NCBI GenBank assembly: GCA_964362215.1
Contig: CAYIDJ010000002.1
Location: 911 to 64,910 of the forward strand
DNA length: 64,000 nucleotides
Direction: 5' to 3'
DNA from: an uncultured Candidatus Saccharibacteria bacterium
Lineage (GTDB): Bacteria > Patescibacteriota > Minisyncoccia > UBA6257 > XYB1-36-10
The stretch's first letter is position 1. The number at the start of each line of letters is the position of its first letter. The translations under genes and the position numbers were made by a program. The notes under the pieces were generated by a model. The model worked only from the letters and a program-made list of their open reading frames with translations, ran no database searches and was not told where the DNA came from. This document shows, in pieces, positions 1 to 64,000 of this stretch.

Positions 1-1755
1 GATAGCCGACATTCCTACAGAAAGAGGAACGTTACTTTCTTCAGCGGTGAAGAAGGCCAGACCCGAGGGGATGGGGGTGGGTGGGACGCGAGTTGGAGTC
101 GCGGTGCGGGTGGAGGTGGGCGGGACGCGAGTCGCGGTTGGACGTGGCGTCGCGGTGTTGGCGGGAGTGGCGGTGTTAGTGCCGGTCGGCGTAGCGGTGG
201 CAGTCGGTGTCGGGGTATTGGTCGTGCCAATACTTAAAGCCGACGTTGATGTCGGGGTGGCGGTGGGTTGGGGATCGACCACCGAAAACATTAATATTTG
301 AATTCGGGGTCGATTCTCGCTGTTAAAGGCGAGAATGGAGATTTCAAATTCTCCCGTCGCTGATGTTATCAGCGTGGCGAGGATGGCGCCAGCACTTTCA
401 TTAATGATGGAGATTTCGTCTCCAAACACTAAGAGATCCGCTGGGCGGCCGGATGGTTCGGCGGCGGTGATGAGAATAGACACACCCTGTGTTCCTTGAA
501 GAATGTTTTCCAAGGAACGTGAGCCGAACAGAAATGTAGAGATGATAATGTTCGGTGTGGAGGGGGTGGTGGTGGGGGATGGAGCGGGGGTTGCGGTTGG
601 CACCGAGGTCACGATCGGTTCCGGTTCGGCGACTGTAGGAGTCGCGGTGGCCGGGACTGGTGTGAAAGTCGGTGTTTGAGTCGCGGTGGCTATCGGTATA
701 GGCGTTGATGTCACCGTTGGGGTGGGGGTGGGAGTCGAAGGAGACTCAAATGGGAGCACATCGATTATCACGTCTCCGCTTTGAGTCATTGAATTGCTGT
801 TGTTACGCTCGGTTACATACCAGTGGATGATATCTACTCCGCTAAAACCTCTGTTTGGGACATAGGTAAAACTTCCGGTGCGGTTCATCACAGTGATGTC
901 ACTTTCTTCCCAATGCCCAAACTCTGGTGGGGGGATTATGAAGAAAGATAACGGATCACCTTCTGGATCGGTGGCGGGCAATAGAATGGGTAAAGGCGTG
1001 TTTATATAAGTCCTTACCCTCATCTGTCTGCTGATAACAGGAAGTCTGTTTTGTCCGCCGGAGCCGCTGCTGCCGCCCGAAGGGGCGGGAGTCGCGGTGG
1101 GCGGTACTGGCGTTGCGGTGGGCGAGCTTCCGCCACTTCCGCCGGATGGGGTGGAAGTAGGTGGTACCGGAGTGGCAGTAGGTGAACCACTACCTCCACC
1201 GGATGGGGTGGAAGTGGGCGGTACGGGAGTCGCGGTGGCGGTTGGAGAGTAAGTAAACTCTCCAGCGCTGCGGCTGACGCCGTCCACTGTCAGGTTTCCG
1301 ATGTACAAACTACCACCTCCTGATTTAAGAAAGGTGATTTCTTGGACATAGAATAGTGGACTTGCATAGTTTAGGAAGGGCGTAGAAAGACCACCGGCGG
1401 TGCCGATAGTAGCCCAATCGAAACTACTGCTTGTCTGAATACTGTTTAGTGAGGCGCCAGTTCCCGCGTACGGAATGCTACCGTTACTGTAAAACGTATG
1501 AAAGAAGTTAAGCGGTGGGCTGGCCCAAGAACTACCAGCGGAATTGTAGCTCACGATGTTGTGGAATAAACCTGGCTGGTCAGCTTTTCTGATAACAATA
1601 TGGGTTATCAGGGCGGCATCCCCCCTAATTTCTAGAGAAACGCCGAAACTGTTAAGGGTGGCGCCGGAGCTGATGGTTAACGCTGATGTTGGTGTTGCCG
1701 AAAAGAATACTAACAATACTGCCAATACTAATGCGGTGATCGGTGTTGCTTTCAT
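1..1755 (-). CDS. Secreted surface protein, C-terminus cut by window edge (Thr/Pro-rich linkers, cadherin/Ig-like module)
   Basis: Absent from ORF track because no stop lies in the window. Reading the reverse complement from ATG at 1755 (GGAG upstream) stays open to base 1 (585 codons). N-term MKATPITALVLAVLLVFFSATPTSA looks like a signal peptide. PTATPVPPTSTPSGG linkers repeat. 'DPEGDPLSF...GSFTYVPNRGFSGVDIIHWYV' fits the cadherin-like/Big repeat pattern. Confidence 0.7.
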   Translation of the reverse strand, partial: MKATPITALVLAVLLVFFSATPTSALTISSGATLNSFGVSLEIRGDAALITHIVIRKADQPGLFHNIVSYNSAGSSWASPPLNFFHTFYSNGSIPYAGTGASLNSIQTSSSFDWATIGTAGGLSTPFLNYASPLFYVQEITFLKSGGGSLYIGNLTVDGVSRSAGEFTYSPTATATPVPPTSTPSGGGSGSPTATPVPPTSTPSGGSGGSSPTATPVPPTATPAPSGGSSGSGGQNRLPVISRQMRVRTYINTPLPILLPATDPEGDPLSFFIIPPPEFGHWEESDITVMNRTGSFTYVPNRGFSGVDIIHWYVTERNNSNSMTQSGDVIIDVLPFESPSTPTPTPTVTSTPIPIATATQTPTFTPVPATATPTVAEPEPIVTSVPTATPAPSPTTTPSTPNIIISTFLFGSRSLENILQGTQGVSILITAAEPSGRPADLLVFGDEISIINESAGAILATLITSATGEFEISILAFNSENRPRIQILMFSVVDPQPTATPTSTSALSIGTTNTPTPTATATPTGTNTATPANTATPRPTATRVPPTSTRTATPTRVPPTPIPSGLAFFTAEESNVPLSVGMSAI

Positions 1756-1894
1756 TTTCCTTCTCCTTTTTTTTGGAATTTTTTCCAATATTTAGTTATC
1801 TAAGAACCGGTCAGATTATAGGATATTTTTATTGTAATGTCAACAATGCGGGCTATCGGCTGATAATTTGCAGTTGGTAGAAAAATAGAGGAAA

Positions 1895-1994
1895 CTGGAT
1901 TCCCGCTTTCACGGGAATGACAGAGGAGGGGACTGGATTCCAGCTTCCGCTGGAATAACAAGGCGGAAGGGATGGATTCCAGCTTTCGCTGGGA
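1895..1994. repeat. Three tandem REP-like hairpin units (CTGGATTCC-N-GGAATGACA type)
   Basis: ctggattcccgctttcacgggaatgaca (1895-1922), ctggattccagcttccgctggaataaca (1933-1960), ggattccagctttcgctggga (1972-1994). Each is a short stem-loop. They lie in the divergent intergenic region. Confidence 0.8.
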
Positions 1995-2131
1995 CCCGCC
2001 CAACGGAGTTGTTCGGGCAAGTGACAGAAAAGGAGAGGGAGTTGACAAGGGTTTTTATATGGTATATAATACGGCGGAATTAATATTCAGTCGGTTAGGG
2101 CGTTTATTTATTAGGTTTTAAGCAATAATTT

Positions 2132-3808
2132 ATGATTAATAAGTTTGTAGGTTTGTTAGTGGTCGGTTTGGTTATTACCAGCTTGTTTTCGGGTGCGCCG
2201 GTGGTCGTGGCGGCAAGCGTAACTCCAGCAAACGGCGGGCAGAATCTGCCAACTGGGTCGGGATTTGTGAATTTAACTAATGTGTTTATCAGTGAGGTAG
2301 TGGGAGGGGAGATAAGCGTGGGAACGCACATAATTAACCTTCCGGCCGGATGGGAATTTGATACCAGCGGCACGGTTGAGATTGTCACTACAAGTTCGCT
2401 TATGGTGATTTCTCCTACTTCACTTAATCCGGGAGCGAGTTCTTTTTCGTTTCAGATACAGTCGCCGTCAGTGCCGGCTTCTGATTTAGCGATTAAATCA
2501 ATGCGGGTGCGGCCGACGGGAACGGCGGGTGGCAATATCACTCACAGCGGCGCGGCGATTACCGGAATTGTAAATGGCGCGACGAGTTTGGGAGCGTTGT
2601 CAGTGGCGGGTGGTGGCGGAGGCGGTTCATCTTCCGTGGGGCCGCTTTTGGCGGCTGGTGGCGGGGGAGCGGGAGCGCCGATTGTTCCGCCCAGTGGTAT
2701 TTCCGTTCGTATTAACAACGGAGCGGAGACGACTAACAGCCGAACGGTAACGCTTTATATCGTAGCCACTTATGCCGGTGATATGATAATCGCTAACGAC
2801 GAGCCGATTTTTGAAAATTCCGTGCTGGAGTCGTTCGCGGAGCGTAAGACGTGGACATTGTCGGCGGGGGCGGGCGAGAAGCGAGTGCACATAAAGTTCC
2901 GCAGTCCGACCGGCGTTTATTCGGAAGCGGTTTCCGATTCTATCCGGTATGAGCCGGCCGCGGTGGCAGCGCCGATGCCGGAACCGGGTTCGCCCGACGT
3001 CAATATTGATGGAACGATTGATATTGGGGACGCGGCGACGGTTATCACCGGCTGGAACAATGCGGGAGCGACTGACATCAACCGTGATGGAGTTACGGAC
3101 ATAAAAGATTTCAACGCGGTGATGGCGGGGTGGGATGGGGCGGTTCCTTCCACTCGCAGCGGCGCGGCGGACACGATTTTCAGATTGTCTCCGATTATTA
3201 CCGAGGCACGCACTGGCGGGCAGGTGGCGGTGACAATTGAAGTTCTGCCGGGTTCAAACCCAATTTATACTACCCGTTTAGTGCTTAACTATTCGGCGAA
3301 TATGCTGGAGGTGGCACAAGTGAGTTATGAAAACGGATGGATGCCTTTATCTATCGGAATTAACGCGTCGGACGCGGCCGGCACATTGGTGCGGACGGCT
3401 GGGTTCCCTCGCGGATTGGATTCAAACCGGAATTTTATGAGAGTGGTGTTTAATGCCAAGCGGCCGGGGACGGCAACGGTGTCCGTTAACAGCGGCTCGG
3501 TGGCAATGGATGGACGCGGCTTAAATGAGTTTGGCGGCGGATTGGCGCAGACGGCGATAACGATTACCGGTACGCCAGTGGCGGCCGCGACGATAGTGAC
3601 GCCGGCGGCGAGAGTAACTTCGGTAGCGCCGACGGCGGGAACTGAAGCAGAAGCGCCGGTAACAGAGACAACGGAACAGCCGGTACAGCCGTTAGGAGCT
3701 TTGGTGGTGGATTTGTTTAGCAATTTGTCACCGGCGGCGTACGCGGCGGCGATAGCGATTTTGGCGGCGGCCGGATATGGGGCCAGACGGTGGTTTATGC
3801 CGTTCTAA
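2132..3808 (+). CDS. Cell-surface protein with dockerin-like repeats and a cohesin-like domain, C-terminal membrane anchor
   Basis: 558-aa ORF with N-terminal hydrophobic segment. 'DVNIDGTIDIGD...TDINRDGVTDIKDF' is a paired dockerin/EF-hand-like DxNxDGxxD repeat. 'IFRLSPIITEARTGGQVAVTIEVLPG...LVLNYSANMLEV' is cohesin-like. C-terminal 'AAYAAAIAILAAAGYGARRW' is a TM segment. Confidence 0.7.
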   Translation: MINKFVGLLVVGLVITSLFSGAPVVVAASVTPANGGQNLPTGSGFVNLTNVFISEVVGGEISVGTHIINLPAGWEFDTSGTVEIVTTSSLMVISPTSLNPGASSFSFQIQSPSVPASDLAIKSMRVRPTGTAGGNITHSGAAITGIVNGATSLGALSVAGGGGGGSSSVGPLLAAGGGGAGAPIVPPSGISVRINNGAETTNSRTVTLYIVATYAGDMIIANDEPIFENSVLESFAERKTWTLSAGAGEKRVHIKFRSPTGVYSEAVSDSIRYEPAAVAAPMPEPGSPDVNIDGTIDIGDAATVITGWNNAGATDINRDGVTDIKDFNAVMAGWDGAVPSTRSGAADTIFRLSPIITEARTGGQVAVTIEVLPGSNPIYTTRLVLNYSANMLEVAQVSYENGWMPLSIGINASDAAGTLVRTAGFPRGLDSNRNFMRVVFNAKRPGTATVSVNSGSVAMDGRGLNEFGGGLAQTAITITGTPVAAATIVTPAARVTSVAPTAGTEAEAPVTETTEQPVQPLGALVVDLFSNLSPAAYAAAIAILAAAGYGARRWFMPF

Positions 3809-3906
3809 CTAGATAATAGATGGAAGATATAAGATAGAGAGAGGAGAGATTCTTCACTGCGTTCAGAATGACAGAAAGGGAGCGGAAATATTATAGATAA
3901 GATAAA

Positions 3907-3941
3907 AATCCGTCTCGACCTCAAGTCGGGGCGGATTTTTG
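3907..3941 (+). terminator. Intrinsic terminator-like hairpin + T tract
   Basis: aatccgtctcgac-ctcaa-gtcggggcggatt followed by ttttt. Confidence 0.5.
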
Positions 3942-3966
3942 TTGACGGGGAGGGGAAGGAGGATTT

Positions 3967-4410
3967 ATGATGAAGGCAGAAATTTTAAAATCATATTTTG
4001 AAGGTAAAGGAGGAAATAGCGCCATGATTTCATTTAATAAGGCAAAACGACAAAGTACGTGGCTGGATATAATTTTAAAGGAGCCGGAGTATTTTGGTGA
4101 ACCATATGTTTTAGAATTTGAGAAAGAAGTGGTGCTGGATGTGACGAATTTTGAAGTTCTAAACGATGTTTTAGGCGACCGGATGAATGAAGGAGTAAGA
4201 AAGTTGGTGGTTGATATGGGAAACGTCAGCCGTATGACCGCTAATGCTTTAGCGGTACTAACCGCCAAGAACGAAGAGTTTAAAGCGAAGGGCGGGGAGA
4301 TAGTGCTGGCTAACCTAACTTTGTTAATGGAGAATTTTTTAAGAGAATTGCACTTTGATACGATTTTCCGTATTTTTGGAAGTGTGGAGGAGGCGATGGA
4401 CTTATTTTAA
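3967..4410 (+). CDS. STAS-domain protein (anti-sigma-factor antagonist, SpoIIAA-like)
   Basis: AAGGAGGA SD before the ATG. 'LVVDMGNVSRMTANALAVLTAKNEEFKAKGGEIVLANL...LHFDTIFRIFGSVEEA' matches the STAS fold pattern. Confidence 0.7.
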   Translation: MMKAEILKSYFEGKGGNSAMISFNKAKRQSTWLDIILKEPEYFGEPYVLEFEKEVVLDVTNFEVLNDVLGDRMNEGVRKLVVDMGNVSRMTANALAVLTAKNEEFKAKGGEIVLANLTLLMENFLRELHFDTIFRIFGSVEEAMDLF

Positions 4411-4419
4411 TGAAGAGGA

Positions 4420-4447
4420 CTGGATTCCTGCTTTCGCAGGAATGACA
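4420..4447. repeat. REP-like hairpin copy
   Basis: ctggattcctgctttcgcaggaatgaca directly after the STAS gene stop. Confidence 0.8.
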
Positions 4448-4562
4448 CGGAAGTAAAAGATAAATCCCGGAGATGATATCAAAGGGATTTTTTATTTTGG
4501 AAGCGAAGCCTGCCTACGCTCTGTCGAGCTTCGGCGGGGCGAAGTGGTATAATGAAAAGCAA

Positions 4563-5426
4563 ATGAGGAAGATATTTTTTATCGCAGTGATGGTGGTGGC
4601 GGTGGGGGGAGTTTGGTGGTGGGGACAACAAAACGGTATTTCCTGGCGAGAACTGCCGGCAGAGTTTATGGCGCTGGTTGAGGATTCTTTTAAGCGGGAA
4701 GTGGAGTGGAAGACGACGACGATAGGAGAGAATCGGAAGTTTACGGCGGATGTGCCGGAGAATTGGGAGGCGACGATTAGCGGGAACGGGCTTACCCTTT
4801 CCAGTCCGGAGTTAGGAGAGACAATAAAGATTGAAACAGCTTCAACAACGGTGACGTTGCCGGTGGAGGAAGTCAGCCGGAGCGAGACGGTTCAGGTTGG
4901 GGGGCAGGAAGCGGTGGTGGTGCGGGGAGAAGGAGAAGAACCGGATACGGCTTATGTGCCTTTGCCGGACGGGACGCAAGTAGTGGTGACGGGCAAGGGG
5001 GAAGTATTTGAAGAAACATATAAGCGGATTGACCCGACACCGAACGAGCCGGACTGGAAACTGTTGGGAGTGGAGGCGCCGGAGACGGAGAGAATCGCGG
5101 CGGTACTGGACGAGTATTTGCCGAAGTTCGCGCCGGAACCGGCGGCGGCCGGAAAAAAATGGCAGAGCGAGGCGGTAGTCAGAATTATCGGACAACCGTT
5201 CGCTTATGTGGGATATGGGGATGGGGAAAGTAAACAGACGCTGATTATTAATTTGATGACGCCAGCAGGAGAGGTACCGGCGACTATCGGCTATTACAAA
5301 ACGGAAATAAAACAACAAGGAGGAAAGTGGGTGGTGATGGGTTCGCCGGACAAGGCAATTGCGATTTTGCCGGAGGCGGCGGCGGGATACGCGAAGGGGA
5401 GTGGCGGCACGTGGGAGAAGAAGTAG
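4563..5426 (+). CDS. Membrane-anchored hypothetical protein
   Basis: ORF 4473-5426. I prefer the internal ATG at 4563 (MRKIFFIAVMVVAVGGVWWW signal anchor) because an extended -10 (TGgTATAAT, 4545-4553) lies 9 nt upstream. Confidence 0.55.
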   Translation: MRKIFFIAVMVVAVGGVWWWGQQNGISWRELPAEFMALVEDSFKREVEWKTTTIGENRKFTADVPENWEATISGNGLTLSSPELGETIKIETASTTVTLPVEEVSRSETVQVGGQEAVVVRGEGEEPDTAYVPLPDGTQVVVTGKGEVFEETYKRIDPTPNEPDWKLLGVEAPETERIAAVLDEYLPKFAPEPAAAGKKWQSEAVVRIIGQPFAYVGYGDGESKQTLIINLMTPAGEVPATIGYYKTEIKQQGGKWVVMGSPDKAIAILPEAAAGYAKGSGGTWEKK

Positions 5427-5431
5427 GTTTT

Positions 5432-5536
5432 AGTAAAAGATAATTGTTTGTGAGACACGTGTATTTTCTGGCTGGAAAATCACTCTGATTCGCACCGCCG
5501 TGCTCCGCGCGGTCTCACAAACAATTATCTTTTACT
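5432..5536. repeat. Long hairpin element, family C copy 1 (25-bp perfect inverted repeat, ~55-nt conserved loop)
   Basis: agtaaaagataattgtttgtgagac (5432-5456) is the exact reverse complement of 5512-5536. The loop ends in ctctgattcgcaccgccgtgctccgcgcg, which is shared with 42694-42748. Confidence 0.85.
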
Positions 5537-5606
5537 GTACACTTGGCTCTGGCGAATGTTTTTGTCGATTGGATTGTGCCGAGGGGAAAGAAATTATATT
5601 TAAGAT

Positions 5607-5656
5607 AGCCTGCCTAAATTTTTACATGAGTAAAAAATTAGGCAGGCTTTAATTTT
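5607..5656 (+). terminator. Terminator-like hairpin of the AGCC(C/T)GCC-AT-rich family
   Basis: agcctgcctaaattttta-catgag-taaaaaattaggcaggct followed by ttaattttt. Confidence 0.6.
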
Positions 5657-5733
5657 TATACACAACCGAAGGCAGATTTTAGTTTCGGTTTGTGGTAAAA
5701 TTACGAAGGCGGTTAGAAATAATTTTTTATAAA

Positions 5734-6627
5734 ATGAATTTGTTTGATTTTAAGGAGCAGGGAATATTTGCGATGGCAGCGCTGGACCATCGGCGGAGTT
5801 TGATGAAGATGCTGGGGAGTGGCGGCAAGCGGAAAATGACGGAGTGGAAAGAAGAAGCGTTGGGTGGCCTTGCGGGGGTGGCGTCGGGAGTGTTGCTGGA
5901 TATGGAATACGGATTGCCGGCTTACCGGAAGTTAAAATTAAACAAGCCGTTTTTGTTGGCGATGGAGGCGAGCGGGTGGACGGGAACGGAAAATAATCGC
6001 CGGACGCGGCTGGCGCACTCGGCGAGAGAGATAAGAGAGGCGGGGGCGGGGGGAGCAAAGTTACTGGTTTATTATAATCCGGCGGCGAAGGGGGCGGGGG
6101 AAGTGAAAAAGACAGTGGCGCGGGCGGCGGAGCAGTGCCGAAGAGAGGAAATTCCGTTTTTGCTGGAAGTGATGACGTATAAAGTTGACGGGAGAGAAAA
6201 AAAAGCCGACTTGATTATTAAATCAATAAAAGAATTAGAGACGGGGAAAGTGGATGTATGGAAGCTGGAGTTTCCGGGAGACGCTAAAACGGCGGCAGGA
6301 AGGAAAAAAGCGGCAGAGGCGTGCCGGAAAATAACGGAGGTGCTTGGAGACAGACAATGGATACTGCTTTCGGCAGGAGATGATTTTAACGTGTTTAAGA
6401 GGCAGGTTGATGTGGCGACGGCGAATGGGGCGGCGGGGTTTTTGGCGGGTAGGGCTTTGTGGAAAGATTTTGGAAAATATAAGAATAGGAAAAAGTTTTT
6501 TACGGGAGTAACAAGGAGGCGTTTAGAGCAAATCAAAAAAATAGTGGTGGAAAATAAAGGGGGACACACTGACGTTTTTAGTCGTAGTTTCGGTCGGAGT
6601 TTGTGGTGGAAGGAGTTGTGGAGGTAG
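5734..6627 (+). CDS. Class I aldolase, LacD/DeoC family (tagatose/fructose-bisphosphate aldolase-like)
   Basis: 'FAMAALDHRRSL', 'AKLLVYYNP', 'PFLLEVMTY', 'VWKLEFPGD', 'ILLSAGDDF', 'GFLAGRALW' follow the LacD-type TIM-barrel pattern. ATG at 5734 preferred over the upstream GTG at 5692. Confidence 0.6.
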   Translation: MNLFDFKEQGIFAMAALDHRRSLMKMLGSGGKRKMTEWKEEALGGLAGVASGVLLDMEYGLPAYRKLKLNKPFLLAMEASGWTGTENNRRTRLAHSAREIREAGAGGAKLLVYYNPAAKGAGEVKKTVARAAEQCRREEIPFLLEVMTYKVDGREKKADLIIKSIKELETGKVDVWKLEFPGDAKTAAGRKKAAEACRKITEVLGDRQWILLSAGDDFNVFKRQVDVATANGAAGFLAGRALWKDFGKYKNRKKFFTGVTRRRLEQIKKIVVENKGGHTDVFSRSFGRSLWWKELWR

Positions 6628-6635
6628 GTGTGTTT

Positions 6636-6688
6636 GAGTGGAGTTAAGGTAGCTGTCTTTTTACAAAAAAAGACAGCTTTTGATTTTT
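6636..6688 (+). terminator. Conserved 3-prime module (GAG..GTTAAGGTAGC + hairpin + T tract), stand-alone copy
   Basis: gagtggagttaaggtagctgtc-tttttacaaaaaaa-gacagcttttgattttt right after the aldolase stop. Confidence 0.6.
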
Positions 6689-6789
6689 AGGAGCGGTGTT
6701 GTTGTTGACTGATTTTGATGGATGTGGTATACTAATTGAAGTTAAATAACTTTGATAATAAAAAAATAAATAAATAAGGGAGAAAAAAG

Positions 6790-7728
6790 ATGATAAGGAA
6801 AGCGGATGGAAAGAAGTTGCCGGTGATTGACGGGAAGTTGGTAGCGCATCTTGACCGGTGCGGGCGATTGATACGGCGAGCGCACATTGCTGTGGTAGCC
6901 ACGGTTTTCTTTTTACTGGCGAGTTTGTGCGCCGTTTACGTGACTCTTTCGGGAGTGTTTGTGGGAGTGGCGGCATACTATTTATTGTATGTTGATGGGT
7001 TTTTTGCCGCGGCAACTGTAATAAGTGCCGGACTTGTTTTCTGGTGGTTTAGAAAAGCTAGAAAGAACCGAGTGGGGGTGGAGATGATAAAGATTCGCTA
7101 TCAGCCGGGAGGAAAGAGCGAGGAGTTTATTATTATTTTTCCGGCTGACGGGAAGCCGCCTATTGAAGTGCCTTTCGTTGAGTTTAAAAAATTAGGCGGA
7201 AGGCACAAAATACCGCCGGTGTGTTATTATCGGGCGCCGGGCAAGACGACTGTGATTGCCTCTTGGAAGTTCTCGGTTATAGAAATGGAGTGTTTTGTTT
7301 TTATATGCGAGGATGCTTCGCCGGCGGCTTTGTTTAGATTCTGTCCAAAACCTCTAAAAGGAGCTGGTTTTGTTGAGCAAATGGAACTAGTTTTGGGAGA
7401 ATGGCTATCAAACAAATGCAGTGCCTGTAATGACGAGAAGCGAGTTTGGAAGCGGTTGGAAGCAGTAGGAGAATGCTTAAAACATAATAAGTATATTCCT
7501 TTCCGTTGCGGATTTTCAATTGAGGTGAAGGTTCGTAAAATACTGATGGACGGAAGGATGGTTTGGTCGGATGATATTATAATAAGAATATCAAAAAAAG
7601 CTCTTCGTGATATTCTGCGTCCCGGTAATCTGTGGCAACAAAGAGCTAAGAAAAGATTGCCGATGGGCAGAATTGAGCTAGTGGAAGATGACGATGTGAA
7701 AAAAAGAGTACATTCAGCCCTGCGTTAG
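6790..7728 (+). CDS. Hypothetical membrane protein
   Basis: 312-aa ORF with two or three N-terminal TM segments and a Cys-containing C-terminal domain. No motif recognised. Confidence 0.5.
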   Translation: MIRKADGKKLPVIDGKLVAHLDRCGRLIRRAHIAVVATVFFLLASLCAVYVTLSGVFVGVAAYYLLYVDGFFAAATVISAGLVFWWFRKARKNRVGVEMIKIRYQPGGKSEEFIIIFPADGKPPIEVPFVEFKKLGGRHKIPPVCYYRAPGKTTVIASWKFSVIEMECFVFICEDASPAALFRFCPKPLKGAGFVEQMELVLGEWLSNKCSACNDEKRVWKRLEAVGECLKHNKYIPFRCGFSIEVKVRKILMDGRMVWSDDIIIRISKKALRDILRPGNLWQQRAKKRLPMGRIELVEDDDVKKRVHSALR

Positions 7729-7888
7729 CGGGGCTTTTTATTTTTAATTATTTTAGTAAAAACACAAAATAAAATATATGTTTTATTTTATTGCAGGAAC
7801 GTTTTTTATTCTGTGTTGTAAAGCCGCGTGTTTTATGGTTAATTTAAAAATAGAAGTTTGAGAATAAAAAACAGCGGAAGGGAGAAGG

Positions 7889-9820
7889 GTGATGAAAAGC
7901 AAACGGTTGTTGATAGTAATGCTGGTTATGGTAGCGGTGATAACACAATCAGCAGAGGAAGGGATTACGAGATTTGACCAGTGGCGTGCCAATATACAGT
8001 TGGGGGATATATTGTATGACCCTTACGGTTTTGGGATCGGAGATGATACAAAAACTGGCCATATAGGGATTTACGTTGGCAGTTTGGAATATGGGGGACG
8101 GAGATGGGACAATCAGGTGATTGAGTCGACATTAACGGGTGATGGTGTTTATTTTATTGGAATTGAGACGTGGGATCCGTGGCATGGCCAGCAGGAAGCC
8201 TGGATTTTGCGGCCGCTGGAAGTTGATCAGTCGCGGAAGGCGGCGGCAGTTAATTTTGTCAAGCGGCAAATAGGAAAACCGTACAACTTGAATTTTTTTA
8301 GGGCGCCGCGCACTTCAGTGAATAATGAAAGTTGGTATTGCAGTGAATTAGTGTGGGCGGCTTATTGGAATGAGGGCAGAGGCGTTAATCTGGTGACGGT
8401 AGACGTACCGGAACTTTTCAGATTAAATTCTCGTGTTTCGCCGCTCGATATTTACAACAGTAATCGGATTGAAGCGATTAGTTATTACGGTCCGCAGTAT
8501 CCTTTGTTGCCAGGAGCGTTACGGGTGCATAATGTTTCCCTACAGCGCAATTACGGTTCTATAGCCGAAGCGCTGATTGAGGCGGCAACCGGCAATATCA
8601 TTTTTCTTGACGCTGGCAGTTATCTAGAAAGAGTGGTGGTGGAGACGCCGGGGATAAAATTTTATGCGCGGCCAACTGGTTTCAAAACCTATGCCGATAT
8701 TTATAAGAGGAACAGTGTTTGGGACACGATTCAGCAGATTTTTAGGATAGATAAAGACACTTTGACGGTTAAAGCGCCGGGGGCGAGTTTTTATGGAATA
8801 GTATTGCGCGGTTCGGCACACGGCGAGGATGACGGTGGCTTATTTGTGGACACGGGCGCCAATCGGACGACGGCGCGCAATTGTATATCTTTTGGAAACT
8901 CGGTGGGGTTGAAAATACGGTCTTCGTCAAATAATTATTTTTCCAGATTTGTCATGGATAACAATGAGCGTGGTTTCGGATGGGTTGCTTCTTTCGGTAA
9001 TACATTAATGATGTCGTCGGTTGCGGGGAGTAGTGATATCTCTGTTTTTACCGAGGATACCAGCTCCTGCCCGTCGGTGGTTTTAGCGGAACAGACCAGT
9101 AGCGGAACGTGGTTATCTAAAGCCAGAGTTTTCCGCGATAATTTGGCAAGCGAGAAGGCAATTCGACTCTACTACGAATTAGGACCGGGGCTGACGGAGT
9201 TTGTGCCACACGCCGAATGGGCATTGCCTACGGCGCGACGTTTAGCAGAACTGACGTTGAATTTAGACAGCCGCGACGGTTTGAAAAAAGTTTTAGTGGA
9301 GCGGCGGGATGTGGAATTGGCAAAGTTGATAGTAGCCGATTTGAAACGAGCGCCAGTTGAACAGGAAATATTATCTGAACTTAAGGAAATAATAGATAAA
9401 CTGGAAGATGGAGTAGGCCATTCAATATATTCTTGGCTTGAGGAGAATGGTTTATTGAGAGATGGGAACGGCGAGACGGAAAAGCTAAACGAGCGTCCGG
9501 TTTCTTATATTTATCTCAATGACTTCGGCGGAAATGACTATATTGGTCAGTCGGATTATTCGGATGGATTGATTGTGTGGAATTCGCCGCGGGAGTTGAA
9601 TTACATTTTTTCTGGACGCCGGCAGCGCGGTTATCTGGGAAATTATTGGGGGGGAGATGTTTCTTACTGGACAGACAGGAATGGAAACGGCGTGGCGGAT
9701 ACGGTGTTCAGCGACGACCGTTATCCTTTAGTAGCACCAGTTGCCAATTATTTTCCTCAATCTTCAAATAAGGATGTGGAGAATACGGAAACTGCTGTGA
9801 TGGGATGGGATATATATTAA
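7889..9820 (+). CDS. Secreted protein: YiiX/C92-type permuted papain-like domain + right-handed beta-helix (PbH1-like) region
   Basis: Signal peptide MMKSKRLLIVMLVMVAVITQSA. 'GHIGIYVG...VIEST...GKPYNLNF...SWYCSELVWAAY' matches the permuted NlpC/P60-C92 order. 'ARNCISFGNSVGLKIRSSSNNYFSRFVMDNNERGFG' is beta-helix-repeat-like. Confidence 0.65.
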   Translation: MMKSKRLLIVMLVMVAVITQSAEEGITRFDQWRANIQLGDILYDPYGFGIGDDTKTGHIGIYVGSLEYGGRRWDNQVIESTLTGDGVYFIGIETWDPWHGQQEAWILRPLEVDQSRKAAAVNFVKRQIGKPYNLNFFRAPRTSVNNESWYCSELVWAAYWNEGRGVNLVTVDVPELFRLNSRVSPLDIYNSNRIEAISYYGPQYPLLPGALRVHNVSLQRNYGSIAEALIEAATGNIIFLDAGSYLERVVVETPGIKFYARPTGFKTYADIYKRNSVWDTIQQIFRIDKDTLTVKAPGASFYGIVLRGSAHGEDDGGLFVDTGANRTTARNCISFGNSVGLKIRSSSNNYFSRFVMDNNERGFGWVASFGNTLMMSSVAGSSDISVFTEDTSSCPSVVLAEQTSSGTWLSKARVFRDNLASEKAIRLYYELGPGLTEFVPHAEWALPTARRLAELTLNLDSRDGLKKVLVERRDVELAKLIVADLKRAPVEQEILSELKEIIDKLEDGVGHSIYSWLEENGLLRDGNGETEKLNERPVSYIYLNDFGGNDYIGQSDYSDGLIVWNSPRELNYIFSGRRQRGYLGNYWGGDVSYWTDRNGNGVADTVFSDDRYPLVAPVANYFPQSSNKDVENTETAVMGWDIY

Positions 9821-9966
9821 TTTTTTTTAAATTTAGAATATTTTTTTGAACTGGGTATAAGTGCCCAGTTTTATTTTGGCGTGTTTGGTATAATTAAATT
9901 ACTAATTTTTAATTAAAGTAGCCCTTCGATAAACTCAGGGACTATTACGACTTTTTTTAACAGTTT

Positions 9967-11664
9967 GTGACGGATGTTTTTTTACAACTGGGGGTGGTAA
10001 TGGGCATCGCGGTAGCGGTGTCGTGTCTGGCGCGATGGTTGCGCCAGCCGATGCTGGTGGGTTATATCGCGACGGGACTTATTATCAGTATCGGCCTGGC
10101 AAACTGGGTTGATTTTGCGTCCATTGAGTCGTTCGCGCGTTTGGGAGTGGCGTTACTTTTGTTTATGGTGGGGATGGGGATAGCACCACACTTGGTTTAC
10201 GAGATGGGGCCGGTGGCGGCAGCGGTAGGTCTGGGGCAAATTGTTTTTACGGCGGTGATAGGTTATGGAATCGCGATGTTGTTGGGGTTTGCCAGTGTTA
10301 CGGCCCTGTATCTGGCAGTGGCATTTACTTTTTCCAGCACGATTATAATCGTACAGCTTCTGCATGAGCGGGGAGACACGGAAAAACTTTACGGAAGGAT
10401 AGTGATAGGAATGTTATTGGTGCAGGACTTGGTGGCAATGGTGATACTGCTTGGCATTTCTTTATTCCAACAGGCGGGCGGGGTGGCGGCGGGGTGGGAC
10501 AGTTTCACAAGTTTGCTGGTTTTTAATTTTGCCGCTGGCGCGCTTTTGGTTTATTTATTGGGGGTGTTCGTATTGCCGCGGGTGGATAAGTTTTTTGTCA
10601 AGAGCAGCGAGTCATTGCTTGTTTTTTCGCTGACAGTTTGTTTCGGGGTGATAGTGGCATTTAAATACTTGGGATTTCCGCCGGAAGTGGGAGCGTTGTT
10701 GGCGGGGGTGATGATGGCTTCCTCGCCGCACCAGCGTGAAATAGCGGCCAGGATAAAACCGCTGCGCGACTTTTTCCTGATTATGTTTTTCGTGATGCTG
10801 GGATTCACGCTGGAACCGTCGGCTTTAGCGGGGAATTGGTGGCCGGCGGCGGTATTTTCACTTTTTATAATTGTCGGCAATCCGCTGATTGTGATGACGG
10901 TAATGAAGGTGATGGGTTATTCGCTACGGACAATGTTTTACGCGGGGCTGACGGCGGCGCAGATAAGCGAATTTTCACTGATACTTTTAGTATTGGGAGT
11001 GTCGCTGGGACACATTCCGGCGGCGGTAGCGGCGCTGGGAACACTGGTGGGATTAGTAACAATCGCGGCCTCATCTTATATGATTACTTACGCGGACGGG
11101 CTGTACCGATATTTGCGTCCGTATTTGGAAGTTTTCAGCGACGGGCGGGCGCACCCGGAAGATAAGGAAAAAGGAGAGGAGTATGAGGTGTTTGTTTTTG
11201 GCGCGCATCGATTGGGGGGCGGGGTGATTGCTTCTTTGAAGCGCAAGAAGGTTAAATTTTTAGTGGTGGATTACGACCCGATAATTGTGGCGGAACTTAA
11301 AGCCAGGCGGGTGCTGGCGGTGTTCGGCGACGCGGGAGAACCGGATTTTCTGGAGGAATTAAAACTGAAGAGCGCGAAGATGATCATATCTTCCATTCCA
11401 GAGGCGGAGACGGCGATAAATATTATGAATTATTTGAAAAAGATACATTCGCGAGCGGTTTTTGTGACGGTGGCCGGTGCGGTTAGCGAAGCAGAAAAAC
11501 TTTATGAAGCGGGGACGCATTTTGTGATTATGCCGCATTATTTAGGTAGACGTTATTTAGTGGAGATGCTGGAGCGGCACGGGTTTGACAAGAAAAAGTA
11601 TAACCGGGAGCGAAGCAGGCATCAGCGAGAGTTGGTTTTAGCGGGGCAAGAGAAAACTCTTTAA
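9967..11664 (+). CDS. Cation:proton antiporter (CPA2, Kef-type) with C-terminal RCK/TrkA-N domain
   Basis: 565 aa with about 12 hydrophobic segments. The C-terminal 'VFVFGAHRLGGGVIASLKRKKVKFLVVDYDP' is a Rossmann GxGxxG-like TrkA-N motif. Confidence 0.8.
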   Translation: MTDVFLQLGVVMGIAVAVSCLARWLRQPMLVGYIATGLIISIGLANWVDFASIESFARLGVALLLFMVGMGIAPHLVYEMGPVAAAVGLGQIVFTAVIGYGIAMLLGFASVTALYLAVAFTFSSTIIIVQLLHERGDTEKLYGRIVIGMLLVQDLVAMVILLGISLFQQAGGVAAGWDSFTSLLVFNFAAGALLVYLLGVFVLPRVDKFFVKSSESLLVFSLTVCFGVIVAFKYLGFPPEVGALLAGVMMASSPHQREIAARIKPLRDFFLIMFFVMLGFTLEPSALAGNWWPAAVFSLFIIVGNPLIVMTVMKVMGYSLRTMFYAGLTAAQISEFSLILLVLGVSLGHIPAAVAALGTLVGLVTIAASSYMITYADGLYRYLRPYLEVFSDGRAHPEDKEKGEEYEVFVFGAHRLGGGVIASLKRKKVKFLVVDYDPIIVAELKARRVLAVFGDAGEPDFLEELKLKSAKMIISSIPEAETAINIMNYLKKIHSRAVFVTVAGAVSEAEKLYEAGTHFVIMPHYLGRRYLVEMLERHGFDKKKYNRERSRHQRELVLAGQEKTL

Positions 11665-11676
11665 GTTTGGGCGGAG

Positions 11677-12450
11677 GTGAGTTATACTCCGTGGGTTATG
11701 TCGCAGTATTATAAACCGAACCGAAATCCGGAGTGGAATTACGGGGGGCGGAACTGGAAATTGTCGCGGAGCAAGATTGATTTGTTTAAGGAGTGCCCGC
11801 GCTGTTTTTATATTGATAATAAGTTGGGGGTGGCGCGGCCGCCGGGGTATCCGTTTTCGCTGAACGCGGCGGTGGATGCTTTGTTAAAAAAAGAATTTGA
11901 TATTCATCGGGCGGCGGGAACAACGCATCCTTTGATGAAAGCGTACGGGATTGAGGCGGTGCCTTTTCGGCATTCTAAAATGAATGAGTGGCGAGATTCG
12001 CTAAGGGCGGGGGTGCAATTTTATCATGAGCCGACCGGTTTGCCGGTGAAGGGAGGAGTAGACGATATTTGGATGGGGCGGGACGGGAAGCTTTTTGTGG
12101 TTGATTATAAGGCGACGAGTAAGGAAGGGGAAGTTAATTTAGACGCGGCGTGGCAGGACGGGTATAAGCGGCAGATGGAAGTTTATCAGTGGCTGTTGCG
12201 GCACAACAGTTTTGTGGTTTCGGATACGGGATATTTTGTTTATGCTAACGGGCGGACGGACAGAGAAGCATTTGACGGGAAACTGGAGTTTGATGTAAAA
12301 GTAATTCCATACACCGGAGACGACGGATGGGTGGAGCCGACACTTTTTAAGATAAAAGAATGTCTGGAGGAGAAGGAAATACCGGCGGCGGGGGCGGATT
12401 GCGATTATTGCCGGTATAGGGGGGCGGTGGAGAAAGTTCAAAGTTTATAG
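11677..12450 (+). CDS. PD-(D/E)XK nuclease, Cas4/RecB-like with Cys cluster
   Basis: 'CPRCFY' near the N-term and 'CDYCRY' at the C-term (4-Cys pattern). 'GGVDDIW...LFVVDYKATSK' is D...D/ExK. 'QMEVYQWL' is a QxxxY motif. No CRISPR or cas genes nearby. Confidence 0.65.
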   Translation: MSYTPWVMSQYYKPNRNPEWNYGGRNWKLSRSKIDLFKECPRCFYIDNKLGVARPPGYPFSLNAAVDALLKKEFDIHRAAGTTHPLMKAYGIEAVPFRHSKMNEWRDSLRAGVQFYHEPTGLPVKGGVDDIWMGRDGKLFVVDYKATSKEGEVNLDAAWQDGYKRQMEVYQWLLRHNSFVVSDTGYFVYANGRTDREAFDGKLEFDVKVIPYTGDDGWVEPTLFKIKECLEEKEIPAAGADCDYCRYRGAVEKVQSL

Positions 12451-12487
12451 AGTACGTAAAATAAAAAGCAAATAGCGAATCTCGGGA

Positions 12488-12542
12488 CTGGATTCCTCTG
12501 CCATTCGTCAGTTGGCGGAGGCGGAGGCGGACGGGAATGACA
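12488..12542. repeat. REP-like hairpin with nested GGCGGAGGCGG-type insert
   Basis: ctggattcc...acgggaatgaca arms enclose tctgccattcgtcagttggcggaggcggaggcgg, which is related to the hairpin at 31628-31658. Confidence 0.7.
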
Positions 12543-12576
12543 AGGCGGGAAGGGAATGATAGGATAAAATTTAAAT

Positions 12577-14115
12577 ATGACTGGCGGGGAGAGAAAAGGA
12601 AAAAAATTTTGGCGGAAGAAGAGATATATCGCGGCGGGAGCGGCAGTTTTAATAATCGCGGTTGTTTGGTGGGGGTGGGGTGGGGGGAGCGAGGGAAGAT
12701 ATGACACAGCGGCGGCGGCAAAGGGAGAGGTAGTACAGATAGTATCGGCTACCGGCAAAGTGATGGCAGTGGAAGACGTGGATTTGTCTTTTCAGGCGGG
12801 AGGAAGAGTAGGAGCGGTGTATGCGAATGTGGGTGATTATGTTTTAGCGGGACAGGTTTTGGCGCAGATTGACGATGCCGATATTAGAGCGCAGATAAGG
12901 GAGGCGCAGGCGAATGTGGCGGCGCAGGAGGCAAAACTTAGCCAGTCAAAGCGCGGGACAAGACCGGAGGAGATAGAGATAGCGGAAAACGATTTGACGA
13001 ACGCTTATCTGCCGGCGCCGGACATTATGAACGACGCGCGTATTAAGGCGGAGGACGCTCTTTTTAAGCAGGTAGACCCGATTTTTGACAACGATAATAC
13101 CTCTCCCACTCTGACTTTTACGGTTACGGACACGCAAGTTAAGAGCGACGCGGAATCTTGGCGCAATAAAATGACAGCTGAGCTTAACGGGTTGAGAGAT
13201 GATATTGATGGCGCGAAAGCAACGGAAACAGGCAGTTTAGATACGGCGCTGGTTTCGGTTAAGAAGAGATTAGCGGCGTTTGAAGATTTTTTGGCGTTGG
13301 CGTTAAGAGCGGTTAATTTATCGGTGGGGCTAACGGCGAGCGACGAGGCGGCTTACAAAGCGAATGTGAATACAGCGCGGGCGAATATAAATACAGCGAT
13401 TGACTCGGTAACGGCTCAACAAAAAATAATTGCCAGTGCCAAGAGCGCGTTGGCGTTGGAGCGGGCGGGGACGACGGCAGAGGATATCGTTTACCAGGAG
13501 GCGCAGGTGGAGCAGGCGCGGGCGAAGGTGGAGAGTTTGGAAGCGCAGATGACAAGGACGCGTCTGATAACGCCGATAAGCGGGGTGGTGGCGGCGCGGA
13601 CGATAGAAAGAGGAGAATATGCCGGAGCGGGGACGGACGCGTTTACAGTTATCAGTAGTTCTCGGTTTAAAGTGGAAAGCAACATTCCGGAGGCGGACAT
13701 CGCAAAAGTTAAGGCGGGAGACAAGGCGGAGGTGACATTGGACGCCTATACGAGCGACGATAAGTTCGCGGCGGGAGTGACAAAAATTGACCCGGCGGAG
13801 ACGGTCATTGAGGGAGTGTCAACTTACAAAATAACTTTGATTTTTAAAGAGAGAGACGAGCGGATTAAGCCGGGAATGACGGCTAATATTGAAATTAAGA
13901 CGGAAAAGCGGGAGGGAGTGCTGTTCGTGCCTTTGCGCGCCGTTATTAAAGAAGACGGGACAAGTTATGTGCGCATTAAGCCGCTTTCAGAAAAAATGGA
14001 GCCGGAGAAGCGCATAATTGGCGTGGGACTGCGCGGTTCGGACGGAAAGGCGGAGGTAACCTCGGGACTGGAGGAGGGAGAAGAGGTGATTGTTTTTGAC
14101 CGGCTGGCGCTTTAA
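12577..14115 (+). CDS. Efflux membrane-fusion (periplasmic adaptor) protein, HlyD/MacA family
   Basis: 512 aa with an N-terminal TM, a lipoyl-like 'GDYVLAGQVLAQID', a long coiled-coil, and 'ITPISGVVAARTIERGEY'. It heads an operon with the ABC ATPase and permease. Confidence 0.8.
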   Translation: MTGGERKGKKFWRKKRYIAAGAAVLIIAVVWWGWGGGSEGRYDTAAAAKGEVVQIVSATGKVMAVEDVDLSFQAGGRVGAVYANVGDYVLAGQVLAQIDDADIRAQIREAQANVAAQEAKLSQSKRGTRPEEIEIAENDLTNAYLPAPDIMNDARIKAEDALFKQVDPIFDNDNTSPTLTFTVTDTQVKSDAESWRNKMTAELNGLRDDIDGAKATETGSLDTALVSVKKRLAAFEDFLALALRAVNLSVGLTASDEAAYKANVNTARANINTAIDSVTAQQKIIASAKSALALERAGTTAEDIVYQEAQVEQARAKVESLEAQMTRTRLITPISGVVAARTIERGEYAGAGTDAFTVISSSRFKVESNIPEADIAKVKAGDKAEVTLDAYTSDDKFAAGVTKIDPAETVIEGVSTYKITLIFKERDERIKPGMTANIEIKTEKREGVLFVPLRAVIKEDGTSYVRIKPLSEKMEPEKRIIGVGLRGSDGKAEVTSGLEEGEEVIVFDRLAL

Positions 14116-14129
14116 GACCCTGTAATTTT

Positions 14130-14858
14130 ATGGCGCTAATAGAAGCAAAGAGGGTAGGAATGGTTTACGGCGAGGATGAGCCGGATTCCGCGCGGACGGT
14201 GGCACTTTGTGATATTGACTTAACGATAGAGAAAGGAGAATTTGTGGCTATTATGGGGCCGTCGGGGTCGGGGAAGTCAACCTTGCTTCATATTTTGGGA
14301 TTTTTGGACCGCAATACTTCCGGCGAGTACAGGTTCAACGACAAACTAATGGATGAGCTTGATGACAATGAATTGGCGCGAGTGCGGGGAAGAGAGATGG
14401 GTTTTGTTTTCCAATTTTTTAATTTGTTGCCGCGAATGAGTGTTTTAGATAATGTGATGTTACCGCTTATGTATTCAGATATGGCCGAACGGGAAGCGAC
14501 GGAGAGGGCGCGGGAGGCAATTGAGGCGGTGGGATTGACACACAGAATAGAGCATGAGCCATCGGAATTGTCGGGAGGAGAAAAACAAAGAGTGGCGATA
14601 GCGCGGGCGCTGATAAACGACCCGCTGGTTATTTTTGCCGATGAGCCGACTGGAAATTTGGACTCCAAGTCGGGGCAGGCAGTGATGGAGATTTTACGCG
14701 ATTTGAATAATGAGGGGAAAACGGTCTTGCTGATTACTCACGAGGAATATACGGCGCGGCACGCGGAGCGCATTATTCATATCCGCGACGGGCAGATTGA
14801 GAAGGAGAAGAGAGTGGATGGAGGGCAGAGAGCGGCGAGGGATGTTTTTAGGAAATAA
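14130..14858 (+). CDS. ABC transporter ATP-binding protein (MacB/LolD-type)
   Basis: Walker A GPSGSGKST, Q-loop, signature LSGGEKQRVAIARAL, Walker B VIFADEPTGNLD. Confidence 0.9.
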   Translation: MALIEAKRVGMVYGEDEPDSARTVALCDIDLTIEKGEFVAIMGPSGSGKSTLLHILGFLDRNTSGEYRFNDKLMDELDDNELARVRGREMGFVFQFFNLLPRMSVLDNVMLPLMYSDMAEREATERAREAIEAVGLTHRIEHEPSELSGGEKQRVAIARALINDPLVIFADEPTGNLDSKSGQAVMEILRDLNNEGKTVLLITHEEYTARHAERIIHIRDGQIEKEKRVDGGQRAARDVFRK

Positions 14859-14913
14859 ATCATACTAAAGATAATTTTCAATTATCAATTATCAATTTTC
14901 AGTTATTGAAGAT

Positions 14914-16167
14914 ATGACTTTAAGGAGAATAATAAAAACATCACTGACGGGACTACAGACGAACCGGGGGCGGGCGGCGTTGACTATTTTGGGCATAGTG
15001 ATAGGAATCACGGCGATTATTATCGTGATGGCAGTGGGGCAGTCGGCGCAGAAACTAATTTTAGACCAGATTCAGGGTTTGGGTTCAAAGACGATAGCAA
15101 TTGTGCCCGGTAAACAGCCGGAGGGGCCGTCGGACGCGGCTAATGTGTTTTTAGATTCGCTGAAAGAGCGGGACGTGGAGAGTTTAAACAATAAGGGAAA
15201 TGTGCCTTACGCGGATTCGGTAATGCCGGTAGTGTTCGGAACGGCGCGGACGGGGTATGAGGAGGAGACATATCAGGCGACCGTTTTGGGACTGGGAAGC
15301 GCGACGGAAGATAATATAATAAGTAAGGTTTTTAGCATTGAGACGGATAAGGGAGATATGTTTTCCGCTGATGACGTTAGGTCCAGAACAAGCGTGGTGG
15401 TTATCGGCAGCAAGGTAAAAGAAAAGTTGTTTGGTTTGTCGGACGCGGTAGGAGAAAAAGTAAAAATAAACGGGCGGAATTTTCGGGTGGTGGGAACGTT
15501 GCCATCCAAGGGACAGGTATCGTTTTTCAATTTTGACGAGATGGTGCTAGCGCCATATACGACTGTTCAGCAGTATATTTTGGGGAGAAAATATTTTGAC
15601 CGGGTAATAGTGGTGGCGGGAAACGAGGCGTCAATAGAGCGGACAGTGAATGATATAGAGATTGTTTTGCGCAATAATCATGGCATTACAGACCCCGATA
15701 AAGATGACTTTTTTGTGGAGACGCAGGCGGACTTATTGGACAGAGTATCATCAGTAACGACGATTTTGACGATACTGCTGGCGGCGATCGCGGCAGTGTC
15801 GTTATTGGTGGGCGGGGTGGGAATAATGAATATCATGTTCGTGTCGGTGACGGAGCGGACAAAAGAGATAGGGCTGCGCAAAGCGGTGGGAGCGACGAAC
15901 GCGGACATAATGAAACAGTTTTTGTTTGAGGCGGTGTGGCTGACGCTGATTGGAGGGGTGGTGGGGGTGATTTTAGGAAGCGGGTTGGCGGCAACAGCCA
16001 CTTGGGCGATTGCCGTTTTTTACAATATTGATTTTTCATTTTCGTTTCCGTGGACGGCGGCGGTAATGGGGATAGGAGTGGCGGCGGGAGTAGGACTTAT
16101 CTTCGGGATTTATCCGGCGCGGCAGGCGGCGAGGAAGAGCCCGATTGAGGCATTGAGGTATGAATAA
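14914..16167 (+). CDS. ABC transporter permease, MacB_PCD + FtsX domains
   Basis: 417 aa with an N-terminal TM, a large extracytoplasmic domain, and a C-terminal FtsX-like 3-TM bundle ('ERTKEIGLRKAVGA'). Confidence 0.85.
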   Translation: MTLRRIIKTSLTGLQTNRGRAALTILGIVIGITAIIIVMAVGQSAQKLILDQIQGLGSKTIAIVPGKQPEGPSDAANVFLDSLKERDVESLNNKGNVPYADSVMPVVFGTARTGYEEETYQATVLGLGSATEDNIISKVFSIETDKGDMFSADDVRSRTSVVVIGSKVKEKLFGLSDAVGEKVKINGRNFRVVGTLPSKGQVSFFNFDEMVLAPYTTVQQYILGRKYFDRVIVVAGNEASIERTVNDIEIVLRNNHGITDPDKDDFFVETQADLLDRVSSVTTILTILLAAIAAVSLLVGGVGIMNIMFVSVTERTKEIGLRKAVGATNADIMKQFLFEAVWLTLIGGVVGVILGSGLAATATWAIAVFYNIDFSFSFPWTAAVMGIGVAAGVGLIFGIYPARQAARKSPIEALRYE

Positions 16168-16173
16168 AGCTTG

Positions 16174-16368
16174 CCATACTAAAAAAATTTCTGGATGCTG
16201 GTAATGCGGCTCATAATATACTCTCGCTACCGTCCATCTCCCCAGCGAGGAGATGGACTACGCCTCGCCCTCGCTCGTCCCGACTAAAGTCGGGACACCG
16301 TGCCTGCTCGGGCTCGGATGCGCGCTCGAGTATATTATGAGCCGCATAGTGTATATTTTTTAGTGTGG
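16174..16368. repeat. Nested palindromic element, family B copy 1
   Basis: Outer arms atgcggctcataatatactc (16204-16223) and gagtatattatgagccgcat (16328-16347). Inner hairpins are gtccatctcc/ggagatggac and gtcccgac/gtcgggac. Homologous to 63101-63258. Confidence 0.85.
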
Positions 16369-16463
16369 ACTCGTGGGGGTTAGTGGAGAGAGTCCATGGC
16401 GGTCTCGGAAGGAAGCTTTTTCTTTACGAGTGATGTTTAGGGGAAGTTTTGATATATACTTGT

Positions 16464-16570
16464 ATAGAAGTCGCTAATGGCAATGGGGAGAATAAACCAC
16501 TCTTTTCTTTCCTACTTTAGGGGAGAGGTTGGATAATAAGGTAGTCCCGAATTACTCGGGACTTTTATTA
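16464..16570 (+). repeat. Family-A right-arm fragment + conserved 3-prime module
   Basis: atagaagtcgctaatggcaatggggagaataaa (compare 22764-22795), then gggagaggttggataataaggtagtcccga-attac-tcgggacttttatta. Confidence 0.7.
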
Positions 16571-16616
16571 TATAAAGAATAATTTAAGAGAAGTAGATGA
16601 AAAAAAGAAAAGCCGC

Positions 16617-16943
16617 TCAGGAGTGAGTGGCTTGAGATAAAGGGGAAGGTTTAACTTCAACAATTAGTTTATTGCCAGAGAAGTCCAGAATAGTGAAGTC
16701 ATAATTGTGCATAATAAAAGGTATAGTTACAAGCGGTGTGGAGCGGGATATTTCCTTGTGCCAGGCCATAGCGGCATAGTCAACAAGACAGTGCGGAGTG
16801 ACGAAGTTGATTTTTTTCAGGCTTTGGTAAAATTCATCCCGTTTTATGCCGGAAACGGTCTTCATTTCTCGCCATTGAAGATAAATTTCCAGTTCTCCCG
16901 AGCGCTGATTAATAAGAGACCAGTTGGCGGTTTTTCTTTTCAT
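16617..16943 (-). CDS. Small hypothetical protein, possible TnsA-N/PD-(D/E)XK-like nuclease fold
   Basis: Internal start MKRKTANW (GGAAAGGA SD) within ORF 16617-17168. 'RSGELEIYLQW' and the C-terminal 'YDFTILDFSGNKLIVEVKPS' resemble the S..E / D / EVK motifs of TnsA-type endonucleases. This is weak and from memory. Confidence 0.35.
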   Translation of the reverse strand: MKRKTANWSLINQRSGELEIYLQWREMKTVSGIKRDEFYQSLKKINFVTPHCLVDYAAMAWHKEISRSTPLVTIPFIMHNYDFTILDFSGNKLIVEVKPSPLSQATHS

Positions 16944-17140
16944 TTTTTCTATCCTTTCCGTTTTTAGTTTTTTATTTACTGGTTTTAATTTAGCGGGGTT
17001 GGGGTTGAGTGTCAAATTTGTGTGGGAGAAATGATGGAAGGAGGAGGGAATAGCGAAGGGAGAAGAAATTCCTCGCCCTACGGGCACTCCATGCAACAAA
17101 AGGGAGAATATGAATTTGTTGACGTGGTATAATCTAAATA

Positions 17141-18451
17141 ATGGTGAAAAATCTGGCGGAGTTGGCAAAAAGTCCGGCGCGGGAGAAGGCGCTGGAAATT
17201 CTTAACGCGGGATATGAGGCGATAAACATTCGGCGATTGGTTAGCCGCAAGGTGCGTTTAGAGGGTTCGCTATTTAAGGTTGAGGGGAGAGAATTTGATT
17301 TGAAAGAGTACAATCGTGTTTTTTTGGTGGCCTTTGGTAAGGGAGCGGCAGATTTCGCGTTGGCAGTGGCGGGGGTGTTGGGTGACAGATTGGAGCGAGG
17401 AATAGCGCTGGATATAATCAAGCCAGAGGCGGAATTACTGGAGGTTATTCCGGAAAGAATTGAGTTTTTAACGGGGACGCATCCGTTGCCGTCAGCGGCC
17501 AATATCGCGGCGACAAAAAAAATAGCAGGGCTGGCTGACCGACTGGGAAAGAGAGATTTGCTTTTGGTACTGGTTACCGGCGGCGGGTCGTCACTACTAA
17601 CAGCGTCGGAGCGAGAGTTTACGGACGCGCTGGTAGCGATAACAACATTGACTAAGGCGGGCGCACCGATTAATGAGCTCAACACGGTGCGCAAGCACTT
17701 GGGGGAGTTAAAAGGAGGAGGGTTGGCGCGGTTGGCGTATCCGGCGACGGTGGTCTCTTTAATCGCCTGTGATGTGTGTTATCGAGCGGATATTGATTTA
17801 TCCCTGGTGGCGTCAGGCCCGACGGTTGAAGATAAAAGCACAAAGCGTGAGGCGGAGGAGATACTGACGCGGTACGGGCTTAATCCATACTTATTTAATT
17901 TGCGGGAGACGCCGAAGGAGGAGATGTATTTTGAACGGGTGGAAAACATATTGGTGGCGTGTAATCAAGACGCGTTGGCGGCGATGGAGGAGAAGGCGGC
18001 TGAATTAGGACTATCGGCGAAAATTTTTTCCACGGCGGTGGCGGGGGAGGCACGGAATGTTTTTCACGCGATACTGGACAAGATAGAGCCGGGGGAAGTA
18101 GCGCTGGCCGGAGGGGAGACGACGGTTAAGATAAGAGGGAGGGGGCGTGGAGGAAGAAATCAGGAAGCGGTTTTAGGCGGGTTGAGATATGTTTATGGGC
18201 ACAAGGATTGGCCGGGGGGGACGTGGGCGATAATAAGCGCGGCTTCCGACGGAAGGGATAATACACCGGCGGCGGGGGCGATGGGGGACAATTTTACGTT
18301 TGAGGCGGCGCGGAAGCAGGGGTTGGATATGGTCAAGTTTTTGGACGATAACGATTCATTTAACTTCTTGGCGGCAACGGGAGACTTAATTTATGCGGAC
18401 CGGAAGAGTTTTAACGTGGCGGATTTGATGTTGGCGGTGAGGGAGAAATGA
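17141..18451 (+). CDS. Glycerate 2-kinase (DUF4147 + MOFRL family)
   Basis: 'FGKGAADFA', 'LVLVTGGGSSLL', 'LNTVRKHLGELKGGGLA', 'GGETTVKIRGRGRGGRNQE' are typical of TtuD/GCK-type glycerate kinases. Confidence 0.8.
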   Translation: MVKNLAELAKSPAREKALEILNAGYEAINIRRLVSRKVRLEGSLFKVEGREFDLKEYNRVFLVAFGKGAADFALAVAGVLGDRLERGIALDIIKPEAELLEVIPERIEFLTGTHPLPSAANIAATKKIAGLADRLGKRDLLLVLVTGGGSSLLTASEREFTDALVAITTLTKAGAPINELNTVRKHLGELKGGGLARLAYPATVVSLIACDVCYRADIDLSLVASGPTVEDKSTKREAEEILTRYGLNPYLFNLRETPKEEMYFERVENILVACNQDALAAMEEKAAELGLSAKIFSTAVAGEARNVFHAILDKIEPGEVALAGGETTVKIRGRGRGGRNQEAVLGGLRYVYGHKDWPGGTWAIISAASDGRDNTPAAGAMGDNFTFEAARKQGLDMVKFLDDNDSFNFLAATGDLIYADRKSFNVADLMLAVREK

Positions 18452-18467
18452 GGTACAATGGAATTGT

Positions 18468-18848
18468 ATGTTTAATTTTGAAAAACCGACGGGGGGTGGG
18501 GCGGAGGAGGTAAAAAAGAAAACATTAAAGGAAGAAGAAAAGGAGAGAAGCGCTCATATTTTAGATAAGAAGGCGGCGGAGATGTTTAGAAAAGCGGATG
18601 AAGCAGATAATTTGGGCGCAACAATAGCCGGCGTAGAAAATAAGTTAATGAAGGAGACCAACCCGCAAATACGGAAAACATTAGAGATCCAATTAAAACG
18701 GTTAAAGGAAGAGAGAGGAGCTATGGGGAAGAGAGAATTAGAAGAAGAGGCTAAAAAGCTTAGAGAAAAGTTTAGACCAAAGAGACAAGAAGAGCTCAAA
18801 GGAGATTACAGTAGAACAAGATTAGGAGGAAAAAGGAGAGTCGCTTGA
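18468..18848 (+). CDS. Lys/Glu-rich hypothetical protein
   Basis: 126-aa charged, predicted-helical ORF that abuts ppsA. No motif recognised. Confidence 0.4.
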   Translation: MFNFEKPTGGGAEEVKKKTLKEEEKERSAHILDKKAAEMFRKADEADNLGATIAGVENKLMKETNPQIRKTLEIQLKRLKEERGAMGKRELEEEAKKLREKFRPKRQEELKGDYSRTRLGGKRRVA

Positions 18849-18856
18849 TTTTTGTT

Positions 18857-21259
18857 ATGGCAGTTTATACAAAAAGGTTTAAGGAAGTAGGAATAAAGGA
18901 CGTGGCGGAGGCGGGGGGAAAGAACGCTTCGCTGGGGGAGATGATACGGCATTTGAAGCCGCGGGGAGTTAATATCCCCGACGGATTTGTGGTGACGGCG
19001 GGAGCTTACCGATATTTTTTAAAAGAGGCGGGACTGGAGAAAGAAATAAAACAGATATTAAGAGGACTTGATACGAGTAAGGTGGAAACACTTACAGAAA
19101 AAACGCGACAGGTGAGGGAACTTATTAAGAAGGCGGAACTGCCGAACGATTTGAAGCAGGAGATTATTTTGGGATATCGGGCAATGGAGAAGGAGTACGG
19201 GCGGCGGGTGGATGTAGCGGTGCGGTCGTCGGCGACGGCGGAGGATTTGCCGGACGCGAGTTTTGCCGGAGAGCATGAGACATATCTTAATGTGCGGGGG
19301 GCGGAGGAGGTGTTGGAAAAGGTAAAAGCGGCGATGGCGTCGCTTTTCACGGCGCGGGCGGTATCGTACCGCGTGGACAAGAAGTTTGACCACTTTAAGG
19401 TGGCCTTGTCGGTGGGAGTGCAGAAGATGGTGCGGAGCGATAAGGCGGCTTCGGGAGTGATGTTTACGCTGGACACCGAGTCGGGATTTCGCGAGGTGGT
19501 TATGATTGACGGCGTGTGGGGGTTGGGGGAGATGATTGTGCAGGGAGAAGTAACACCGGACGAGTGGATAGTTTTCAAACCGACCATGGGGGAATTCAAG
19601 CCGATTATTGATAAACGTTTAGGCAAGAAGGACAGAAAGATGATTTATAAAGCGGCGGGCGAGGGGACGAGGGTGGTGAGAGTGCCGGCGGAGGAGAGAG
19701 ATAAGTTTGTTTTGACTGACCGCGAGGTGATGAAGATGGCGGAGTGGGGGGTGTTGATTGAGGAGCATTATTCGCGGGCGCGCGGACGGTGGCAGCCGAT
19801 GGATATAGAGTGGGCTAAGGACGGGGAGAGTAATGAACTTTATATAGTGCAGGCGCGGCCGGAGACGGTGCACGCGACGCGGGATATGACAAAAGTGCGG
19901 ACGTATCGGAGGAGCGGGGAGGGGAAGGTAATATGCGCGGGCGCGTCGGTGGGAAGTAAGATCGCAAGCGGGCCGGCGCGATTGATTTTAGACGTGAAGG
20001 ATATCGGCAGTTTTAGGGCGGGAGAGGTGCTGGTGACGGACATGACGGACCCGGATTGGGAGCCAATTATGAAAATCGCGGCGGCGATTGTTACCGATAA
20101 GGGCGGACGGACTAGCCACGCGGCGATAGTGTCGCGGGAACTGGGGATTCCGTGCGTGGTGGGAACGGGAAGAGTGACAAAACTCATAAAAACGGGCGAG
20201 ATGGTGACAGTGGACACAACCGGAAGCGAAGGGGCGGTGCTGAAAGGTAAAGTGCCGTTTACGGTAAGTGAGATTGATATTAAAAAAATACCGAAGCCGC
20301 CGATTAAAATAATGATGAATATCGCGACGCCGGAATCGGCGTTTGAAAAGTCCTTTTTGCCGAATGATGGAGTGGGATTGGCGCGAGAAGAGTTTATCAT
20401 CGCGGGAGATATAGGCATTCATCCGATGGCGCTAATCAACTATAACCGGATGTCGGATAAAGTGAAGCGGGAAATAGACAGGCGGACAGCGGGGTGGCGG
20501 AGCCGGACGGATTTTTATGTGGATAAGCTGGCGTACGGGGTTGCTAAAATTGGGGCGGCTTTTTACCCCAAGCCAGTGATTGTGAGATTTTCGGATTTTA
20601 AGAGTAACGAGTACGCGGCACTTTTAGGAGGAGACGAATTTGAGCCGAAGGAAGAGAATCCGATGCTGGGGTGGCGAGGGGCGTCGCGGTATTATCATCC
20701 ACAGTTCGCGGAAGCGTTTATATTGGAGATAAGGGCGATAAAAAAGGCGCGAGAGGTATTCGGGCTGACTAACATTCAGACGATGATACCGTTTTGCCGG
20801 ACAGTAGAAGAAGGAAAGAAGGTGCTGTCAATTATGGAGAAAAACGGATTGGCTAGACCGCGGGGAAGGCAGGCGGACAAGGAAGGAGACCTTAAAGTTT
20901 ATGTAATGTGCGAGATTCCGAGTAATGTGATTTTAGCGGAGGAGTTTTTGGATGAGTTTGACGGGATGAGTATAGGGAGTAATGACTTAACACAACTGGC
21001 GCTGGGCCTGGACCGCGATGGAGGGGAGTTAATTCGCGGCGTGGCGGATGAGCGGGACGAGGCAGTGAAGGAATTAGTGAGACAGGTGATAAAGATTGCC
21101 AAGAAGCGGGGGAAATACATCGGTATCTGCGGACAGGCGCCGTCGGACTATCCGGAGTTCGCGGAGTTTTTAGTGAAGGCGGGGATAAACAGTATCTCCC
21201 TTAATCCGGACGCGGTAGTGCCGACGATTATGGCGCTGGCGAGGAAGAAAGGAAAATAA
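18857..21259 (+). CDS. ppsA: Phosphoenolpyruvate synthase (pyruvate, water dikinase)
   Basis: 'GGKNASLGEM' ATP-grasp N-term, phosphohistidine region 'TDKGGRTSHAAIVSRELGIPCVVG', C-terminal PEP-utilising TIM barrel. ATG at 18857 preferred over TTG at 18845. Confidence 0.9.
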   Translation: MAVYTKRFKEVGIKDVAEAGGKNASLGEMIRHLKPRGVNIPDGFVVTAGAYRYFLKEAGLEKEIKQILRGLDTSKVETLTEKTRQVRELIKKAELPNDLKQEIILGYRAMEKEYGRRVDVAVRSSATAEDLPDASFAGEHETYLNVRGAEEVLEKVKAAMASLFTARAVSYRVDKKFDHFKVALSVGVQKMVRSDKAASGVMFTLDTESGFREVVMIDGVWGLGEMIVQGEVTPDEWIVFKPTMGEFKPIIDKRLGKKDRKMIYKAAGEGTRVVRVPAEERDKFVLTDREVMKMAEWGVLIEEHYSRARGRWQPMDIEWAKDGESNELYIVQARPETVHATRDMTKVRTYRRSGEGKVICAGASVGSKIASGPARLILDVKDIGSFRAGEVLVTDMTDPDWEPIMKIAAAIVTDKGGRTSHAAIVSRELGIPCVVGTGRVTKLIKTGEMVTVDTTGSEGAVLKGKVPFTVSEIDIKKIPKPPIKIMMNIATPESAFEKSFLPNDGVGLAREEFIIAGDIGIHPMALINYNRMSDKVKREIDRRTAGWRSRTDFYVDKLAYGVAKIGAAFYPKPVIVRFSDFKSNEYAALLGGDEFEPKEENPMLGWRGASRYYHPQFAEAFILEIRAIKKAREVFGLTNIQTMIPFCRTVEEGKKVLSIMEKNGLARPRGRQADKEGDLKVYVMCEIPSNVILAEEFLDEFDGMSIGSNDLTQLALGLDRDGGELIRGVADERDEAVKELVRQVIKIAKKRGKYIGICGQAPSDYPEFAEFLVKAGINSISLNPDAVVPTIMALARKKGK

Positions 21260-21307
21260 TTATATTTATTTTCCCCATTACCCATAGCTCCGCTATTCGC
21301 TTAACGT

Positions 21308-21339
21308 GAACAAATAGGAATTTGTTTATGTGATATACT
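21308..21339 (+). promoter_or_regulatory. Palindrome GAACAAATAGGAATTTGTTt + extended -10 (TGaTATACT) upstream of eno
   Basis: The 20-bp palindrome (21308-21327) lies 3 nt before TG-a-TATACT (21331-21339). The GTG start at 21347 is only 7 nt downstream of the -10. Confidence 0.5.
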
Positions 21340-21346
21340 TAAAAAA

Positions 21347-22573
21347 GTGAAGTTAGATGAGGCGACAGTAGAAATAATTAAGGACTCGCGGGGGAGCGAG
21401 ACAGTTTTGGCGCGGGTGGTGAGCGGAGATAACTGGGGAGAGGCATCGGTGCCATCGGGACGGAGCCGTTCCAGTTATGAAGCGTACGTGTTGGAGCCGC
21501 ACATTGCCCAGAAGCGTTTTTTGAGCGAGGTTAAGGAGAAGATGTTGGGGCGTAATTTTGAGCATCAAGATAAGTTTGATAATTTTTTGAGGCGGCTGGA
21601 CGGAACGGCGGACAAACGGCGACTGGGTGGAAACACGACCTTGGCGCTGTCTTTGGCTTTCGCGAGGACAGCGGCGCGGGAAAGGGGGTTGGAGCTTTAT
21701 GAATATATCAACCGGATATACCGCGGGGGCGGGCAGGCGATTCCACTTTCGTTGCCGCGCCTGATTTTTAATTTAATTAATGGAGGGAAGCATGCGATGG
21801 GGACAGATCTGTCTTTTCAGGAGTTTCAGGTTATTCCGCAACATGAGAGCGTGAGGGAGGGGGTGGCGGCGGGGAGAAATTTATATAAGCGGTTAGGAGA
21901 GGCGTTGAGGAAACAGTTTGGGAAGGATAATGTTGAGTTGGGAGATGAGGCGGGATACGCAGTTAAGTTTGGAAGTAACGAACGGGCGCTGGCCGCGCTG
22001 AAAGAGGCGGTGAGAGAAGATGCCTTTCGGAAAAGAGTGTCATTTGATTTGGGAATTGACGCGGCGGCTAATTCTTTTTATGACAAAGATAAAGGCATAT
22101 ATCGTGTGGGCAGAGAGGAGATGAAGGCGGGAGAGTTGGCGAAATATTACCGGCACTTGGCGCATAAGTACGGGCTGATGCTGATTGAGGATCCTTTTCA
22201 CGAGGAGGCGTTTGCTGATTTTGCGGGGTTGAATAAGACAACCGGATTTTACGTGGTGGCGGATGATTTGACGGCGACTAATTTAGCGAGAACGAAGATA
22301 GCGGTAGGGAACGCGGCGGCGGACGCGATGATTGTAAAGCCGAATCAGGCGGGAACACTAACGGAGACAGTTGAGGCGGCGCGGTACGCGCATCGTTCCG
22401 GCTGGCAGCTGATTGTCAGCCACCGGAGCGGGGAGACAGAGGACGATTTTATCGCGGACTTGGCAGTAGGAATCAACGCTTGGGGGATAAAGGCGGGGGC
22501 GCCGGAGACGGCAGTGAGGATGGCGAAGTATTATCGGTTGGAGAAAATTGAGAAGGAGTTGGAAGGGAAGTGA
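21347..22573 (+). CDS. eno: Enolase (short form)
   Basis: 'IIKDSRGSETV', 'IEDPFHEEAF', 'VADDLTATN', 'MIVKPNQAGTLTE', 'SHRSGETEDDFIADLAVG' are enolase signature blocks. Confidence 0.85.
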   Translation: MKLDEATVEIIKDSRGSETVLARVVSGDNWGEASVPSGRSRSSYEAYVLEPHIAQKRFLSEVKEKMLGRNFEHQDKFDNFLRRLDGTADKRRLGGNTTLALSLAFARTAARERGLELYEYINRIYRGGGQAIPLSLPRLIFNLINGGKHAMGTDLSFQEFQVIPQHESVREGVAAGRNLYKRLGEALRKQFGKDNVELGDEAGYAVKFGSNERALAALKEAVREDAFRKRVSFDLGIDAAANSFYDKDKGIYRVGREEMKAGELAKYYRHLAHKYGLMLIEDPFHEEAFADFAGLNKTTGFYVVADDLTATNLARTKIAVGNAAADAMIVKPNQAGTLTETVEAARYAHRSGWQLIVSHRSGETEDDFIADLAVGINAWGIKAGAPETAVRMAKYYRLEKIEKELEGK

Positions 22574-22590
22574 AAAATATGTTTTGTGAT

Positions 22591-22791
22591 ATTCTCCCCA
22601 TTACCATCGGCTCCGCTATTCGCTTAAAGCGAGTAATATTCACTCCCCTCTAATTTGGCTTATAAAACGGCTGGTTCCCGTTCCTCCCAAGGGGATTTTC
22701 CGACCAGCCGTTTTATAAAAGCCAAATTCTTCGTTGCGTTCATTTATCGCTAATTAAGCTCATAGAAGTCGCCAATGGTAATAGGGAGAAT
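22591..22791. repeat. Nested palindromic element, family A copy 1 (~200 bp)
   Basis: attctccccattaccatcggc (22591-22611) pairs with gccaatggtaatagggagaat (22771-22791). Inner arms ...ggcttataaaacggctggt / accagccgttttataaaagcc also pair. Homologous to 34824-35040. Confidence 0.85.
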
Positions 22792-22810
22792 AATTTACCC
22801 TTTTTATTTG

Positions 22811-22880
22811 GAGAGGGGGTTGGACTTAAGGTAGCCCGCCAAAATTTTTGCTTGCGCAAAAACTTAGGCGGGCTTTTGTT
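22811..22880 (+). terminator. Conserved 3-prime module: GAGAGGGGGTTGGACTTAAGGTAGCCCGCC hairpin + T tract
   Basis: agcccgccaaaatttttg-cttgcg-caaaaacttaggcgggct then tttgtttt. The same module recurs at 8 other sites. Confidence 0.7.
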
Positions 22881-22881
22881 T

Positions 22882-22917
22882 TATCCACTTATAATACATA
22901 TGTATTATAAGTGGATA
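22882..22917. repeat. 36-bp perfect palindrome P1 (TATCCACTTATAATACATATGTATTATAAGTGGATA)
   Basis: It is its own reverse complement. Related copies are at 37772-37807 and 46275-46310, with half copies at 26081-26095 and 42601-42610. Confidence 0.85.
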
Positions 22918-22950
22918 TAATTAAAGAAATAGCCCCGAGGTGGGTCGGGG

Positions 22951-23046
22951 CTAATGATGTTTATGTGGATTAATAAAAAAAAGGAAAAGAAGGGAAATTA
23001 GAAGGAACAGATAGAAGATAATAAAGGCATCAGAGGTGCGGAGCAT
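22951..23046 (-). CDS. Candidate 31-aa hydrophobic peptide (MLRTSDAFIIFYLFLLISLLFLFFINPHKHH)
   Basis: Below the ORF-track size cut-off. AAAGGA lies 7 nt before the ATG. There is one TM-length hydrophobic run. The stop overlaps hairpin agccccga-ggtgggt-cggggct (22931-22953). Confidence 0.3.
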   Translation of the reverse strand: MLRTSDAFIIFYLFLLISLLFLFFINPHKHH

Positions 23047-23120
23047 ATTTTTTTCCTTTCTTGAATGAGAGCTGATTAAATTATACCGAAAACTTGGCAG
23101 AGATGCTATAATTAAAAAAT

Positions 23121-24137
23121 ATGAAAATAGGGGTTTGGCAGATGGAGGGGTGGGAGGCGGAATATTTTACGAAGGCATTAGCGGGGCAGGAGGTGGAAAT
23201 TTTTTCGGGCAAGCTGTCGGCGGAGGAGTTGCCGGAGAAGCGTGATTTTGAGGCGATTTGCGTGTTTGTGGGGTTGCCAGTTTCGGTGGAGGTGATTGAT
23301 GCCTTTCCGAAATTAAAATTGATTACCACCCGTTCTACCGGGTATGACCATATTGATTTGAAAGCGGCGGGGGCGAAGGGAATACAAGTCGGATACGTGC
23401 CAAGTTACGGAGAGAACACGGTAGCGGAGCACACTTTCGGGCTGCTTTTAACTTTATCGCACCATATTTACGAAGGGTATGACCGGTTGCGGGAGAAGGG
23501 GGAGTACAGTTTTGAGGGGTTGGAGGGATTTGATTTGAAAGGGAGGACAATAGGAGTGGTGGGAACAGGACGAATCGGAGTTCACTCCATAAGGATAGCC
23601 AAGGGATTTGAGATGAAGGTAATTGCTTATGACGCGTATCCCAAGGCAGGGTTGGATAAGGAGATAGGGTTTGAATATAAGAAAAGTTTGGAAGAGCTGC
23701 TGGCAGAGGCGGATGTGGTAACACTGCACGTGCCGTATATGTCGGAGACGCATCATCTGATAAACAAAGATAATATCGGGAAGTTTAAGAAGGGGGCGGT
23801 GCTGATAAATACGTCGCGGGGAGCGGTGGTGGAGACGGACGCGCTAGTCCGGGCTCTTAAGGAGGGGCATTTGGGCGGGGCGGGGTTGGACGTGATGGAA
23901 GAGGAGGGGGTGATGGCGGACGAGATGGGATACTTACTTTCGGGAAGCGAGAAGACGGATTTGAAGGTGGTGTTAGAAAACCACGCTTTAATTGATATGC
24001 CAAACGTAATAGTGACGCCGCATTCGGCGTTTAACACACGGGAGGCGAAGGAGAGGATTTTGAAGACAACGGTGGAGAATATATTGAGTTTTGCGGAGAG
24101 CGGAAAAACAAAAAATTCAGTAGAAGATATTAAGTAG
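23121..24137 (+). CDS. D-isomer-specific 2-hydroxyacid dehydrogenase (D-lactate dehydrogenase-like)
   Basis: NAD motif 'GVVGTGRIGVHSIRIAKGF', 'LINTSRGAVV', catalytic 'VTPHSAFNT'. TGcTATAAT (23104-23112) lies 8 nt before the ATG. Confidence 0.85.
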   Translation: MKIGVWQMEGWEAEYFTKALAGQEVEIFSGKLSAEELPEKRDFEAICVFVGLPVSVEVIDAFPKLKLITTRSTGYDHIDLKAAGAKGIQVGYVPSYGENTVAEHTFGLLLTLSHHIYEGYDRLREKGEYSFEGLEGFDLKGRTIGVVGTGRIGVHSIRIAKGFEMKVIAYDAYPKAGLDKEIGFEYKKSLEELLAEADVVTLHVPYMSETHHLINKDNIGKFKKGAVLINTSRGAVVETDALVRALKEGHLGGAGLDVMEEEGVMADEMGYLLSGSEKTDLKVVLENHALIDMPNVIVTPHSAFNTREAKERILKTTVENILSFAESGKTKNSVEDIK

Positions 24138-24209
24138 TAAGTATTAAATATAAGAAGGAGGGTGTTATGTGGGTGAATTTGGTTTTTGGAGAGATAAAAA
24201 AGTATAAAA

Positions 24210-24238
24210 AACCCGCGATTATACCTAATCGCGGGTTA
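24210..24238. terminator. Bidirectional terminator hairpin between convergent genes
   Basis: aacccgcgatt-ataccta-atcgcgggtt, flanked by an A tract upstream. Confidence 0.6.
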
Positions 24239-24247
24239 ACTTGTAAG

Positions 24248-24817
24248 TCATTGAGCAGCGGAAATTTCTTCTTTTTCAAGAATCGCTGCTATTTTCTTAA
24301 TACAGGCATAGGCCTTGGGAGAGTGGATGCTGGTAAAGCAAAAGATGTTTTTATATTCTTCCACGGTTGAGGCGAATTCCATGGCCTTCTCCAAGGCCTT
24401 TCTTTCCACCTCGCTGCCGCCTGGAGCTTTCCGGCAGATACCCAGACACTCTTTCACGGTTGAGGCGAATTCCATGGCCTTCTCCAAGGCCTTTTTTTTC
24501 ATCTCGCTGCCGCCTGGAGCTTTCTGGCAGATATCCAGACACTCTTCCACGGTTGAGGCGAATTCCATGGCCTTCTCCAAGGCCTTTTTTTCCACCTCGC
24601 TGCCGCCTGGAGCTTTCCGGCAGATACCCAGACACTCTTCCACGGTTGAGGCGGAGAGAAGTTTCTTCATTATGTCGGTTTCCTCCGGTAATGGCACATC
24701 GAGGGCTGAACAAACTTGGTCTCTTTTGTCTTGACCAAGAATCAGGCACAACCTATCAACTAACACTGAATTGTCCATAACAGAACTCCCTTCACTTTTT
24801 TGGGTTTTAATTAACAC
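24248..24817 (-). CDS. Tandem-repeat protein (31-aa helical repeats ASTVEECLxICxKAPGGSExxKKALEKAMEF)
   Basis: The longest of several open frames over the repeat (189 aa) and the only one with unique N- and C-terminal flanks. It sits between a terminator and a divergent promoter region. Confidence 0.5.
   Translation of the reverse strand: MLIKTQKSEGSSVMDNSVLVDRLCLILGQDKRDQVCSALDVPLPEETDIMKKLLSASTVEECLGICRKAPGGSEVEKKALEKAMEFASTVEECLDICQKAPGGSEMKKKALEKAMEFASTVKECLGICRKAPGGSEVERKALEKAMEFASTVEEYKNIFCFTSIHSPKAYACIKKIAAILEKEEISAAQ
24362..24653. repeat. 93-bp tandem repeat, ~3.1 copies, near-identical
   Basis: cacggttgaggcgaattccatggcc recurs at 24362, 24455, 24548 and 24641, an exact 93-nt (31-codon) period. 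Confidence 0.9.
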
Positions 24818-24911
24818 ACCTTCAGGGTGTGACGCTGGGTATAATATATGATATTTATCACTTAATTGTCAAGTTTGAGGGGGAAGGGAAATGGAGTAGA
24901 ATATAGGGACT

Positions 24912-25955
24912 ATGGAAATTGTTTTAATTGTGGCGGTGGTGGCGCTGGTGGGGGTGGTGGGGTGGTTAGGGTGGGAGGTAAGAAAAGGGCAGGCGAGGCC
25001 GGAGGAGAAGAAAGATGACACTTCGCTTATTTTGTTGCAGAAGCAGATGGAGGGAATGACGCACGCGCTGGATGAGCGGATGCGGAACTCGGCGGAGGCG
25101 GTGGAGAGACAATTTAAGAGCAGTTTGGGAATTGTGCGGGAGGTGACGGAGAAGCTGACAAAACTGGACGAGACCAACCGCCAAGTAGTGGGGTTTGCCG
25201 ACCAGTTGAAAAGTTTTGAAAATATTTTGAAAAATCCGAAACAGAGGGGAATTTTGGGCGAGTATTTTCTGGAGGCGGTGCTAAAAAATGTGCTGCCGCC
25301 AAACGCCTATCAGTTGCAGTACAAGTTCGCGGACGGGGAAATTGTGGACGCGGCGATTTTCGTGAAAGACAAGATTATTCCAGTGGACTCAAAATTTTCA
25401 CTGGAAAATTACAATCGGATTGTGGAAGAAGACGAGCCGGGGAGGCGGGAGGAGCTGGAGAAAGTTTTTAAGATGGATTTGAAGAAGCGAATTGATGAGA
25501 CGTCAAAATATATCCGGCCGAAAGAGAACACGACTGATTTTGCCTTTATGTTTATACCGGCGGAGGGGATTTATTATGATTTGTTAGTAAACCAGGTGGG
25601 GGCGATAAAAGCGAATACGCGGGACTTGATTGAGTACGCCTTTAAGGAAAAGCACGTGATTATAATTTCGCCGACGACTTTCCACGCGTATCTGCAGACA
25701 ATTTTGCAGGGGTTGCGGGGAATGGAGATTGAGAAGTCGGCGCAGGAGATAAGGAAGCGGGTGGAGGATTTGGGTCGGCATATTGGGAGCTATGAGGAAT
25801 ATTTTAAGAAGGTGGGGAATAATTTGGCGACGACGGTTAATTCTTACAACAGCGCTTACAAGGAGTTGGGGAAGATTGATAAGGACGTTTTGAAAATAAG
25901 CGGGCAGTCGGCGGGAGTGGAGCCGGAGATGCTGGAGAGGCCGAGGGAGGAGTAG
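24912..25955 (+). CDS. rmuC: DNA recombination protein RmuC
   Basis: N-terminal TM, a coiled-coil, then 'DFAFMFIPAEGIYYDL' and 'VIIISPTTFHAYLQTI', typical of RmuC. Confidence 0.85.
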   Translation: MEIVLIVAVVALVGVVGWLGWEVRKGQARPEEKKDDTSLILLQKQMEGMTHALDERMRNSAEAVERQFKSSLGIVREVTEKLTKLDETNRQVVGFADQLKSFENILKNPKQRGILGEYFLEAVLKNVLPPNAYQLQYKFADGEIVDAAIFVKDKIIPVDSKFSLENYNRIVEEDEPGRREELEKVFKMDLKKRIDETSKYIRPKENTTDFAFMFIPAEGIYYDLLVNQVGAIKANTRDLIEYAFKEKHVIIISPTTFHAYLQTILQGLRGMEIEKSAQEIRKRVEDLGRHIGSYEEYFKKVGNNLATTVNSYNSAYKELGKIDKDVLKISGQSAGVEPEMLERPREE

Positions 25956-25987
25956 GGCGGGAGGAAAAAATATAAAGTTCAGGCAAT

Positions 25988-26095
25988 ATTCTCCCCATTA
26001 CCACTGGCTCCGCTATTCGCTTAAAGCGGATAATATTCGCTCCAATCCAATTTGGCTTATAAAATGACCGGTTCCCGTTGTTTTATAAGTGGATA
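25988..26095. repeat. Family A left arm only (truncated copy) fused to a half P1 palindrome
   Basis: attctccccattaccactggctccgctattcgcttaaagcgg...ggttcccgtt, then ttttataagtggata. The right arm is missing. Confidence 0.75.
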
Positions 26096-26144
26096 GAGTA
26101 TAAAAAGGTGATGTCAGGGTGATAGTTGTTGTATAATAGCGGGG

Positions 26145-26843
26145 ATGGAAGAAATAGAGCGGAAGAGACTGGAGGTGGAGAGGGACAAGAAGTGGCGTGT
26201 ACTTGGCCGGCGGGCGGCGGTTTTTGAGTGGATGCCATTCGTGGAGGTGGCAATGGTCGCGGGAAGCATGGCGATGGGGACGGCGCGGATAGAGTCGGAT
26301 TTTGATTTGATTTTGGGAATGAAGACGAGGAGAATTTTTACGGGGAGATTTTTTTTGACGATGATTTTAGCGGGGATGGGATGGCGGAAGCGGCGAAATA
26401 GCCAGACAACTCATAATCGGTTTTGCCTGAACCATTTTGTGACGGCGGAGTTGTATTGTTTGCGGCCGCCATATAATGTTTACTGGGAGGAATTGTATCG
26501 GCGGCTGGTACCGGTTTATGGAAAGCGGGAGGAAATAAACAAGTTTTTGGCGGCGAATAGGTGGGCTAGAGCGGGGGAGTTTAGAGATGACGGACGGTGG
26601 CGGGGCGGAAAGCGAAGATGGTTAAAAAGAGCCACGGAGAGAGTTATGGGCGGGCGGTTTGGTAATTGGCTGGAGCGGCGATTAGGAATTTGGCAGTTGA
26701 AGCGAATAGCGCAGAGCGCGGCGGAGGATATGGGATACAAACCGCGGATGCATTATGACTGGACAGAGTTGGAATTTCATCCGGATACAAGAAGGATAGA
26801 AGAGTGGCTGAAACAAGAGGGATATATTTATCAAAACAAATAG
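26145..26843 (+). CDS. Pol-beta-superfamily nucleotidyltransferase-domain protein
   Basis: 'VAGSMAMGTARIESDFDLILG' fits hG[GS]x9-13Dh[DE]h. The rest is helical and Arg/Trp-rich. Confidence 0.6.
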   Translation: MEEIERKRLEVERDKKWRVLGRRAAVFEWMPFVEVAMVAGSMAMGTARIESDFDLILGMKTRRIFTGRFFLTMILAGMGWRKRRNSQTTHNRFCLNHFVTAELYCLRPPYNVYWEELYRRLVPVYGKREEINKFLAANRWARAGEFRDDGRWRGGKRRWLKRATERVMGGRFGNWLERRLGIWQLKRIAQSAAEDMGYKPRMHYDWTELEFHPDTRRIEEWLKQEGYIYQNK

Positions 26844-26857
26844 GGACGCGACTTAAT

Positions 26858-26885
26858 TTGACATTTTTTGAAATATGTTTATACT
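26858..26885 (+). promoter_or_regulatory. Sigma70-type promoter for groES-groEL
   Basis: TTGACA (26858-26863), 16-nt spacer, TATACT (26880-26885). Confidence 0.55.
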
Positions 26886-26953
26886 GTTCTGGTGTATAAA
26901 GTTGGGTGTGAAACAGGTCGTTTTTAATTATTAACAAGCATTATTGGATAAAT

Positions 26954-27238
26954 ATGATAAAGCCATTAGGAAATCGGGTGGTAATAGAGCCGGCGAAGGA
27001 GGAGGCGGCGACATCATCGGGAATTGTTTTGCCGGAGACGTCAGAGAAGAGGCCGGTAAAAGGGACGGTAATAGCGGTGGGGCCGGGAAAGCTTACCGAG
27101 AAGGGAGAACGTTTGCCGATGTCGGTTAAAGAGGGAGATAAAGTTATTTTCAGCGAGTACAGCACGACGGAATTTAAGGAAGGAGATAAAAAATATCTGG
27201 TGGTGCAGGAAGATGATATACTCGGAATTTTGGAGTAG
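26954..27238 (+). CDS. groES: Co-chaperonin GroES
   Basis: 'IKPLGNRVVIEP...SGIVLPE...KGTVIAVGPG' is the canonical Cpn10 pattern. Confidence 0.95.
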   Translation: MIKPLGNRVVIEPAKEEAATSSGIVLPETSEKRPVKGTVIAVGPGKLTEKGERLPMSVKEGDKVIFSEYSTTEFKEGDKKYLVVQEDDILGILE

Positions 27239-27300
27239 TACTCAAAAATTCCGGAATGACGAATTAATAATCAATAAATTACTAAATTTCTAATCAATAA

Positions 27301-28941
<1,641 letters not shown>

Positions 28942-29118
28942 AATTAGGAACTAGTGCCTAGTAAATGGTAACTAAGGAGAAAATAAAAACACTCTGGGAA
29001 ACCGGAGTGTTTTTTGCTTTTGATTTGTGGGAAAAAATGTTTTGTTGTATAATGACGTAGAGGGTTTTTACTATAGACAGCGGATGAGGAGGAAAATATA
29101 ATTAGGGTGTTTTAAATT

Positions 29119-29673
29119 ATGACAATTTTTTATATTGTCGGGGGAGTGGTGGCGGTAGTCGTAATATGGCTTATTGCCGCTTATAACGGCATGGTAAACT
29201 TGCGCAATCGGGCGGAGGAGGCGTTGTCTGACATTGACGTGCAATTGAAGCGCCGATTTGATTTAATTCCCAATTTGATTGAGGCGGTGAAGGGGTATAT
29301 GACGCACGAGCGGGAGGTGCTGGAAAAAGTAACGGTGGCGCGGGCGCAAGTGGCGGGAACGGGCGGAGACGCCTTGAAGAGGGAAAAACAGGAAAACGTT
29401 TTATCAGCGACGTTGAAGACGCTTTTCGCGGTGGCGGAGAATTATCCCGACCTTAAGGCGAATGCCAACTTTCTGGATTTACAGAGAGAGCTGGCGGACA
29501 CCGAAAATAAGATACAGGCGGCGCGGCGATTTTACAACACGACGGTGATGGAGTTTAACACACGGTTACAAACTTTCCCTAATAATACGATGGCGGGAAC
29601 TTTTGGTTTTGCCGATAAACAGTTTTTCACGGCGGAGGCGGCGGAAAAGGAAAATATAGCGGTGCAGTTTTAA
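29119..29673 (+). CDS. lemA: LemA family protein
   Basis: N-terminal TM plus 'RRFDLIPNLIE', 'ENYPDLKANANF', 'ARRFYNTTVMEFN'. Confidence 0.9.
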   Translation: MTIFYIVGGVVAVVVIWLIAAYNGMVNLRNRAEEALSDIDVQLKRRFDLIPNLIEAVKGYMTHEREVLEKVTVARAQVAGTGGDALKREKQENVLSATLKTLFAVAENYPDLKANANFLDLQRELADTENKIQAARRFYNTTVMEFNTRLQTFPNNTMAGTFGFADKQFFTAEAAEKENIAVQF

Positions 29674-29690
29674 CATTTAATAAAAATAGA

Positions 29691-30149
29691 ATGACTCACT
29701 ATTTATCAAAGGAACGTTTGGCGGAGTTGCAGGCGGAATATCAGGAATTGGTTACAGGGCGGAGAATGGAGGTGGCGGATAGGTTAAAAAAAGCAAAGGA
29801 GTTCGGCGATTTGTCGGAAAACTCCGAGTATAACGAAGCCAAAGACGAGCAGTCGCAAGTGGAGCGGCGGATAATGGAGCTGGAGGATATATTAAAAAAC
29901 GCGGAGGTTATTACCAGAAGCGGCAAGCACGACGAGGTGAGTTTAGGGTCGGTGGTGGAGGTGGAGAAAGATGGCGGAATGAAAGCGGTTTATAACATTG
30001 TCGGGTCGCAGGAGGTTGACCCGGAGCAAGGTAAAATTTCCAACGAGTCGCCGGTGGGAGCGGCGCTAATGGGACACAAGGCGGGAGAGACAATTAAGGT
30101 AAGGACTCTTAAGGGAGAAGTTAATTACACTATTAAGTCAATTAAGTAG
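29691..30149 (+). CDS. greA: Transcription elongation factor GreA
   Basis: 'AKEFGDLSENSEYNEAKDEQ' coiled-coil tip and a C-terminal FKBP-like domain. Confidence 0.9.
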   Translation: MTHYLSKERLAELQAEYQELVTGRRMEVADRLKKAKEFGDLSENSEYNEAKDEQSQVERRIMELEDILKNAEVITRSGKHDEVSLGSVVEVEKDGGMKAVYNIVGSQEVDPEQGKISNESPVGAALMGHKAGETIKVRTLKGEVNYTIKSIK

Positions 30150-30172
30150 GCGGCACAGAGGCCAGGAAAATT

Positions 30173-31621
30173 ATGCGCGAGGATATTATTCGTGACCGAA
30201 AAGAAAAACGGGAAAAACTCCAAAAGCTGGGGATTAATCCTTATCCGGCCAGGGTAAAGCGGACACATACAGTAGCGGAGGTGAAGGAAAGTTTCCAGAA
30301 GTTGGTGCAAGGAGGCAGTCCGGTTTTTATTGCCGGAAGAGTGCGGGGATTAAGAAAGCAGGGAGGAATAGTTTTTTTGGATGTGGAGGATGAGAGCGGG
30401 CGGATGCAGGCGGTAGCGAACGCGAAGACGACGGCGAATTTTAAAAAAATTGTCCCTAATTTAGACGGAGGTGATTTTGTGGCGGTGGGCGGAAAGTTAT
30501 TTACCACCAAGAGAGGAGAAAAAAGCGTAGAGGTGAAGAAGCTGGTTTTGCTTACCAAGAGTTTGAGGCCGCTGCCGGCGGATTACTATGGACTGGAAGA
30601 CACGGAGGTAAGATTGAGGCAAAGATACCTGGAAATGCTTATGAATCCGGAAGTGAGGCGGTTGTTTACCCGTAAAGCCAAGTTCTGGGCGACGATAAGG
30701 AGGGAATTGGCGGCGGCGGGGTTTACGGAGGTGGAGACAGGAGTGCTGGAGGCGATGCCGGGCGGAGCGGAAGCGGAGCCGTTTGTAACGCGCCACCGAG
30801 CGCTGGACGATGATTTTTATCTGCGCATTTCATTGGAAATCGCTTTGAAGAAGCTGATGGTGGGGGGGTGGGAGAAAATTTTTGAAATCGGACGAGTGTT
30901 TCGCAACGAGGGCATTGACGCGGAACATCTGCAGGACTATACCCAGATGGAGTTTTATTTGGCATACACGAATTATGAGGAGCTGATGGAGTTGGTAGAA
31001 AGAATGTATAAGAAAGTGATAAAGGAAACATTCGGGACGCTGATATTTGAATACAACGGAAAGAAAGTAAATTGGGGAAAGAAGTGGCCGAAAGTTGATT
31101 ATTTTGACATATTCAAAAAGAAGAGCGGCATTGATTTGAAGAAAGCGACAGAAGCAGAATTGAGGCGGAAGGCCGAGGCGTTGGGATTGAAGGTGGAGAG
31201 AGCGGCGGGGAAGGGACGAATCATAGACGCGATTTTTAAGAAGATGGCGAGGCCGACACTGGTGGAGCCGGTTATGCTGATTAATCCGCCGGTAGAGATA
31301 GAGCCGCTGGCCAAACGCCGACCGGAAGAGCTGAAACAGGTGGAGAGATTTCAGGTGATAGCGCACGGGACGGAACTGGGAAAGGGATTTTCGGAGGCCA
31401 ATGATCCGGTTGACCAGCGGGAGAGATTAGAGGAACAGGAGCGTCTAAGAGAAAAGGGAGACAAAGAAGCACAAAGATTGGATGAGGAATTTTTGACGGC
31501 GCTGGAATATGGAATGCCGCCGACGGCGGGGTTCGGAATGTCGGAGCGGCTATTCGCGGTTTTAGCGGGAAGGCCGATAAGAGAAACGGTTTTCTTTCCG
31601 CTAATGAAGAAAAAAGTTTAA
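30173..31621 (+). CDS. lysS: Lysine--tRNA ligase (class II)
   Basis: OB-fold N-term, class II motifs 'FRNEGID..H..EFT/QMEFY' and 'GFGMSERL'. Confidence 0.95.
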   Translation: MREDIIRDRKEKREKLQKLGINPYPARVKRTHTVAEVKESFQKLVQGGSPVFIAGRVRGLRKQGGIVFLDVEDESGRMQAVANAKTTANFKKIVPNLDGGDFVAVGGKLFTTKRGEKSVEVKKLVLLTKSLRPLPADYYGLEDTEVRLRQRYLEMLMNPEVRRLFTRKAKFWATIRRELAAAGFTEVETGVLEAMPGGAEAEPFVTRHRALDDDFYLRISLEIALKKLMVGGWEKIFEIGRVFRNEGIDAEHLQDYTQMEFYLAYTNYEELMELVERMYKKVIKETFGTLIFEYNGKKVNWGKKWPKVDYFDIFKKKSGIDLKKATEAELRRKAEALGLKVERAAGKGRIIDAIFKKMARPTLVEPVMLINPPVEIEPLAKRRPEELKQVERFQVIAHGTELGKGFSEANDPVDQRERLEEQERLREKGDKEAQRLDEEFLTALEYGMPPTAGFGMSERLFAVLAGRPIRETVFFPLMKKKV

Positions 31622-31627
31622 AAATCA

Positions 31628-31658
31628 ATCCGCCGTCCGCCAGTTGGCGGAGGCGGAT
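31628..31658 (+). terminator. GC-rich hairpin after lysS (ATCCGCC-GTCCGCCAGTTGGCGGA-GGCGGAT)
   Basis: A nested perfect stem, followed by an A-rich rather than T-rich tract. The core is related to the 16-bp palindromes at 40539 and 40750. Confidence 0.45.
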
Positions 31659-31716
31659 AAAAATCAAAGTTGAAGTAATTTATTTCATAAATTTATATTT
31701 TTAATATTTTTAAAAT

Positions 31717-32949
31717 ATGCTGGATGTTGAGATAATAAGAAATAATTCGGAGATGGTGAAACAAAAACTGGCTTGGCGGGGAGTGCCAGAGATTCTGGTG
31801 GATGATTTTTTGGCGCACGATAAGGTCTGGCGGGAGGCGACGGCGGAGCGAGACGAGAAGCGGGCGTCCCAACGGGCATTAGGAGCCGATGAGAGAGAAA
31901 AGGCGCGGGCGATAAAAGAAGAAATTTTAACTTTAGAGAAGACGGCACAGGCGGAGGACGAAGCCAGGAGGGAGATTTTAGAGCGGTTGCCTAATTTGCC
32001 GGAAGACGGGGCGCCGGCGGGAAAGGATGAGAACGAAAACGTGGTGGTGCGAGAAGTGGGAGAAAAGCCGGAATTTAATTTTGAGCCGAAGGACCATATG
32101 GAGATAGGGGAGGCGCTTGGCATTATTGATACGGAGAGAGCGGCTAAGGTGGCGGGGACGCGGTTTGGTTATTTACTGGGAGAAGCGGCGCTGATGGAGT
32201 TTGCTTTGGTGAAAATGGTGATGGAGGAAGCAATGGCGGCCGGTTTTAAACCGGTAGTGCCGCCGGTAATGGTTAAGCCGGAGGTGATGAAGGGAATGGG
32301 GAAAGGCAGGTTTATAAAGGAAGAGGAGGCATTTTACCTGCCGGCGGATAATTTGTATTTAGTGGGAAGCGCGGAACACAGTTTAGGGCCGTTGCATATG
32401 AATGAGATTTTGCCGGCGGAGGAATTGCCGAGGCGGTATGTAGGGTTTTCCACAGCTTTTCGGCGGGAAGCCGGTTCTTACGGAAAAGACACGAAGGGAA
32501 TTATCCGCGTGCACCAGTTTGATAAAGTAGAGTTGTTTTCTTTCGTTCATCCGGAGGCCTCTAGCGAGGAACACCGGCTGATTTTGGGACTACAGGAGAA
32601 AATAGTAAGAAAATTGGGATTGCCGTATCGCGTGGTGGATATCTGCACGGGAGACATGACGTGGGGAGACAGACGGCAATTTGATATTGAGGTGTGGATG
32701 CCAAGTCAAAACTGTTACCGCGAGACGCACTCCTGTTCCAATACCGGCGATTATCAGGCGAGAGGAATAAAAGCCCGCTGGCGAGATAAAGAGGGAGTTA
32801 AATATCTTCACACTTTAAACGGCACGGGGATAGCGATTGGGCGGACGATAGCGGCTATTATTGAGAATAACCAACTGGCGGACGGAACAGTTAAGATACC
32901 GGGAGCGTTGCGTGATTATGTCGGCAAAGACACGATTCAGCGCGATTGA
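31717..32949 (+). CDS. serS: Serine--tRNA ligase
   Basis: N-terminal coiled-coil arm, 'FRREAGSYGKDTKGIIRVHQFDKVE', 'NGTGIAIGRTIAAIIEN'. Confidence 0.95.
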   Translation: MLDVEIIRNNSEMVKQKLAWRGVPEILVDDFLAHDKVWREATAERDEKRASQRALGADEREKARAIKEEILTLEKTAQAEDEARREILERLPNLPEDGAPAGKDENENVVVREVGEKPEFNFEPKDHMEIGEALGIIDTERAAKVAGTRFGYLLGEAALMEFALVKMVMEEAMAAGFKPVVPPVMVKPEVMKGMGKGRFIKEEEAFYLPADNLYLVGSAEHSLGPLHMNEILPAEELPRRYVGFSTAFRREAGSYGKDTKGIIRVHQFDKVELFSFVHPEASSEEHRLILGLQEKIVRKLGLPYRVVDICTGDMTWGDRRQFDIEVWMPSQNCYRETHSCSNTGDYQARGIKARWRDKEGVKYLHTLNGTGIAIGRTIAAIIENNQLADGTVKIPGALRDYVGKDTIQRD

Positions 32950-34045
32950 TGCCATTGAGCCGCGGACGTGGGTGGAGATAAAGAAAGCGGCTTTGAGGCA
33001 TAACTATGACGCCGTTCGGCGGCGGCTGGCAAAAGGCGCACTTTTAATGGCAGTGGTGAAATCCAACGCTTACGGGCACGGGTTGACGGGCGCCGCGAAA
33101 ATTTTTAGTGAAGGCGGAGCGGAGTGGCTGGCGGTGGACGGTTTAGAAGAGGCAGCGGAACTTAAGGCGGCGGGAATAACGGCGCCGGTGATTGTGCTGG
33201 GGGCGACTTTACCGGAGAATTTCAGAGCGGCGGCGGCAATGGGAATAACTATCACCGTGTCAACGCGCGTTTGGCTGGAGGCGATAGCGCGGATGGCGAA
33301 GTCGCCAAAGTTTCATTTAAAAATTGATACCGGCATGCATCGGCAGGGTTTTTTGCCGCTGGAGATCGGGCGGGTTATTGAGATAATAAAAAGACAAAAG
33401 GGAGCGCGGGAAGCGTTAACGGGCATTTACACTCATTTCGCGGCGGCGAAAGATCCAATTTATCCTTACTTTACCGAGCAGCAGTTTGAAGAATTTATGA
33501 GGGTGGCGGAGTTGTTTAAGAGAGCGGGGTTTATTAATTTATTTCGGCACTGCGCGGCGAGCGCGGGCACGCTTTTGAATAAGAAATATCACTTGGACGG
33601 GGTGAGAGTGGGGATGGCGCTTTACGGTTATTTTCCGTCGCGGGAAATAGAAGCGGCTTTAGGAGAAGAAATAAAACTTAAGCCGGCGATGGATTGGAAA
33701 GCGGTGATTACCGAAGTGAAGGATGTTCCGGACGGCGCTTATGTGGGTTATGATCTGACGGAGAGGTTAAGGGGAAAAAGAAAGCTGGCGGTGGTGCCGG
33801 TCGGTTATTGGCACGGATTGCCGCGAACGCTTTCCAGTCGAGGCAGGTTTGTAGTTAAGGGTAAGCCAGTTAGAATAGTGGGAAGAGTAAGTATGGATAT
33901 GACGGTGATAGATGTGACGGGGATAGCAGTGGCGGTGGGAGACGAGGCGATTTTTGATATCCAGCATGGAATTGATACAAGTGAAATGATTCCTTATGAA
34001 TTTTTATCAAGAATAAATCCTTTAATAGAACGCCGATATATTTAG
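32918..34045 (+). CDS. alr: Alanine racemase
   Basis: 'AVVKSNAYGHG' PLP-lysine motif, 'VGYWHG', 'GRVSMDM'. The ATG at 32918 overlaps the serS end by 32 nt. ORF-track start 32861 is probably too long. Confidence 0.85.
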   Translation: MSAKTRFSAIDAIEPRTWVEIKKAALRHNYDAVRRRLAKGALLMAVVKSNAYGHGLTGAAKIFSEGGAEWLAVDGLEEAAELKAAGITAPVIVLGATLPENFRAAAAMGITITVSTRVWLEAIARMAKSPKFHLKIDTGMHRQGFLPLEIGRVIEIIKRQKGAREALTGIYTHFAAAKDPIYPYFTEQQFEEFMRVAELFKRAGFINLFRHCAASAGTLLNKKYHLDGVRVGMALYGYFPSREIEAALGEEIKLKPAMDWKAVITEVKDVPDGAYVGYDLTERLRGKRKLAVVPVGYWHGLPRTLSSRGRFVVKGKPVRIVGRVSMDMTVIDVTGIAVAVGDEAIFDIQHGIDTSEMIPYEFLSRINPLIERRYI

Positions 34046-34051
34046 ATAATT

Positions 34052-34786
34052 ATGGCGCAGAAACATGAATCAATAACGGAGAGGCGGTTATCACACCAAT
34101 TTAATAACCGGCGCCGGTTTTTGGCGGGAGCGGCGGTGGCGGCAGCCGCGTTGAGCTGGCTGATAATACACTACCAATTACTGGAAGTTAAGTCGGTATC
34201 GGTTAAGGGGGCAGGGGAGATAACAGCGGAGGCAATTATAAAACTCGCGGATATAAAATATATTTTTCAGACGGTTAAATGGAACGGAACATTACCTTTG
34301 GAAATTGAGGCAACCGAAATAAATAAAAATTATTGGACGAGGAAGGTGGTGATTGATGTTAGGAGCAGGGAGGAATATGGACAGTGGTGTAATTTTGGAG
34401 GAAGGGAGTGTTATTGGTTTGACCGGACGGGAGTGACGTTTAAAACAGCGCCGGCGGCGGGAGGGAAGATAGTGAGAGTAGTGACCGGACCGGAAGAAGT
34501 TAAACTGGGAGAAAAGATTATGCCGGAGCGGTTGTTCGCCAATTTAGTTAAATGGCTGGATGTTTTAGAGGAAGTAGAAGTGGCGGCGGGGAGGGTGGAG
34601 GTGGGAGAGGAGACGAGAGAGGAGGCGGTTATTCGTTTAGGGGTGGAAGAAGTGCCGGTTTATTTCAGTTTGCGGGACGAGCCGGCGGGCGTGAAGAGGG
34701 CGCTGGAGGCGTTGCGGGGTGATTTGGGGCGGTTGGAGTATATTGATTTGAGGAGTCCGAATAGGGTGTATTATAAGTATAGATAA
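34052..34786 (+). CDS. FtsQ/DivIB-like (POTRA) membrane protein
   Basis: N-terminal TM followed by 'LLEVKSVSVKGAGEITAEAIIKLADI' (POTRA-like). Similarity is weak. Confidence 0.4.
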   Translation: MAQKHESITERRLSHQFNNRRRFLAGAAVAAAALSWLIIHYQLLEVKSVSVKGAGEITAEAIIKLADIKYIFQTVKWNGTLPLEIEATEINKNYWTRKVVIDVRSREEYGQWCNFGGRECYWFDRTGVTFKTAPAAGGKIVRVVTGPEEVKLGEKIMPERLFANLVKWLDVLEEVEVAAGRVEVGEETREEAVIRLGVEEVPVYFSLRDEPAGVKRALEALRGDLGRLEYIDLRSPNRVYYKYR

Positions 34787-34823
34787 AGTATTAAGAGTAA
34801 GGAGAAGGGAATTGCGGCTTTTA

Positions 34824-35040
34824 TATATTCCCCCACCACCATTCGCTCCGCTACTCGCTCAAAGCGAATAATATTCGCTCCGTTCTAATTTGGCTTATAA
34901 AATGACTGGTTCCCATTCCTCCCTCGATAGAACCTCGGGATTTTCCGACCAGTCATATTTATAGAAGCCAAATTGTTCATTCCGCTCATTTATCGCTTAT
35001 TAAGCTCGTAGAAGTCGCGAATAATGATGGGGAGAATATA
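34824..35040. repeat. Nested palindromic element, family A copy 2
   Basis: tatattcccccaccaccattcgc pairs with gcgaataatgatggggagaatata. Collinear with 22591-22791 throughout. Confidence 0.85.
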
Positions 35041-35055
35041 AACTATTCTTCCTGG

Positions 35056-35125
35056 GGGAGAGGTTGGATGAGAATGTAGCCCGCCAAAATTTTTGCTTAC
35101 GCAAAAACTTAGGCGGGCTTTTGTT
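35056..35125 (+). terminator. Conserved 3-prime module (GGGGAGAGGTTGGATGAGAATGTAGCCCGCC hairpin + T tract)
   Basis: Hairpin agcccgccaaaatttttg-cttacg-caaaaacttaggcgggct (35078-35118), then tttgttt. Confidence 0.7.
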
Positions 35126-35191
35126 TATATGGGAAAATCGGAATTGAAAAAAAACAGCGCCGAGGGTTTGGGTTTTTTTAATGTTAGTTGG

Positions 35192-37120
35192 TTAGAGTTT
35201 GTAGATGAAGATGGAGGTGCCGGCGCGGTAGTCGGGAGGCGGGGGTTCGGCGAGGTTAACGGGTAAGCCGCGGGCGGTTTTTAGCCAGAGATACTCGTTT
35301 TCGGGAGCGCGGGCAAAGCCGGGAGCGGGGATGGCAGTGGCGGAAGCGAGAGTGTTGACGGAGACGGCCAGCCACTCAATTCCTTCTTCACGGGGATTGT
35401 TTTTTTCCGACCACCAAGGAACGAAGGCATTGCCGAGGCGATAAGAGGGAGAATCGCCGCCGAAGTAGTCAACGGCGATTTTGTCTATCCGGCGGCTATT
35501 TACAAAATCATCCAGGCGTTTTAGATCTTGTCCCCAGTCATAATTGGAATCGGTAACAACGCGATAGCCATTTAACGTACCTCCGCCGAGTTCATTGAAG
35601 TAGGAAAGGAAGAAAGGAGAGGTAACGGCGATGGTGATAGCGAGCCAGACGAGGAGAGCGCTTAAGGCGGTAAATTTAACAGCGAGACGGGAGAAAATAC
35701 CGACCAGAGAACGGAAACGGTTTAAGAATGAAACGGAGGAGAGATGATAAGGAAAAGAAACAATCCAGTTTTTAACGGAGCCGGCGGCGAGGATGTAGAG
35801 CATGGGAACAGTAGGTAAAATGTGGCGGACACCGATATTAAGCGGGCTGGTAATGCTGTAGCCCCAGTAAAAAACAACAAAGAGAATCAGAGAAAATTCA
35901 ATGAAATTTGTATGGAGGTATTCACCGAGAGTGAAGCCGCGGCGGGAGAAGGTGCGTTTCATTTTAATCAGTGCCAAGAGGAGGCCGGCCAGAATAAAAA
36001 TCAGGGAAGGAAGCGGTTCTTTAAGAAGGAAGATGACGGGAAAATAAGAGAGCCAGCCGGCGGCGGAGACTTCGCCTAAGAAGTAGCCGGTGTTGCCGGC
36101 GGCGGAGCGTTGAGAGACCATTAGGACGCCGAGCAGGTATTCACCCAGCGGCTGGGTCAGGCGGTGGCCGGAGAGAAATATATCAACATCAGCGAGGCAG
36201 CGCGCCGGACGGCAGGTTTGCCCGGCGGGAGTGGGGCCGCCAGCAAATGAGTTTAAACTGAAGACAGTATCACGGTGTTGGCGGGAGGTGGGGTAGCCGA
36301 TAGTAAATACAAAGTAAACGGCATAGATGACAACGGTTCCGATAAGGAAGACAGAAAGAAGTTGTCCCGCCTTTTTTAATTTTTCGCGAAAGAGGTAAAG
36401 AAGTTTTGTTTGGAGAGTAGTGTTTTTAAGGTTAACAGCGGCGTTGCGGATAAGGTGGACGGCAGTAATGATAATAAAGAACGGTATCAGGAGAACAACG
36501 GAGAATTTAAGAAGTTGGGCGAGGCCGAAAACGAGACCAGCAATAATTAAAGAGCGGCGATTAGGGCGTTCCAGAAAGTTAAGGAAAGCCCAAGAAGCGG
36601 CGAGGATACCCAGAGCGGCGCCGATGTCGGTGGTGACATAGTGGCCGTGAGCGAGGACGGTGGGAGAGAGAGATAAGAAGGCGGTGGGGAGAAGCGCCCA
36701 CCAGCGGCCGAGAAGACGGGAGGAAAGGCCATAGGTTATGATAATCAGAAGAAGAGTCAGAAGCATTGGGCCGAGGCGAGCGGAAAAGAGAATCTGGTCG
36801 GGATTATTTCCGGATTCAAAAAGGAATTGCGTGCCAGCGGTCCATTGGCCGTTAATGTCTTCCTGCCAGGAGGGGCGGTCGGAGGGGAAGTTGAGATTTA
36901 AAAAAAGAAGGGGAAGAGCGGAAATGACCTTAACGAGCGGAGGATGTTCGGGGTTAAGACGGTAATTAAAAAATTTTAGGTAGGAGTAGCCGGCGGGGAT
37001 ATGCGCCAGCTCATCCATAACAACAGAGTCGCTCGACGCGGCGGAGAGCATAAAAGAGAAAGAGACGGCGATAAGGGCGGCGACAAGGAACCAAGGAACG
37101 AAAGATCTGATTTTGTTCAT
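35192..37120 (-). CDS. GT39/ArnT-PMT-like integral-membrane glycosyltransferase
   Basis: 642 aa and polytopic. The N-terminal loop 'VVMDELAHIPAGYSYLKF..YRLNPEHPPLVK' carries the DE motif of GT-C enzymes. Confidence 0.75.
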   Translation of the reverse strand: MNKIRSFVPWFLVAALIAVSFSFMLSAASSDSVVMDELAHIPAGYSYLKFFNYRLNPEHPPLVKVISALPLLFLNLNFPSDRPSWQEDINGQWTAGTQFLFESGNNPDQILFSARLGPMLLTLLLIIITYGLSSRLLGRWWALLPTAFLSLSPTVLAHGHYVTTDIGAALGILAASWAFLNFLERPNRRSLIIAGLVFGLAQLLKFSVVLLIPFFIIITAVHLIRNAAVNLKNTTLQTKLLYLFREKLKKAGQLLSVFLIGTVVIYAVYFVFTIGYPTSRQHRDTVFSLNSFAGGPTPAGQTCRPARCLADVDIFLSGHRLTQPLGEYLLGVLMVSQRSAAGNTGYFLGEVSAAGWLSYFPVIFLLKEPLPSLIFILAGLLLALIKMKRTFSRRGFTLGEYLHTNFIEFSLILFVVFYWGYSITSPLNIGVRHILPTVPMLYILAAGSVKNWIVSFPYHLSSVSFLNRFRSLVGIFSRLAVKFTALSALLVWLAITIAVTSPFFLSYFNELGGGTLNGYRVVTDSNYDWGQDLKRLDDFVNSRRIDKIAVDYFGGDSPSYRLGNAFVPWWSEKNNPREEGIEWLAVSVNTLASATAIPAPGFARAPENEYLWLKTARGLPVNLAEPPPPDYRAGTSIFIYKL

Positions 37121-37183
37121 AGCGCGATTTTTTAAAAAAGGATATACTCTGGTTACTTATTATTATAGGCCATAAAGAGACAG

Positions 37184-37768
37184 ATGTTATTCACAAGAAG
37201 GAGTTTTGAGCCGCGAGCAACGGTGAGGTTGGCGAGGGAATTGCTGGGAAAGGTTTTAGTTCGCCGGATAGGACGGAAAGAAATACGGGCGGTAATTACG
37301 GAGACGGAGGCGTATCACGGGCTGAAAGACAAAGCCAGCCACGCGGCGAGAGGAAAGACGAAGCGGAACGCGCCGATGTGGGGAGCGGCCGGACACTGGT
37401 ATGTTTATTTTGTTTACGGAAATCACTGGATGCTTAACTTGGTGACGGGACCGGAAGAATACCCGGCCGCGATTTTAATAAGGGGAATTTCAAAAATTAA
37501 AAATCAAAAATCAAAATTTAGGAGGTCTGCTTCGCAGACTTTAATTAAAAATAAAGACGGTGTAGTCAGTGGGCCGGGGAGGGTGGCGAAGTTTTTGAAA
37601 ATTGACGGGAGTTTGAGCGGGCGGCCGGCAAGCCGGAAGACGGGACTATGGATTGAGGACGGAGGAGAAAAAATAAAGCCGTCGCGGATTAAGGCAGCGG
37701 CGAGAGTGGGGGTCAATTACGCGGGGAAGGAGTGGGCAGGGAAGAAGTGGAGGTTTAAATTACTTTAA
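37184..37768 (+). CDS. DNA-3-methyladenine glycosylase (AAG/Mpg family)
   Basis: 'LARELLGKVLV', 'ITETEAYHG..DKASHA', 'GHWYVYFVYGNHWMLNLVTG', 'AILIRG', 'GPGRVAKFLKI'. Confidence 0.85.
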   Translation: MLFTRRSFEPRATVRLARELLGKVLVRRIGRKEIRAVITETEAYHGLKDKASHAARGKTKRNAPMWGAAGHWYVYFVYGNHWMLNLVTGPEEYPAAILIRGISKIKNQKSKFRRSASQTLIKNKDGVVSGPGRVAKFLKIDGSLSGRPASRKTGLWIEDGGEKIKPSRIKAAARVGVNYAGKEWAGKKWRFKLL

Positions 37769-37771
37769 TAT

Positions 37772-37856
37772 TATCCACTTATAAAACATATGTTTTATAA
37801 GTGGATAGGTTGGGTGTGGTTACTATAATTTTTCCACGGTCGTTGGAAAATTATAG
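37772..37856. repeat. Two-hairpin module: P1 palindrome (37772-37807) + H2 hairpin (37823-37856)
   Basis: tatccacttataaaacatatgttttataagtggata, then ctataatttttccacggtcgttggaaaattatag. The same pair is found in reverse order at 46231-46310. Confidence 0.8.
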
Positions 37857-37895
37857 TTGATATAAAAATTGTAGAATTTTTAGTAAATAAAAAAA

Positions 37896-37997
37896 GGGTG
37901 GTCGAGGTAACAATATATGGGCGAATAAATTCGCCATATGGGCGAATAAATTCGCCCCTCAAAGAGCTCCGTCGACCACCCAAGATAGCTCTTTGAG
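37896..37997 (+). other. Structured intergenic segment with pseudoknot-type pairing and a 21-bp tandem duplication
   Basis: gggtggtcga (37896-37905) pairs with tcgaccaccc (37972-37981). ctcaaagagct (37958-37968) pairs with agctctttgag (37987-37997). atatgggcgaataaattcgcc occurs twice (37915-37956). Confidence 0.4.
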
Positions 37998-38058
37998 TAT
38001 CTGGTTGTAATTATACTCCTATTTTTATTTTTTGTCAACAGGGAGTATATTAAAACCT

Positions 38059-39066
38059 ATGAAAATGTCACTGGGAATTGTGGGGATGCCGAACGTGGGA
38101 AAGTCCACCTTGTTTAAGATGCTGACGCGGCAGGAGGTAAATATCGCTAATTATCCGTTCGCGACGGTGGACCCGAACGTGGGAGTGGTGGCGGTGCCGG
38201 ATGAGCGGCTGGAAAAGTTGAATAAGATGTCGCGAAGTGCCAAGAAGATTCCGGCGGTGGTTGAGTTTTATGATATCGCGGGGCTGGTGAAGGGGGCACA
38301 CGAGGGAGAGGGGCTGGGCAACCAGTTTTTAGCCAATATTAGGGAGACGAACGCGATTGTCCACTTGGTCAGGTGTTTTAAGGACGAGGAGGTTATTCAC
38401 GTGGAGGGAGGAACGGATCCGGCGCGAGACGCGAAGGTGGTTAATTTAGAATTGATTTTTAAGGACCTGGAGACGATAGAAAAGCGGATAGGAAGTTTGG
38501 AAAAAGAGGCGAGGGCGGGAGATAAGGAGAAGGCAAAATCGCTTAAGGCGGCGAAGGAAGTGAAGGAAAAACTGCTGGCTGAAAAAATGGTCAACGAGAT
38601 GCCGGAGGAGTTGAGGGAAGACGCGGCGATAAGGGAACTTAATTTACTGACAGCCAAGCCGCAGATATTTTTACTGAACGGGAAAGAGGAGGAGGTGGGG
38701 AAAGAGATAAAGGATTATATTGCTTCTTTGGGAGCGGATTATCTGGTTTTGGATTTGAAAAAAGAAGAGGGGTTGGATAAGTTAATAAAAAAATCGTACG
38801 AGATTTTGGGGCTGATTAGCTTTTTTACCACCGGTGAGGACGAGACGCGGGCGTGGACGATTAGACGCGGGACAAAAGGGCCGGAGGCGGCGGGAACAAT
38901 CCACACGGATTTTGAGGCAAAGTTTATTCGGGCGGAGGTGGTGGGGTGGGAGGAGTTGTTGGCGGCGGGGAGTTGGGCGGCGGCCAAACAAAAAGGAAAG
39001 ATGAGATTAGAGGGAAAGGAGTATGTGGTGAGGGATGGGGATGTGGTGGAAATAAGGCATGGGTAG
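38059..39066 (+). CDS. ychF: Ribosome-binding ATPase YchF
   Basis: 'GIVGMPNVGKSTLF', 'ANYPFATVDPNVG', C-terminal TGS-like 'IHTDFEAKFIRAEV'. ATG at 38059 preferred over TTG at 38032. Confidence 0.9.
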   Translation: MKMSLGIVGMPNVGKSTLFKMLTRQEVNIANYPFATVDPNVGVVAVPDERLEKLNKMSRSAKKIPAVVEFYDIAGLVKGAHEGEGLGNQFLANIRETNAIVHLVRCFKDEEVIHVEGGTDPARDAKVVNLELIFKDLETIEKRIGSLEKEARAGDKEKAKSLKAAKEVKEKLLAEKMVNEMPEELREDAAIRELNLLTAKPQIFLLNGKEEEVGKEIKDYIASLGADYLVLDLKKEEGLDKLIKKSYEILGLISFFTTGEDETRAWTIRRGTKGPEAAGTIHTDFEAKFIRAEVVGWEELLAAGSWAAAKQKGKMRLEGKEYVVRDGDVVEIRHG

Positions 39067-39081
39067 TAGAAAGGTATGGTA

Positions 39082-39217
39082 ATTGCTTTTTCCGCTATAT
39101 TTTGCCGGGTACGAACTGGCTCGCTCCAGCGGCGAGCCGTTCTCTGATCTCGCCGGCCGGAAGAACCAAGCCCGGCCGGCTCTGATAGCCCCTCTAAAAT
39201 ATAGCGGGAAAAGCAAT
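39082..39217. repeat. Nested palindromic element, family D
   Basis: attgctttttccgctatatttt (39082-39103) is the reverse complement of aaaatatagcgggaaaagcaat (39196-39217). The interior is GC-rich. Confidence 0.8.
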
Positions 39218-39242
39218 AAAAAAATAAAACAATACTTTTTTA

Positions 39243-39290
39243 GAGGGAGAGTTAGGTAATATAGCGTCCGCCCAAGGCGGATTTTATTTT
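39243..39290 (+). terminator. Conserved 3-prime module (GAGGGAGAGTTAGGTAATATAGCGTCCGCC hairpin + T tract)
   Basis: tccgcc-caa-ggcgga (39267-39281), then ttttattttt. Confidence 0.65.
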
Positions 39291-39345
39291 TATAAAAAAA
39301 CCGCTCAGGGCGAGCGGCGGAAAAAGGGTGGATTTGTCAAATGGT

Positions 39346-40908
39346 TTAGATATGGAAGACGGGGGCGGTGGGGGGAATAGAGTCGGTTTGAGGGGGGAGA
39401 AGGTAGAAGATGTTTTTGGTTTGGCGGTTTTCGGGTGACCAGGTATCGGTTAAGAATATTACGGTTTGGGCGGGCATGGGGAGGCCGCGGACGTCAACGC
39501 CGCCGGAGTCCACAATGACGTATTTTGGAATGGCGGAGGGAAGGGAGTTTATTTGAGCGGCGAGGTCAACATAGTTTTGGTTGAAGGCGCCGGCGGTTTC
39601 AGGATTTTGTCCCCATTTAAGGAAGTAGGTGTCGTAAGTATTTATAGTAATGGTGGCGAGGAAAATTATGGCAAGAGCAAAGAGAAAACGGCGCTGGCGG
39701 GGGAGAATGGTTTTAAGATGTTCATAAACATAGATACCGCCTAAAGCGGAGAGAATAAAGACGGGCGGAATCATCAGAATAGCGCGGAGGGCGTGGGGAA
39801 GGCCTTCGTTAGAAATTACTACCGGTAAGGCAGAGATAAATAACCAAGAAAATAAAATAATCGGAAGTAACAGCGATGAATTATGGACTGGATTCCCGCT
39901 TTCGCGGGAATGACGGAAGAGTGTATAAAGTGAAATGGGGATACCGATTAAGAACAGTATACCGACGGGCCAGTAGAGCTGGGGCGCGCCAGCAAGGTTG
40001 TGGCGCCAGTTGCCGTCGCCCGCAAAATTAAACATAGCGGCGGTTTTGGAGGTATTTATAACCAGGTCTTTAAGAGGAGAAGCGGAAGAAAAGACAGATA
40101 TTTGGGAGGTACGGCCGAGGAAATCGGCGGGGTTATTTAGGAAATACAGGCCGAGCGGGGCGGCGGTGATGACAGCGCCAATGGTGAAGGCGGCGGCGGC
40201 TTGCCAGAATTGTTTGGAGCGCCAGAAGAAAGGAATAAAGACAAGAAAGAGCAGGGGCATAGCGCGGTAGGCGATGTAAGAATATAAACCGAGGCCAAAT
40301 ATTATCCCACTAAGGACGGCGGGGATGATGAATAGCCGCCACCCGGCAGGTTTCGGCCGCGCCTGTTGGCGAGCGGGGGAAATGGATTTAAGAAAAAAAT
40401 AAAGAGCCCAGATGAGAAAAGCAGGAGCCATAATGGCGCGGAAGCCGACGCGGGAGAAGTTGATGTGCCAAAAGCTCACGGCGAGGAAAAAGGAGGAGAG
40501 AAGAGCAGTAACCTCGCCGCGAGAAATCCTAAATCCTATCCGCCAGCTGGCGGACGAAACTCTAAATAATTCTTTGGTTAGGAAAAATAGTCCCAGAACG
40601 GTTAAGATACCGAAGATAGCGGAAGGGAAGCGGAGCGCCCAGGGTTGGGTGGGGGAGATGCCGGAGTTTTCCAAAGAGCCGAGGAAGGCGGCCTGGATGT
40701 TTATGAAAAGTCCTTCGCGGCCGTTGTTTTCGGGGTAGAAAACTTTGTATCCGCCAGCTGGCGGACTTGTGTGAAGCGCTTCCAGAGCGTTGTTGCCATT
40801 CATGGCCTCGTCCGGATAGAGGCCGGGAGGGGTAGAGGAAAGATTATAAAGCCGGAAGAAGGAGGCAATAGCAATTATAAGAATGAGCCAAACCCAAGTT
40901 TTTTTCAT
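39346..40908 (-). CDS. GT39-family (ArnT/PMT_2-like) glycosyltransferase carrying three in-frame palindromic inserts
   Basis: 520 aa and polytopic. 'LYPDEAMNGNNALEA...FYPENNGREGLFINIQA' is typical of this family. It contains a REP copy (39888-39915) and two 16-bp palindromes. Confidence 0.75.
   Translation of the reverse strand: MKKTWVWLILIIAIASFFRLYNLSSTPPGLYPDEAMNGNNALEALHTSPPAGGYKVFYPENNGREGLFINIQAAFLGSLENSGISPTQPWALRFPSAIFGILTVLGLFFLTKELFRVSSASWRIGFRISRGEVTALLSSFFLAVSFWHINFSRVGFRAIMAPAFLIWALYFFLKSISPARQQARPKPAGWRLFIIPAVLSGIIFGLGLYSYIAYRAMPLLFLVFIPFFWRSKQFWQAAAAFTIGAVITAAPLGLYFLNNPADFLGRTSQISVFSSASPLKDLVINTSKTAAMFNFAGDGNWRHNLAGAPQLYWPVGILFLIGIPISLYTLFRHSRESGNPVHNSSLLLPIILFSWLFISALPVVISNEGLPHALRAILMIPPVFILSALGGIYVYEHLKTILPRQRRFLFALAIIFLATITINTYDTYFLKWGQNPETAGAFNQNYVDLAAQINSLPSAIPKYVIVDSGGVDVRGLPMPAQTVIFLTDTWSPENRQTKNIFYLLPPQTDSIPPTAPVFHI
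39888..39915. repeat. REP-like hairpin inside CDS (encodes RHSRESGNPVH)
   Basis: ctggattcccgctttcgcgggaatgacg matches the intergenic copies at 1895, 4420 and 12488. The reading frame is maintained. Confidence 0.8.
40539..40554. repeat. 16-bp perfect palindrome TCCGCCAGCTGGCGGA inside CDS (read as SASWR)
   Basis: Exact palindrome. A second identical copy lies 211 bp away. Confidence 0.85.
40750..40765. repeat. 16-bp perfect palindrome TCCGCCAGCTGGCGGA inside CDS (read as PPAGG)
   Basis: The same 16-mer as 40539-40554, translated in a different phase of the same gene. Confidence 0.85.
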
Positions 40909-40923
40909 ATTACAAAATATTTG

Positions 40924-42552
40924 CTACTGGCCACTCTTTTGGATAGCGGCTTTGAGGAAGGCAAGGAAGAGGGGGTGAGGAGTGAGGGGGCGGGATTGGA
41001 GCTCGGGATGAAATTGAGTAGCAAGGAAGAAAGGGTGGTTAGGGAGTTCAAGAATTTCCACCAGATTTTGGTCGGGATTGACGCCGGAGAAGACGAGGCC
41101 GGCGGCGGCAAGTTGGTCGCGATAGTTATTATTGAGTTCGTAGCGGTGGCGGTGGCGTTCGGAGACAGTGTCGGCTTTGTAGGCGCGGTGGGCGAGAGTG
41201 TTTTTAGCGAGGGCGCAGGGGTAGCCGCCCAGACGCATAGAAGCGCCATAGTTTTTGTTTTTTACATTAGCAGCTTGTTCGGGAAGAATGTGAATAATAG
41301 GATGGGGAGTGTCGGGATTGATTTCGGTGGTGTGAGCGTCTTTGAGTCCGACAACGTTGCGGGCGAATTCCACGGCGGCCATTTGCATACCATAACAAAG
41401 TCCCAGGAAGGGGATGTTATTCCGGCGGATGTATTCAATAGCTTTTATTTTTCCTTCAATGCCGCGAGAACCGAAACCGCCGGGAATAATGATGCCGTCA
41501 TAGGATTTAAGCTCTTCCAGAGATACCGGATTTTTCTCAAAAGATTCAGAGTTGAGCCAGTCAATAACGGGGCGGCGTTTAAGGGCATAGCAGGCGTGTT
41601 TGATGGCCTCAATGACGGAAATGTAAGCGTCGGATAAAGTAAAGTCGCCGGAGGAAAAGTATTTGCCGACAATGCCGATGCGGACGGTGTCGGGAAAACG
41701 AGAGATTTTGAAACGCTTGTGCCACTCATGACCATTGCGGCGGCGGGGTTTGAGGCCGAATTTTTTGAGAATAACAGCGGAAAGATTGTCTTTTTCAAAG
41801 TTAATTGGTATCTGGTAGATGGATTTGACGTCGGGGGCGGAGATGACGTTTTCTTTGGGGACGTTGCAGAAGGTGGAGATTTTTTCTTTGCGGGGTTCGT
41901 CCAAAGAGGCGGAAGAGCGGGCGATGATGATGTCCGGCTGGATGCCGGCGGAATTCAGCAGGCGGGTGGCGTGCTGGGTGGGTTTTGTTTTCATCTCGCC
42001 AATCATTTTGGGAGTGGGAAGGTAGCTGACTAAAATAAAAGCTACGTTTTGCGGCTGGCGTGATTTAAGCAGACGGGCGGCTTCCAGAAAGAGCATATTT
42101 TCATACTCGCCGGCGGTGCCGCCGATTTCCACTAAAACAAAATTGGCTGACTCTTTGCGACTGACATGTTCCAAGCGTCTAATAACCTCTTCGGGGATGT
42201 GGGGGACAACTTGGACGCATTTGCCGCCATATTCCAGATTGCGTTCTTTCTGGATGACGGCGAGGTAGATGGAGCCGGTGGTCATGTAGTTGTCACTGGT
42301 TAAAGTGGTGTCCAGGAAGCGTTCGTAGTTGCCCATATCCTGGTCGCACTCGCGGCCGTCATTCAAAACAAATGTTTCACCGTGCTCAATGGGGTTCATA
42401 GTGCCGGCGTCAACGTTAATATAAGGGTCAATCTTGACGGCGGTGACTTTGAAGCCGAGGTCTTTAAGAATCCGCCCGATGGAGGCAGTGGTGACGCCTT
42501 TGCCAACTCCCGACATGACGCCGCCGACTACGAAGATGAACCGTGAAACCAT
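40924..42552 (-). CDS. pyrG: CTP synthase
   Basis: 'FVVGGVMSGVGKG', 'DPYINVDAGTM', glutaminase 'GLCYGMQ' and 'HRHRYE'. Confidence 0.95.
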   Translation of the reverse strand: MVSRFIFVVGGVMSGVGKGVTTASIGRILKDLGFKVTAVKIDPYINVDAGTMNPIEHGETFVLNDGRECDQDMGNYERFLDTTLTSDNYMTTGSIYLAVIQKERNLEYGGKCVQVVPHIPEEVIRRLEHVSRKESANFVLVEIGGTAGEYENMLFLEAARLLKSRQPQNVAFILVSYLPTPKMIGEMKTKPTQHATRLLNSAGIQPDIIIARSSASLDEPRKEKISTFCNVPKENVISAPDVKSIYQIPINFEKDNLSAVILKKFGLKPRRRNGHEWHKRFKISRFPDTVRIGIVGKYFSSGDFTLSDAYISVIEAIKHACYALKRRPVIDWLNSESFEKNPVSLEELKSYDGIIIPGGFGSRGIEGKIKAIEYIRRNNIPFLGLCYGMQMAAVEFARNVVGLKDAHTTEINPDTPHPIIHILPEQAANVKNKNYGASMRLGGYPCALAKNTLAHRAYKADTVSERHRHRYELNNNYRDQLAAAGLVFSGVNPDQNLVEILELPNHPFFLATQFHPELQSRPLTPHPLFLAFLKAAIQKSGQ

Positions 42553-42665
42553 AATACCAAGTTAATTTTATATTAAGTGGCGGGGTAGAGCAATGGAGGA
42601 AGTGGATAGGTTGGTTTGTGTATAATTATGAATAACTTGCCAACATACTCTCGCTTAGCGGCAAT

Positions 42666-42776
42666 CAGAAGCCCAGTTTCCTGTTTGTTGGACACGGATA
42701 TTTTTTTGCTAAAAAATTCCTCTGACTCGCACCGCCGTGCTCCGCGCGGTCCAACAAACAGGAAACTGGGCTTCTC
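42666..42776. repeat. Long hairpin element, family C copy 2 (27-bp perfect stem, conserved loop)
   Basis: agaagcccagtttcctgtttgttggac pairs with gtccaacaaacaggaaactgggcttct. The loop 3-prime half ctctgactcgcaccgccgtgctccgcgcg matches the copy at 5484-5511. Confidence 0.85.
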
Positions 42777-42827
42777 TGGCTGATTTATGTGTTTTAAGTG
42801 AGTTGCTCTTAAATTTATCAACCTTAA

Positions 42828-42877
42828 GAGGAAGAGTTGGATGATAATGTAGCCTGCTTGCCGGCAGGCCTTGATTT
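42828..42877 (+). repeat. Conserved 3-prime module in a divergent promoter region (GAGGAAGAGTTGGATGATAATGTAGCCTGC hairpin)
   Basis: gcctgc-ttgccg-gcaggc without a clean T tract. It lies between the pyrG (-) and pgk (+) starts, so a terminator role is doubtful here. Confidence 0.6.
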
Positions 42878-42914
42878 GTAGCAGTACAAACAAAGCGTGT
42901 ATAATGGTTTAAAA

Positions 42915-44021
42915 ATGGCAATACAATTTATTTCTAAAGCCAGCCGGAGGGAACTTACCGGGACGGCCATAGTACGGCTGGATTTTAATGACGCGGATGG
43001 GTGGCGGATAGAGCAGTCGGCGCGGACGATAAAGTTTCTGATTAAAAAAGCGGATAAGCTGGTTATTTTGGGGCACCGAGGCCGGCCGAAGCCGTCAATG
43101 CATATAACGCGGAACAATAAAGAGTTCTCGCTTAAGGGAGAGGAAGCGCGTCTGGCGAAAATTGTCGGGCGGTCGGTGGAATTTATCGCTCACAGCCGGA
43201 TATCGGAGGCGGCCAACGAGATACGGAACGCGGCGGTGGGCGCGGTTTTTCTGTTGGAGAATGTGCGGTTTTTAGACGGCGAGGAGGAGAATAACACGGA
43301 GTTGGCGCGGCACCTGGCGTCGCTGGGAGATTATTATGTAAATGAAGCGTTTGCCAACTGCCACCGGGCGCACGCTTCCATGGTGGGGATTACCAAGTTT
43401 GCGCCGAGTTATGGCGGGCTGCGACTGGAAGAGGAAATAGTTAATTTGTCGCGAGTGATGAAGAAGCCGAGACGTCCGCTGGTGATGATATTCGGCGGAG
43501 CGAAGGCGGACTCAAAACTGCCGGTGATTGCGCATTTTCGCAGGCGGGCGGATGCTTTTTTGGTGGGAGGAGCGCTGGGAAATACTTTGCTTTATTTAGA
43601 AGGTGTGAACATAGGGGAGTCAGTGGCGGAGAGAAAAATTGACGGCATGATATTGAAAGTGGCGCGGATGAAAAATATAAAGGGACTGGTTGATGCGCGG
43701 AGACGAGGCGGAAAGATCTTAGATATCGGACCGAAGACAGAGAAGATATTTATGGGGGAGATAAAGCGGGCGAAGACAATTGTTTGGAACGGGCCGTTGG
43801 GAATGATTGAGAAGCGCGGGTTTGAGAGCGGAACGAAGGTGGTCGCTCGGGCGGTGGCGAGAACGAAGGCGTTTTCGGTGGTGGGAGGTGGGGAGACGGT
43901 CAACTTTATCCGCAAGTTGAAACTAGAGAAAAAGATTAGTTTTCTTTCCACCGGCGGGGGAGCGATGCTTGATTTTTTGGCGGGGAAGAAATTGCCGGGG
44001 ATAGAGGCGTTGAGTAAATAA
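42915..44021 (+). CDS. pgk: Phosphoglycerate kinase
   Basis: 'IVRLDFN', 'ILGHRGRPK', 'ENVRF', 'GGAKADSKL', 'WNGPLGM', 'STGGGA'. TATAAT (42900-42905) lies 9 nt before ATG 42915, so the upstream GTG start is unlikely. Confidence 0.9.
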   Translation: MAIQFISKASRRELTGTAIVRLDFNDADGWRIEQSARTIKFLIKKADKLVILGHRGRPKPSMHITRNNKEFSLKGEEARLAKIVGRSVEFIAHSRISEAANEIRNAAVGAVFLLENVRFLDGEEENNTELARHLASLGDYYVNEAFANCHRAHASMVGITKFAPSYGGLRLEEEIVNLSRVMKKPRRPLVMIFGGAKADSKLPVIAHFRRRADAFLVGGALGNTLLYLEGVNIGESVAERKIDGMILKVARMKNIKGLVDARRRGGKILDIGPKTEKIFMGEIKRAKTIVWNGPLGMIEKRGFESGTKVVARAVARTKAFSVVGGGETVNFIRKLKLEKKISFLSTGGGAMLDFLAGKKLPGIEALSK

Positions 44022-44041
44022 ATAGTAGAAATAGGAAAAAA

Positions 44042-44060
44042 GCCCCGAGTAGATCGGGGC
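44042..44060. terminator. Bidirectional terminator between pgk and the convergent small gene
   Basis: aaaaaa-gccccga-gtaga-tcggggc-gtttt. Confidence 0.65.
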
Positions 44061-44079
44061 GTTTTAACTATGAAGAGAG

Positions 44080-51948: not shown

Positions 51949-52677
51949 ATGAATACGGAAATTCTTTTAGTGGTGACAATGGCCACAAAACAGCAGATAG
52001 GTCTTATCTGGATGGGGATAATTGCGGCGGCTGGTCTGGCTTTTTTTTCTGGGTGGGCGCTCCATGAAGTTATGAATTCTGCCACTGAAGGTGGTGGAAA
52101 GAGTAAAAAGGAAGATGAAAACTTGCCAATGGGAATTGGCAAGGGGGCTAATCCTAAAAGAGTAAAACCTGGAGAAAAAGCAGGGTTTGCTCCTCCGGCG
52201 TCTATAAATCCGGGCGATAAAATAATGCAGATTGGCCCTGGGGGAAAAGGGGAGGCGCTAGTAAAAGTAATCAAGAGAGATAAAGTTTCAGTTAAGAAGT
52301 GCATTAAAATTTTTCTGAAGGGAGTTACTTATTTTGAAACGTCTCCTTCCACTTATTTTATGGTTTATATAAAGGGAGAAGGGGATGCTTGGCGGAAAGG
52401 AAGTGAATTGGAAGTTGGAATGATGTTGGGTGGAAAGGAGATTGAGAAAATAGAAGTAATAGAAAAAGAAACGGATGTTTATCGTTTCCAGGTTGAGGGG
52501 CAGAAAGTTATAAAGAGTCTTTTAGCGATGGTTGGCGATACAACTATAGCATTTTTTGCTCAGCCGTCGATGGAAGATATAGCGCCGCCGGTGAAGAATG
52601 GCAACGGAAAGAACGGAGGTGGGAAGAGTGATTCTAAACGGCCGGCGCCGACAGATAGACGGCGGGGTCGCAGGTAA
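51949..52677 (+). CDS. Hypothetical membrane-anchored protein
   Basis: 242 aa with one TM near the N-term, a Gly/Lys-rich linker, a beta-rich domain and a basic tail. No secure motif. Confidence 0.45.
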   Translation: MNTEILLVVTMATKQQIGLIWMGIIAAAGLAFFSGWALHEVMNSATEGGGKSKKEDENLPMGIGKGANPKRVKPGEKAGFAPPASINPGDKIMQIGPGGKGEALVKVIKRDKVSVKKCIKIFLKGVTYFETSPSTYFMVYIKGEGDAWRKGSELEVGMMLGGKEIEKIEVIEKETDVYRFQVEGQKVIKSLLAMVGDTTIAFFAQPSMEDIAPPVKNGNGKNGGGKSDSKRPAPTDRRRGRR

Positions 52678-52700
52678 AGAGGTGTTGATGATAAGAATTT

Positions 52701-52726
52701 ACGGGAGAGAAATCTCCCGTTTTTTG
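52701..52726 (+). terminator. Intrinsic terminator
   Basis: acgggagag-aa-atctcccgt, then tttttg. Confidence 0.7.
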
Positions 52727-52750
52727 TTTGCTTGTGGTAGTATTTTAGAT

Positions 52751-53476
52751 ATGCGTGGGAAAACAATATTTTTTAATTGGAAGATGAAGCCGGAAACGGC
52801 AGGGGAGGCGAGACGGATTATGAAGGCGGTTTTGGCGGCGAGTAGAAAAAGAATAACAGGTGAAATAATAGTAGCGTCGCCTTTTGTTTATATTGCCGAG
52901 ATGGCACGGATGGCTAAGGGAAGCGGAGTAAAGATTGCCGGGCAGAATTGTTTTATACAGGCGGCGGGAGCTTTTACGGGAGAAATTTCGCCGACAATGC
53001 TAAAAGATGCGGGGGCGGAATATGTGATTATCGGACACTCGGAGAGGCGGGCGATGGGAGAAGATGATGGGCTTATAAATAGGAAAGTTAAGGCGGCAAT
53101 AAGCGCGGGACTCAAAGTGATTTTAGCGGTGGGGGAGGCAAAAAAGAAGGGAGTAGCAGAAGCGGTTAGGGTTGCGGGAAAACAAGTAAGTCGGGGACTC
53201 GTGGGTGTGGTTAAAGAAGATTATAAAAAAGTGATACTGGCTTATGAGCCGGTGTGGGCAATAAGCACCAGCCGGGGAGTAAAACAGGCAGAACCGGAGT
53301 ATGTGGGAAAGGTGATGGCGTTGCTTAATAAGTGGGGCATGCCGGTACTTTATGGCGGTTCGGTGGGAGCGGAAAACATTAGTGATTTTCTTTCACTGGA
53401 CGCGGCGGACGGAGTTTTAGTGGGAGGAGCTTCGCTTAAAGTGGAGGCTTTACAAAAAATTATAAATAGTTTATAA
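52751..53476 (+). CDS. tpiA: Triosephosphate isomerase
   Basis: 'FFNWKM', 'IIGHSERR', 'LAYEPVWAI', 'VLYGGSV'. ATG at 52751 chosen. ORF-track start 52598 would cross a terminator. Confidence 0.85.
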   Translation: MRGKTIFFNWKMKPETAGEARRIMKAVLAASRKRITGEIIVASPFVYIAEMARMAKGSGVKIAGQNCFIQAAGAFTGEISPTMLKDAGAEYVIIGHSERRAMGEDDGLINRKVKAAISAGLKVILAVGEAKKKGVAEAVRVAGKQVSRGLVGVVKEDYKKVILAYEPVWAISTSRGVKQAEPEYVGKVMALLNKWGMPVLYGGSVGAENISDFLSLDAADGVLVGGASLKVEALQKIINSL

Positions 53477-53528
53477 TAAAATCTCGTTGCTTGCGGGGAG
53501 GTATTCTGCGGAGATATAATAAAAACAT

Positions 53529-54278
53529 ATGGAAAAAGAAAAATTATTCAGCACTTTAAGATGGGCGGTGTGGGTATTGGTGGCACTGGCGGTTTACGGC
53601 ATATTTTGGGGTCCGCCGGCGCAGTTGGCGCGAGCGTTGCCGCCGGCGCGAACAGTGGTGGTGGCCGGCACGGGTAAGGCGGTGGGCATTCCGGACAAGG
53701 CGACAGTGAATTTCTCGGTGGTATCCAGCGGCAGTAATCCGGCGAAAGTGCAGGAGCAGAACACAAAGATGATGAACGAAGTAATCGCGTATCTTAAAGA
53801 ACAAGAAGTGGGAGAGAAGGATATAAAGACGAGCGGATATAATTTGTTACCAAAGTATTCTTATAATCAAGAAACCGGTAAGTCGGATATTTATGGCTAT
53901 GAGCTTAACCAGACGGTGACGGTGACGATAGGGGACTTGGGGAAAGTGGGGACGATAATCGGCGGTTTGGGTCAAAGAGGCATCAATCAGATCGGAAGTT
54001 TGTATTTTGAGGTGGAAAATAAAGATGAGTTGATGGCGGCGGCGAGGGAGGAGGCGTTTACAAAGGCGAAAGAAAAAGCAAAGGAGATGGCGAGTGCGGC
54101 CGGCGTGCGGCTAGGCAGAGCCATTTCTTTCTCGGAGTCGGGAGGTGGTTCGCCGATATTTTATGAGAAAGCGATGGCTTACGGTGTAGGCGGCGGAGAC
54201 AGTGTTTCATCGCCGCAGATAGAGCCGGGAAGCCAGGAGATAAACGTGAATGTGACGGTAACTTACGAGTTGAAGTAG
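53529..54278 (+). CDS. SIMPL-domain (DUF541) protein
   Basis: N-terminal TM plus 'GIPDKATVNFSV', 'IKTSGYNLLPKY', 'GINQIGSLYFEVEN', 'AREEAFTKAKEKA'. Confidence 0.8.
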   Translation: MEKEKLFSTLRWAVWVLVALAVYGIFWGPPAQLARALPPARTVVVAGTGKAVGIPDKATVNFSVVSSGSNPAKVQEQNTKMMNEVIAYLKEQEVGEKDIKTSGYNLLPKYSYNQETGKSDIYGYELNQTVTVTIGDLGKVGTIIGGLGQRGINQIGSLYFEVENKDELMAAAREEAFTKAKEKAKEMASAAGVRLGRAISFSESGGGSPIFYEKAMAYGVGGGDSVSSPQIEPGSQEINVNVTVTYELK

Positions 54279-54279
54279 G

Positions 54280-54966
54280 ATGAAACTCCGCCCTGTTGCA
54301 CTTAAAACCGTGGACGGGCGCCGGATAGTCGGCTTGTTCGGTGCTGTGCCGGAGCCGCGCGGGTGGGTTTTATTTTTGCATATGATGCTGGCGACGAAAG
54401 AATCGTGGGGAGAACTGGCGGAGCGGATGCGTGAGGAGGGGATAGCGACATTGGCGATAGACCTGCGCGGGCATGGAGAGTCGGAGGGCGGACCGGAGGG
54501 ATATAAGCAATTTTCGGATGAAGAGCACCAGGCAAGCTGGTATGATGTGAAAGCGGCGATTGAATTTTTAAGGAGTGAAGGAGCGGAGAAGAAAAAAGTA
54601 CTTTTAGTCGGAGCGTCTATCGGAGCAAATTTGGCTTTGCGGTATTTGGCGGAAAAGGAAGAGATAAAGGCGGCGGTATTTCTGTCACCGGGATTAAACT
54701 ATTATGGAGTTAACGGAGAGGAGGCGGCGGGAAAATTACACAGCGGACAAAGGGTTCTTTTGGTAGCGGTGCGTGACGATGAGCGAAGAAGTGGGGGAAG
54801 GGCGGCGGATATGACACAGACGCTTTATGAGGAGGTGCCGATTGACGTAGATAAAAAAATTATAATTTATGAGCGAGGCGGGCATGGAACAGATATGCTA
54901 AAAACGGAGGAGTTGCCCAATTTGACGGAGGCAATCATTACTTTTACGCGGGAGAATAAAATATGA
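54280..54966 (+). CDS. Alpha/beta hydrolase
   Basis: 'LAIDLRGHGES' and the nucleophile elbow 'VGASIGA' (GxSxG). Confidence 0.7.
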   Translation: MKLRPVALKTVDGRRIVGLFGAVPEPRGWVLFLHMMLATKESWGELAERMREEGIATLAIDLRGHGESEGGPEGYKQFSDEEHQASWYDVKAAIEFLRSEGAEKKKVLLVGASIGANLALRYLAEKEEIKAAVFLSPGLNYYGVNGEEAAGKLHSGQRVLLVAVRDDERRSGGRAADMTQTLYEEVPIDVDKKIIIYERGGHGTDMLKTEELPNLTEAIITFTRENKI

Positions 54967-55448
54967 TAAAGCAGTTTGTGAAATTTGGGCTGGTAGGAGC
55001 GTTTAACACGTTGCTGGATATAATGGTTTTGAACGCGCTGATGTGGACTTTCGGCATTACGGCAGGCATCGGGTTTTCCATTTTTAAAACGATATCTTTT
55101 ACGGCGGCGGTGGGGAACAGTTATTGGCTCAATAAATATTGGACTTTTCGGGATCGGAGTCGGAGTGAGGTGGGGCAGATAAGCCAGTTTTTATTGGTTT
55201 CTGTTGTGGGGGCGATAATTAATGTGGGGGTGGCATCTCTTATCGTCAACTGGGTTCAGCCGATAGAGGCACTGATTAGAATGGGAGCGGCAATACTGGC
55301 AATGGCGGGTATAGAGATGCCGGCGGGGCAGATATGGGCAAACGCGGCCACTTTTTTGGCGATTGCGGTGTCAATGATTTGGAACTTTACCGTATACAAG
55401 TTGGTGGTGTTTAAAGAGAATGACGAAGCGCGAATGACGAATGACTAG
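54963..55448 (+). CDS. GtrA-family membrane protein
   Basis: 'FVKFGLVGAFNTLLD' and 'NKYWTFR', with 4 TM segments. Confidence 0.8.
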   Translation: MIKQFVKFGLVGAFNTLLDIMVLNALMWTFGITAGIGFSIFKTISFTAAVGNSYWLNKYWTFRDRSRSEVGQISQFLLVSVVGAIINVGVASLIVNWVQPIEALIRMGAAILAMAGIEMPAGQIWANAATFLAIAVSMIWNFTVYKLVVFKENDEARMTND

Positions 55449-55530
55449 TTAATAACCAAATTAACAAATAACCGATTAAATTAACTTAAAAAGTTAGACG
55501 GGAGAAAAATAGCTTATCCACAGTAAAATG

Positions 55531-55560
55531 TTGACAAGTGGGGGGTGGGGGGTGTATACT
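55531..55560 (+). promoter_or_regulatory. Promoter (TTGACA-18-TATACT), preceded by TTATCCACA
   Basis: ttatccaca (55514-55522), ttgaca (55531-55536), tatact (55555-55560). Confidence 0.5.
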
Positions 55561-55566
55561 GTGTGG

Positions 55567-55670
55567 TGAATGAGTGTAAATAGGCGGACTTAGGCGAAAT
55601 TCGACCCAAGTTTAACTATTAGCTCTATTGTTTGGCTAAACGGGCGCTTCGGCGCCTGTTTAGTTTTTTG
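55567..55670 (+). ncRNA. Candidate ~100-nt small RNA (promoter to intrinsic terminator)
   Basis: Bounded by the promoter above and aaacgggcgc-ttcg-gcgcctgttt + tttttt (55638-55669). No ORF and no family recognised. Confidence 0.3.
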
Positions 55671-55691
55671 CTTTCAAAAAGAGGAGGAGTT

Positions 55692-55787
55692 ATGATATTA
55701 GAGACCATATTCGGGCTTTCTAAGCGGTTGCGGACAGAGCACTCATTCAACAACAAACAATGGAGGTCACCATTCGCAGCCGCTTAG
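55692..55787 (+). CDS. Candidate 31-aa ORF (MILETIFGLSKRLRTEHSFNNKQWRSPFAAA) embedded in a 19-bp-stem hairpin
   Basis: AGAGGAGGAG SD 5 nt before the ATG. ggctttctaagcggttgcg (55714-55732) pairs with cgcagccgcttagaaagcc (55775-55793), followed by tgattttt. Confidence 0.25.
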   Translation: MILETIFGLSKRLRTEHSFNNKQWRSPFAAA

Positions 55788-55869
55788 AAAGCCTGATTTT
55801 TATTGTGGACAAGAAGGCAGTTTTGGTTTATTTTATTAAGTAATGCTGGTTTTTATCAGCAGACAGTTT

Positions 55870-55943
55870 TGCGGGATCGTCTAATGGTAGGACATCGCCC
55901 TTTGGAGGCGAGTATCTAGGTTCGAATCCTAGTCCCGCAGCCA
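55870..55943 (+). tRNA. tRNA-Gln (anticodon UUG), CCA encoded
   Basis: Acceptor tgcggga/tcccgca, anticodon loop CU-UUG-GA, T arm ctagg-ttcgaat-cctag, then 3-prime gcca. Confidence 0.9.
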
Positions 55944-56018
55944 CATTGTATGAATTGGAAAGGTTGCCTCGCGGCTTCGCCTCATGTTTAGATATAGACT
56001 AAATAAAGAAAAGTAATT

Positions 56019-56630
56019 ATGGAAGAAATGAAACCAATCGAAAACAAAGAAGTAGAGTTGTTAGTTTCTGATCTAGAAACTCTTTTTGCTCGACTTGCTA
56101 AACTGAAAGCAGAAAAAGGGACTCTATGGTTTGGTATTAGCGGAAGTTGGAGAAAAACAAACGAGCAAGTCGAGCAAGGAGTGCGCGAAGCTGTTCGCAA
56201 AATAATCAAGCGTGGAGATGGAATTGTTTCTGGCGGTGCGCTAAATGTAGATTATTTTGCGACTGACGAAGCACTAAAACTCAATCCTACCGCAGATAGA
56301 ATAAAAATATTTCTTCCTGTTGTTTTAGATTTATATGCGGCTCACTACCGAAAAAGAGCGACAGAGGGCGTTATAACTTCTGAACAAGCAGAAGCCCTCG
56401 TCGCTCAACTAGAAAGTTTGAGAGCCACAAACTCCGACGCCCTCATTGGAAATCCACAAAATACTATAGTAGACACAAAAACTTATTTTGAACGGAATAC
56501 AGATGTGGTAAGTGCTTCAGACGCTCTCGTTGGATTTCAGGTAAATGAGAGCGAGGGTGTCGGGGACACAGCCAAGAAGGCGATTGAGCAAGGCAAACCG
56601 GTTTGTTTAGAAAAGTTTATAATTGAATAG
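56019..56630 (+). CDS. SLOG-superfamily-like (DprA/YpsA/DUF2493-type Rossmannoid) protein
   Basis: Visibly AT-rich ORF. 'GISGSWR', 'IVSGGALNVDYFA' (compare GGAxGxD), 'SASDALVGFQ...GVGDTAKKAIEQGKPV' follow the SLOG strand-loop pattern. Assigned from motif memory only. Confidence 0.45.
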   Translation: MEEMKPIENKEVELLVSDLETLFARLAKLKAEKGTLWFGISGSWRKTNEQVEQGVREAVRKIIKRGDGIVSGGALNVDYFATDEALKLNPTADRIKIFLPVVLDLYAAHYRKRATEGVITSEQAEALVAQLESLRATNSDALIGNPQNTIVDTKTYFERNTDVVSASDALVGFQVNESEGVGDTAKKAIEQGKPVCLEKFIIE

Positions 56631-56819
56631 CCGCCGGATTTTTTCGCCGAAATGCCAGAAGTGAGGGCGCGGCGGAAGGGGGGTGTGGGGGGAATTCCGC
56701 CGCGCCCGAGCGTTCCGCCGGAGCGAAGCGGAGGCGGTCATTCTTCCGGATTCGTTTGGTAAAAAGTTCGGATTTTATTCAGGAGGGACAGCAAGTGTTC
56801 TGTTTACTAAAATAAATTT

Positions 56820-57239
56820 ATGGATATAAAAAATAAGTTGAGGGAACTTGGTTTGAATCCAGACAATTCTGTTGTAATCGGGTCCGGTATTTTGAATGCT
56901 TTGAATATTAGGGAAAGTGAAGATATTGATATAGTGGTGTCAATCGATAAGTACGAGAGCTTAGGCAGGGATAGCCGTTTTAAGAAAAAGGAAAATCATG
57001 GACGAGAAGTGCTCGCGGATGATATTTTTGAGATTGGAACCAGTTGGACGGTGTTAGATAAAGATTGGAAATTTGATGATTTTTTAGATTACTCGGATGT
57101 TATAGATGGGGTTAGATATAATACTTTACAGTTTTTATTGGATGTTAAGCGCCGATGGATCGCTGATGGGGATATACGTCAAAAAGATATAGATGACGTG
57201 AAATTGATGGAAAATTATTTGAGAGAAATGCAGAAATAA
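56820..57239 (+). CDS. Minimal Pol-beta-superfamily nucleotidyltransferase (139 aa)
   Basis: 'VVIGSGILNALNIRESEDIDIVV' is hG[GS]x9-13Dh[DE]h. A short helical C-terminus follows. No HEPN-like partner is adjacent. Confidence 0.6.
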   Translation: MDIKNKLRELGLNPDNSVVIGSGILNALNIRESEDIDIVVSIDKYESLGRDSRFKKKENHGREVLADDIFEIGTSWTVLDKDWKFDDFLDYSDVIDGVRYNTLQFLLDVKRRWIADGDIRQKDIDDVKLMENYLREMQK

Positions 57240-57254
57240 GATATCGTTGTAAAT

Positions 57255-57800
57255 ATGAAAAAAATAATTTTGTGGATAGTGGTTTTGGGGGTGGTGGGGA
57301 CAGGAGTTTGGGTGTTTGGAGGCAGGTGGCAGAAGAGTGAACAAGGGGGAGAGGGGAGTACGCAGGCGGATTACCAAAATATAGCGTACGAGATTGAAGG
57401 AAAGATGATTAAACTTATGGACGGCGCGGCTCAAACAGAAGCGGCACCGGGATCGGCGTCAATGATAACCACAAAGTATTTTGGGAATAAGGCGGAAGGG
57501 GATTTGAACGGGGACGGGTTGGCGGATGTTGTTTTTATAATCACGCAGGATGGCGGAGGGAGCGGCACGTTTTACTACGCGGTGGCGGCATTGAAGACAG
57601 ACGCGGGAGGGTACATAGGCACGAACGCGGTTTTACTGGGGGATAGAATTGCTCCGCAGACGACGGAGTTTCATGATGGAACAGTGGTAGTGAACTACGC
57701 GGAGCGAAATCCGGACGAGCCGATGACAGTGAGTCCGTCGGTGGGAGTGTCAAAATATTTGAAGGTTGAGGAGGGAAAATTAGTAATTAGTGAACAGTAA
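57255..57800 (+). CDS. Membrane-anchored/secreted hypothetical protein with FG-GAP/VCBS-like DxNGDGxxD motif
   Basis: N-terminal TM MKKIILWIVVLGVVGTGVWVF and 'GDLNGDGLADVVFI'. GC looks like the genome background. Confidence 0.5.
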   Translation: MKKIILWIVVLGVVGTGVWVFGGRWQKSEQGGEGSTQADYQNIAYEIEGKMIKLMDGAAQTEAAPGSASMITTKYFGNKAEGDLNGDGLADVVFIITQDGGGSGTFYYAVAALKTDAGGYIGTNAVLLGDRIAPQTTEFHDGTVVVNYAERNPDEPMTVSPSVGVSKYLKVEEGKLVISEQ

Positions 57801-58191
57801 CGAGTAAATAAGGAAAGGACAGAAAAGTCATTCTGACGTTACGCCCGAACATTGGAATGACACAAGGAAGTTTGAACTTTGGGGTGGTTTGTGGGAAAAT
57901 AGGCGATAGTAGAGATTTATAAAAGAATAAAGAAAGAGAGGATTTGGCGATGGTAGGTTTAGTTAATCCAGCAGGTCCGCCTGTTTTGGGGGTTTTTAAG
58001 GTGACGTATCCAAATCCAATAAAGGAGATACCGAGCGGGATTAAGCGGTTAGAGGGTCCTTTTGCGCCGGAGAGTTCGCCTTCACAAATTATTATCGCTG
58101 ACACAAGGCAGTTTCGGCGTTGGCCGGTGCTTCATCCGTACAAGGGGCATAATTTAGATGTCCTCGCGTGAAATAAATAAGGATAACGCCG

Positions 58192-58229
58192 CCCGCCTAA
58201 ATTTTTTCCTAAGCAAAAATTTAGGCGGG
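58192..58229 (+). terminator. Terminator-like hairpin of the CCCGCC-AT-rich family
   Basis: cccgcctaaatttttt-cctaag-caaaaatttaggcggg, then tttttgttt. Confidence 0.6.
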
Positions 58230-58351
58230 TTTTTGTTTATTTATGTATTGCCGAATTCAGGCAGTTTTTGTGATAAAATAAATTCCAATGAAAATAATGG
58301 CGAGAATATAAAAACTTTAACTCGGGCGGGGTTTGTATTATTATTTAGTTA

Positions 58352-61300
58352 ATGCCGGAAAGATTTCCCGACCGTCCGGAAAGAAATGAAGAAAACCTAA
58401 AGAAGGCGGGGTTAGAGTTGGAAAAAGAGGAAAAATCAGAAAAAGAGAAGATTTCGGAAGAAGTAATTCCGGAAGAAAAAACGCCCACGGAGATAGAAAA
58501 AGAAGTTATATTAAACAGTTTGAGTTTAGAAACTGAGCTTGAAAAAGACGCGACAAAAGAATTTAAAAAAGAAAGAAATGAAGAGTGGGAAGAGAAAAAG
58601 GATAATCTGACAATAACCGAGCTTAAAGAAACGGTAGAATTTAATGAATCACAAATAAAGAATCTATTGCATTACGGAGATTCTTTCTTTCACTTATCAG
58701 AAGAAGAGGGGGAGAAGATAGAGAAACTAAACATAAACTTGCCGGAAGAGACGGAGGAGGTTTATTTTTCCCTGAATAAAATAAAAGATTTTATGGAGAA
58801 GGCGCAGAATTATCGCCAAAAAGCTTTTAATCTGATCGGAATAACGGAAGAAGCAGAAGGTGTTTACATAAATAAGCAAGCGCAAGAAGGAGGATGGTCC
58901 TCTTTTCAGGAATTAAAAGAAGAGCATGAGCGACTCGAGGAAGAGATGATGAATTTAGACGAGAAACTAACTTATAACAAATCCTTGAAAAAGTTTATTT
59001 TTGATAAAGAATACCGACAAGAGAGGAAACAGGATAAGCAAAAATTTAAGGAAGTAAAAAAAGAGTACGAGCACAATGAAAAACTATTCCATCCATTAAG
59101 CTATTATAATTTTAGTATTAGAGAACAGATAAGAGGATTTAACCAACTTTTGGATATGTATGGACAAAATACTAAATATTTTACTGAAAAAATTGGAGAT
59201 AAATTAAGAGAAAAATTCATTCAGTATATAAAAAATAAACAAAAGGAAATGGCGCCGGCGGATGAGTTTAAAGATTATGATTTAAGTTTATGGGGACAAA
59301 ATTTTTCTAAGGTAAAAAACTGTTTAACAATTGAAAAAAGCTTAAAGGAGGTGATAACCGCGATGGAGGATAGGGAAAAATGGTATGTTTTTGATATTAA
59401 TAAATTAAAAGGAAGTATGGTTAAGAGTTCAATAAGTCAACACATTATTGAATTTTTTAAAGATGTTTCGTTTAATGACTGGGAGAAGTTTTGCGCGGAT
59501 AATGAAAACACCCTGACCGAAGAAATACGAAAGACAGTCAGCGGAGTTATAACGGATAGAATTCTGGAAACCAGAGAAAAATTTGACGATGGCCGTTTGC
59601 AGAGAGAGGCGGATAGCCTTAGTAACAGTTCTTTTGTTTTTGCTGATAAAGAAACAATGCCGATAGCCGTTATTAATTTACTTAATATTAGTGATTATTA
59701 TGATCGGGTTATGGTGGAAAATAGAGCAGCCGCTGTTTTTGAAAAGTTTAAAGAGGAGAATTTTGACGTTCCGGGAATAAAGAAAATTGTAAAAGCAAAG
59801 GAGATGGTTAATTCTGTTGGTGAATTTTTAAGAGGGGAAAGAGAAATGTATACTCGGTATTTATTAGCAGATGGTTTACTGGAGGCCGGTTCTTTTTACT
59901 TAAAATCAAACGATCCACGAATGCAGGTTTTGGGGGCTTTGTCTTTGCGTGAAATAGACAGATATGAAGGTGCCGACTCAAATAGATCCGATGAGGTTTA
60001 TAAAATGTTTAATAATGTTTATAAAGAAAAAAATCTTAATGAACGGGTAATAGGGGCCATTGGAAAAGTAGCCTTAGATGAGGTATGGTACACAAAAAAT
60101 TTTTATGCCAAGCAAATAGCTTTTAATTTAATTAAAGATTATGACCGTTTGTCTAATGTTAACCAGTGGAAAATAAAGGAGGCGGCGCCCAGGATGGTAG
60201 GATTGTTTGTTTCTAAAAATGAAGTTAGTAATATAAACGAAGAAGAAGCGGAAGTTTTAGCTAAAGTTCTTGAAATAGAACCAAAGGACCTTATAAAAAC
60301 AATTAATTTAATTAATTTGGCAATTAATACTCTTAACGTCAACCATGATTACAGCCCGTTAGAATTTAAACTTTATCATCGTTTGGCTAAAATTGAAGAT
60401 GCGGAAGATTTTTTGGTGAAATTAAATAATCTGGGTTGTCATTTTAGAATAGACAGCACGGATAAATTATTGAAAATACACGAAAACAAAGAGGAATTCA
60501 TAAGTAGAGTTAAACAATTAAAAAATTCCCTTAGTGATTCCGCCTCTTTTAATTTCATAGAGAGAGATGAAGATGTTTATAAAATAACCGATAGCAATCT
60601 TTTAGAAATTTTAGGCAGTTTTAAATCAGATAAGGGTTTGCAGAATTTTGTTCTAAACAATCTTGATAAAATCTTGGCTATTACTTCAGAAAGAAGAGAG
60701 AATTACATTAAAATTCTTGATAAAATAGAACATTCTCCCTCGCAAGAAATTCAAAAACTTAAAAACCAGATTCTTTCTGAAATTGTTTCCACTGATAATC
60801 CGGAGATATCTTATGAAAAGATAGAGCAAGTATTTTTAAAGAACAATCTGCCGGCGGTAGGGAAAATTTACCGCATTTTCGAGACGCTTTATCCGGCATA
60901 TAAAATAAAAAGTTTGATAAATTATCAATCCAGTCCGGTTTTACAGAAAGCCGGACCGACCAGACGGCGCCATATTTTTTACCAAGATTTATTAAAAACG
61001 CATATCCGTTCGGCTAACCGTTCACTTAGAGAATACGCGGAAGCTTTTTTAAGCGGCGAGGGAGTATTGGCTAAAGCGGAGCGGGACGGATTTGATAATT
61101 TAGCAGGAGAAGAAAAAGAGCGGTTAAAATATTTCTTCGGACGATTGAATACATTATTTTTAAGTTCTTCGCTGGGAGAAAACATCAAGGCGGTTGAAAG
61201 AGGTTTATCTTTAGAAGACGAATATAAAAGATTAAAGATAAGTTTGGTGGTTAAAGAAGGACAAACCGTTAAGGAGAGGGTGGAAGAAATGTTTTTGCGA

Positions 61301-62863
61301 CCGGCCGGGCTTGATTCCCTGGGAGCTCTGCTCGATGAAATGGCGGAAGCTAAAAGAGAAGCCCACGAACGAAATATGGAATTGGCTAAAAATCTTAAGG
61401 CCGGTGATCTTAATTTATCTCCGGGAGATATACTGAAGGGGGTTAATGAGAAATTTATTAACTTAATTTTACAAAATGGTTCCGTTTCCAAAGAGTTTTT
61501 AGGCGCGGATACGCCGGGTTCGGATAGTACTCCTTTTGACACGGACGTCAGTGTAGTTTTAAAGCAGGACGTGGAAAACGGAAAAAATAACGCCTTTAAA
61601 AATTCAATGGCGGCTTCTTTTGGTAATCTTGTCTTAGCCATACGCGACCGGGGGCAATTCCAAGTTACAAGACGGCATGGCCAAGAACTTGGCCGCCAGC
61701 AAACAGATAACGGTAAAATGGAACTTTTTAGCACTGGCGGGGGAGGACAACATTACGGCGTCCGTACCGGGTTTCCCTCCACGGAGATAGATTTTATTAT
61801 CGCCAGAGATTCTTTTCTTGAAAAAGGTTATGGCTACAACGAGGGGAAGGTGGAAGAATTGTATTATGAAATAGCCCAAAACGGATTTTACATACCGGTA
61901 ACAGATGAGGAAGGAGAAATTGTTTTCACTCCGGAAATGTACAACGAGTACCGAAAAACATTTGACGGTTTGGACCGTTTTGACGGTAATCCATTGGAAA
62001 TTAAAAGATTGTCAACTGGCGATTCTTATTTACAACAGGTTAAAGAAATAACTAAGGAAATGAAAAAAGACAGAAAAGAGGTGGTAAATTTATCCGACGG
62101 GATTATCAAAGAAGTCCGCCGAGCTTTAGGTGTTTTGGGAATAACTTTTAAGGATAAATATGATCCGGGAATATTGGGGGCGGAACTTTTAGATATCGGC
62201 TCTACCGGGCGGGGAACCAATATGCCAGGCGATTATGATTTTGATTTTACTTTAAAATTAGATGATAAGGATTTTGAATCCGCGGAGGTGATAGCTAAAA
62301 ATATAAAATCGGAAATGGAGTTTCAGGAGGATAAATCTCATCCGGAGGCAAGCGGCTATTATCAGTTGCGTTTGATGGGAATTACTAAAATCGGAAAAAT
62401 TAAATTAAAAGAATCACTTGACCTTGATATTGGATTTGTTAAAAAATCGGATTTGGCGGTTTTTGGTTCTCATAATGCCATTGAAGAAAAATTAGAGTGG
62501 ATAAAAGATAACTTGGGAGAAGACGCCTATTGGGAAGTTTTGGGTAATATTGTCTTGGCTAAAAAAATCCTTAAAGAGGGCGGGGCTTATAAAAGGGTAG
62601 AGCAAGGGGGGTTTGGCGGTATCGGGACGGAAAATTGGATATTGGCTAATTCCGGTAATTTGGAAGAAGCGTTTAGAACTTTCCGCGGGGCCGCTTATGA
62701 AAATGGAAAAATTATTTCCTTTGATGAATTTATGAAAAAATATAAAATTTTTAACGCCGGTATGAATATTAAACATCTTTTCCACGATAACTATATTAAA
62801 AATATGACGGAGAGCGGATATGCTGCTTTTGTTAAAACGGCTGATGAGTTTTTATCTAAATAA
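58352..62863 (+). CDS. Giant 1503-aa protein: E/K-rich N-terminus, long helical middle, C-terminal class-I (archaeal CCA/PAP-like) nucleotidyltransferase domain
   Basis: A single uninterrupted ORF that is strongly AT-rich. aa 1283-1298 GSTGRGTNMPGDYDFD fits the Pol-beta motif. 'LDLDIGF' is a candidate third-acid strand. 'KILKEGGAYKRVEQGGFGGIGTENWIL' resembles the GFSGY..ELL neck motif. No signal peptide or TM. Confidence 0.7.
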   Translation: MPERFPDRPERNEENLKKAGLELEKEEKSEKEKISEEVIPEEKTPTEIEKEVILNSLSLETELEKDATKEFKKERNEEWEEKKDNLTITELKETVEFNESQIKNLLHYGDSFFHLSEEEGEKIEKLNINLPEETEEVYFSLNKIKDFMEKAQNYRQKAFNLIGITEEAEGVYINKQAQEGGWSSFQELKEEHERLEEEMMNLDEKLTYNKSLKKFIFDKEYRQERKQDKQKFKEVKKEYEHNEKLFHPLSYYNFSIREQIRGFNQLLDMYGQNTKYFTEKIGDKLREKFIQYIKNKQKEMAPADEFKDYDLSLWGQNFSKVKNCLTIEKSLKEVITAMEDREKWYVFDINKLKGSMVKSSISQHIIEFFKDVSFNDWEKFCADNENTLTEEIRKTVSGVITDRILETREKFDDGRLQREADSLSNSSFVFADKETMPIAVINLLNISDYYDRVMVENRAAAVFEKFKEENFDVPGIKKIVKAKEMVNSVGEFLRGEREMYTRYLLADGLLEAGSFYLKSNDPRMQVLGALSLREIDRYEGADSNRSDEVYKMFNNVYKEKNLNERVIGAIGKVALDEVWYTKNFYAKQIAFNLIKDYDRLSNVNQWKIKEAAPRMVGLFVSKNEVSNINEEEAEVLAKVLEIEPKDLIKTINLINLAINTLNVNHDYSPLEFKLYHRLAKIEDAEDFLVKLNNLGCHFRIDSTDKLLKIHENKEEFISRVKQLKNSLSDSASFNFIERDEDVYKITDSNLLEILGSFKSDKGLQNFVLNNLDKILAITSERRENYIKILDKIEHSPSQEIQKLKNQILSEIVSTDNPEISYEKIEQVFLKNNLPAVGKIYRIFETLYPAYKIKSLINYQSSPVLQKAGPTRRRHIFYQDLLKTHIRSANRSLREYAEAFLSGEGVLAKAERDGFDNLAGEEKERLKYFFGRLNTLFLSSSLGENIKAVERGLSLEDEYKRLKISLVVKEGQTVKERVEEMFLRPAGLDSLGALLDEMAEAKREAHERNMELAKNLKAGDLNLSPGDILKGVNEKFINLILQNGSVSKEFLGADTPGSDSTPFDTDVSVVLKQDVENGKNNAFKNSMAASFGNLVLAIRDRGQFQVTRRHGQELGRQQTDNGKMELFSTGGGGQHYGVRTGFPSTEIDFIIARDSFLEKGYGYNEGKVEELYYEIAQNGFYIPVTDEEGEIVFTPEMYNEYRKTFDGLDRFDGNPLEIKRLSTGDSYLQQVKEITKEMKKDRKEVVNLSDGIIKEVRRALGVLGITFKDKYDPGILGAELLDIGSTGRGTNMPGDYDFDFTLKLDDKDFESAEVIAKNIKSEMEFQEDKSHPEASGYYQLRLMGITKIGKIKLKESLDLDIGFVKKSDLAVFGSHNAIEEKLEWIKDNLGEDAYWEVLGNIVLAKKILKEGGAYKRVEQGGFGGIGTENWILANSGNLEEAFRTFRGAAYENGKIISFDEFMKKYKIFNAGMNIKHLFHDNYIKNMTESGYAAFVKTADEFLSK

Positions 62864-62866
62864 CAG

Positions 62867-63085
62867 ATGAAAATTTTGGTTAAGGTAAAGGCGAGAGCGA
62901 AGGCGGAGAAGGTGGTGGAGATGGGCGGCTGGTATTTTGAGGTGTGGGTGAAAGAGCCGCCGATTGAGGGGAGAGCGAATGAGGCGGTGGAGAGGGCGCT
63001 GGCGGATTATTTTGGCGTGGCCAAATCCAAAGTGAATATCGTTTCGGGACAGACGAGCCGGAAGAAGGTGGTGGAGATTGGTTAA
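62867..63085 (+). CDS. DUF167 (YggU-like) protein
   Basis: 'VKEPPIEGRANEAVERALADYFGVAKSKVNIVSGQTSRKKVVEI' matches the UPF0235 pattern. Confidence 0.8.
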   Translation: MKILVKVKARAKAEKVVEMGGWYFEVWVKEPPIEGRANEAVERALADYFGVAKSKVNIVSGQTSRKKVVEIG

Positions 63086-63100
63086 GTTAGGAGGATAGAT

Positions 63101-63258
63101 AGCATCTCGTCAACATACTCTCCCTACCGTCCATTCCCCCAGCGAGGGAATGGACTACGCCTCGGTCTCGCTCCCGAGCACTCAAATTAAGAAATACGAG
63201 TGTTCGGACCATGCCCACTCGACCTCGGATGCGCGCTCAAGTATATTGGCGAGATGCT
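63101..63258. repeat. Nested palindromic element, family B copy 2
   Basis: agcatctcgtcaacatactc pairs with aagtatattggcgagatgct. It shares ...atactctccctaccgtccattcccccagcgagggaatggactacgcctcg... and ...ctcggatgcgcgctcaagtatatt with 16174-16368. Confidence 0.85.
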
Positions 63259-63281
63259 TTTTTGATTTACCTATGAACCTT

Positions 63282-63350
63282 GAGGTAAGAGTTAGACATG
63301 GTGTAACCCGCCTATGTTTTACTAAGTAAAACATAGGCGGGTCTTTATTA
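63282..63350 (+). terminator. Conserved 3-prime module (GAGGTAAGAGTTAGACATGGTGTAACCCGCC hairpin + T tract)
   Basis: acccgcctatgtttta-ctaag-taaaacataggcgggt (63306-63342), then ctttatta. Confidence 0.65.
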
Positions 63351-63392
63351 TTAAAATTTGTGCGGCAGGGAAGATTGGGTGATAATAAATAA

Positions 63393-64000
63393 ATGGAAAT
63401 TGGGGATTGGGTGAGGAATAATATATTTGAAGCGCCGACTAAACTTGGGAAGTTGAGGGTGGTGGTGGTGGGGGTGGGAATAGTGGCCGCGATAATAGCG
63501 GCGGTTTTTTATATAAACTTTTGGGCGGCGCCGGAGAAGGGCGCGGAGGTAGAACGGTTTGTGGTGCCGATAGGGTATGACAGCCAGCAGGTGGCGGTAA
63601 GGTTGAAAGAGGAGGGATTTATTAAGAGTGAGACCGGCTGGAAAATAGCGATATGGATGAGAGGGGGAGAAATAGCGCCGGGCGGATATAAGCTGTCAAA
63701 ATCAATTTCGGCTTGGCAGATAGCCGGAATATTGAAGGGCGCATCTTATATGAAATGGGTGGTGATTCCGGAAGGGATGCGAAAAGAAGAGACGGCGGAA
63801 ATACTGGCGCGAGAACTCGGCTGGAGCGAGGCCGAAAAAGAAAGGTGGATTACAGTGGATACGGCAATTGATTATGACCACACGGAAGGAGTTTATTTTC
63901 CGGACACGTATCTTATATCAACAGAAGAAGAGCTGGCGATGGTAGCGGAAAGAATGCGAACAACATTCAATGAAAAGTTCGCGCCATACGCGGCGGAGGC
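63393..64000 (+). CDS. mltG: Endolytic murein transglycosylase MltG (YceG-like), 3-prime end beyond window
   Basis: Absent from ORF track (no stop in the window). Translating by hand from ATG 63393 gives an N-terminal TM, then 'VPIGYDSQQVAVRLKEEGFI', 'GGYKLSKS', 'VVIPEGMRKEE', 'EGVYFPDTY'. Confidence 0.8.
   Translation, partial: MEIGDWVRNNIFEAPTKLGKLRVVVVGVGIVAAIIAAVFYINFWAAPEKGAEVERFVVPIGYDSQQVAVRLKEEGFIKSETGWKIAIWMRGGEIAPGGYKLSKSISAWQIAGILKGASYMKWVVIPEGMRKEETAEILARELGWSEAEKERWITVDTAIDYDHTEGVYFPDTYLISTEEELAMVAERMRTTFNEKFAPYAAE

What the first reader, a model, noticed from the sequence alone, without database searches (positions are those of the whole stretch)
24248..24817. Gene built from near-identical 93-bp (31-aa) tandem repeats, open in several frames
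Exact 93-nt periodicity is seen at 24362, 24455, 24548 and 24641, with only a few substitutions between units. The units encode ASTVEECL(G/D)IC(R/Q)KAPGGSE(V/M)(E/K)(K/R)KALEKAMEF, plus a degenerate fourth repeat.

The high DNA identity implies recent expansion or ongoing concerted evolution. Copy number is likely variable between cells or strains.

Four overlapping ORFs on both strands are open across the array, so the real frame is not certain.

Each repeat has a CxxxC pair and a predicted helix-turn-helix-like (alpha-solenoid) character. I do not recognise the family.
Basis: seen in the sequence. Interest (0 to 1): 0.5.

Follow-up and report, generated by a model that had tools for sequence, protein, structure and literature searches.

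The report
Recently expanded helical-repeat protein gene
This is a real minus-strand gene for a small all-helical repeat protein from a widespread but unnamed family of groundwater ultra-small bacteria, in which one 31-residue helix-loop-helix unit was recently triplicated; it is a tidy case of repeat-protein growth, with no new kind of mechanism.

Summary
A 93-bp tandem array of 3.2 copies (94% matches, no indels) lies at 24357-24653 and is the only strong tandem repeat in the 64-kb window.

The frame question is settled. The gene runs on the minus strand from ATG 24778 to the stop at 24248-24250 (176 aa). It has its own promoter-like site, Shine-Dalgarno sequence and terminator hairpin. The other open frames are by-products of the peptide composition.

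The protein folds confidently (AF2 pLDDT 90.8) into stacked helical hairpins, one hairpin per 31-aa unit. It sits between an N-cap and a C-cap that are conserved in relatives.

It belongs to a large family: 576 clusters at 50% identity with E<=1e-3. That family has no Pfam, NCBIfam, PHROG, PADLOC or PDB sequence match. The only named relatives are from Zambryskibacteria (CPR).

Most family members have diverged units. This gene is the extreme case (93.5% unit identity), so the array is a recent local triplication. The units differ at six sites. All six are G<->A on the coding strand, all change the amino acid, and all fall at family-variable positions.

The CxxxC pair is not a family motif. 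Assemblies with 1, 2 and 3 units exist, but short-read collapse cannot be excluded.

Function is inferred only: a cytoplasmic protein-binding scaffold. Interest is low to moderate.

The parts
24843..24872 (-). Promoter-like site TTGACA-18 nt-TATATT upstream of the gene
   Evidence: 11 of 12 consensus matches, the best site in the region. This is a consensus match only; no expression data were available.
24786..24793 (-). Shine-Dalgarno-like GAAGGGAG, 7 nt upstream of the ATG
   Evidence: Read directly from the sequence.
24248..24778 (-). Coding sequence, 176 aa plus the stop codon at 24248-24250. The listed 189-aa ORF starts at an upstream in-frame GTG at 24817.
   Evidence: An identical protein, P0001, exists in an ENA assembly. 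Relatives align from the ATG. AF2 pLDDT is 90.8.
24653..24778 (-). N-terminal cap, aa 1-42: two helices (M..V...I..ILG....Q[IV]..AL) plus a linker helix
   Evidence: Conserved in P0004, P0010, P0036, P0042 and P0063. Predicted helices are 3-14, 16-26 and 33-42.
24560..24652 (-). Repeat unit 1 (aa 43-73), one helical hairpin
24467..24559 (-). Repeat unit 2 (aa 74-104)
24374..24466 (-). Repeat unit 3 (aa 105-135)
24251..24373 (-). C-terminal capping repeat (aa 136-176): TVEEYxxIFxxTxIHSPxAYxCIxKIAxILEKE. Its first 17 nt are identical to the start of each unit.
   Evidence: Conserved across relatives. The 17-nt identity is shown.
24210..24237 (-). Intrinsic-terminator-like hairpin: 12-bp stem, 4-nt loop, followed by a T-run in the minus-strand direction

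Best explanation
**Gene and product.** The region is a stand-alone, monocistronic minus-strand gene (24778->24248). It encodes a 19-kDa, acidic protein with no signal peptide, which is therefore presumably cytoplasmic. The protein is all-alpha: a short alpha-solenoid of stacked helical hairpins.

**Unit structure.** Each 31-residue unit is helix A (T-V-E-E-C-L-x-I-C), a loop (K-A-P-G-G-S) and helix B (E-x-x-x-K-A-L-E-K-A-M-E-F). An older N-terminal cap and a C-terminal capping repeat flank the units.

**Origin of the array (inferred).** The 93-bp array is one hairpin unit that was recently duplicated to three copies. The likely mechanism is slipped-strand or unequal recombination, probably seeded by the 17-nt identity between the start of a unit and the start of the C-cap. 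Because 93 is a multiple of 3, gain or loss of a unit lengthens or shortens the solenoid by exactly one hairpin without breaking the frame or the fold.

**Divergence since duplication.** Only six G<->A transitions have accumulated. All lie at surface-type positions that vary across the family; the core positions are untouched.

**Family and function.** The protein belongs to a large family with no curated model and no tested function. Its only named relatives come from Zambryskibacteria (Candidate Phyla Radiation). The family consensus is A-[TS]-T-x-[ED]-E-[CA]-x-x-[VI]-[YF]-x-x-A-P-x-G-S-E-x-x-x-x-A-L-x-K-[AW]-L. Its members occur as free cytosolic, membrane-tethered or lipoprotein forms. The most likely function, inferred from the fold class alone, is a protein-protein interaction scaffold or adaptor whose binding surface scales with unit number.

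**Shown:** the gene, its frame, the repeat anatomy, the fold class, family membership, and the recency of the expansion.

**Inferred:** the duplication mechanism, the cytoplasmic location and the binding function.
For: **Repeat.**

**Gene signals.** (promoter, terminator; RBS).

**Frame and homology.**
- An identical 176-aa protein exists in an independent ENA assembly, and P0004 from Zambryskibacteria matches at E 8e-26.
- The alignment-based search gives 12 proteins.
- The exhaustive HMMER search gives 576 representatives at E<=1e-3, 198 at <=1e-10 and 28 at <=1e-30.
- N- and C-caps align across relatives.

**Fold.**
- AF2 gives pLDDT 90.8 and pTM 0.77, with 11 helices whose boundaries repeat every 31 residues.

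**Recency.**
- Units are 94-98% identical at the DNA level.
- This protein is the family extreme: 93.5% unit identity against a family median best of 29%.

**Substitution pattern.**
- There are six variable sites. All are G<->A on the coding strand, none is synonymous, and G is the majority base at 5 of 6.
- All six fall in low-information columns (0.37-1.15 bits), whereas core columns exceed 2 bits.

**Recurrent unit duplication elsewhere in the family.**
- L019: period 93, 2.2 copies, 91%.
- L020: period 114, 2.8 copies, 84%.

**Location.**
- The window protein has no hydrophobic N-terminus.
- TM-anchored relatives have 109 K+R after the helix against 26 before it, which places their repeats in the cytoplasm.

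**Stand-alone gene.** Relatives share no conserved neighbours.
Against: - No expression or proteomic evidence exists. The promoter and terminator are consensus matches only.
- Function is inferred from fold class alone. There is no conserved gene neighbourhood, no fused enzymatic domain and no characterised homologue to anchor it.
- Codon usage is atypical for its strand. Third-position GC skew is -0.06 to -0.14, against about -0.6 in bona fide minus-strand genes and +0.6 in plus-strand genes. The codon score is 0.00 against 0.50+-0.14 for the plus-strand reference ORFs. The gene may therefore be a recent arrival or a recent inversion.
- The all-nonsynonymous pattern is not significant on its own (P about 0.08-0.12).
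- Some family members are lipoproteins, so a cytoplasmic role is not universal for the module.
Confidence: 0.75

Rival explanations
1. The array is a contingency-type locus. Unit number varies among cells or strains of one population through frequent in-frame gain and loss, and recombination between units shuffles the six variable surface residues.
For: - Three assemblies have 99-100% identical flanks but carry 3, 2 and 1 units: window/L009, L001 and L002.
- L009 and L001 come from replicate filters of the same well, Hain_H43_01um R1 and R2.
- The first unit of L001 has the mosaic haplotype AGGAAA. It combines U3-like and U2-like states and does not occur in the window allele. The N-cap is directly joined to the 'A' state only 12 nt away, which is hard to produce by mis-joining k-mers of the window allele.
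Against: - The 1- and 2-unit contigs are 931 and 1279 bp, and the L001 record name gives cov 4.
- The 1-unit Logan contig is exactly N-cap->U1->C-cap. That walk seems permitted in a short-k de Bruijn graph, because 46 nt of identical sequence separate the last U1-specific site from the unit/C-cap divergence point. The distance comes; that Logan uses k=31 is my recollection and was not checked here.
- Another Logan contig, L016, stops 13 nt into U3, which shows that assemblers fail at this array.
- No read-level data could be examined.
Confidence: 0.35
2. The three-unit array in the window is itself an assembly artefact: an over-expansion or a chimera of strain variants of a one- or two-unit gene.
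For: - The source is a short-read metagenome.
- Shorter versions exist.
- Contigs break at the array.
Against: - Two different assemblies give the identical three-unit order and SNPs: the 78-kb NCBI contig the window comes from, and the 12.3-kb ENA contig with different ends.
- Each unit has its own SNP haplotype (GGGGGA, GAAAAA, AGGGGG). Neighbouring variable sites are 3-23 nt apart within a unit and 41 nt apart across a unit junction, so ordinary 100-150-nt reads would link them (typical read length is assumed).
- Related genomes carry comparable arrays.
Confidence: 0.08
3. The protein is a cysteine-based metal- or redox-binding protein, with each CxxxC pair acting as a ligand site.
For: - The protein has 10 Cys in 176 aa (5.7%, against a family median of 2.0%).
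- There is a sub-threshold Pfam hit to thioredoxin-like [2Fe-2S] ferredoxin (E 0.0025, 18.1 bits against a cut-off of 24.8).
Against: - The Pfam hit is below the gathering score and covers 27 residues.
- The second Cys of the pair is Tyr or Phe in 66% of family units, and the first is Ala or Val in 38%.
- Both lie i/i+4 inside helix A, at positions that are hydrophobic across the family (for the helix, for the residue types). That is typical of hairpin packing positions; burial was not measured on the model.
- No His, Cys or Asp partners are conserved.
Confidence: 0.06
4. One of the other open frames, or the plus strand, is the real product, or the array is a non-coding repeat.
For: - Five of six frames of the unit are stop-free.
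- On the plus strand each unit carries a hairpin plus T-run that looks like a terminator.
Against: - Only the minus-strand 176-aa frame has homologues (it is the single hit among all six-frame ORFs of the window, E 1e-62).
- The stop-free alternative frames are expected from the peptide composition in 26% of draws.
- The alternative ORFs score lower on codon usage (-0.11, -0.18 and -0.69, against 0.00).
- No Rfam family lies in the region.
Confidence: 0.02

Closest known systems
Tetratricopeptide (TPR) and TPR-like helical-hairpin repeats, including designed consensus TPRs
   Same: - Two antiparallel helices per unit, stacked into a solenoid.
- Weak Foldseek matches to Prp6 HAT/TPR, the FKBP52 TPR and TTC5.
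- Typical role as protein-binding scaffolds (established knowledge).
   Different: - Unit length is 31 aa (or 38 in relatives), not 34.
- The TPR signature residues are absent.
- No Pfam TPR, Sel1, HEAT or PPR model matches the window protein at E<=10, or ten relatives at E<=0.1.
- A profile search of all PDB sequences finds no TPR or SLR chain.
- No Foldseek PDB hit reaches E<=1e-3.
De novo designed helical repeat proteins (DHR-type, e.g. PDB 6xt4, 8f6q, 5cwj)
   Same: - They share near-identical short helix-loop-helix units rich in E, K, A and L, with idealised geometry.
   Different: - They are artificial, so there is no evolutionary relationship.
- The similarity reflects idealised repeat geometry and composition.
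Uncharacterised 'hypothetical protein' A2431_02750 of Candidatus Zambryskibacteria (P0004) and its relatives
   Same: - Same N-cap, same unit motif and same C-cap.
- E 8e-26, 34% identity over 76% of the query.
- It is likewise a stand-alone gene.
   Different: - It is 280 aa with about 7 diverged units of mixed 31- and 38-aa length, and has no near-identical DNA repeats.
- It lies in an accessory region with Fic/RhuM, HEPN_AbiU2 and SocA_Panacea genes, whereas the window gene sits between housekeeping genes.
Rapidly evolving in-frame tandem repeats in proteins, e.g. the Borg tandem repeats (PMC9879509)
   Same: A recently formed, perfectly in-frame tandem DNA repeat within an ORF of an uncultivated subsurface organism (title and abstract seen).
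   Different: According to that abstract, Borg repeats create intrinsically disordered regions. Here each unit is a confidently folded structural module, and there is only one such array in 64 kb.

Membership tests
Uncurated CPR 'A-T-T-x-E-E-C' helical-hairpin repeat family (no Pfam or NCBIfam accession) | Repeat unit matching A-[TS]-T-x-[ED]-E-[CA]-x-x-[VI]-[YF]-x-x-A-P-x-G-S-E-x-x-x-x-A-L-x-K-[AW]-L, with a 31- or 38-aa period | tested here: met
   Three units match the consensus built from 404 units of 151 proteins. Spacing modes are 31 and 38 aa.
Uncurated CPR 'A-T-T-x-E-E-C' helical-hairpin repeat family (no Pfam or NCBIfam accession) | N-terminal cap (M..x.V...I..ILG....QI..ALG) and C-terminal cap (T.EEY..IF..T..HSPEAY.CIRKIA.IL) of the cytosolic subgroup | tested here: met
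   Alignments A2, A3 and A4. Invariant columns include G15, Q21, T138, S153 and I160.
Uncurated CPR 'A-T-T-x-E-E-C' helical-hairpin repeat family (no Pfam or NCBIfam accession) | Significant whole-protein sequence similarity to other members | tested here: met
   E 8e-26 to P0004. A profile search gives 576 representative clusters at E<=1e-3.
TPR (Pfam clan CL0020, TPR_1/TPR_2 and related) | Match to a TPR-type profile; 34-residue unit with the W4-L7-G8-Y11-A20-F24-A27-P32 signature (signature recalled from established knowledge) | tested here: not met
   No TPR, Sel1, HEAT or PPR model is listed at E<=10 for the window protein, or at E<=0.1 for ten relatives. The period is 31, not 34.
TPR (Pfam clan CL0020, TPR_1/TPR_2 and related) | Helix-turn-helix hairpins stacked into a superhelix | tested here: met
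   [not shown]
Sel1-like repeat (SLR) | 36-44-residue units matching PF08238 | tested here: not met
   No hit. The unit is 31 aa.
HEAT / PBS-lyase HEAT-like | 37-47-residue units matching a HEAT profile | tested here: not met
   No hit for the window protein. The only trace is a 'faint' precomputed PF02985 mark on the distant relative P0058.
Thioredoxin-like [2Fe-2S] ferredoxin (PF01257) | Score above the gathering threshold, and four conserved Cys ligands | tested here: not met
   18.1 bits against a cut-off of 24.8, over 27 residues. The Cys positions are not conserved in the family.
Phase- or length-variable contingency locus | Different repeat numbers among reads from one population | not testable with these tools
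   Only assembled contigs were available. They show 1, 2 and 3 units, but assembly collapse is plausible.

The most novel reading that the evidence does not exclude
The array is a true length-variable locus in an ultra-small CPR bacterium. Cells of one aquifer population carry 1, 2 or 3 hairpin units. Recombination between units reshuffles a handful of exclusively surface-changing substitutions (6 of 6 nonsynonymous). Together these give a rapidly tunable recognition surface on a previously undescribed, widespread repeat scaffold. This would be a bacterial analogue of diversifying repeat-based binders, possibly used in dealing with hosts or mobile elements.
Probability: 0.12. Interest if true: 0.55.

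Novelty: new variant of a known kind. Interest (0 to 1): 0.3.

Why it matters
- **An unnamed family gets a definition.** At least 576 clusters at 50% identity are currently annotated only as 'hypothetical protein', with no Pfam, NCBIfam or PDB anchor. They now have a defined unit, caps, three architectures and a confident fold. That is enough to seed a curated domain model.
- **A snapshot of solenoid growth.** The window gene shows one hairpin copied in-frame, the core kept intact, and only surface positions changing.
- **A testable hypothesis for CPR biology.** If the copy-number differences between replicate samples are real, the locus would be a rare example of a length-variable structural protein in CPR bacteria, whose surface and interaction biology is largely unknown.
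- **Otherwise it is ordinary.** Recently duplicated helical repeats are a well-known way for repeat proteins to evolve.

Tried and rejected
- **Curated protein libraries.** Pfam, NCBIfam, PHROGs and PADLOC were scanned with the window protein and up to ten relatives. Nothing reached a curated threshold.
- **HTH idea for the N-cap.** Ten N-caps were scanned against Pfam at E<=1. Only two distant members gave sub-threshold HTH-type hits, and the window protein gave none. The idea was dropped.
- **PDB sequence profile search.** Best E was 0.068, which is not meaningful.
- **Foldseek against PDB.** No hit at E<=1e-3. The afdb50 library was unavailable.
- **Conserved gene neighbourhood.** Seven contexts were examined and shared no partner.
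- **Paralogues in the window.** None.
- **Phage-borne relatives.** None in IMG/VR with the patterns used.
- **Genome and metagenome locus scans.**
  - The narrower alignment found only 1 genome locus and 4 metagenome loci. The family's taxonomic range therefore rests on two Zambryskibacteria-labelled records.
  - Cluster look-ups returned no organism names.
- **Positive-selection claim.** 0 synonymous against 6 nonsynonymous differences is not significant alone (P 0.08-0.12).
- **Look-up of the RmuC neighbour.** It was tried as a route to more assemblies of the array, but the protein is not on record.
- **Literature.** No paper describing this repeat family was found.

Full report
**Observation.** Tandem Repeats Finder reports one array at 24357-24653 with period 93, 3.2 copies, 94% matches and no indels, score 552. 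An independent seed-and-extend search gives three 111-nt copies spaced exactly 93 nt apart at 94-98% identity. No other tandem repeat in the 64-kb window scores 150 or more.

**Which strand and frame.** The gene is on the minus strand, from ATG 24778 to the stop at 24248-24250 (176 aa).
- A promoter-like TTGACA-18-TATATT (24872..24843) and a GAAGGGAG Shine-Dalgarno 7 nt before the ATG precede it. A 12-bp hairpin with a T-run (24237..24210) follows it.
- Among all six-frame ORFs of the window, only this frame matches the family profile (E 1e-62).
- Relatives start at the aligned MDN/MDK, which favours the ATG over the upstream GTG at 24817.
- The unit is stop-free in five of six frames. When the same peptide is back-translated with this genome's codon usage, four or more alternative frames stay open in 26% of draws. 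The multiple open frames are a by-product of an E/K/A/L/G-rich peptide repeated three times.

**Anatomy.**
- Units U1 (24652-24560), U2 (24559-24467) and U3 (24466-24374) each encode 31 residues.
- AlphaFold2, given a 12-sequence alignment, yields a confident model (pLDDT 90.8, pTM 0.77) with 11 helices. Each unit is helix A (about 10 residues), a five-residue loop, helix B (about 13 residues) and a three-residue turn.
- Residues 1-42 form an N-terminal cap.
- Residues 136-176 form a C-terminal capping repeat. It shares only its first 17 nt (ASTVEE) with the units.
- Both caps are conserved in relatives that are only 34-54% identical.

**Family.**
- The word-indexed search found few relatives: P0004 from Candidatus Zambryskibacteria at E 8e-26, and 12 proteins with a profile.
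- The exhaustive HMMER search of 1.84 billion representatives found 576 clusters at E<=1e-3, 198 at <=1e-10 and 28 at <=1e-30, with lengths of about 100-770 aa.
- From 404 units I derived the consensus A-[TS]-T-[VFIL]-[ED]-E-[CA]-x-x-[VI]-[YF]-x-x-A-P-x-G-S-E-[LIV]-[EK]-x-x-A-L-x-K-[AW]-L. Unit spacing has two modes, 31 and 38 residues.
- Three architectures occur:
  - The cytosolic form seen here.
  - A form with an N-terminal signal-anchor helix. It has 109 K+R just after the helix against 26 before it, so its repeats face the cytoplasm. It carries a different C-cap (AICRAADIIR).
  - A lipoprotein form with a lipobox.
- No Pfam, NCBIfam, PHROG or PADLOC model reaches threshold.
- No PDB sequence is related, and Foldseek finds no PDB structure at E<=1e-3.
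- The fold class, an alpha-solenoid of helical hairpins, is thus supported. Membership of TPR, Sel1 or HEAT at the sequence level was tested and not met.

**How recent is the array.**
- Within the family, near-identical units are the exception. The best within-protein unit identity has a median of 29%, and the window protein is the extreme at 93.5%.
- Two other lineages carry their own DNA-level arrays: period 93, 2.2 copies, 91% in L019, and period 114, 2.8 copies, 84% in L020. P0042, encoded in L019, is the closest non-allelic relative found (54% identity).
- Unit duplication therefore recurs in the family, while long-term homogenisation does not.
- The three window units differ at six sites only. 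All six are G<->A on the coding strand, G is the majority base at five, and all are nonsynonymous.
- The nonsynonymous excess alone is not significant (P 0.08-0.12). However, all six sites lie in low-information columns of the family unit (0.37-1.15 bits), and the conserved core columns (A1, T3, C7, I10, Y11, P15, S18, A24, K27, all at or above 2 bits) are untouched.
- I infer a recent triplication by slippage or unequal recombination, plausibly seeded by the 17-nt identity between unit start and C-cap start. Strand-biased transitions then accumulated and were filtered by the need to keep the hairpin core.

**The CxxxC pair.** It is lineage-specific. The second position is Tyr in 51% and Phe in 15% of family units, and Cys in only 7%. 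The first is Cys 41%, Ala 26% and Val 12%. Both lie i/i+4 within helix A. The sub-threshold hit to a 2Fe-2S thioredoxin-like model (18.1 bits against a cut-off of 24.8) is not meaningful. A metal or redox role is unlikely.

**Copy-number variation.**
- The window comes from a 78-kb NCBI contig. The 12.3-kb ENA contig from Hainich well H43, 0.1-um filter, replicate R1, carries the identical three-unit allele.
- A 1279-bp contig from replicate R2 (cov 4) has two units. A 931-bp Logan contig has one. Their flanks are 99-100% identical to the window.
- The one-unit contig is exactly N-cap->U1->C-cap. This walk looks permitted in a short-k graph, because 46 nt of shared sequence separate the last U1-specific site from the unit/C-cap divergence point. 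Another Logan contig ends 13 nt into U3. Collapse is therefore plausible.
- The first unit of the two-unit contig has a mosaic haplotype (AGGAAA) that is absent from the window allele, and the N-cap is joined directly to the variant base 12 nt away. This argues for at least one real allelic difference.
- I cannot decide the question without reads.

**Context and composition.**
- The gene lies alone on the minus strand between a 2-hydroxyacid dehydrogenase (23121-24137, +) and an ORF I call RmuC-like from its sequence (24912-25955, +; no domain search was run on it). Enolase and PPDK lie upstream.
- Relatives sit next to unrelated genes: Fic and ClpP, LeuRS, L33, EF-P and SecG. No operon partner hints at function.
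- The window shows an extreme, strand-wide compositional asymmetry. Plus-strand GC skew is +0.17 to +0.45 throughout. Third-position GC skew is about +0.6 in plus-strand genes and about -0.6 in genuine minus-strand genes such as CTP synthase and a PMT_2 glycosyltransferase.
- The repeat gene is the only coding stretch in 22-27 kb where the plus-strand skew turns negative; one intergenic window at 22600-22899 dips to -0.06. Its third-position skew of -0.06 to -0.14 fits neither class.
- This suggests that the gene arrived or was inverted fairly recently and is only partly equilibrated. This is inference.

**Mechanism and verdict.**
- The best-supported reading is a small cytoplasmic alpha-solenoid that acts as a protein-binding scaffold. 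One hairpin was recently triplicated in-frame, which extends the stack by two units.
- Shown: gene, frame, fold class, family and recency.
- Inferred: binding function, cytoplasmic location and duplication mechanism.
- The finding is a sound observation with a mostly correct structural guess. It documents an uncurated but widespread repeat family and a clean example of repeat growth, but it needs no new biology. I rate it as a new variant of a known kind, with interest about 0.3.

Noticed in passing
window 1-64000, quantified on genes at 18845-28941 (+) and 35192-42552 (-): There is an extraordinary strand-wide compositional asymmetry. Plus-strand GC skew is +0.17 to +0.45 across all 64 kb. 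Third-codon-position GC skew is about +0.6 in plus-strand genes and about -0.6 in bona fide minus-strand genes (CTP synthase, a PMT_2 glycosyltransferase), so synonymous codon choice flips with orientation (Ala GCG on +, GCC on -). This is far stronger than the replication skew I recall for most bacteria.
   Followed up: partly
window 24250-24850: The repeat gene is the only coding stretch in 22-27 kb where plus-strand GC skew turns negative (-0.10 to -0.17); an intergenic window at 22600-22899 dips to -0.06. Its GC3 skew (-0.06 to -0.14) matches neither plus- nor minus-strand resident genes. This suggests recent acquisition or inversion.
   Followed up: partly
window 24383-24398, 24476-24491, 24569-24584 (+ strand): On the plus strand each unit carries GGCCTT-CTCC-AAGGCC followed by a T-run. 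That gives three tandem terminator-like hairpins antisense to the gene, facing the convergent 2-hydroxyacid dehydrogenase gene. They arise from the codons for (K)KALEKA and may be incidental.
   Followed up: no
window 47568-48063 (+): A bacterial class A RNase P RNA match (214.5 bits) spans 496 nt against a 367-position model, so it must contain sizeable insertions.
   Followed up: no
window 58000-62000: GC content drops to 0.36-0.37, against about 0.49 elsewhere, while the GC skew stays positive. This may be an island or an AT-rich gene cluster.
   Followed up: no
window 24930-24966 (+): A GTG/GTGGCGGTG short-period repeat encodes the Val/Ala/Gly-rich N-terminal hydrophobic segment of the RmuC-like protein. 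The 12.3-kb ENA contig ends exactly at 24930, the start of this repeat.
   Followed up: no
L019 429-635 and L020 5124-5448: Relatives carry their own recent unit arrays: period 93 with 2.2 copies at 91%, and period 114 with 2.8 copies at 84%, the latter in a lipoprotein-type member. Unit duplication therefore recurs independently in the family, in both the 31-aa and 38-aa registers.
   Followed up: partly
L003 4028-10579: The Zambryskibacteria homologue P0004 sits in an accessory-looking region with HEPN_AbiU2, Fic/RhuM, a SocA_Panacea domain protein, and a LexA-S24-methyltransferase fusion. The window gene, by contrast, has a housekeeping context.
   Followed up: no
family members P0058, P0074, P0099, P0111, P0071 (not in the window): Some family members begin with a lipoprotein-type signal peptide (e.g. 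...LAVAGCSS). The same hairpin module is therefore also deployed outside the cytoplasm.
   Followed up: partly

Follow-up and report, generated by a model that had tools for sequence, protein, structure and literature searches.

A CGTC-1/NTS-type hairpin repeat carried in frame within a GT39 membrane glycosyltransferase gene of a Patescibacteria-like genome

Introduction

The closest described relatives of the element treated here are the CGTC-1 REPs. Di Nocera, De Gregorio and Rocco 2013 (BMC Genomics 14:522; PMC3733652) treat CGTC-1, the dRS3 repeat of Neisseria and RPE-6 of Rickettsia conorii as one and the same element. Intragenic R. conorii copies, presented in Additional file 3 of that paper, encode the peptides CHSRESGNP, VIPAKAGI, SFPRKRES, LDSRFRGND and WIPAFTGMT; CHSRESGNP is found in RC1314, and VIPAKAGI in RC0483 and RC0657. 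The same authors argue that many REPs act at the level of RNA. A search of the literature with the five peptides as words found no paper.

A second line of work concerns a nuclease. Chenal et al. 2025 (Nat Commun 16:2388; PMC11893778) describe the NTS as the single-stranded-DNA target of the small GIY-YIG nucleases called Ssn. In Neisseria and Wolbachia, Ssn binds one NTS strand in its single-stranded form and cleaves it, SsnA does not bind RNA, and ssn genes, which encode a single GIY-YIG domain (cd10448), are typically bracketed by the repeats. The terms "intragenic" and "Patescibacteria" each occur zero times in that paper. The first-pass annotation of the locus described below had missed this system.

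Other palindromic repeats invite comparison as well. GTAG REPs and REPINs (RAYT, TnpA_REP) are likewise short palindromes outside genes; their tetranucleotide head is asymmetric, and they often occur as inverted pairs. In Neisseria, dRS3 serves as an integration target of phage and IS110-type elements. RPE-1, which Ogata et al. are said to have described in 2000, is reportedly a Rickettsia-specific palindromic repeat of about 100-150 bp that sits within the reading frames of functional genes, at surface or loop positions where the protein tolerates it.

Here we describe a copy of the CGTC-1/NTS repeat lying in frame within the gene of a membrane glycosyltransferase. The locus belongs to a 64-kb stretch of DNA, analysed over its whole length and called the window below, from a Patescibacteria-like genome.

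Results

Identity of the repeat unit

The host gene, the unit within it and the further copies of the unit in the window are as follows.

39346..40908, minus strand: gene of a GT39/GT-C membrane glycosyltransferase (ArnT/PMT-like), intact, 520 aa, assigned by homology and fold
39888..39915, minus strand: CGTC-1 REP/NTS-type hairpin, CGTC-ATTCCCGC-GAAA-GCGGGAAT-CCAG, with in-frame translation RHSRESGNP (aa 332-340)
1895..1922, minus strand: first copy of a head-to-tail cluster of three, TGTCATTCCCGTGAAAGCGGGAATCCAG; 1 mismatch, 43 bits
1933..1960, minus strand: second cluster copy, TGTTATTCCAGCGGAAGCTGGAATCCAG; diverged, 33.7 bits, E 1e-9
1972..1999, minus strand: third cluster copy, degenerate; weak, 12 bits, E 0.14
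4420..4447, minus strand: intergenic copy, TGTCATTCCTGCGAAAGCAGGAATCCAG; 2 mismatches, 44.7 bits
12488..12541, minus strand: disrupted copy with both ends kept (GTCATTCCCG... and ...GGAATCCAG), read directly from the sequence

The first-pass annotation had reported a REP-like hairpin at 39888-39915, and this is borne out by exact match, by consensus and by covariance model. The 28-nt unit reads CGTCATTCCCGCGAAAGCGGGAATCCAG on the minus strand; its exact 27-mer occupies 39888-39914 by sequence match, and dinucleotide-preserving shuffles of the window give an expectation of no 27-mer match by chance. Agreement with the full NTS consensus, CGTCATTCCCGCGMAVGCGGGAATCYRG, extends to 28/28 positions. 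The published SRM pattern, applied as a regular expression, is matched by the copies at 39888 and 1895 (shuffle mean 0.2). The gene-internal copy scores 48.6 bits against a covariance model (E 5e-15), and the folding energy of its hairpin is -13.6 kcal/mol (z -3.8). As sense mRNA, the stem closes on a GAAA loop of the GNRA type.

The architecture of the unit is that of CGTC-1. It has an unpaired 5' CGTC head (39912-39915, minus strand; TGTC in copies 1895 and 4420), the definition of CGTC-1 also admitting TGTC and CCTC. The stem of 8 bp begins with A followed by T and has 8/8 positions paired; the loop measures 4 nt, and the short unpaired 3' tail is CCAG in the window copies and CCA in the consensus. 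It is multi-copy, with 4 strong and 2 decayed units in 64 kb against a chance expectation of none. As in CGTC-1, intergenic copies lie just 3' of genes and intragenic copies encode peptides in matching frames: RHSRESGNP here corresponds to CHSRESGNP of RPE-6, and VIPAKAEIQ, found in an orthologue considered below, to VIPAKAGI. Like RPE-6 in R. conorii, the repeat lies within an intact ORF that is homologous to functional proteins.

Window units are single or form a head-to-tail cluster, whereas CGTC-1 units are mostly head-to-head dimers; the dimer arrangement is a tendency of CGTC-1 and not a requirement, since clustered layouts are noted for Neisseria and Wolbachia (PMC3733652). The locus also differs from the published CGTC-1 copies in taxon, as Patescibacteria/CPR are absent from the five phyla of PMC3733652, and in host, a GT-C glycosyltransferase, "glycosyl" having 0 matches in the table of that paper. 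The palindromic core is shared with Neisseria dRS3 (ATTCCC-N8-GGGAAT), itself classed as CGTC-1, although the most familiar dRS3 loop is GCAG/CTGC and the loop here is GAAA; nothing like integration of phage or IS110-type elements is seen in the window. RPE-1 is a different matter, the present element being only 27-28 nt long and occurring in many phyla. The 28-nt unit is a DNA hairpin repeat of many bacterial phyla, described under the names CGTC-1 REP, RPE-6 and dRS3, and as NTS or SRM.

The first-pass annotation had likened the element to Rickettsia palindromic elements in general. That resemblance is real, but the relation is one of identity, with RPE-6, and not mere analogy. Its further suggestion, that in-frame copies had not been described for this repeat type, is contradicted by the R. 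conorii CGTC-1 peptides (PMC3733652).

Several other classes were considered and rejected. No Rfam family covers the hairpin. Spacings of about 11 nt between units of the 1895-1999 cluster, and the lack of a T-run, speak against CRISPR and terminator readings. A MITE would measure 70-300 bp and have terminal inverted repeats of 15-30 bp and a target-site duplication; the unit measures 27-28 nt, no border duplication is visible at it, and apart from the hairpin no terminal inverted repeats are present. A GTAG REP/RAYT assignment fails on the CGTC head and on the absence of a Y1_Tnp domain among the 40 window ORFs screened (Pfam); an association with Y1 transposases is absent from the literature too.

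Copies in the window

All five of the further copies listed by the first-pass annotation (1895, 1933, 1972, 4420 and 12488) are intergenic; three are strong, and those at 1972 and 12488 are decayed. An unfiltered covariance-model search of the entire window places the strong copies, all on the minus strand, at 39889-39915, 4421-4447, 1896-1922 and 1934-1960 (E 5e-15 to 1e-9), gives a weak match at 1973-1996 (E 0.14), and finds no CDS-internal copy besides the 39888 unit. In copy 1933-1960 the stem is preserved through compensatory changes (ATTCCAGC/GCTGGAAT), and in copy 4420-4447 both mismatches make up one compensatory stem change, C:G to T:A; the 27-mer of the latter occurs identically in a Rickettsia endosymbiont locus (L087). 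In the 12488-12541 copy, about 36 nt of different sequence, including a GGCGGA-rich palindrome-like segment, stand in place of the centre.

Every window copy has its CGTC/TGTC head on the minus strand. Copies 1895, 1933 and 1972 are located in a divergent spacer (1760-2131), copy 4420 lies 9 nt past the stop of a STAS-domain gene (3967-4410), and copy 12488 lies 38 nt past the stop of 11677-12450. Copies 4420 and 12488 are antisense to these upstream genes, and orientation in the window tracks the DNA strand rather than the way the genes are transcribed.

These orientations bear on whether the hairpin is an mRNA element, either a GAAA-tetraloop stem that would pause ribosomes for membrane insertion of the next helix or an RNase site. 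Its 8-bp stem, GAAA loop and folding energy would suit such a role, as would its position exactly between two TM helices of the host protein and the RNA-level action argued for many REPs (PMC3733652). The transcripts of the genes upstream of copies 4420 and 12488, however, would carry the complementary strand; moreover, SsnA lacks RNA binding (PMC11893778), and 119 of the best 120 homologues of the host protein are without the element. We therefore regard a function in mRNA as very unlikely.

Distribution across bacteria

The 20-nt core of the unit, ATTCCCGCGAAAGCGGGAAT, occurs at at least 120 loci in the genome collection, where about one would be expected by chance in 596 Gb. Phyla among the loci listed are Chloroflexota, Proteobacteria, Bacteroidota, Planctomycetota, Nitrospirota and Omnitrophota; further carriers among them are Paceibacteria, Saccharibacteria, Peribacteria and a Rickettsia endosymbiont, the exact core being found in the same locus L087. 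The core is flanked by YGTC and CCA(G/T) in about 90% of the 148 matches listed from other genomes. Inverted pairs are seen at loci L006, L007, L016 and L174.

Stem covariation was examined in 52 variants gathered by head and tail only. Pairing is kept in 97% of stem cells, with 23 cells changed on both sides, and 0/500 shuffles reach these values for pairing or for double change. Because of this pairing and these two-sided changes, the conclusion is that the hairpin is under selection.

The host gene and the loop

The pseudogene alternative raised by the first-pass annotation is not borne out. The ORF at 39346..40908 runs unbroken through ...LFRHSRESGNPVHNSS..., so the repeat sits in frame, as that annotation had claimed, in an uninterrupted gene of 520 aa. 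The host protein has 4084 homologues and keeps all invariant columns of the alignment (A1), including an invariant PPGLYPDEA motif, and AlphaFold2 predicts a confident fold (pLDDT 81.8, pTM 0.87) for which Foldseek returns AglB, STT3, Pmt4 and AftA at probability 1.0. The 520-aa protein itself has no match in Pfam; shorter homologues have PF13231/PF02366 and are named GT39. The gene has the features of the GT-C and GT39 families, namely a multi-span fold, PMT_2/ArnT-like homology and, within the first external loop, an acidic motif.

Residues 332-340, which the element encodes, form the end of helix 313-336 and the turn preceding helix 344-365 in the AlphaFold2 prediction, with pLDDT of 68-74 against 92-93 in the flanks. 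The first-pass annotation had expected a position between TM helices, and this is where the element lies: the TM8-TM9 loop is length-variable, with 29 to 108 residues among 78 homologues (median 41) and 44 here. When the 11 TM helices are counted from either terminus, with the N-terminus inside and the C-terminus outside, the turn bearing RHSRESGNP falls, as a model-based assignment, on the cytoplasmic side, opposite the catalytic face. The peptide's hydrophilic, basic character is what a cytoplasmic loop would be expected to show.

With respect to the word "inserted" in the first-pass annotation, the element and its frame stand, and the act of insertion is less directly visible. At 44 residues the loop is near the family median of 41, so the element may have replaced older loop sequence instead of adding length. 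Only one protein-database relative exceeds 57% identity; an empty site was found neither among the protein-database relatives nor among those from metagenomes, where the scan returned the same organism as this closest relative with identical sequence (L122 and L001) and otherwise orthologues of at most 54% identity. As no closer relative offers an empty site, we infer the insertion event and do not see it.

A match that is no biological insertion at all, whether a palindrome arisen by chance, a coding motif of ancestral origin, a chimeric assembly or part of a pseudogene, would accord with the missing Pfam match and with the near-median loop length. It is already contradicted by the data, and we consider it extremely unlikely: shuffles lead one to expect zero matches, the published consensus is fitted at 28/28 positions, the ORF is uninterrupted with its invariant residues kept and a confident fold, and the element recurs at the matching site of an orthologue in two independent metagenome assemblies.

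The closest orthologue shares the DNA and not the peptide

The element is present in 1 of the best 120 homologues, the closest, at 72% identity. In this orthologue, recovered from two independent metagenomes (L001 and L122), it occupies the identical loop in the same orientation and is read in another frame, giving VIPAKAEIQ where the window protein has RHSRESGNP. None of the five possible peptides occurs in the other 119 of the best 120 homologues. Orthologues that share the peptide without the repeat, named beforehand as evidence against the first-pass reading, thus number zero among these 119. Since the orthologue pair reads one element in two frames, the conserved object is the DNA hairpin and not the peptide.

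Between the two orthologues the element is identical at 24/27 positions, compared to 65% at four-fold sites (P about 0.005), and the loop DNA flanking it is unalignable. Conservation above that of four-fold sites may reflect two independent insertions; it would also fit a constraint at the DNA or RNA level, in which case the copy would not be purely neutral. The phenomenon recurs in a 40%-identical orthologue (L174), which has an in-frame CGTC dimer, SFPRRRESRPIKTWIPAFAGMT, in a different loop.

Nuclease and transposase partners

A regular-expression search of the 64-kb window, a local HMM run on every ORF of 50 aa or more and a Pfam screen of 40 ORFs found no Ssn/GIY-YIG gene, and the Pfam screen of these 40 ORFs found no transposase domain either. 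The ten ORFs of a division/cell-wall cluster (48.6-62.9 kb) stood outside the Pfam screen and were covered by the local GIY-YIG HMM. The window thus differs from the described NTS/Ssn loci in having no ssn gene found within it.

Elsewhere the NTS-ssn-NTS layout was re-found. Single-domain GIY-YIG ORFs (PF01541) adjoin NTS copies on both sides at L056 and L106 and on one side only at L105, the two-sided layout occurring in Cloacimonadota and Gammaproteobacteria loci and the one-sided in an Anaerolineales locus. A common 86-aa GIY-YIG protein of Patescibacteria was rejected as an evident NTS partner: NTS/SRM lies within 2 kb of its gene in 0/5 loci, and the gene has terminal inverted repeats of its own instead, which are absent from the window. 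For the Patescibacteria lineage the Ssn link is therefore hypothetical, though an Ssn nuclease may be involved in the present organism.

These results, together with the orthologue comparison, bear on a second alternative, in which the gene-internal copy is kept by selection as a DNA site, for example as an Ssn-type cleavage or recombination mark in uptake or repair, and the protein merely tolerates it. Retention of 24/27 positions at 72% amino acid identity (against 65% at four-fold sites) while frame and flanks differ would be expected of such a site, as would compensatory stem changes across phyla, and the Ssn nucleases of Neisseria and Wolbachia do take NTS as their substrate (PMC11893778). 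In addition, the cleavable (CGTC) strand of every strong window copy coincides with the C-rich strand of this strongly skewed region. The orientation argument is weak, however, with only 4-6 copies, three of them in one cluster, and over 70 informative loci of other genomes orientation splits 37:33 relative to local GC skew, showing no bias and leaving replication-strand bias as a general rule unsupported. Given also that the window yielded no Ssn gene and that the identity is explained equally well if a permissive loop was recently hit by two independent insertions, we judge selection for a DNA site unlikely, though less so than a role in mRNA.

Discussion

The explanation we favor, with good confidence, is that the in-frame copy is a tolerated DNA-level repeat hairpin, a neutral or nearly neutral passenger of the GT39 gene. 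The repeat would act at the DNA level, and one copy would be carried as a passenger inside a GT39 gene of a Patescibacteria-like genome. Passenger status is suggested by the properties of unit and site together: five of the six frames of the unit are without a stop, only GFPLSRE* being closed by TGA, all three in sense orientation are open, the 27-nt core equals 9 codons, the peptide is hydrophilic and basic, and the site is a length-variable and probably cytoplasmic turn.

Patescibacteria are thought to depend on DNA uptake. A more speculative proposal, to which we give little weight, is that an NTS/Ssn-type system operates in Patescibacteria and that even in coding DNA, units are kept to mark where a nuclease of single-stranded DNA trims DNA that is being taken up or replicated. 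If true, it would explain why the unit is conserved above synonymous sites despite frame drift, why the cleavable strand of all copies is on the C-rich strand, and why repeat-derived peptides gather in cytoplasmic loops of CPR membrane proteins.

With the passenger reading preferred, the locus is a new example of a known effect, catalogued in Rickettsia, in which a protein loop tolerates a short in-frame palindromic repeat. There is a practical lesson for annotation: RHSRESGNP, VIPAKAGIQ, SFPRKRES, LDSRFRGND and WIPAFAGMT in the proteins of any phylum mark the repeat. Repeat insertions lengthen loops, and the repeat-bearing protein here is without the Pfam match that shorter homologues have. 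With this exact consensus copy, the CGTC-1/NTS family now includes a Patescibacteria-like genome among its carriers and a GT-C membrane enzyme among its host proteins.

A hairpin repeat read in frame within a glycosyltransferase gene

The 28-nt unit at 39888-39915, CTGGATTCCCGCTTTCGCGGGAATGACG on the plus strand and CGTCATTCCCGCGAAAGCGGGAATCCAG on the minus strand, is enclosed by a 520-residue minus-strand ORF, 39346..40908, for a GT39/GT-C membrane glycosyltransferase. It is translated without a stop as RHSRESGNP, residues 332-340, and no match to it is expected by chance (dinucleotide-preserving shuffles), so the in-frame hairpin reported by the first-pass annotation is real. Related copies are as follows.

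1895-1922, minus strand: one mismatch
1933-1960, minus strand: stem ATTCCAGC/GCTGGAAT, with compensatory changes
1972-1999, minus strand: degenerate
4420-4447, minus strand: compensatory stem change, C:G to T:A
12488-12541, minus strand: two ends retained, centre replaced

A covariance model based on 52 variants, run unfiltered across the window, detects one weak and four strong copies, the strong ones all on the minus strand, and no additional copy in a coding sequence. Copies between genes are found either in a divergent spacer or 9 nt or 38 nt past stop codons. The replaced centre of the last copy (12497-12532) is a GGCGGA-rich segment, TCTGCCATTCGTCAGTTGGCGGAGGCGGAGGCGGAC, whose partial resemblance to a second palindrome family suggests, at the level of sequence, one repeat nested in another.

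The host protein and the position of the peptide

The host protein has 4084 homologues; those with names are glycosyltransferase family 39 of Patescibacteria, Paceibacterota or Wolfebacteria, and shorter members contain PF13231/PF02366. Pfam gives no match for the window protein; precomputed Pfam matches tend to be absent from longer homologues. In alignment A1 of the GT39 orthologues, the window protein retains all family-invariant residues, including PPGLYPDEA, NNGREG, FWHxNFSR, NWRHN and SNEGxPHxLR. Its AlphaFold2 model has pLDDT 81.8 and pTM 0.87, and Foldseek matches it to the GT-C enzymes AglB, STT3, Pmt4 and AftA. The gene is therefore intact, which excludes the pseudogene considered earlier.

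In the model, residues 332-340 span the last part of helix 313-336 plus the turn preceding helix 344-365, with pLDDT 68-74 vs 92-93 in both flanks. Whether counted from the N terminus (basic, inside; acidic motif in the first external loop) or back from the soluble C-terminal domain, the transmembrane helices number 11; this count, made on a predicted model rather than by a topology predictor, would place the turn on the cytoplasmic side. The segment from WPxG to LPVVxSNEG spans 29-108 residues in 78 homologues (median 41) and 44 in the window protein, so the site is highly length-variable, yet the loop of the window protein is of ordinary length. Model and loop lengths thus bear out the proposed placement of the peptide in a variable-length loop between helices.

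The unit is stop-free in five of its six frames, the sole stop being the TGA in GFPLSRE*, and all three sense frames are open. Its core is 27 nt, and the encoded peptide is hydrophilic and basic. These properties, with a variable loop as the site, may be what allows the gene to tolerate its copy.

The closest orthologue conserves the DNA in a shifted frame

Among the best 120 of the 4084 homologues, any of the five possible peptides occurs only in the closest, P0001 (72% identity), whose DNA is found in two independent assemblies (L001, ENA; L122, JGI). There the element, TGTCATTCCCGCAAAGGCGGAAATCCAG, lies in the matching loop and orientation but is translated in a different frame, to VIPAKAEIQ, so the orthologue comparison proposed earlier finds the window peptide itself unshared. 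The unit is identical at 24 of 27 positions between the two genes, against 65% at four-fold sites (binomial P ~0.005), and the loop DNA on either side of it is unalignable; it is therefore the DNA, not the peptide, that is conserved. The pattern fits one old insertion held by DNA-level constraint, and it fits equally two separate insertions into a permissive loop. A more distant orthologue (40% identity) on CPR metagenome contig L174 carries two such units, inverted relative to each other and in frame, in a different loop, read SFPRRRESRPIKTWIPAFAGMT.

The variable, repeat-bearing segments of the family are three loops, between helices 89-118/130-143, 156-182/189-207 and 313-336/344-365. The L174 dimer, placed by eye rather than through an L174-window alignment, would fall in a further segment near the 401-403 turn; by the helix count all four are predicted to be cytoplasmic. 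Orthologues including P0001, P0009, P0017, P0022 and P0033 carry long lineage-specific inserts in the three loops, with peptides (NWKLEIGNW, NWKLKIENW, FQFSIFNFQNWILEIRNW, KIKNWNLFGIWNLK) that look repeat-derived; P0033 has QQPEPQAxxGGEPSGERxAGAxDRVFSKA in two copies.

Other repeats and an RNase P RNA in the window

The other palindrome mentioned in the first-pass annotation, ATCCGCCAGCTGGCGGAC, was found in two exact copies in the host gene, translated as SPPAGG and SASWRI. Similar peptides occur at the first site in several orthologues (DPPDGGY, APPDGGF, VPPASGF; A1), which means that a simple insertion may not account for that copy. Further dispersed families of 45-110 nt (D2, D3, D11, D17), some palindromic, are also present.

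40538-40555 and 40749-40766: exact ATCCGCCAGCTGGCGGAC copies
31635-31652: diverged intergenic ATCCGCCAGCTGGCGGAC copy
22801-22881, 35046-35126, 58158-58238, 5575-5655: dispersed repeat
22589-22682, 25986-26079, 34824-34917: dispersed repeat
5445-5523, 42682-42760: dispersed repeat
22873-22917, 37763-37807: dispersed repeat
24357-24653: 93-nt tandem repeat, three copies
47568-48063: bacterial RNase P RNA, 496 nt vs a 367-position model, so with ~130 nt of insertions

Family membership, distribution and stem covariation

CGTC-tagged REPs were defined by Di Nocera, De Gregorio and Rocco (2013, PMC3733652); their CGTC-1 class, which includes Neisseria dRS3 and R. conorii RPE-6, has a CGTC/TGTC head, a stem of 8 bp whose first bases are AT, a loop of 4 nt and a CCA tail. 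The window unit fits at every position the 28-nt NTS, CGTCATTCCCGCGMAVGCGGGAATCYRG, of Chenal et al. (2025, PMC11893778).

A search for the 20-nt core ATTCCCGCGAAAGCGGGAAT covered bacteria and archaea, each species represented by a single genome. More than 120 loci were found among the matches listed, vs ~1 expected by chance in 596 Gb, in Chloroflexota, Alpha-, Beta- and Gammaproteobacteria, Bacteroidota, Desulfobacterota, Planctomycetota, Verrucomicrobiota, Nitrospirota, Acidobacteriota, Omnitrophota, Cloacimonadota, Paceibacteria, Saccharibacteria, Peribacteria, a Rickettsia endosymbiont and others. Of the 148 core matches listed, some 90% have the asymmetric flanks YGTC and CCA(G/T), and many form inverted pairs at 40-60 nt spacing. 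In variants gathered by head and tail alone, 97% of stem cells are paired; stem position 3 changes from T:A to C:G, G:C or A:T and position 6 from C:G to G:C, T:A or A:T. None of 500 shuffles matched either the observed pairing or the observed covariation.

Strand orientation and the Ssn nucleases

SsnA, a 94-residue single-domain GIY-YIG protein, binds and cuts one NTS strand, solely as single-stranded DNA; the repeats typically flank ssn genes, an Ssn homologue is encoded in 81% of genomes with >200 such motifs, and the NTS/Ssn system modulates natural transformation in N. meningitidis (PMC11893778). All window copies have the CGTC strand, the cleavable one, on the minus strand, and the plus strand has an extreme GC skew (20157 G vs 10288 C); the C-rich strand is thus the cleavable one in every copy. 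The skew is +0.24 to +0.39 in each 4-kb block and persists at about +0.25 to +0.33 inside most minus-strand genes, so it is not a coding-strand effect. The four to six window copies, three in one cluster, hint only weakly at a preferred orientation, and 70 loci of other genomes show no bias relative to GC skew (37:33).

By a local HMM search, the loci retrieved from other genomes contain five small GIY-YIG ORFs (PF01541) and the 64-kb window none. CGTC-1 units lie on both sides of the ORF in L056 (Cloacimonadota) and L106 (Gammaproteobacteria), and one unit lies ~100 nt from it in L105 (Anaerolineales). The 40 window ORFs run against Pfam are housekeeping genes, with no transposase domain among them.

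In L174, inverted pairs of CGTC-type units at 4756-4844 and 6787-6884, one with a 5-nt and one with a 4-nt loop, flank another large membrane protein gene, 4769-6724, arranged as 'NTS-gene-NTS', a layout that Chenal et al. discuss (PMC11893778). As the called ORF begins within the repeat (MTRNPEFWIPAGVYPALDSRLRGND...), the N terminus annotated for it is probably spurious.

A separate single-domain GIY-YIG gene of 86-89 aa, 72-92% identical across many Patescibacteria classes, occurs outside the window in a different operon per genome.

L202, 2001-2261
L203, 2001-2270
L204, 2001-2261
L205, 699-959
L206, 2001-2261

Slightly varying 14-bp inverted repeats, ATCCCGTACGAAAT ... ATTTCGTACGGGAT, flank it, and each border has a TGA in frame, inside ATGA in most loci. 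The left-border TGA in L202 is the LeuRS stop, and in L202, L204 and L205 the downstream gene is called from the ATG within the right ATGA. The gene looks like a mobile unit of ~285 bp inserting into ATGA stop/start overlaps; no NTS/SRM lies near it in L202-L206.

In-frame insertion of CGTC-1 elements

The first-pass annotation took in-frame insertion to be undescribed for this repeat type. Intragenic REPs were, in fact, catalogued in PMC3733652, whose Additional file 3 gives the R. conorii CGTC-1 inserts CHSRESGNP (RC1314), VIPAKAGI (RC0483 and RC0657), SFPRKRES (RC0382) and WIPAFTGMT (RC1022), and the dimers SFPRKRES...LDSRFRGND (RC0332). These share both element and frames with the window unit, and the claim is therefore incorrect. 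The element belongs to a described family, and copies read in frame to give a near-identical peptide are already on record; novelty is confined to the lineage and protein class of the host and to the orthologue pair that reads the element in two frames.

Follow-up and report, generated by a model that had tools for sequence, protein, structure and literature searches.

The two small genes that follow tRNA-Gln, encoding a DprA-like SLOG protein (ORF1) and a minimal nucleotidyltransferase (NTase; ORF2), are most likely independent stand-alone genes that lie side by side by chance, forming neither a two-gene system nor a trio with the giant ORF downstream. They were found in a 64,000-nucleotide stretch of DNA, referred to here as the window, which resembles a Patescibacteria (CPR) genome in having nearly all genes on the + strand and a strong GC skew. 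Hainich groundwater metagenomes hold contigs identical to the window. In the proposed explanation, ORF1 and ORF2 would be fortuitous neighbours within a mosaic stretch past the tRNA in one groundwater Patescibacteria lineage. The region contains the following features.

55870-55943, + strand: tRNA-Gln (anticodon TTG), found by ARAGORN and by Rfam model RF00005 (64.2 bits), directly 5' of the ORF1-ORF2 pair
56019-56630, + strand: ORF1, 203 aa, a short SLOG (Rossmannoid) protein of the DprA clade
about 56664-56710, + strand: GC-rich inverted repeat GGGCGCGGCGGAA...TTCCGCCGCGCCC within the ORF1-ORF2 spacer, read from the sequence
56820-57239, + strand: ORF2, 139 aa, a stand-alone minimal nucleotidyltransferase of the Pol-beta fold
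57255-57800, + strand: ORF3, 181 aa, with an N-terminal hydrophobic anchor or signal and a weak FG-GAP-like repeat
58191-58230, + strand: terminator-like hairpin between ORF3 and the giant ORF, a 16-pair stem followed by a T-run, TTTTTGTTT
58352-62863, + strand: giant ORF, 1503 aa, 36% GC, a near-orphan with an NTase-like motif at 62198-62428

ORF1 starts 76 nt after the last base of tRNA-Gln, and the coordinates and motifs given for both ORFs in the original prediction were confirmed. The two had also been described as an AT-rich pair. ORF1 (41.5% GC) and ORF2 (35.5%) do lie below the window mean of 47.6%, as does the giant ORF (36.0%), but the spacer between the pair is 55% GC and ORF3 is 50.4%. 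These shifts from gene to gene mean that the stretch after tRNA-Gln is compositionally mosaic rather than uniformly AT-rich. The spacer itself (56631-56819) is 189 nt long and holds a 13-bp perfect inverted repeat around a G-rich loop, and the region 56625-56825 has a predicted fold of -78.7 kcal/mol (z = -2.56 against shuffles). The repeat is probably a transcript boundary or structure; a terminator and a small repeated element are both candidates. A GC-rich hairpin spacer combined with composition that changes gene by gene counts in favour of ORF1 and ORF2 being independent. Weak copies of the G-rich arm of the repeat occur at 62592 and 63538.

ORF3 starts 15 nt after ORF2 and in the window is probably co-transcribed with it. 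It lies beside ORF2 only in identical copies of the window organism (L045, L127-L129) and was not found in the ORF2-relative loci L001-L044, hence its pairing with ORF2 is not conserved. The predicted hairpin at 58191-58230 sets the putative ORF2-ORF3 unit apart from the giant ORF. Upstream of tRNA-Gln, a region of ~340 nt (55531-55869) contains a promoter-like site close to consensus at 55531-55560 (TTGACA-18-TATACT), a hairpin of 14 bp at 55634-55675 that has a T-run, and an inverted repeat of 22 nt at 55711-55796, with no Rfam match in the region. It may be a leader or small RNA ahead of the tRNA. An Rfam scan of 55.4-58.4 kb returned the tRNA as its sole match.

Independence of the genes is most evident from the loci of their relatives, about 130 genome pieces in all. 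The sample comprised 44 species-level genome loci for ORF2 (27-72% identity, many CPR classes) and 80 metagenome loci for ORF1 (55-100% identity), covering up to ±10 kb, with many of the metagenome contigs being short. No relative of ORF1 or of the giant ORF was found within ±10 kb of ORF2 relatives at any of the 44 loci, either by tblastn or on re-checking with family HMMs. ORF2 was present at a single one of the 80 ORF1 loci, L045, which is 100% identical to the window and represents the same organism. Even where ORF1 is 94-96% identical, the surrounding genes are entirely different. BLAST clustering of the ±4 surrounding genes yielded nothing at four or more loci except strain duplicates; this clustering missed the HIT and Rossmann-like neighbours discussed below, which were revealed by seed HMMs and a Pfam census. 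The conserved neighbourhood linkage of a SLOG plus nucleotide-synthetase conflict system was thus not found (0/44, and 1/80 from the window's own copy).

Conflict systems exist in which SLOG domains partner nucleotide-generating enzymes. The original prediction had suggested that the three genes could form a single nucleotide-centred system, and had set conservation of the neighbourhood as the check on it. As relatives of ORF1, ORF2, and the giant ORF are not co-localised in other genomes, the check failed and the proposed system is not supported. A lineage-specific version may be envisaged, in which ORF2, possibly with the giant NTase, would make or attach a nucleotide and ORF1 would sense or process it. 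Both fold assignments behind it are correct, and SLOG domains have been predicted to sense or process nucleotide signals (Burroughs et al. 2015, as summarised in PMC6459960). ORF2 relatives are also loosely tied to HIT proteins and a Rossmann-like protein, a weak echo of the idea, and one relative of the giant ORF has a sub-threshold SMODS match. Nonetheless, the missing conserved linkage largely refutes such a module and makes it very unlikely. With the linkage not conserved, a SLOG + NTase pairing has no significance as a system.

The C-terminal Pol-beta NTase-like motif of the giant ORF is real, as had been claimed, and it is reasonable to regard the product as a large NTase protein. The motif spans residues 1283-1298 (GS.GRGT...D.D) and D1359. 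Only four relatives were found among 5.8 billion proteins, with ~30% identity over the C-terminal half, and the giant ORF alone has the N-terminal ~790 residues. All five family members have the pattern GS.GRGT...DxD...D without variation, followed by a conserved GGFGGxGxENWIL block. The SMODS match in one relative falls below threshold (E 3.6e-4, 21.2 bits vs a cut-off of 26.5). Unrelated housekeeping genes surround the two of the four relatives whose neighbours were examined. The giant ORF is an independent near-orphan.

ORF1 was correctly recognised as a SLOG/DprA-like protein, with fold matches and a Pfam match above the gathering score in agreement. It has the Rossmannoid fold common to Smf/DprA, LOG, YpsA, and MoCo-carrier proteins. 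The SLOG substrate-binding loop is defined by a glycine-rich motif of the GxD/E type (PMC6459960), which in ORF1 is SGGALNVD, with G72, G73, and D78 invariant among 36 relatives. The DprA Rossmann-fold domain PF02481 scores 32.6 bits (gathering score 29.6, E 5.7e-8) and the ORF1-family profile matches H. pylori DprA at E 9.5e-5. The structure model displays three short N-terminal helices (residues 7-33), where one extra helix had been predicted, followed by the Rossmann core with a helical insertion of ~40 residues (about 100-137). The protein ends at residue 203, directly after the core.

These features differentiate ORF1 from DprA/Smf proteins (PF02481; H. pylori DprA, 4ljk; R. palustris, 3maj), with which it shares the Rossmannoid domain and the G-x-x-R and SGGAxxVD loops. 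Canonical DprAs combine the RF (Rossmann) domain with a SAM and/or Z-alpha/winged-helix domain (PMC6533540), whereas the structure model of ORF1 contains neither a SAM domain nor a C-terminal winged-helix/Z-alpha domain. At only 203 aa, ORF1 scores 30.8 bits against the TIGR00732 equivalog, far below the cut-off of 191.15. It carries the additional helical insertion, and genes for competence or recombination are not consistently linked to it. Its acidic pI of 5.1 is atypical for an ssDNA-binding DprA, yet not decisive. Most likely, the G-x-x-R and SGGAxxVD loops allow ORF1 to bind a nucleotide derivative or single-stranded nucleic acid without a partner, the choice of ligand being suggested by the fold. 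It would then act alone, as a minimal DprA-type SLOG protein on ssDNA or a nucleotide derivative.

The ORF1 family is tightly conserved, with invariant W37, G42, W44, G72, G73, and D78 and an FQVN motif. The 923 relatives detected are mostly 168-210 aa long and almost all from Patescibacteria. Some databases and annotation pipelines name these proteins 'DprA'. A search with the ORF1-family HMM found no second, canonical DprA in the window and 1.4 Mb of relatives' loci, which says little as the loci are not whole genomes. Annotated contexts of ORF1 relatives are mixed, including L21/RecR/DnaB, L10/L12 with a phosphatase, and a recombinase fragment. BLAST clustering of neighbours identified no partner beyond resampling of near-identical strains; alpha/beta hydrolase, Macro, and MazF proteins were considered as partners and left uncounted as they mostly reflect such repeat sampling. 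The loci L046-L056, whose ORF1 relatives are 94-96% identical at the amino acid level, share none of nine genes of the window that were compared, among them GtrA, the alpha/beta hydrolase, and TIM. ORF1 is either unusually well conserved between separate lineages or mobile between genomes. The GC content of ORF1 equals that of its flanks, which argues against recent transfer.

ORF2 is a minimal Pol-beta NTase, as had been read from its motifs, and is probably catalytically competent. Its catalytic set is complete, with G21-S22-G23, a gap of 11 residues, D35-I-D37, and the invariant third carboxylate E71. This corresponds to the superfamily motif hG[GS]-x9-13-Dh[DE]h plus a third carboxylate on an NTase fold, and the fold matches agree. 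The closest structural neighbourhood consists of small NTases like TM1012, LnuA, and ANT(2''), with MenT also listed there. At the sequence level, no Pfam family matches ORF2 at E<=1, including NTP_transf_2 and the Polbeta families, and neither phmmer nor profile searches turned up anything above noise in the PDB. Distant members of the ORF2 family have only sub-threshold matches to DUF2204, DUF6036, and NTP_transf_5. The family of 922 clusters, largely from Patescibacteria (CPR), is stand-alone in nearly all of them and hence by default, and it lies outside every curated family model. Rare longer members carry extra domains (pyrophosphatase fragment, DUF5655, AAA_33, glyoxalase, STAS, cupin), which were rejected as a clue to function as they are too varied; some may be gene-call read-throughs.

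Comparison with known proteins separates ORF2 from each of its structural neighbours. Identity to TM1012 (PDB 2ewr) of Thermotoga maritima is 17-20%, with no sequence-level match even by profile. TM1012 is an uncharacterised putative nucleotidyltransferase; as it has no known function, the match gives the fold and class of ORF2 but not its substrate. ORF2 has no profile match to the families of the antibiotic nucleotidyltransferases LnuA and ANT(2'')-Ia. Unlike these, which are found in resistance cassettes, the ORF2 family adjoins tRNA genes and HIT proteins, largely in CPR genomes. Based on the residues and fold, ORF2 most likely transfers NMP from an NTP onto the hydroxyl of a putative acceptor, either a small molecule or the 3' end of an RNA.

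The original prediction had described ORF2 as an orphan MNT. It resembles the MNT of HEPN-MNT pairs in being a minimal Pol-beta NTase core of ~140 aa with GS...DxD, and no HEPN partner lies beside it; ORF3 has neither an Rx4-6H motif nor a HEPN match. However, its place in the TM1012/LnuA/ANT(2'')/MenT structural neighbourhood, which differs from that of MNTs, and the 922 largely stand-alone clusters show that it is not one half of an MNT-HEPN pair. Compared with the tRNA-modifying NTase toxins of the MenT/AbiEii type, ORF2 is smaller and acidic, with no cognate antitoxin gene and no AbiEii profile match. No conserved gene occupies the antitoxin slot upstream of ORF2 relatives, and no recurrent partner was detected across 48 loci except HIT and the Rossmann-like protein.

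These observations bear on whether ORF2 could be an orphan toxin or toxin-antitoxin remnant (MenT/AbiEii- or MNT-like), with ORF1 as a DprA-type antitoxin resembling ShosA or PsyrA. ORF1 does match ShosA (the Shosta antitoxin, 8zva) and PsyrA, but any DprA-like Rossmann domain would produce these matches. PsyrT, the partner of PsyrA, is a RecQ-like helicase. ShosA has a SAM domain and pairs with the adjacent PRTase toxin ShosT (PMC11961720), while ORF1 has neither the domain nor such a neighbour. Both types of partner, the ShosT PRTase and the PsyrT RecQ-like helicase, are absent from the window, and neither ranks among the 25 most frequent Pfam families in a set of 148 genes neighbouring ORF1 relatives. 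The ORF2 family is strongly conserved and acidic (median pI 5.4), and identity declines roughly with taxonomy, giving it a housekeeping-type look. Combined with its stand-alone occurrence and the lack of a recurrent upstream partner, this makes a toxin role for ORF2 extremely improbable.

The most consistent feature of ORF2 relatives is their position relative to tRNA genes. A same-strand tRNA lies within 200 nt 5' of the gene in 9/41 ORF2 relatives compared to 20/763 background genes from the same loci (p=4.5e-6), and within 1 kb upstream in 12/40 compared to 48/724 (p=1.8e-5). Each of the nine cases within 200 nt involves a different tRNA gene. Another four metagenomic relatives, outside the enrichment test, likewise follow a same-strand tRNA, in every case at a distance of 117-1480 nt, and in two of these one or two genes intervene between the tRNA and the ORF2 relative, akin to the window layout. 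Besides the window (56820-57239), loci with an upstream tRNA are L002, L003, L004, L014, L016, L018, L027, L032, L037, L136, L140, L144, and L146. Across CPR bacteria, the ORF2 family is best pictured as a single-gene unit that prefers sites just 3' of tRNA genes.

Adjacency to tRNA genes may also hint at mobile elements, with everything between and including tRNA-Gln and the giant ORF being a horizontally acquired island whose three genes were the joint cargo of one element. The site adjoins a tRNA, ORF2 relatives are enriched at such sites, and the GC content of ORF2 (35.5%) and the giant ORF (36%) is below the window mean of 47.6%; across ORF2 relatives the median GC is 3.9 points under that of the flanks. 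Against this, ORF1 matches its flanks in GC across loci, and ORF3 and the spacer are host-like or higher, pointing to a mosaic segment rather than a single block. No integrase or recombinase ORF is present in 55.4-63.1 kb. No repeat of at least 11 nt of the tRNA-Gln 3' end occurs elsewhere in the window, and hence there is no att-like island boundary; the nine tRNA-adjacent ORF2 loci likewise lack att-like copies of the tRNA 3' end, the one match in L018 being a second tRNA-Leu gene. An integrative island was rejected on these grounds. Phage origin was likewise rejected, as 2.9 million viral contigs, searched with both family alignments, contain no relatives of either the ORF1 or the ORF2 family. 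Acquisition of the three genes as joint cargo is thus improbable, and chance juxtaposition of independent genes remains the preferred reading.

In a minority of genomes, genes of the ORF2 family adjoin those for hydrolases of the HIT family, small P-loop kinases, and a small Rossmann-like protein. In a Pfam census of 150 neighbours of ORF2 relatives (±2 genes), HIT was the commonest family with 7 members, ahead of small P-loop kinases (AAA_18) with 5 and then methyltransferases. Using a family HMM, HIT proteins were found at 8/48 ORF2 loci, six of them within 250 nt, and at 0/82 ORF1 loci (p=2e-4). The HIT genes mostly abut or overlap the NTase gene. HIT neighbours of ORF2 relatives lie at the following positions.

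L001, 2222-2728
L039, 9508-10014
L146, 2514-3038
L030, 10680-11087
L033, 5154-5615
L140, 3407-3823
L025, 7999-8355

The HIT neighbours are mutually divergent (28-95% identity), indicating independent occurrences. This suggests a possible functional NTase/HIT pair in CPR bacteria and, more speculatively, a nucleotidyl adduct that could be re-hydrolysed. A small Rossmann-like family of 137 aa is also found near ORF2 relatives in four loci. In L078, an ORF1 relative is followed after 107 nt by a fifth member, the sole link between the ORF1 and ORF2 neighbourhoods. The Rossmann-like proteins are located as follows.

L140, 2574-2984
L005, 9574-9984
L006, 1570-1995
L043, 9364-9780
L078, 10689-11150

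Identification of this 137-aa neighbour as a nucleoside 2-deoxyribosyltransferase ('NDT-like') was rejected, as PF05014 matches only below threshold (E 0.007-0.07) and a profile search of the PDB gave no support for it. Overall, ORF2 relatives seem to be surrounded by a loose set of small enzymes that handle nucleotides, with no fixed operon.

Some observations do speak against a chance pairing of ORF1 and ORF2 and would fit a functional coupling confined to one lineage. Both genes run in the same direction across a gap of only 189 nt, and the order of a Rossmannoid protein then an NTase recurs loosely in L005 and L140, where the other, small Rossmann-like protein lies 17 nt upstream of the ORF2 relative. 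The single occurrence of this protein family beside an ORF1 relative, in L078, counts on the same side. The gene order in L140 is tRNA-Leu, Rossmann-like protein, ORF2 relative, HIT. ORF1 could fill the same Rossmannoid slot ahead of ORF2. In an extended form of this idea, the ORF2 family would be a Patescibacteria-wide, tRNA-linked NTase in a reversible nucleotidylation cycle with HIT hydrolases and an exchangeable Rossmannoid third component that binds nucleosides or nucleotides, and the substrate would be tRNA 3' ends or else a nucleotide or nucleoside from salvage. The SLOG protein ORF1 would then take the Rossmannoid position in the window, in the order tRNA, Rossmannoid protein, NTase as in L140 and L005. 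Such a cycle is unlikely but, if it exists, the ORF1-ORF2 pairing would represent one form of a modular CPR system that has not been described before.

Under the preferred reading of independent genes, the remaining value lies in two highly conserved Patescibacteria families with high-confidence structure models that belong to known superfamilies. The statistically well-supported preference of the ORF2 family for tRNA 3' sites and HIT neighbours is a lead for nucleotide salvage or tRNA maintenance in reduced-genome bacteria. Elsewhere in the window, a bacterial RNase P RNA of class A was identified at 47568-48063 (214.5 bits); at 496 nt against a model of 367 positions, it contains insertions.

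Follow-up and report, generated by a model that had tools for sequence, protein, structure and literature searches.

Among solved structures, those nearest to the nucleotidyltransferase (NTase) of the giant protein analysed here are PAP/Cid1-type enzymes and the class-I CCA-adding enzyme of the archaeon A. fulgidus (PDB 1r89 and 4x4n), whose head and neck domains resemble it in fold. Identity is only 16–18%, HMMER and Pfam give no match, and only 216 of 436 target residues align. The body and tail domains with which the CCA enzyme holds the acceptor/T-arm of tRNA are missing from the giant protein, which is moreover bacterial, fused to an ADP-ribosyltransferase (ART) fold and extended at its N-terminus by more than 1000 aa. 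The non-canonical poly(A)/poly(U) polymerases (Cid1, TUT4/7, GLD-2, PAP-alpha and CutA) constitute eukaryotic families, none of which is ART-fused, and the giant protein displays no PAP_assoc sequence match. CD-NTases, OAS and cGAS yield lower structural scores, and neither a PADLOC CBASS match nor an adjacent effector gene was observed. Of Tpt1/KptA, the NAD+ lobe alone is matched (the 120-residue chain 7yw4_A), the winged-helix RNA lobe having no counterpart here, while DarT, the ssDNA ADP-ribosyltransferase of the DarTG toxin-antitoxin system, has an entirely different architecture. Single-polypeptide defence proteins such as DSR2 combine a large helical sensor with an NAD+-using effector (SIR2). 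The giant protein is comparable in overall logic: a conserved enzymatic effector is joined to a variable region of very large size that is not enzymatic, and the gene is stand-alone and horizontally mobile. Its effector is ART-like plus NTase rather than SIR2, and no defence-island context was observed. No description of an ART-NTase giant architecture was found; a sequence-only reading of this DNA had named no described family for the fusion of a giant body to a class-I CCA/PAP-like NTase.

The giant gene (58352..62863, plus strand; coordinates refer to the window, the whole stretch of 64,000 nucleotides that was analysed) runs from ATG to TAA and encodes 1503 aa. Its product, whose domain anatomy is assigned with high confidence, is a cytoplasmic protein of three parts, namely approximately 700 aa essentially without detectable relatives, approximately 300 aa that are conserved in the family, and a C-terminal module of approximately 490 aa. 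As previously claimed, a signal peptide and TM segment are absent (maximum Kyte-Doolittle 19-mer score of 1.07), and self-comparison revealed no internal repeats. Models from Pfam, NCBIfam, PADLOC, PHROGs and PDB sequences all fail to recognise the protein; 178 homologs were retrieved.

The hypervariable N-terminal body (aa 1–699; 58352..60448, plus strand) was delineated using phmmer, a BLASTP coverage profile and composition. Its beginning is indeed E/K-rich, E and K together accounting for 45% of aa 1–100 and 30% of aa 101–300. When compared with the 178 family proteins by phmmer --max, aa 1–350 gave no matches and aa 300–700 gave four, and the body has no domain match in Pfam, NCBIfam, PADLOC or PHROGs. 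Conservation is limited to aa ~700–1503 and increases along the protein, the N-terminus being unalignable and the C-terminus 57% identical, a pattern which resembles a fast-evolving recognition part coupled to a conserved effector; the N-terminal divergence could, instead of diversifying selection, reflect relaxed constraint on a low-complexity scaffold. The following region, aa ~700–1010 (60449..61381, plus strand), is matched by 159 of the 178 relatives and carries the alignment consensus motifs SPSQEIQ, NLPxVGK and DLLxxHxxSxNxSL, with no match in PDB or Pfam. In some Firmicutes relatives the equivalent of this region closes a separate upstream gene, and at locus L003 an upstream protein of 1015 aa ends in it. 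Body and C-terminal module can also be encoded by two separate genes, and the module stands alone in two relatives (P0120 and P0166).

Structure modelling and a fold search identified an ART-fold domain at aa 1014–1215 (61391..61996, plus strand), which represents a new sequence family and whose split beta-sheet fold superposes on solved ARTs. The sequence-only reading had described an unrecognisable body of 1250 aa, helical and devoid of motifs across aa 300–1250; this description is wrong for aa 1014–1215, a conserved, enzyme-like fold of mixed alpha/beta type. The Gly-rich block FSTGGGG...ARD was placed correctly at aa 1126–1153, and is part of the ART-fold domain. Near-invariant positions of the domain comprise K1029 (GDxxKG, beta1), E1048 (KEFLG), D1058, T1060, P1061, D1063 and D1065 (SDxTPxDTD), E1124 (ELF), and H1134, R1138 and T1139 (HYGxRTG). 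The nearest structures are Tpt1/KptA and DarT, i.e. nucleic-acid-directed ARTs. The ART beta1 position is apparently occupied by K1029, a Lys in place of the expected His/Arg, in a statistically weak hhalign alignment that pairs KptA His105 with K1029 and the catalytic Arg125 of KptA with Phe, while the residue at beta2 varies (S1044 in 120 of 170 relatives). With beta1 taken from this weak alignment, none of the canonical H-Y-E, R-S-E or H-H-hydrophobic triads was recovered. The modelled domain is accordingly considered a putative NAD+ user. Membership of Tpt1/KptA was rejected on the basis of the absent RNA lobe, the lack of a PF01885 match in 46 members and an Arg-His-Arg-Arg tetrad that was not recovered in the one alignable motif, in a statistically weak alignment; membership of DarT/DarTG was rejected as there is no Pfam DarT match, and a neighbouring macrodomain (DarG) gene is missing both from the window and from the 80 loci examined.

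A long linker or 'spine' helix (aa 1227–1261; 62030..62134, plus strand; DSSP helix 227–261 of the two-domain model) leads to the Pol-beta NTase catalytic lobe (aa ~1265–1370; 62144..62461, plus strand), itself followed by a helical second lobe of the PAP/OAS/CCA 'neck' type (aa ~1373–1503; 62468..62860, plus strand), as deduced from structure alignment and conservation. The sequence G1283-S1284-x11-D1296-F-D1298 (nt 62198–62245) fits the pattern hG[GS]-x9-13-Dh[DE]h and is invariant in all 178 relatives, and the third carboxylate, D1359, lies in LDLDIGF (aa 1356–1362) and is kept in 177 of 178, such that the members of the metal-binding triad are conserved in 178/178, 178/178 and 177/178 relatives; both elements had been located correctly from the sequence. 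Conserved residues of the helical lobe include N1399, K1404, Y1413, K1414 and GGFGGIGxENW (E1427 being invariant), and the motif GGFGGIGTENWIL is present as reported, ending at nt 62644 and not at 62638. The NTase superposes on solved Pol-beta nucleotidyltransferases, 216–235 residues align to CCA, Cid1, PAP and TUT structures with both lobes covered, and RNA-acting NTases outscore CD-NTases in both fold searches. Judged by the structure model, the C-terminus is, at the level of fold, a Pol-beta nucleotidyltransferase, and its nearest structures bear out the class-I CCA/PAP-like character previously ascribed to it. It falls outside the class-I CCA family proper, as the tRNA-binding body and tail domains and any sequence-level match are missing: the ORF ends approximately 145 aa past the third carboxylate, this remainder containing helical-lobe sequence only; Pfam and NCBIfam (including NTP_transf_2 and tRNA_NucTransf2) give no match at E ≤ 10, and PDB sequences are matched neither by the single sequence nor by a family profile.

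Other assignments were considered and discarded. HEPN (RiboL-PSP; PF18735) was matched marginally in 2 of 10 relatives (30.9 and 19.2 bits) on the NTase helical lobe and was judged spurious; the giant protein itself gave no match, and the R-x4-6-H motif is not conserved in this lobe in the alignment consensus. For CD-NTase/CBASS membership, PADLOC at E ≤ 10 returned only a spurious Csf4 match on the N-terminus and Pfam returned none, while a CBASS operon was dismissed as no Cap effector adjoins the gene, whose neighbours in the window are DUF167 and a terminator, and no neighbour recurs in 80 loci.

The model of the ART and NTase domains together reached a pLDDT of 91.6 and a pTM of 0.90, the latter indicating that the two domains adopt a fixed mutual arrangement, and the C-terminal ~490 aa are thus modelled as a rigid two-enzyme module in which ART fold and NTase are joined via the long helix. 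Over 95% of the 178 relatives preserve the active-site-like residues of both domains, and this conservation argues for two working sites rather than decayed domains. A divergent relative, P0179, retains a complete NTase and has lost every ART signature residue, a pattern which marks the NTase as the indispensable core.

In an exhaustive search, the C-terminal ~500 aa proved common to at least 927 cluster representatives (50%-identity clusters), and the protein is therefore not an orphan. This shared part is nearly always terminal in proteins of 1000 to more than 3000 aa, the hypervariable extension spanning 700–4000 aa. The family is large, undescribed and centred on CPR bacteria (CPR/Patescibacteria), with a second large clade in low-GC gut Bacilli and Clostridia. 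No conserved neighbour was found in 80 loci, no family turns up more than twice among 108 flanking genes, and PADLOC detected no defence-gene enrichment in the flanking genes. Neither an immunity gene nor an antitoxin accompanies the gene in CPR loci, and homologs from phages or plasmids were not found. Firmicutes carry their version as cargo on a serine-recombinase/Mob_Pre/TnpV element (a mobilisable transposon), the identical protein being present on at least 170 contigs. The giant gene is a stand-alone accessory gene of foreign codon composition.

Our preferred reading, to which we assign a probability of roughly 35%, is that of a stand-alone, horizontally mobile conflict/effector protein, the body of which targets or regulates a dual NAD+/NTP module that modifies nucleic-acid ends. 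The C-terminal module would be a dual transferase whose substrates are nucleotides or the ends of nucleic acids, most likely of RNA: its NTase lobe would employ NTPs for template-free nucleotide addition at a 3'-OH, while the ART-like lobe would employ NAD+ for ADP-ribosylation of a phosphate or base on the same substrate or, alternatively, bind an NAD+/ADP-ribose-type ligand and thereby gate the NTase. The hypervariable body would perform target recognition or sensing, and the whole protein would constitute a single-polypeptide conflict/effector system disabling or marking RNA, either in a partner cell or, once triggered, in the producer. The earlier suggestion of an RNA-tailing effector or an episymbiont conflict component is plausible. 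The apparent lack of a canonical ART triad, of defence enrichment and of an immunity or antitoxin partner counts against the preferred reading, as does the absence of a signal peptide from all 136 relatives examined.

There is perhaps one chance in four's worth of merit in the view that catalysis is restricted to the NTase, the ART fold being a non-catalytic binding or regulatory domain (for instance for NAD+, ADP-ribose, a nucleotide or the end of an RNA) by analogy with the extra RNA-binding domains of a PAP or CCA enzyme. The apparently absent triad, the Lys at the beta1 His/Arg position and the P0179 pattern all speak for it; however, over 95% of 170 relatives retain approximately ten polar ART-domain residues, among them E1048, D1065, E1124, H1134 and R1138, a pattern that fits an active site better than a binding surface, and E1124 would, from secondary-structure order, reside on the strand expected to carry the ART catalytic Glu.

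It appears unlikely that an OAS/cGAS/CD-NTase-like NTase makes a nucleotide second messenger, with the body as the sensor that switches synthesis on and with the ART-like domain binding NAD+ or ADP-ribose, which might be an acceptor or co-substrate. PADLOC CBASS cyclase models found nothing at E ≤ 10, the 80 loci share no neighbouring effector or receptor gene, and the CD-NTases score below RNA-acting NTases, as noted above. Equally improbable is translocation of the protein from an episymbiont or predator into a partner bacterium, whose RNA or DNA the module would modify, the variable body being adapted to delivery or host targets. The concentration of the family in CPR lineages (presumed episymbionts), its presence in MAGs labelled Micavibrio and Pseudobdellovibrionaceae, and the ART toxins (DarT, RhsP2 and Tre toxins) among the fold matches are compatible with such an effector, but MAG taxonomic labels are unreliable, the second clade travels on a mobilisable transposon, and no secretion-system gene (80 loci examined) or immunity gene is linked to the family. 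Moreover, a Sec-type signal peptide was detected in none of 136 full-length relatives and a TM-like segment in only six, so that delivery to another cell would need an undescribed route.

A housekeeping role in RNA repair or maturation, in which a Tpt1-like 2'-phosphotransferase and a CCA/PAP-like 3'-end polymerase rebuild tRNA or RNA ends in reduced genomes, is very unlikely: the two enzymes closest in structure, Tpt1 and class-I CCA, both act on tRNA ends and flanking genes are often translation-related, though this is expected in small genomes, but the family is patchily distributed (394 loci in 185,579 species representatives), the codon composition is foreign, the closest relative is truncated beside an IS, both the Tpt1 N-terminal RNA lobe and the tRNA-binding parts of the CCA enzyme are wanting, the Tpt1 tetrad was not recovered in the one motif of the statistically weak alignment, and a hypervariable extension of this size is unexpected for such an enzyme.

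The foreign composition is evident from the GC content of the giant ORF, 0.31–0.43 per kb as opposed to approximately 0.49 for the window, and from its GC3 of 0.335, which is 3.5 sd lower than the mean of 0.558 (sd 0.064) of the 40 other plus-strand ORFs of at least 150 aa in the window; the AT-richness visible by eye is thereby substantiated, and the low GC3 suggests horizontal acquisition. The host is likely a groundwater CPR bacterium. The 4.5-kb ORF is uninterrupted, as first described, and is a real gene. Its DNA recurs in two replicate assemblies from another sample set, one (L088) corresponding to window positions 58346–64000 at 100% identity and the other (L089) to 58210–63395 with one mismatch, and since the same DNA is present in independent assemblies an assembly chimera is excluded. 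The other five frames of 58352–62863 contain 49–188 stops. The notion that the ORF is an artefact, whether of chimeric assembly, of gene decay (a pseudogene) or of a chance opening in non-coding, AT-rich inserted DNA, is, despite the low coverage (4–7x) of the replicate assemblies and contig ends near the 5' side of the gene, effectively already refuted by their identical sequence, by the chance of approximately 1e-56 of 1503 stop-free codons at the ORF's own base composition, by hundreds of homologs with invariant catalytic residues and by high-confidence structure models.

Upstream, a strong intrinsic-terminator-like hairpin (58191..58230, plus strand; a 16-bp stem followed by a T-run) is the end of an upstream non-coding stretch and the 5' boundary of the transcription unit of the giant gene; the L089 contig begins inside this hairpin. 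A promoter-like site, TTAACT-16 nt-TATTAT (58317..58344, plus strand), matches the consensus and is weak evidence, because such matches occur without excess over shuffled sequence. The -10-like box previously noted is present as TATTAT (58339–58344), ending 7 nt, not 10 nt, before the ATG, and the 20 nt preceding the ATG contain no Shine-Dalgarno sequence, as had been observed. From this spacing and the lack of a Shine-Dalgarno sequence, the mRNA of the giant gene would be leaderless or nearly so.

On the evidence of profile searches, the protein encoded by the giant ORF is not an orphan but belongs to a large family of at least 927 clusters at 50% identity, whose members are labelled only 'hypothetical protein' in public records. 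Comparison of the full giant protein with Pfam, NCBIfam, PADLOC, PHROGs and PDB sequences yielded nothing credible for any part, and the family profile produced only spurious coiled-coil matches among PDB sequences. A word-indexed search with the full-length protein recovered just four distant relatives (~30% identity), a bad and misleading under-count given that exhaustive HMMER searching with aa 1001-1503 returned 927 cluster representatives at E<=1e-3 and 605 at E<=1e-30. A word-indexed search with aa 100-700 gave no matches, yet it also missed the identical entry P0001 and is therefore uninformative. Word-indexed negatives obtained with low-complexity giant queries are unreliable, and the practical lesson is that such searches may overlook large families. 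Scanning of GTDB species representatives identified 394 loci, the best 80 of which are mostly from Patescibacteria/CPR (Parcu-, Uhr-, Magasanik-, Morani-, Zambryski-, Taylor-, Komeili-, Sacchari-, Peri-, Gracili-, Gottesman- and Collierbacteria), and a second clade, at 35-37% identity, belongs to gut Bacilli and Clostridia that are uncultured and low in GC. No homolog was detected in INPHARED phages or PLSDB plasmids (tblastn), or among 2.9 million IMG/VR contigs, and a phage or plasmid origin was rejected on the basis of these zero matches.

The conservation gradient along the protein was measured against 178 retrieved proteins of the family, with BLASTP and with phmmer run unfiltered: aa 1-350 matched none of these relatives, aa 300-700 matched four, aa 600-800 matched 69, aa 700-1010 matched 159 and the C-terminal 500 aa matched all 178. 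Relatives sharing 55-58% identity in the C-terminal module, which comprises an ADP-ribosyltransferase (ART)-like domain (aa 1014-1215), a linker helix and a Pol-beta nucleotidyltransferase (NTase; aa ~1265-1503), show no detectable similarity over the first ~700 aa, and the N-terminal body holds no internal repeats. Nearly all of the best 150 HMMER matches place the module at the extreme C-terminus of a protein of 1000-3000 aa. Two members start right at the module (P0120, 493 aa; P0166, 482 aa), and one Firmicutes lineage encodes the protein in two genes, one of 1015 aa, terminating in the equivalent of aa ~790-940, and one of 550 aa; these stand-alone and split forms argue that the module is an autonomous unit. 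Additional domains were sought with Pfam in relatives of 2000-4500 aa and no credible candidate emerged, the 3069-aa P0077 included. The module is internal to yet larger ORFs at four loci, in which no Pfam domain is recognisable: L051 (1-13494) and L052 (1-13386), where ORFs of >4460 aa span the entire fetched locus, L054 (1-9429; 3142 aa) and L045 (1-8634; 2877 aa).

The AlphaFold2 prediction for aa 1001-1503, made from a 60-sequence alignment, is very confident (pLDDT 91.6, pTM 0.90) and implies that the two domains are fixed relative to each other, with a 35-residue helix between them. When the C-terminal domain was compared with the PDB using Foldseek, the class-I CCA-adding enzyme of A. 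fulgidus occupied the top eight places (E 2e-7), followed lower down by Cid1, NF90/NF45, TUT7, GLD-2, OAS, CdnC and cGAS, bearing out at the fold level the class-I CCA/PAP-like character that the sequence-only reading had named; the motif coordinates it gave were correct save for one slip of 6 nt. Residues G1283, S1284, D1296, D1298 and E1427 are present in 178/178 relatives, D1359 and K1404 in 177/178 and Y1413 in 176/178, and on this pattern the NTase is expected to be catalytically active. Membership of the CCA enzymes was rejected because the protein lacks both the tRNA-binding body and tail and any sequence-level match, while a HEPN_RiboL-PSP match in two relatives was set aside as it falls on the NTase helical lobe.

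The Gly-rich block which had been assigned to a helical body without recognised motifs instead belongs to the ART-fold domain. In 46 members scanned at a cutoff of E<=10, Pfam ART models gave no match, and the ART-like profile found no match among PDB sequences; judged by these comparisons, the domain is a new ART-fold family at the sequence level. Its polar residues are near-invariant, namely K1029 (166/168), E1048 (168/170), D1058 (167/170), D1065 (169/170), E1124 (163/172), H1134 (169/172) and R1138 (171/172). Aligned by hhalign with E. coli KptA, the profile scored a non-significant E of 0.057, which serves as a consistency check only; the single local match pairs ILKGVNEKFINLILQNGSVSKE with a 22-residue stretch of KptA, and the same non-significant alignment pairs K1029 with the beta1 His, and a Phe with the catalytic Arg125 of KptA. 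The putative site is conserved yet non-canonical, and we infer that the domain may use NAD+. In the alignments, both sites of the module show the marks of strong purifying selection.

Our preferred reading, to which we would give a probability of roughly 0.35 as a whole, is that the module has nucleic-acid ends (probably those of RNA) or nucleotides as its substrates and uses NTPs and probably NAD+, while the variable N-terminal body would provide targeting or sensing in the manner of single-polypeptide conflict systems. Action on nucleic acids or nucleotides is suggested by the nearest structural relatives of both halves, which are RNA- or DNA-directed (Tpt1 and DarT for the ART half; CCA, PAP and TUTases for the NTase half). 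The rival readings partly overlap. The one that survives best, which we regard as tentative, pairs the NTase with a non-catalytic ART-like domain that binds a ligand or RNA; the divergent relative P0179 retains a complete NTase and has lost the ART signature, indicating that the NTase is the obligatory core, and this observation stands beside the near-invariance of the ART-like polar residues across the family. Synthesis of a nucleotide signal is a more doubtful proposal, to be read with OAS, CdnC and cGAS among the structural matches and with the CCA-adding enzyme ranked ahead of them.

How CPR bacteria fight hosts and phages is poorly understood. An effector delivered into host or prey cells is as doubtful as a signal synthase: the giant protein has neither signal peptide nor TM segment, as the sequence-only reading had stated, and a Sec-type N-terminus was found in 0/136 full-length relatives. 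A little less probable again is a coupled two-step machine in which both active sites would serve one substrate and which, together with the hypervariable sensing/targeting body, would constitute a new single-protein conflict system and a main immune or attack device of CPR. In one version the NTase would extend NAD+ or ADP-ribose and the ART-like domain would move the ADP-ribose-linked oligonucleotide to a target; in the other, RNA ends would be ADP-ribosylated and then tailed. OAS can extend NAD+, and to our knowledge CPR bacteria are largely without known defence systems.

A housekeeping enzyme of RNA repair is improbable. The closest module relative (58% identity) is a 793-aa remnant adjoining an IS (rve) transposase gene on a complete 0.8-Mb chromosome (L006 7211-10382, identical to L007), its start lying inside or next to that gene; this copy looks IS-truncated, which suggests that the family gene is dispensable. 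When all flanking ORFs from 80 related loci were clustered, no neighbour was common to more than four loci, and a conserved operon partner was thus rejected for CPR. The 108 immediate flanking genes, scanned with Pfam and PADLOC, form a housekeeping cross-section; no family recurs in more than two loci, and PADLOC defence models are not enriched among them. In gut Firmicutes (L003, L004 and L005, each 1-10614) the 1015-aa and 550-aa genes are followed by a conserved 151-aa gene, and all three are carried as cargo by an element that encodes a serine recombinase, a Mob_Pre relaxase, a Bro-N protein and TnpV. Recent wide dissemination is indicated by the 550-aa protein, which occurs unchanged on at least 170 contigs (323 index blocks). 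A small protein of 115-151 aa, with the motif Y-x-R-A-Y-x-E-V-L-E-I-L-K-Y-x-P ... Y-N-P-D-N-I-F, is encoded directly downstream of the family gene in L001 (7831-8178), L002 (4475-4921) and L003-5 (9664-10119 in L003), and ~3.5 kb upstream of it in L071 (1921-2370). It is a possible partner for immunity or regulation; as a general partner it was rejected, being conserved only in the low-GC subclade and absent from the window and the CPR loci.

An artefact is hardly credible, since the giant ORF is intact in the independent assemblies L088 (window 58346-64000, 100% identity) and L089 (window 58210-63395, one mismatch, giving S601Y), and a chimeric or frameshifted assembly is for practical purposes excluded. 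L088 and L089 come from two independently assembled replicates of a Hainich aquifer well (0.1 µm filter fraction) and carry the same DNA; database entry P0181 is identical to the window protein. The ORF lies at 58352-62863 on the + strand and runs from ATG to TAA over 1503 aa, at the place given by the sequence-only reading, which had also described it as AT-rich, E/K-rich over aa 1-300 and lacking an SD; all of this holds. At 36% GC the per-codon stop probability is 0.083, so that 1503 open codons would arise by chance at ~1e-56, and the remaining five frames contain 49-188 stops. GC per kb falls to 0.31-0.43 against ~0.49 for the window. GC3 is 0.335, which is 3.5 sd below the mean of 40 other + strand ORFs of at least 150 aa (0.558 ± 0.064), and because it stays low (0.27-0.41) over the entire length, the AT-richness does not stem solely from a Lys/Glu/Asn-rich protein; this GC3 suggests a foreign origin. 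A TATTAT hexamer ends 7 nt upstream of the ATG and would weakly suggest a leaderless or near-leaderless mRNA, weakly because promoter-like matches are not above shuffle expectation. Taken together, the gene is shown to be real, expressed-looking, horizontally acquired, stand-alone and accessory, and its product to be a cytoplasmic giant protein.

Neither the ART fold nor the Pol-beta NTase fold is new. None of the queried profile libraries contains the sequence family, the ART-like active-site signature, the ART-NTase fusion or the giant hypervariable architecture. The searchable literature on ART-NTase fusions and CPR giant proteins, including PMC9503650, yielded no description of the family, and an earlier description is possible. 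With at least 927 clusters at 50% identity and 394 GTDB loci the family is abundant; it is centred on CPR, escapes curated profile libraries and combines, in a fixed arrangement, two superfamilies of central importance for RNA biology and immunity. Should the ART-like domain prove active, it would found a new sequence family of ARTs whose active site is non-canonical. A large part of bacterial diversity belongs to CPR/Patescibacteria, and most of their large genes have yet to be characterised. The module is directly testable, since its 490 aa fold confidently and natural stand-alone members exist.

Within the window, the giant gene is bounded by a strong terminator (58191-58230) and a DUF167/YggU gene starting 3 nt past its stop, and no att-like direct repeats flank it or the nearby tRNA-Gln (55870-55943). 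Nearby genes are unrelated, encoding a DprA/SLOG-like protein (56019-56630; PF02481, 32.6 bits), an unannotated 139-aa ORF (56820-57239), a secreted 181-aa protein and YceG/MltG. The first two, beside the tRNA, look foreign (GC3 0.309 and 0.357) and, taken with the giant ORF, suggest that genes have been acquired repeatedly in a zone close to the tRNA; the 139-aa ORF contains GSGILNALNIRESEDIDIVV, which matches a minimal Pol-beta NTase signature. The ~430 nt at 57800-58230, closed by the very strong hairpin at 58191-58230, hold no convincing ORF, gave no credible Rfam match at gathering or E<=1 and have a fold z-score of just -1.3; a decayed gene, a long 3' UTR and an unrecognised RNA are candidate explanations. 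Two independent low-coverage assemblies of the same population end their contigs 6 nt (58346) and 142 nt (58210) upstream of the giant-ORF start, which could reflect strain-level heterogeneity at the junction or merely low coverage near hairpins. Across the window (1-64000), positive GC skew on the + strand is unusually strong (0.08-0.49 per kb, typically ~0.3), almost all long ORFs lie on that strand, and the coding strand is rich in purines and in G along its whole length. At 47568-48063 lies a bacterial class-A RNase P RNA (214.5 bits) that, at 496 nt against the 367 positions of the model, must contain sizeable insertions.
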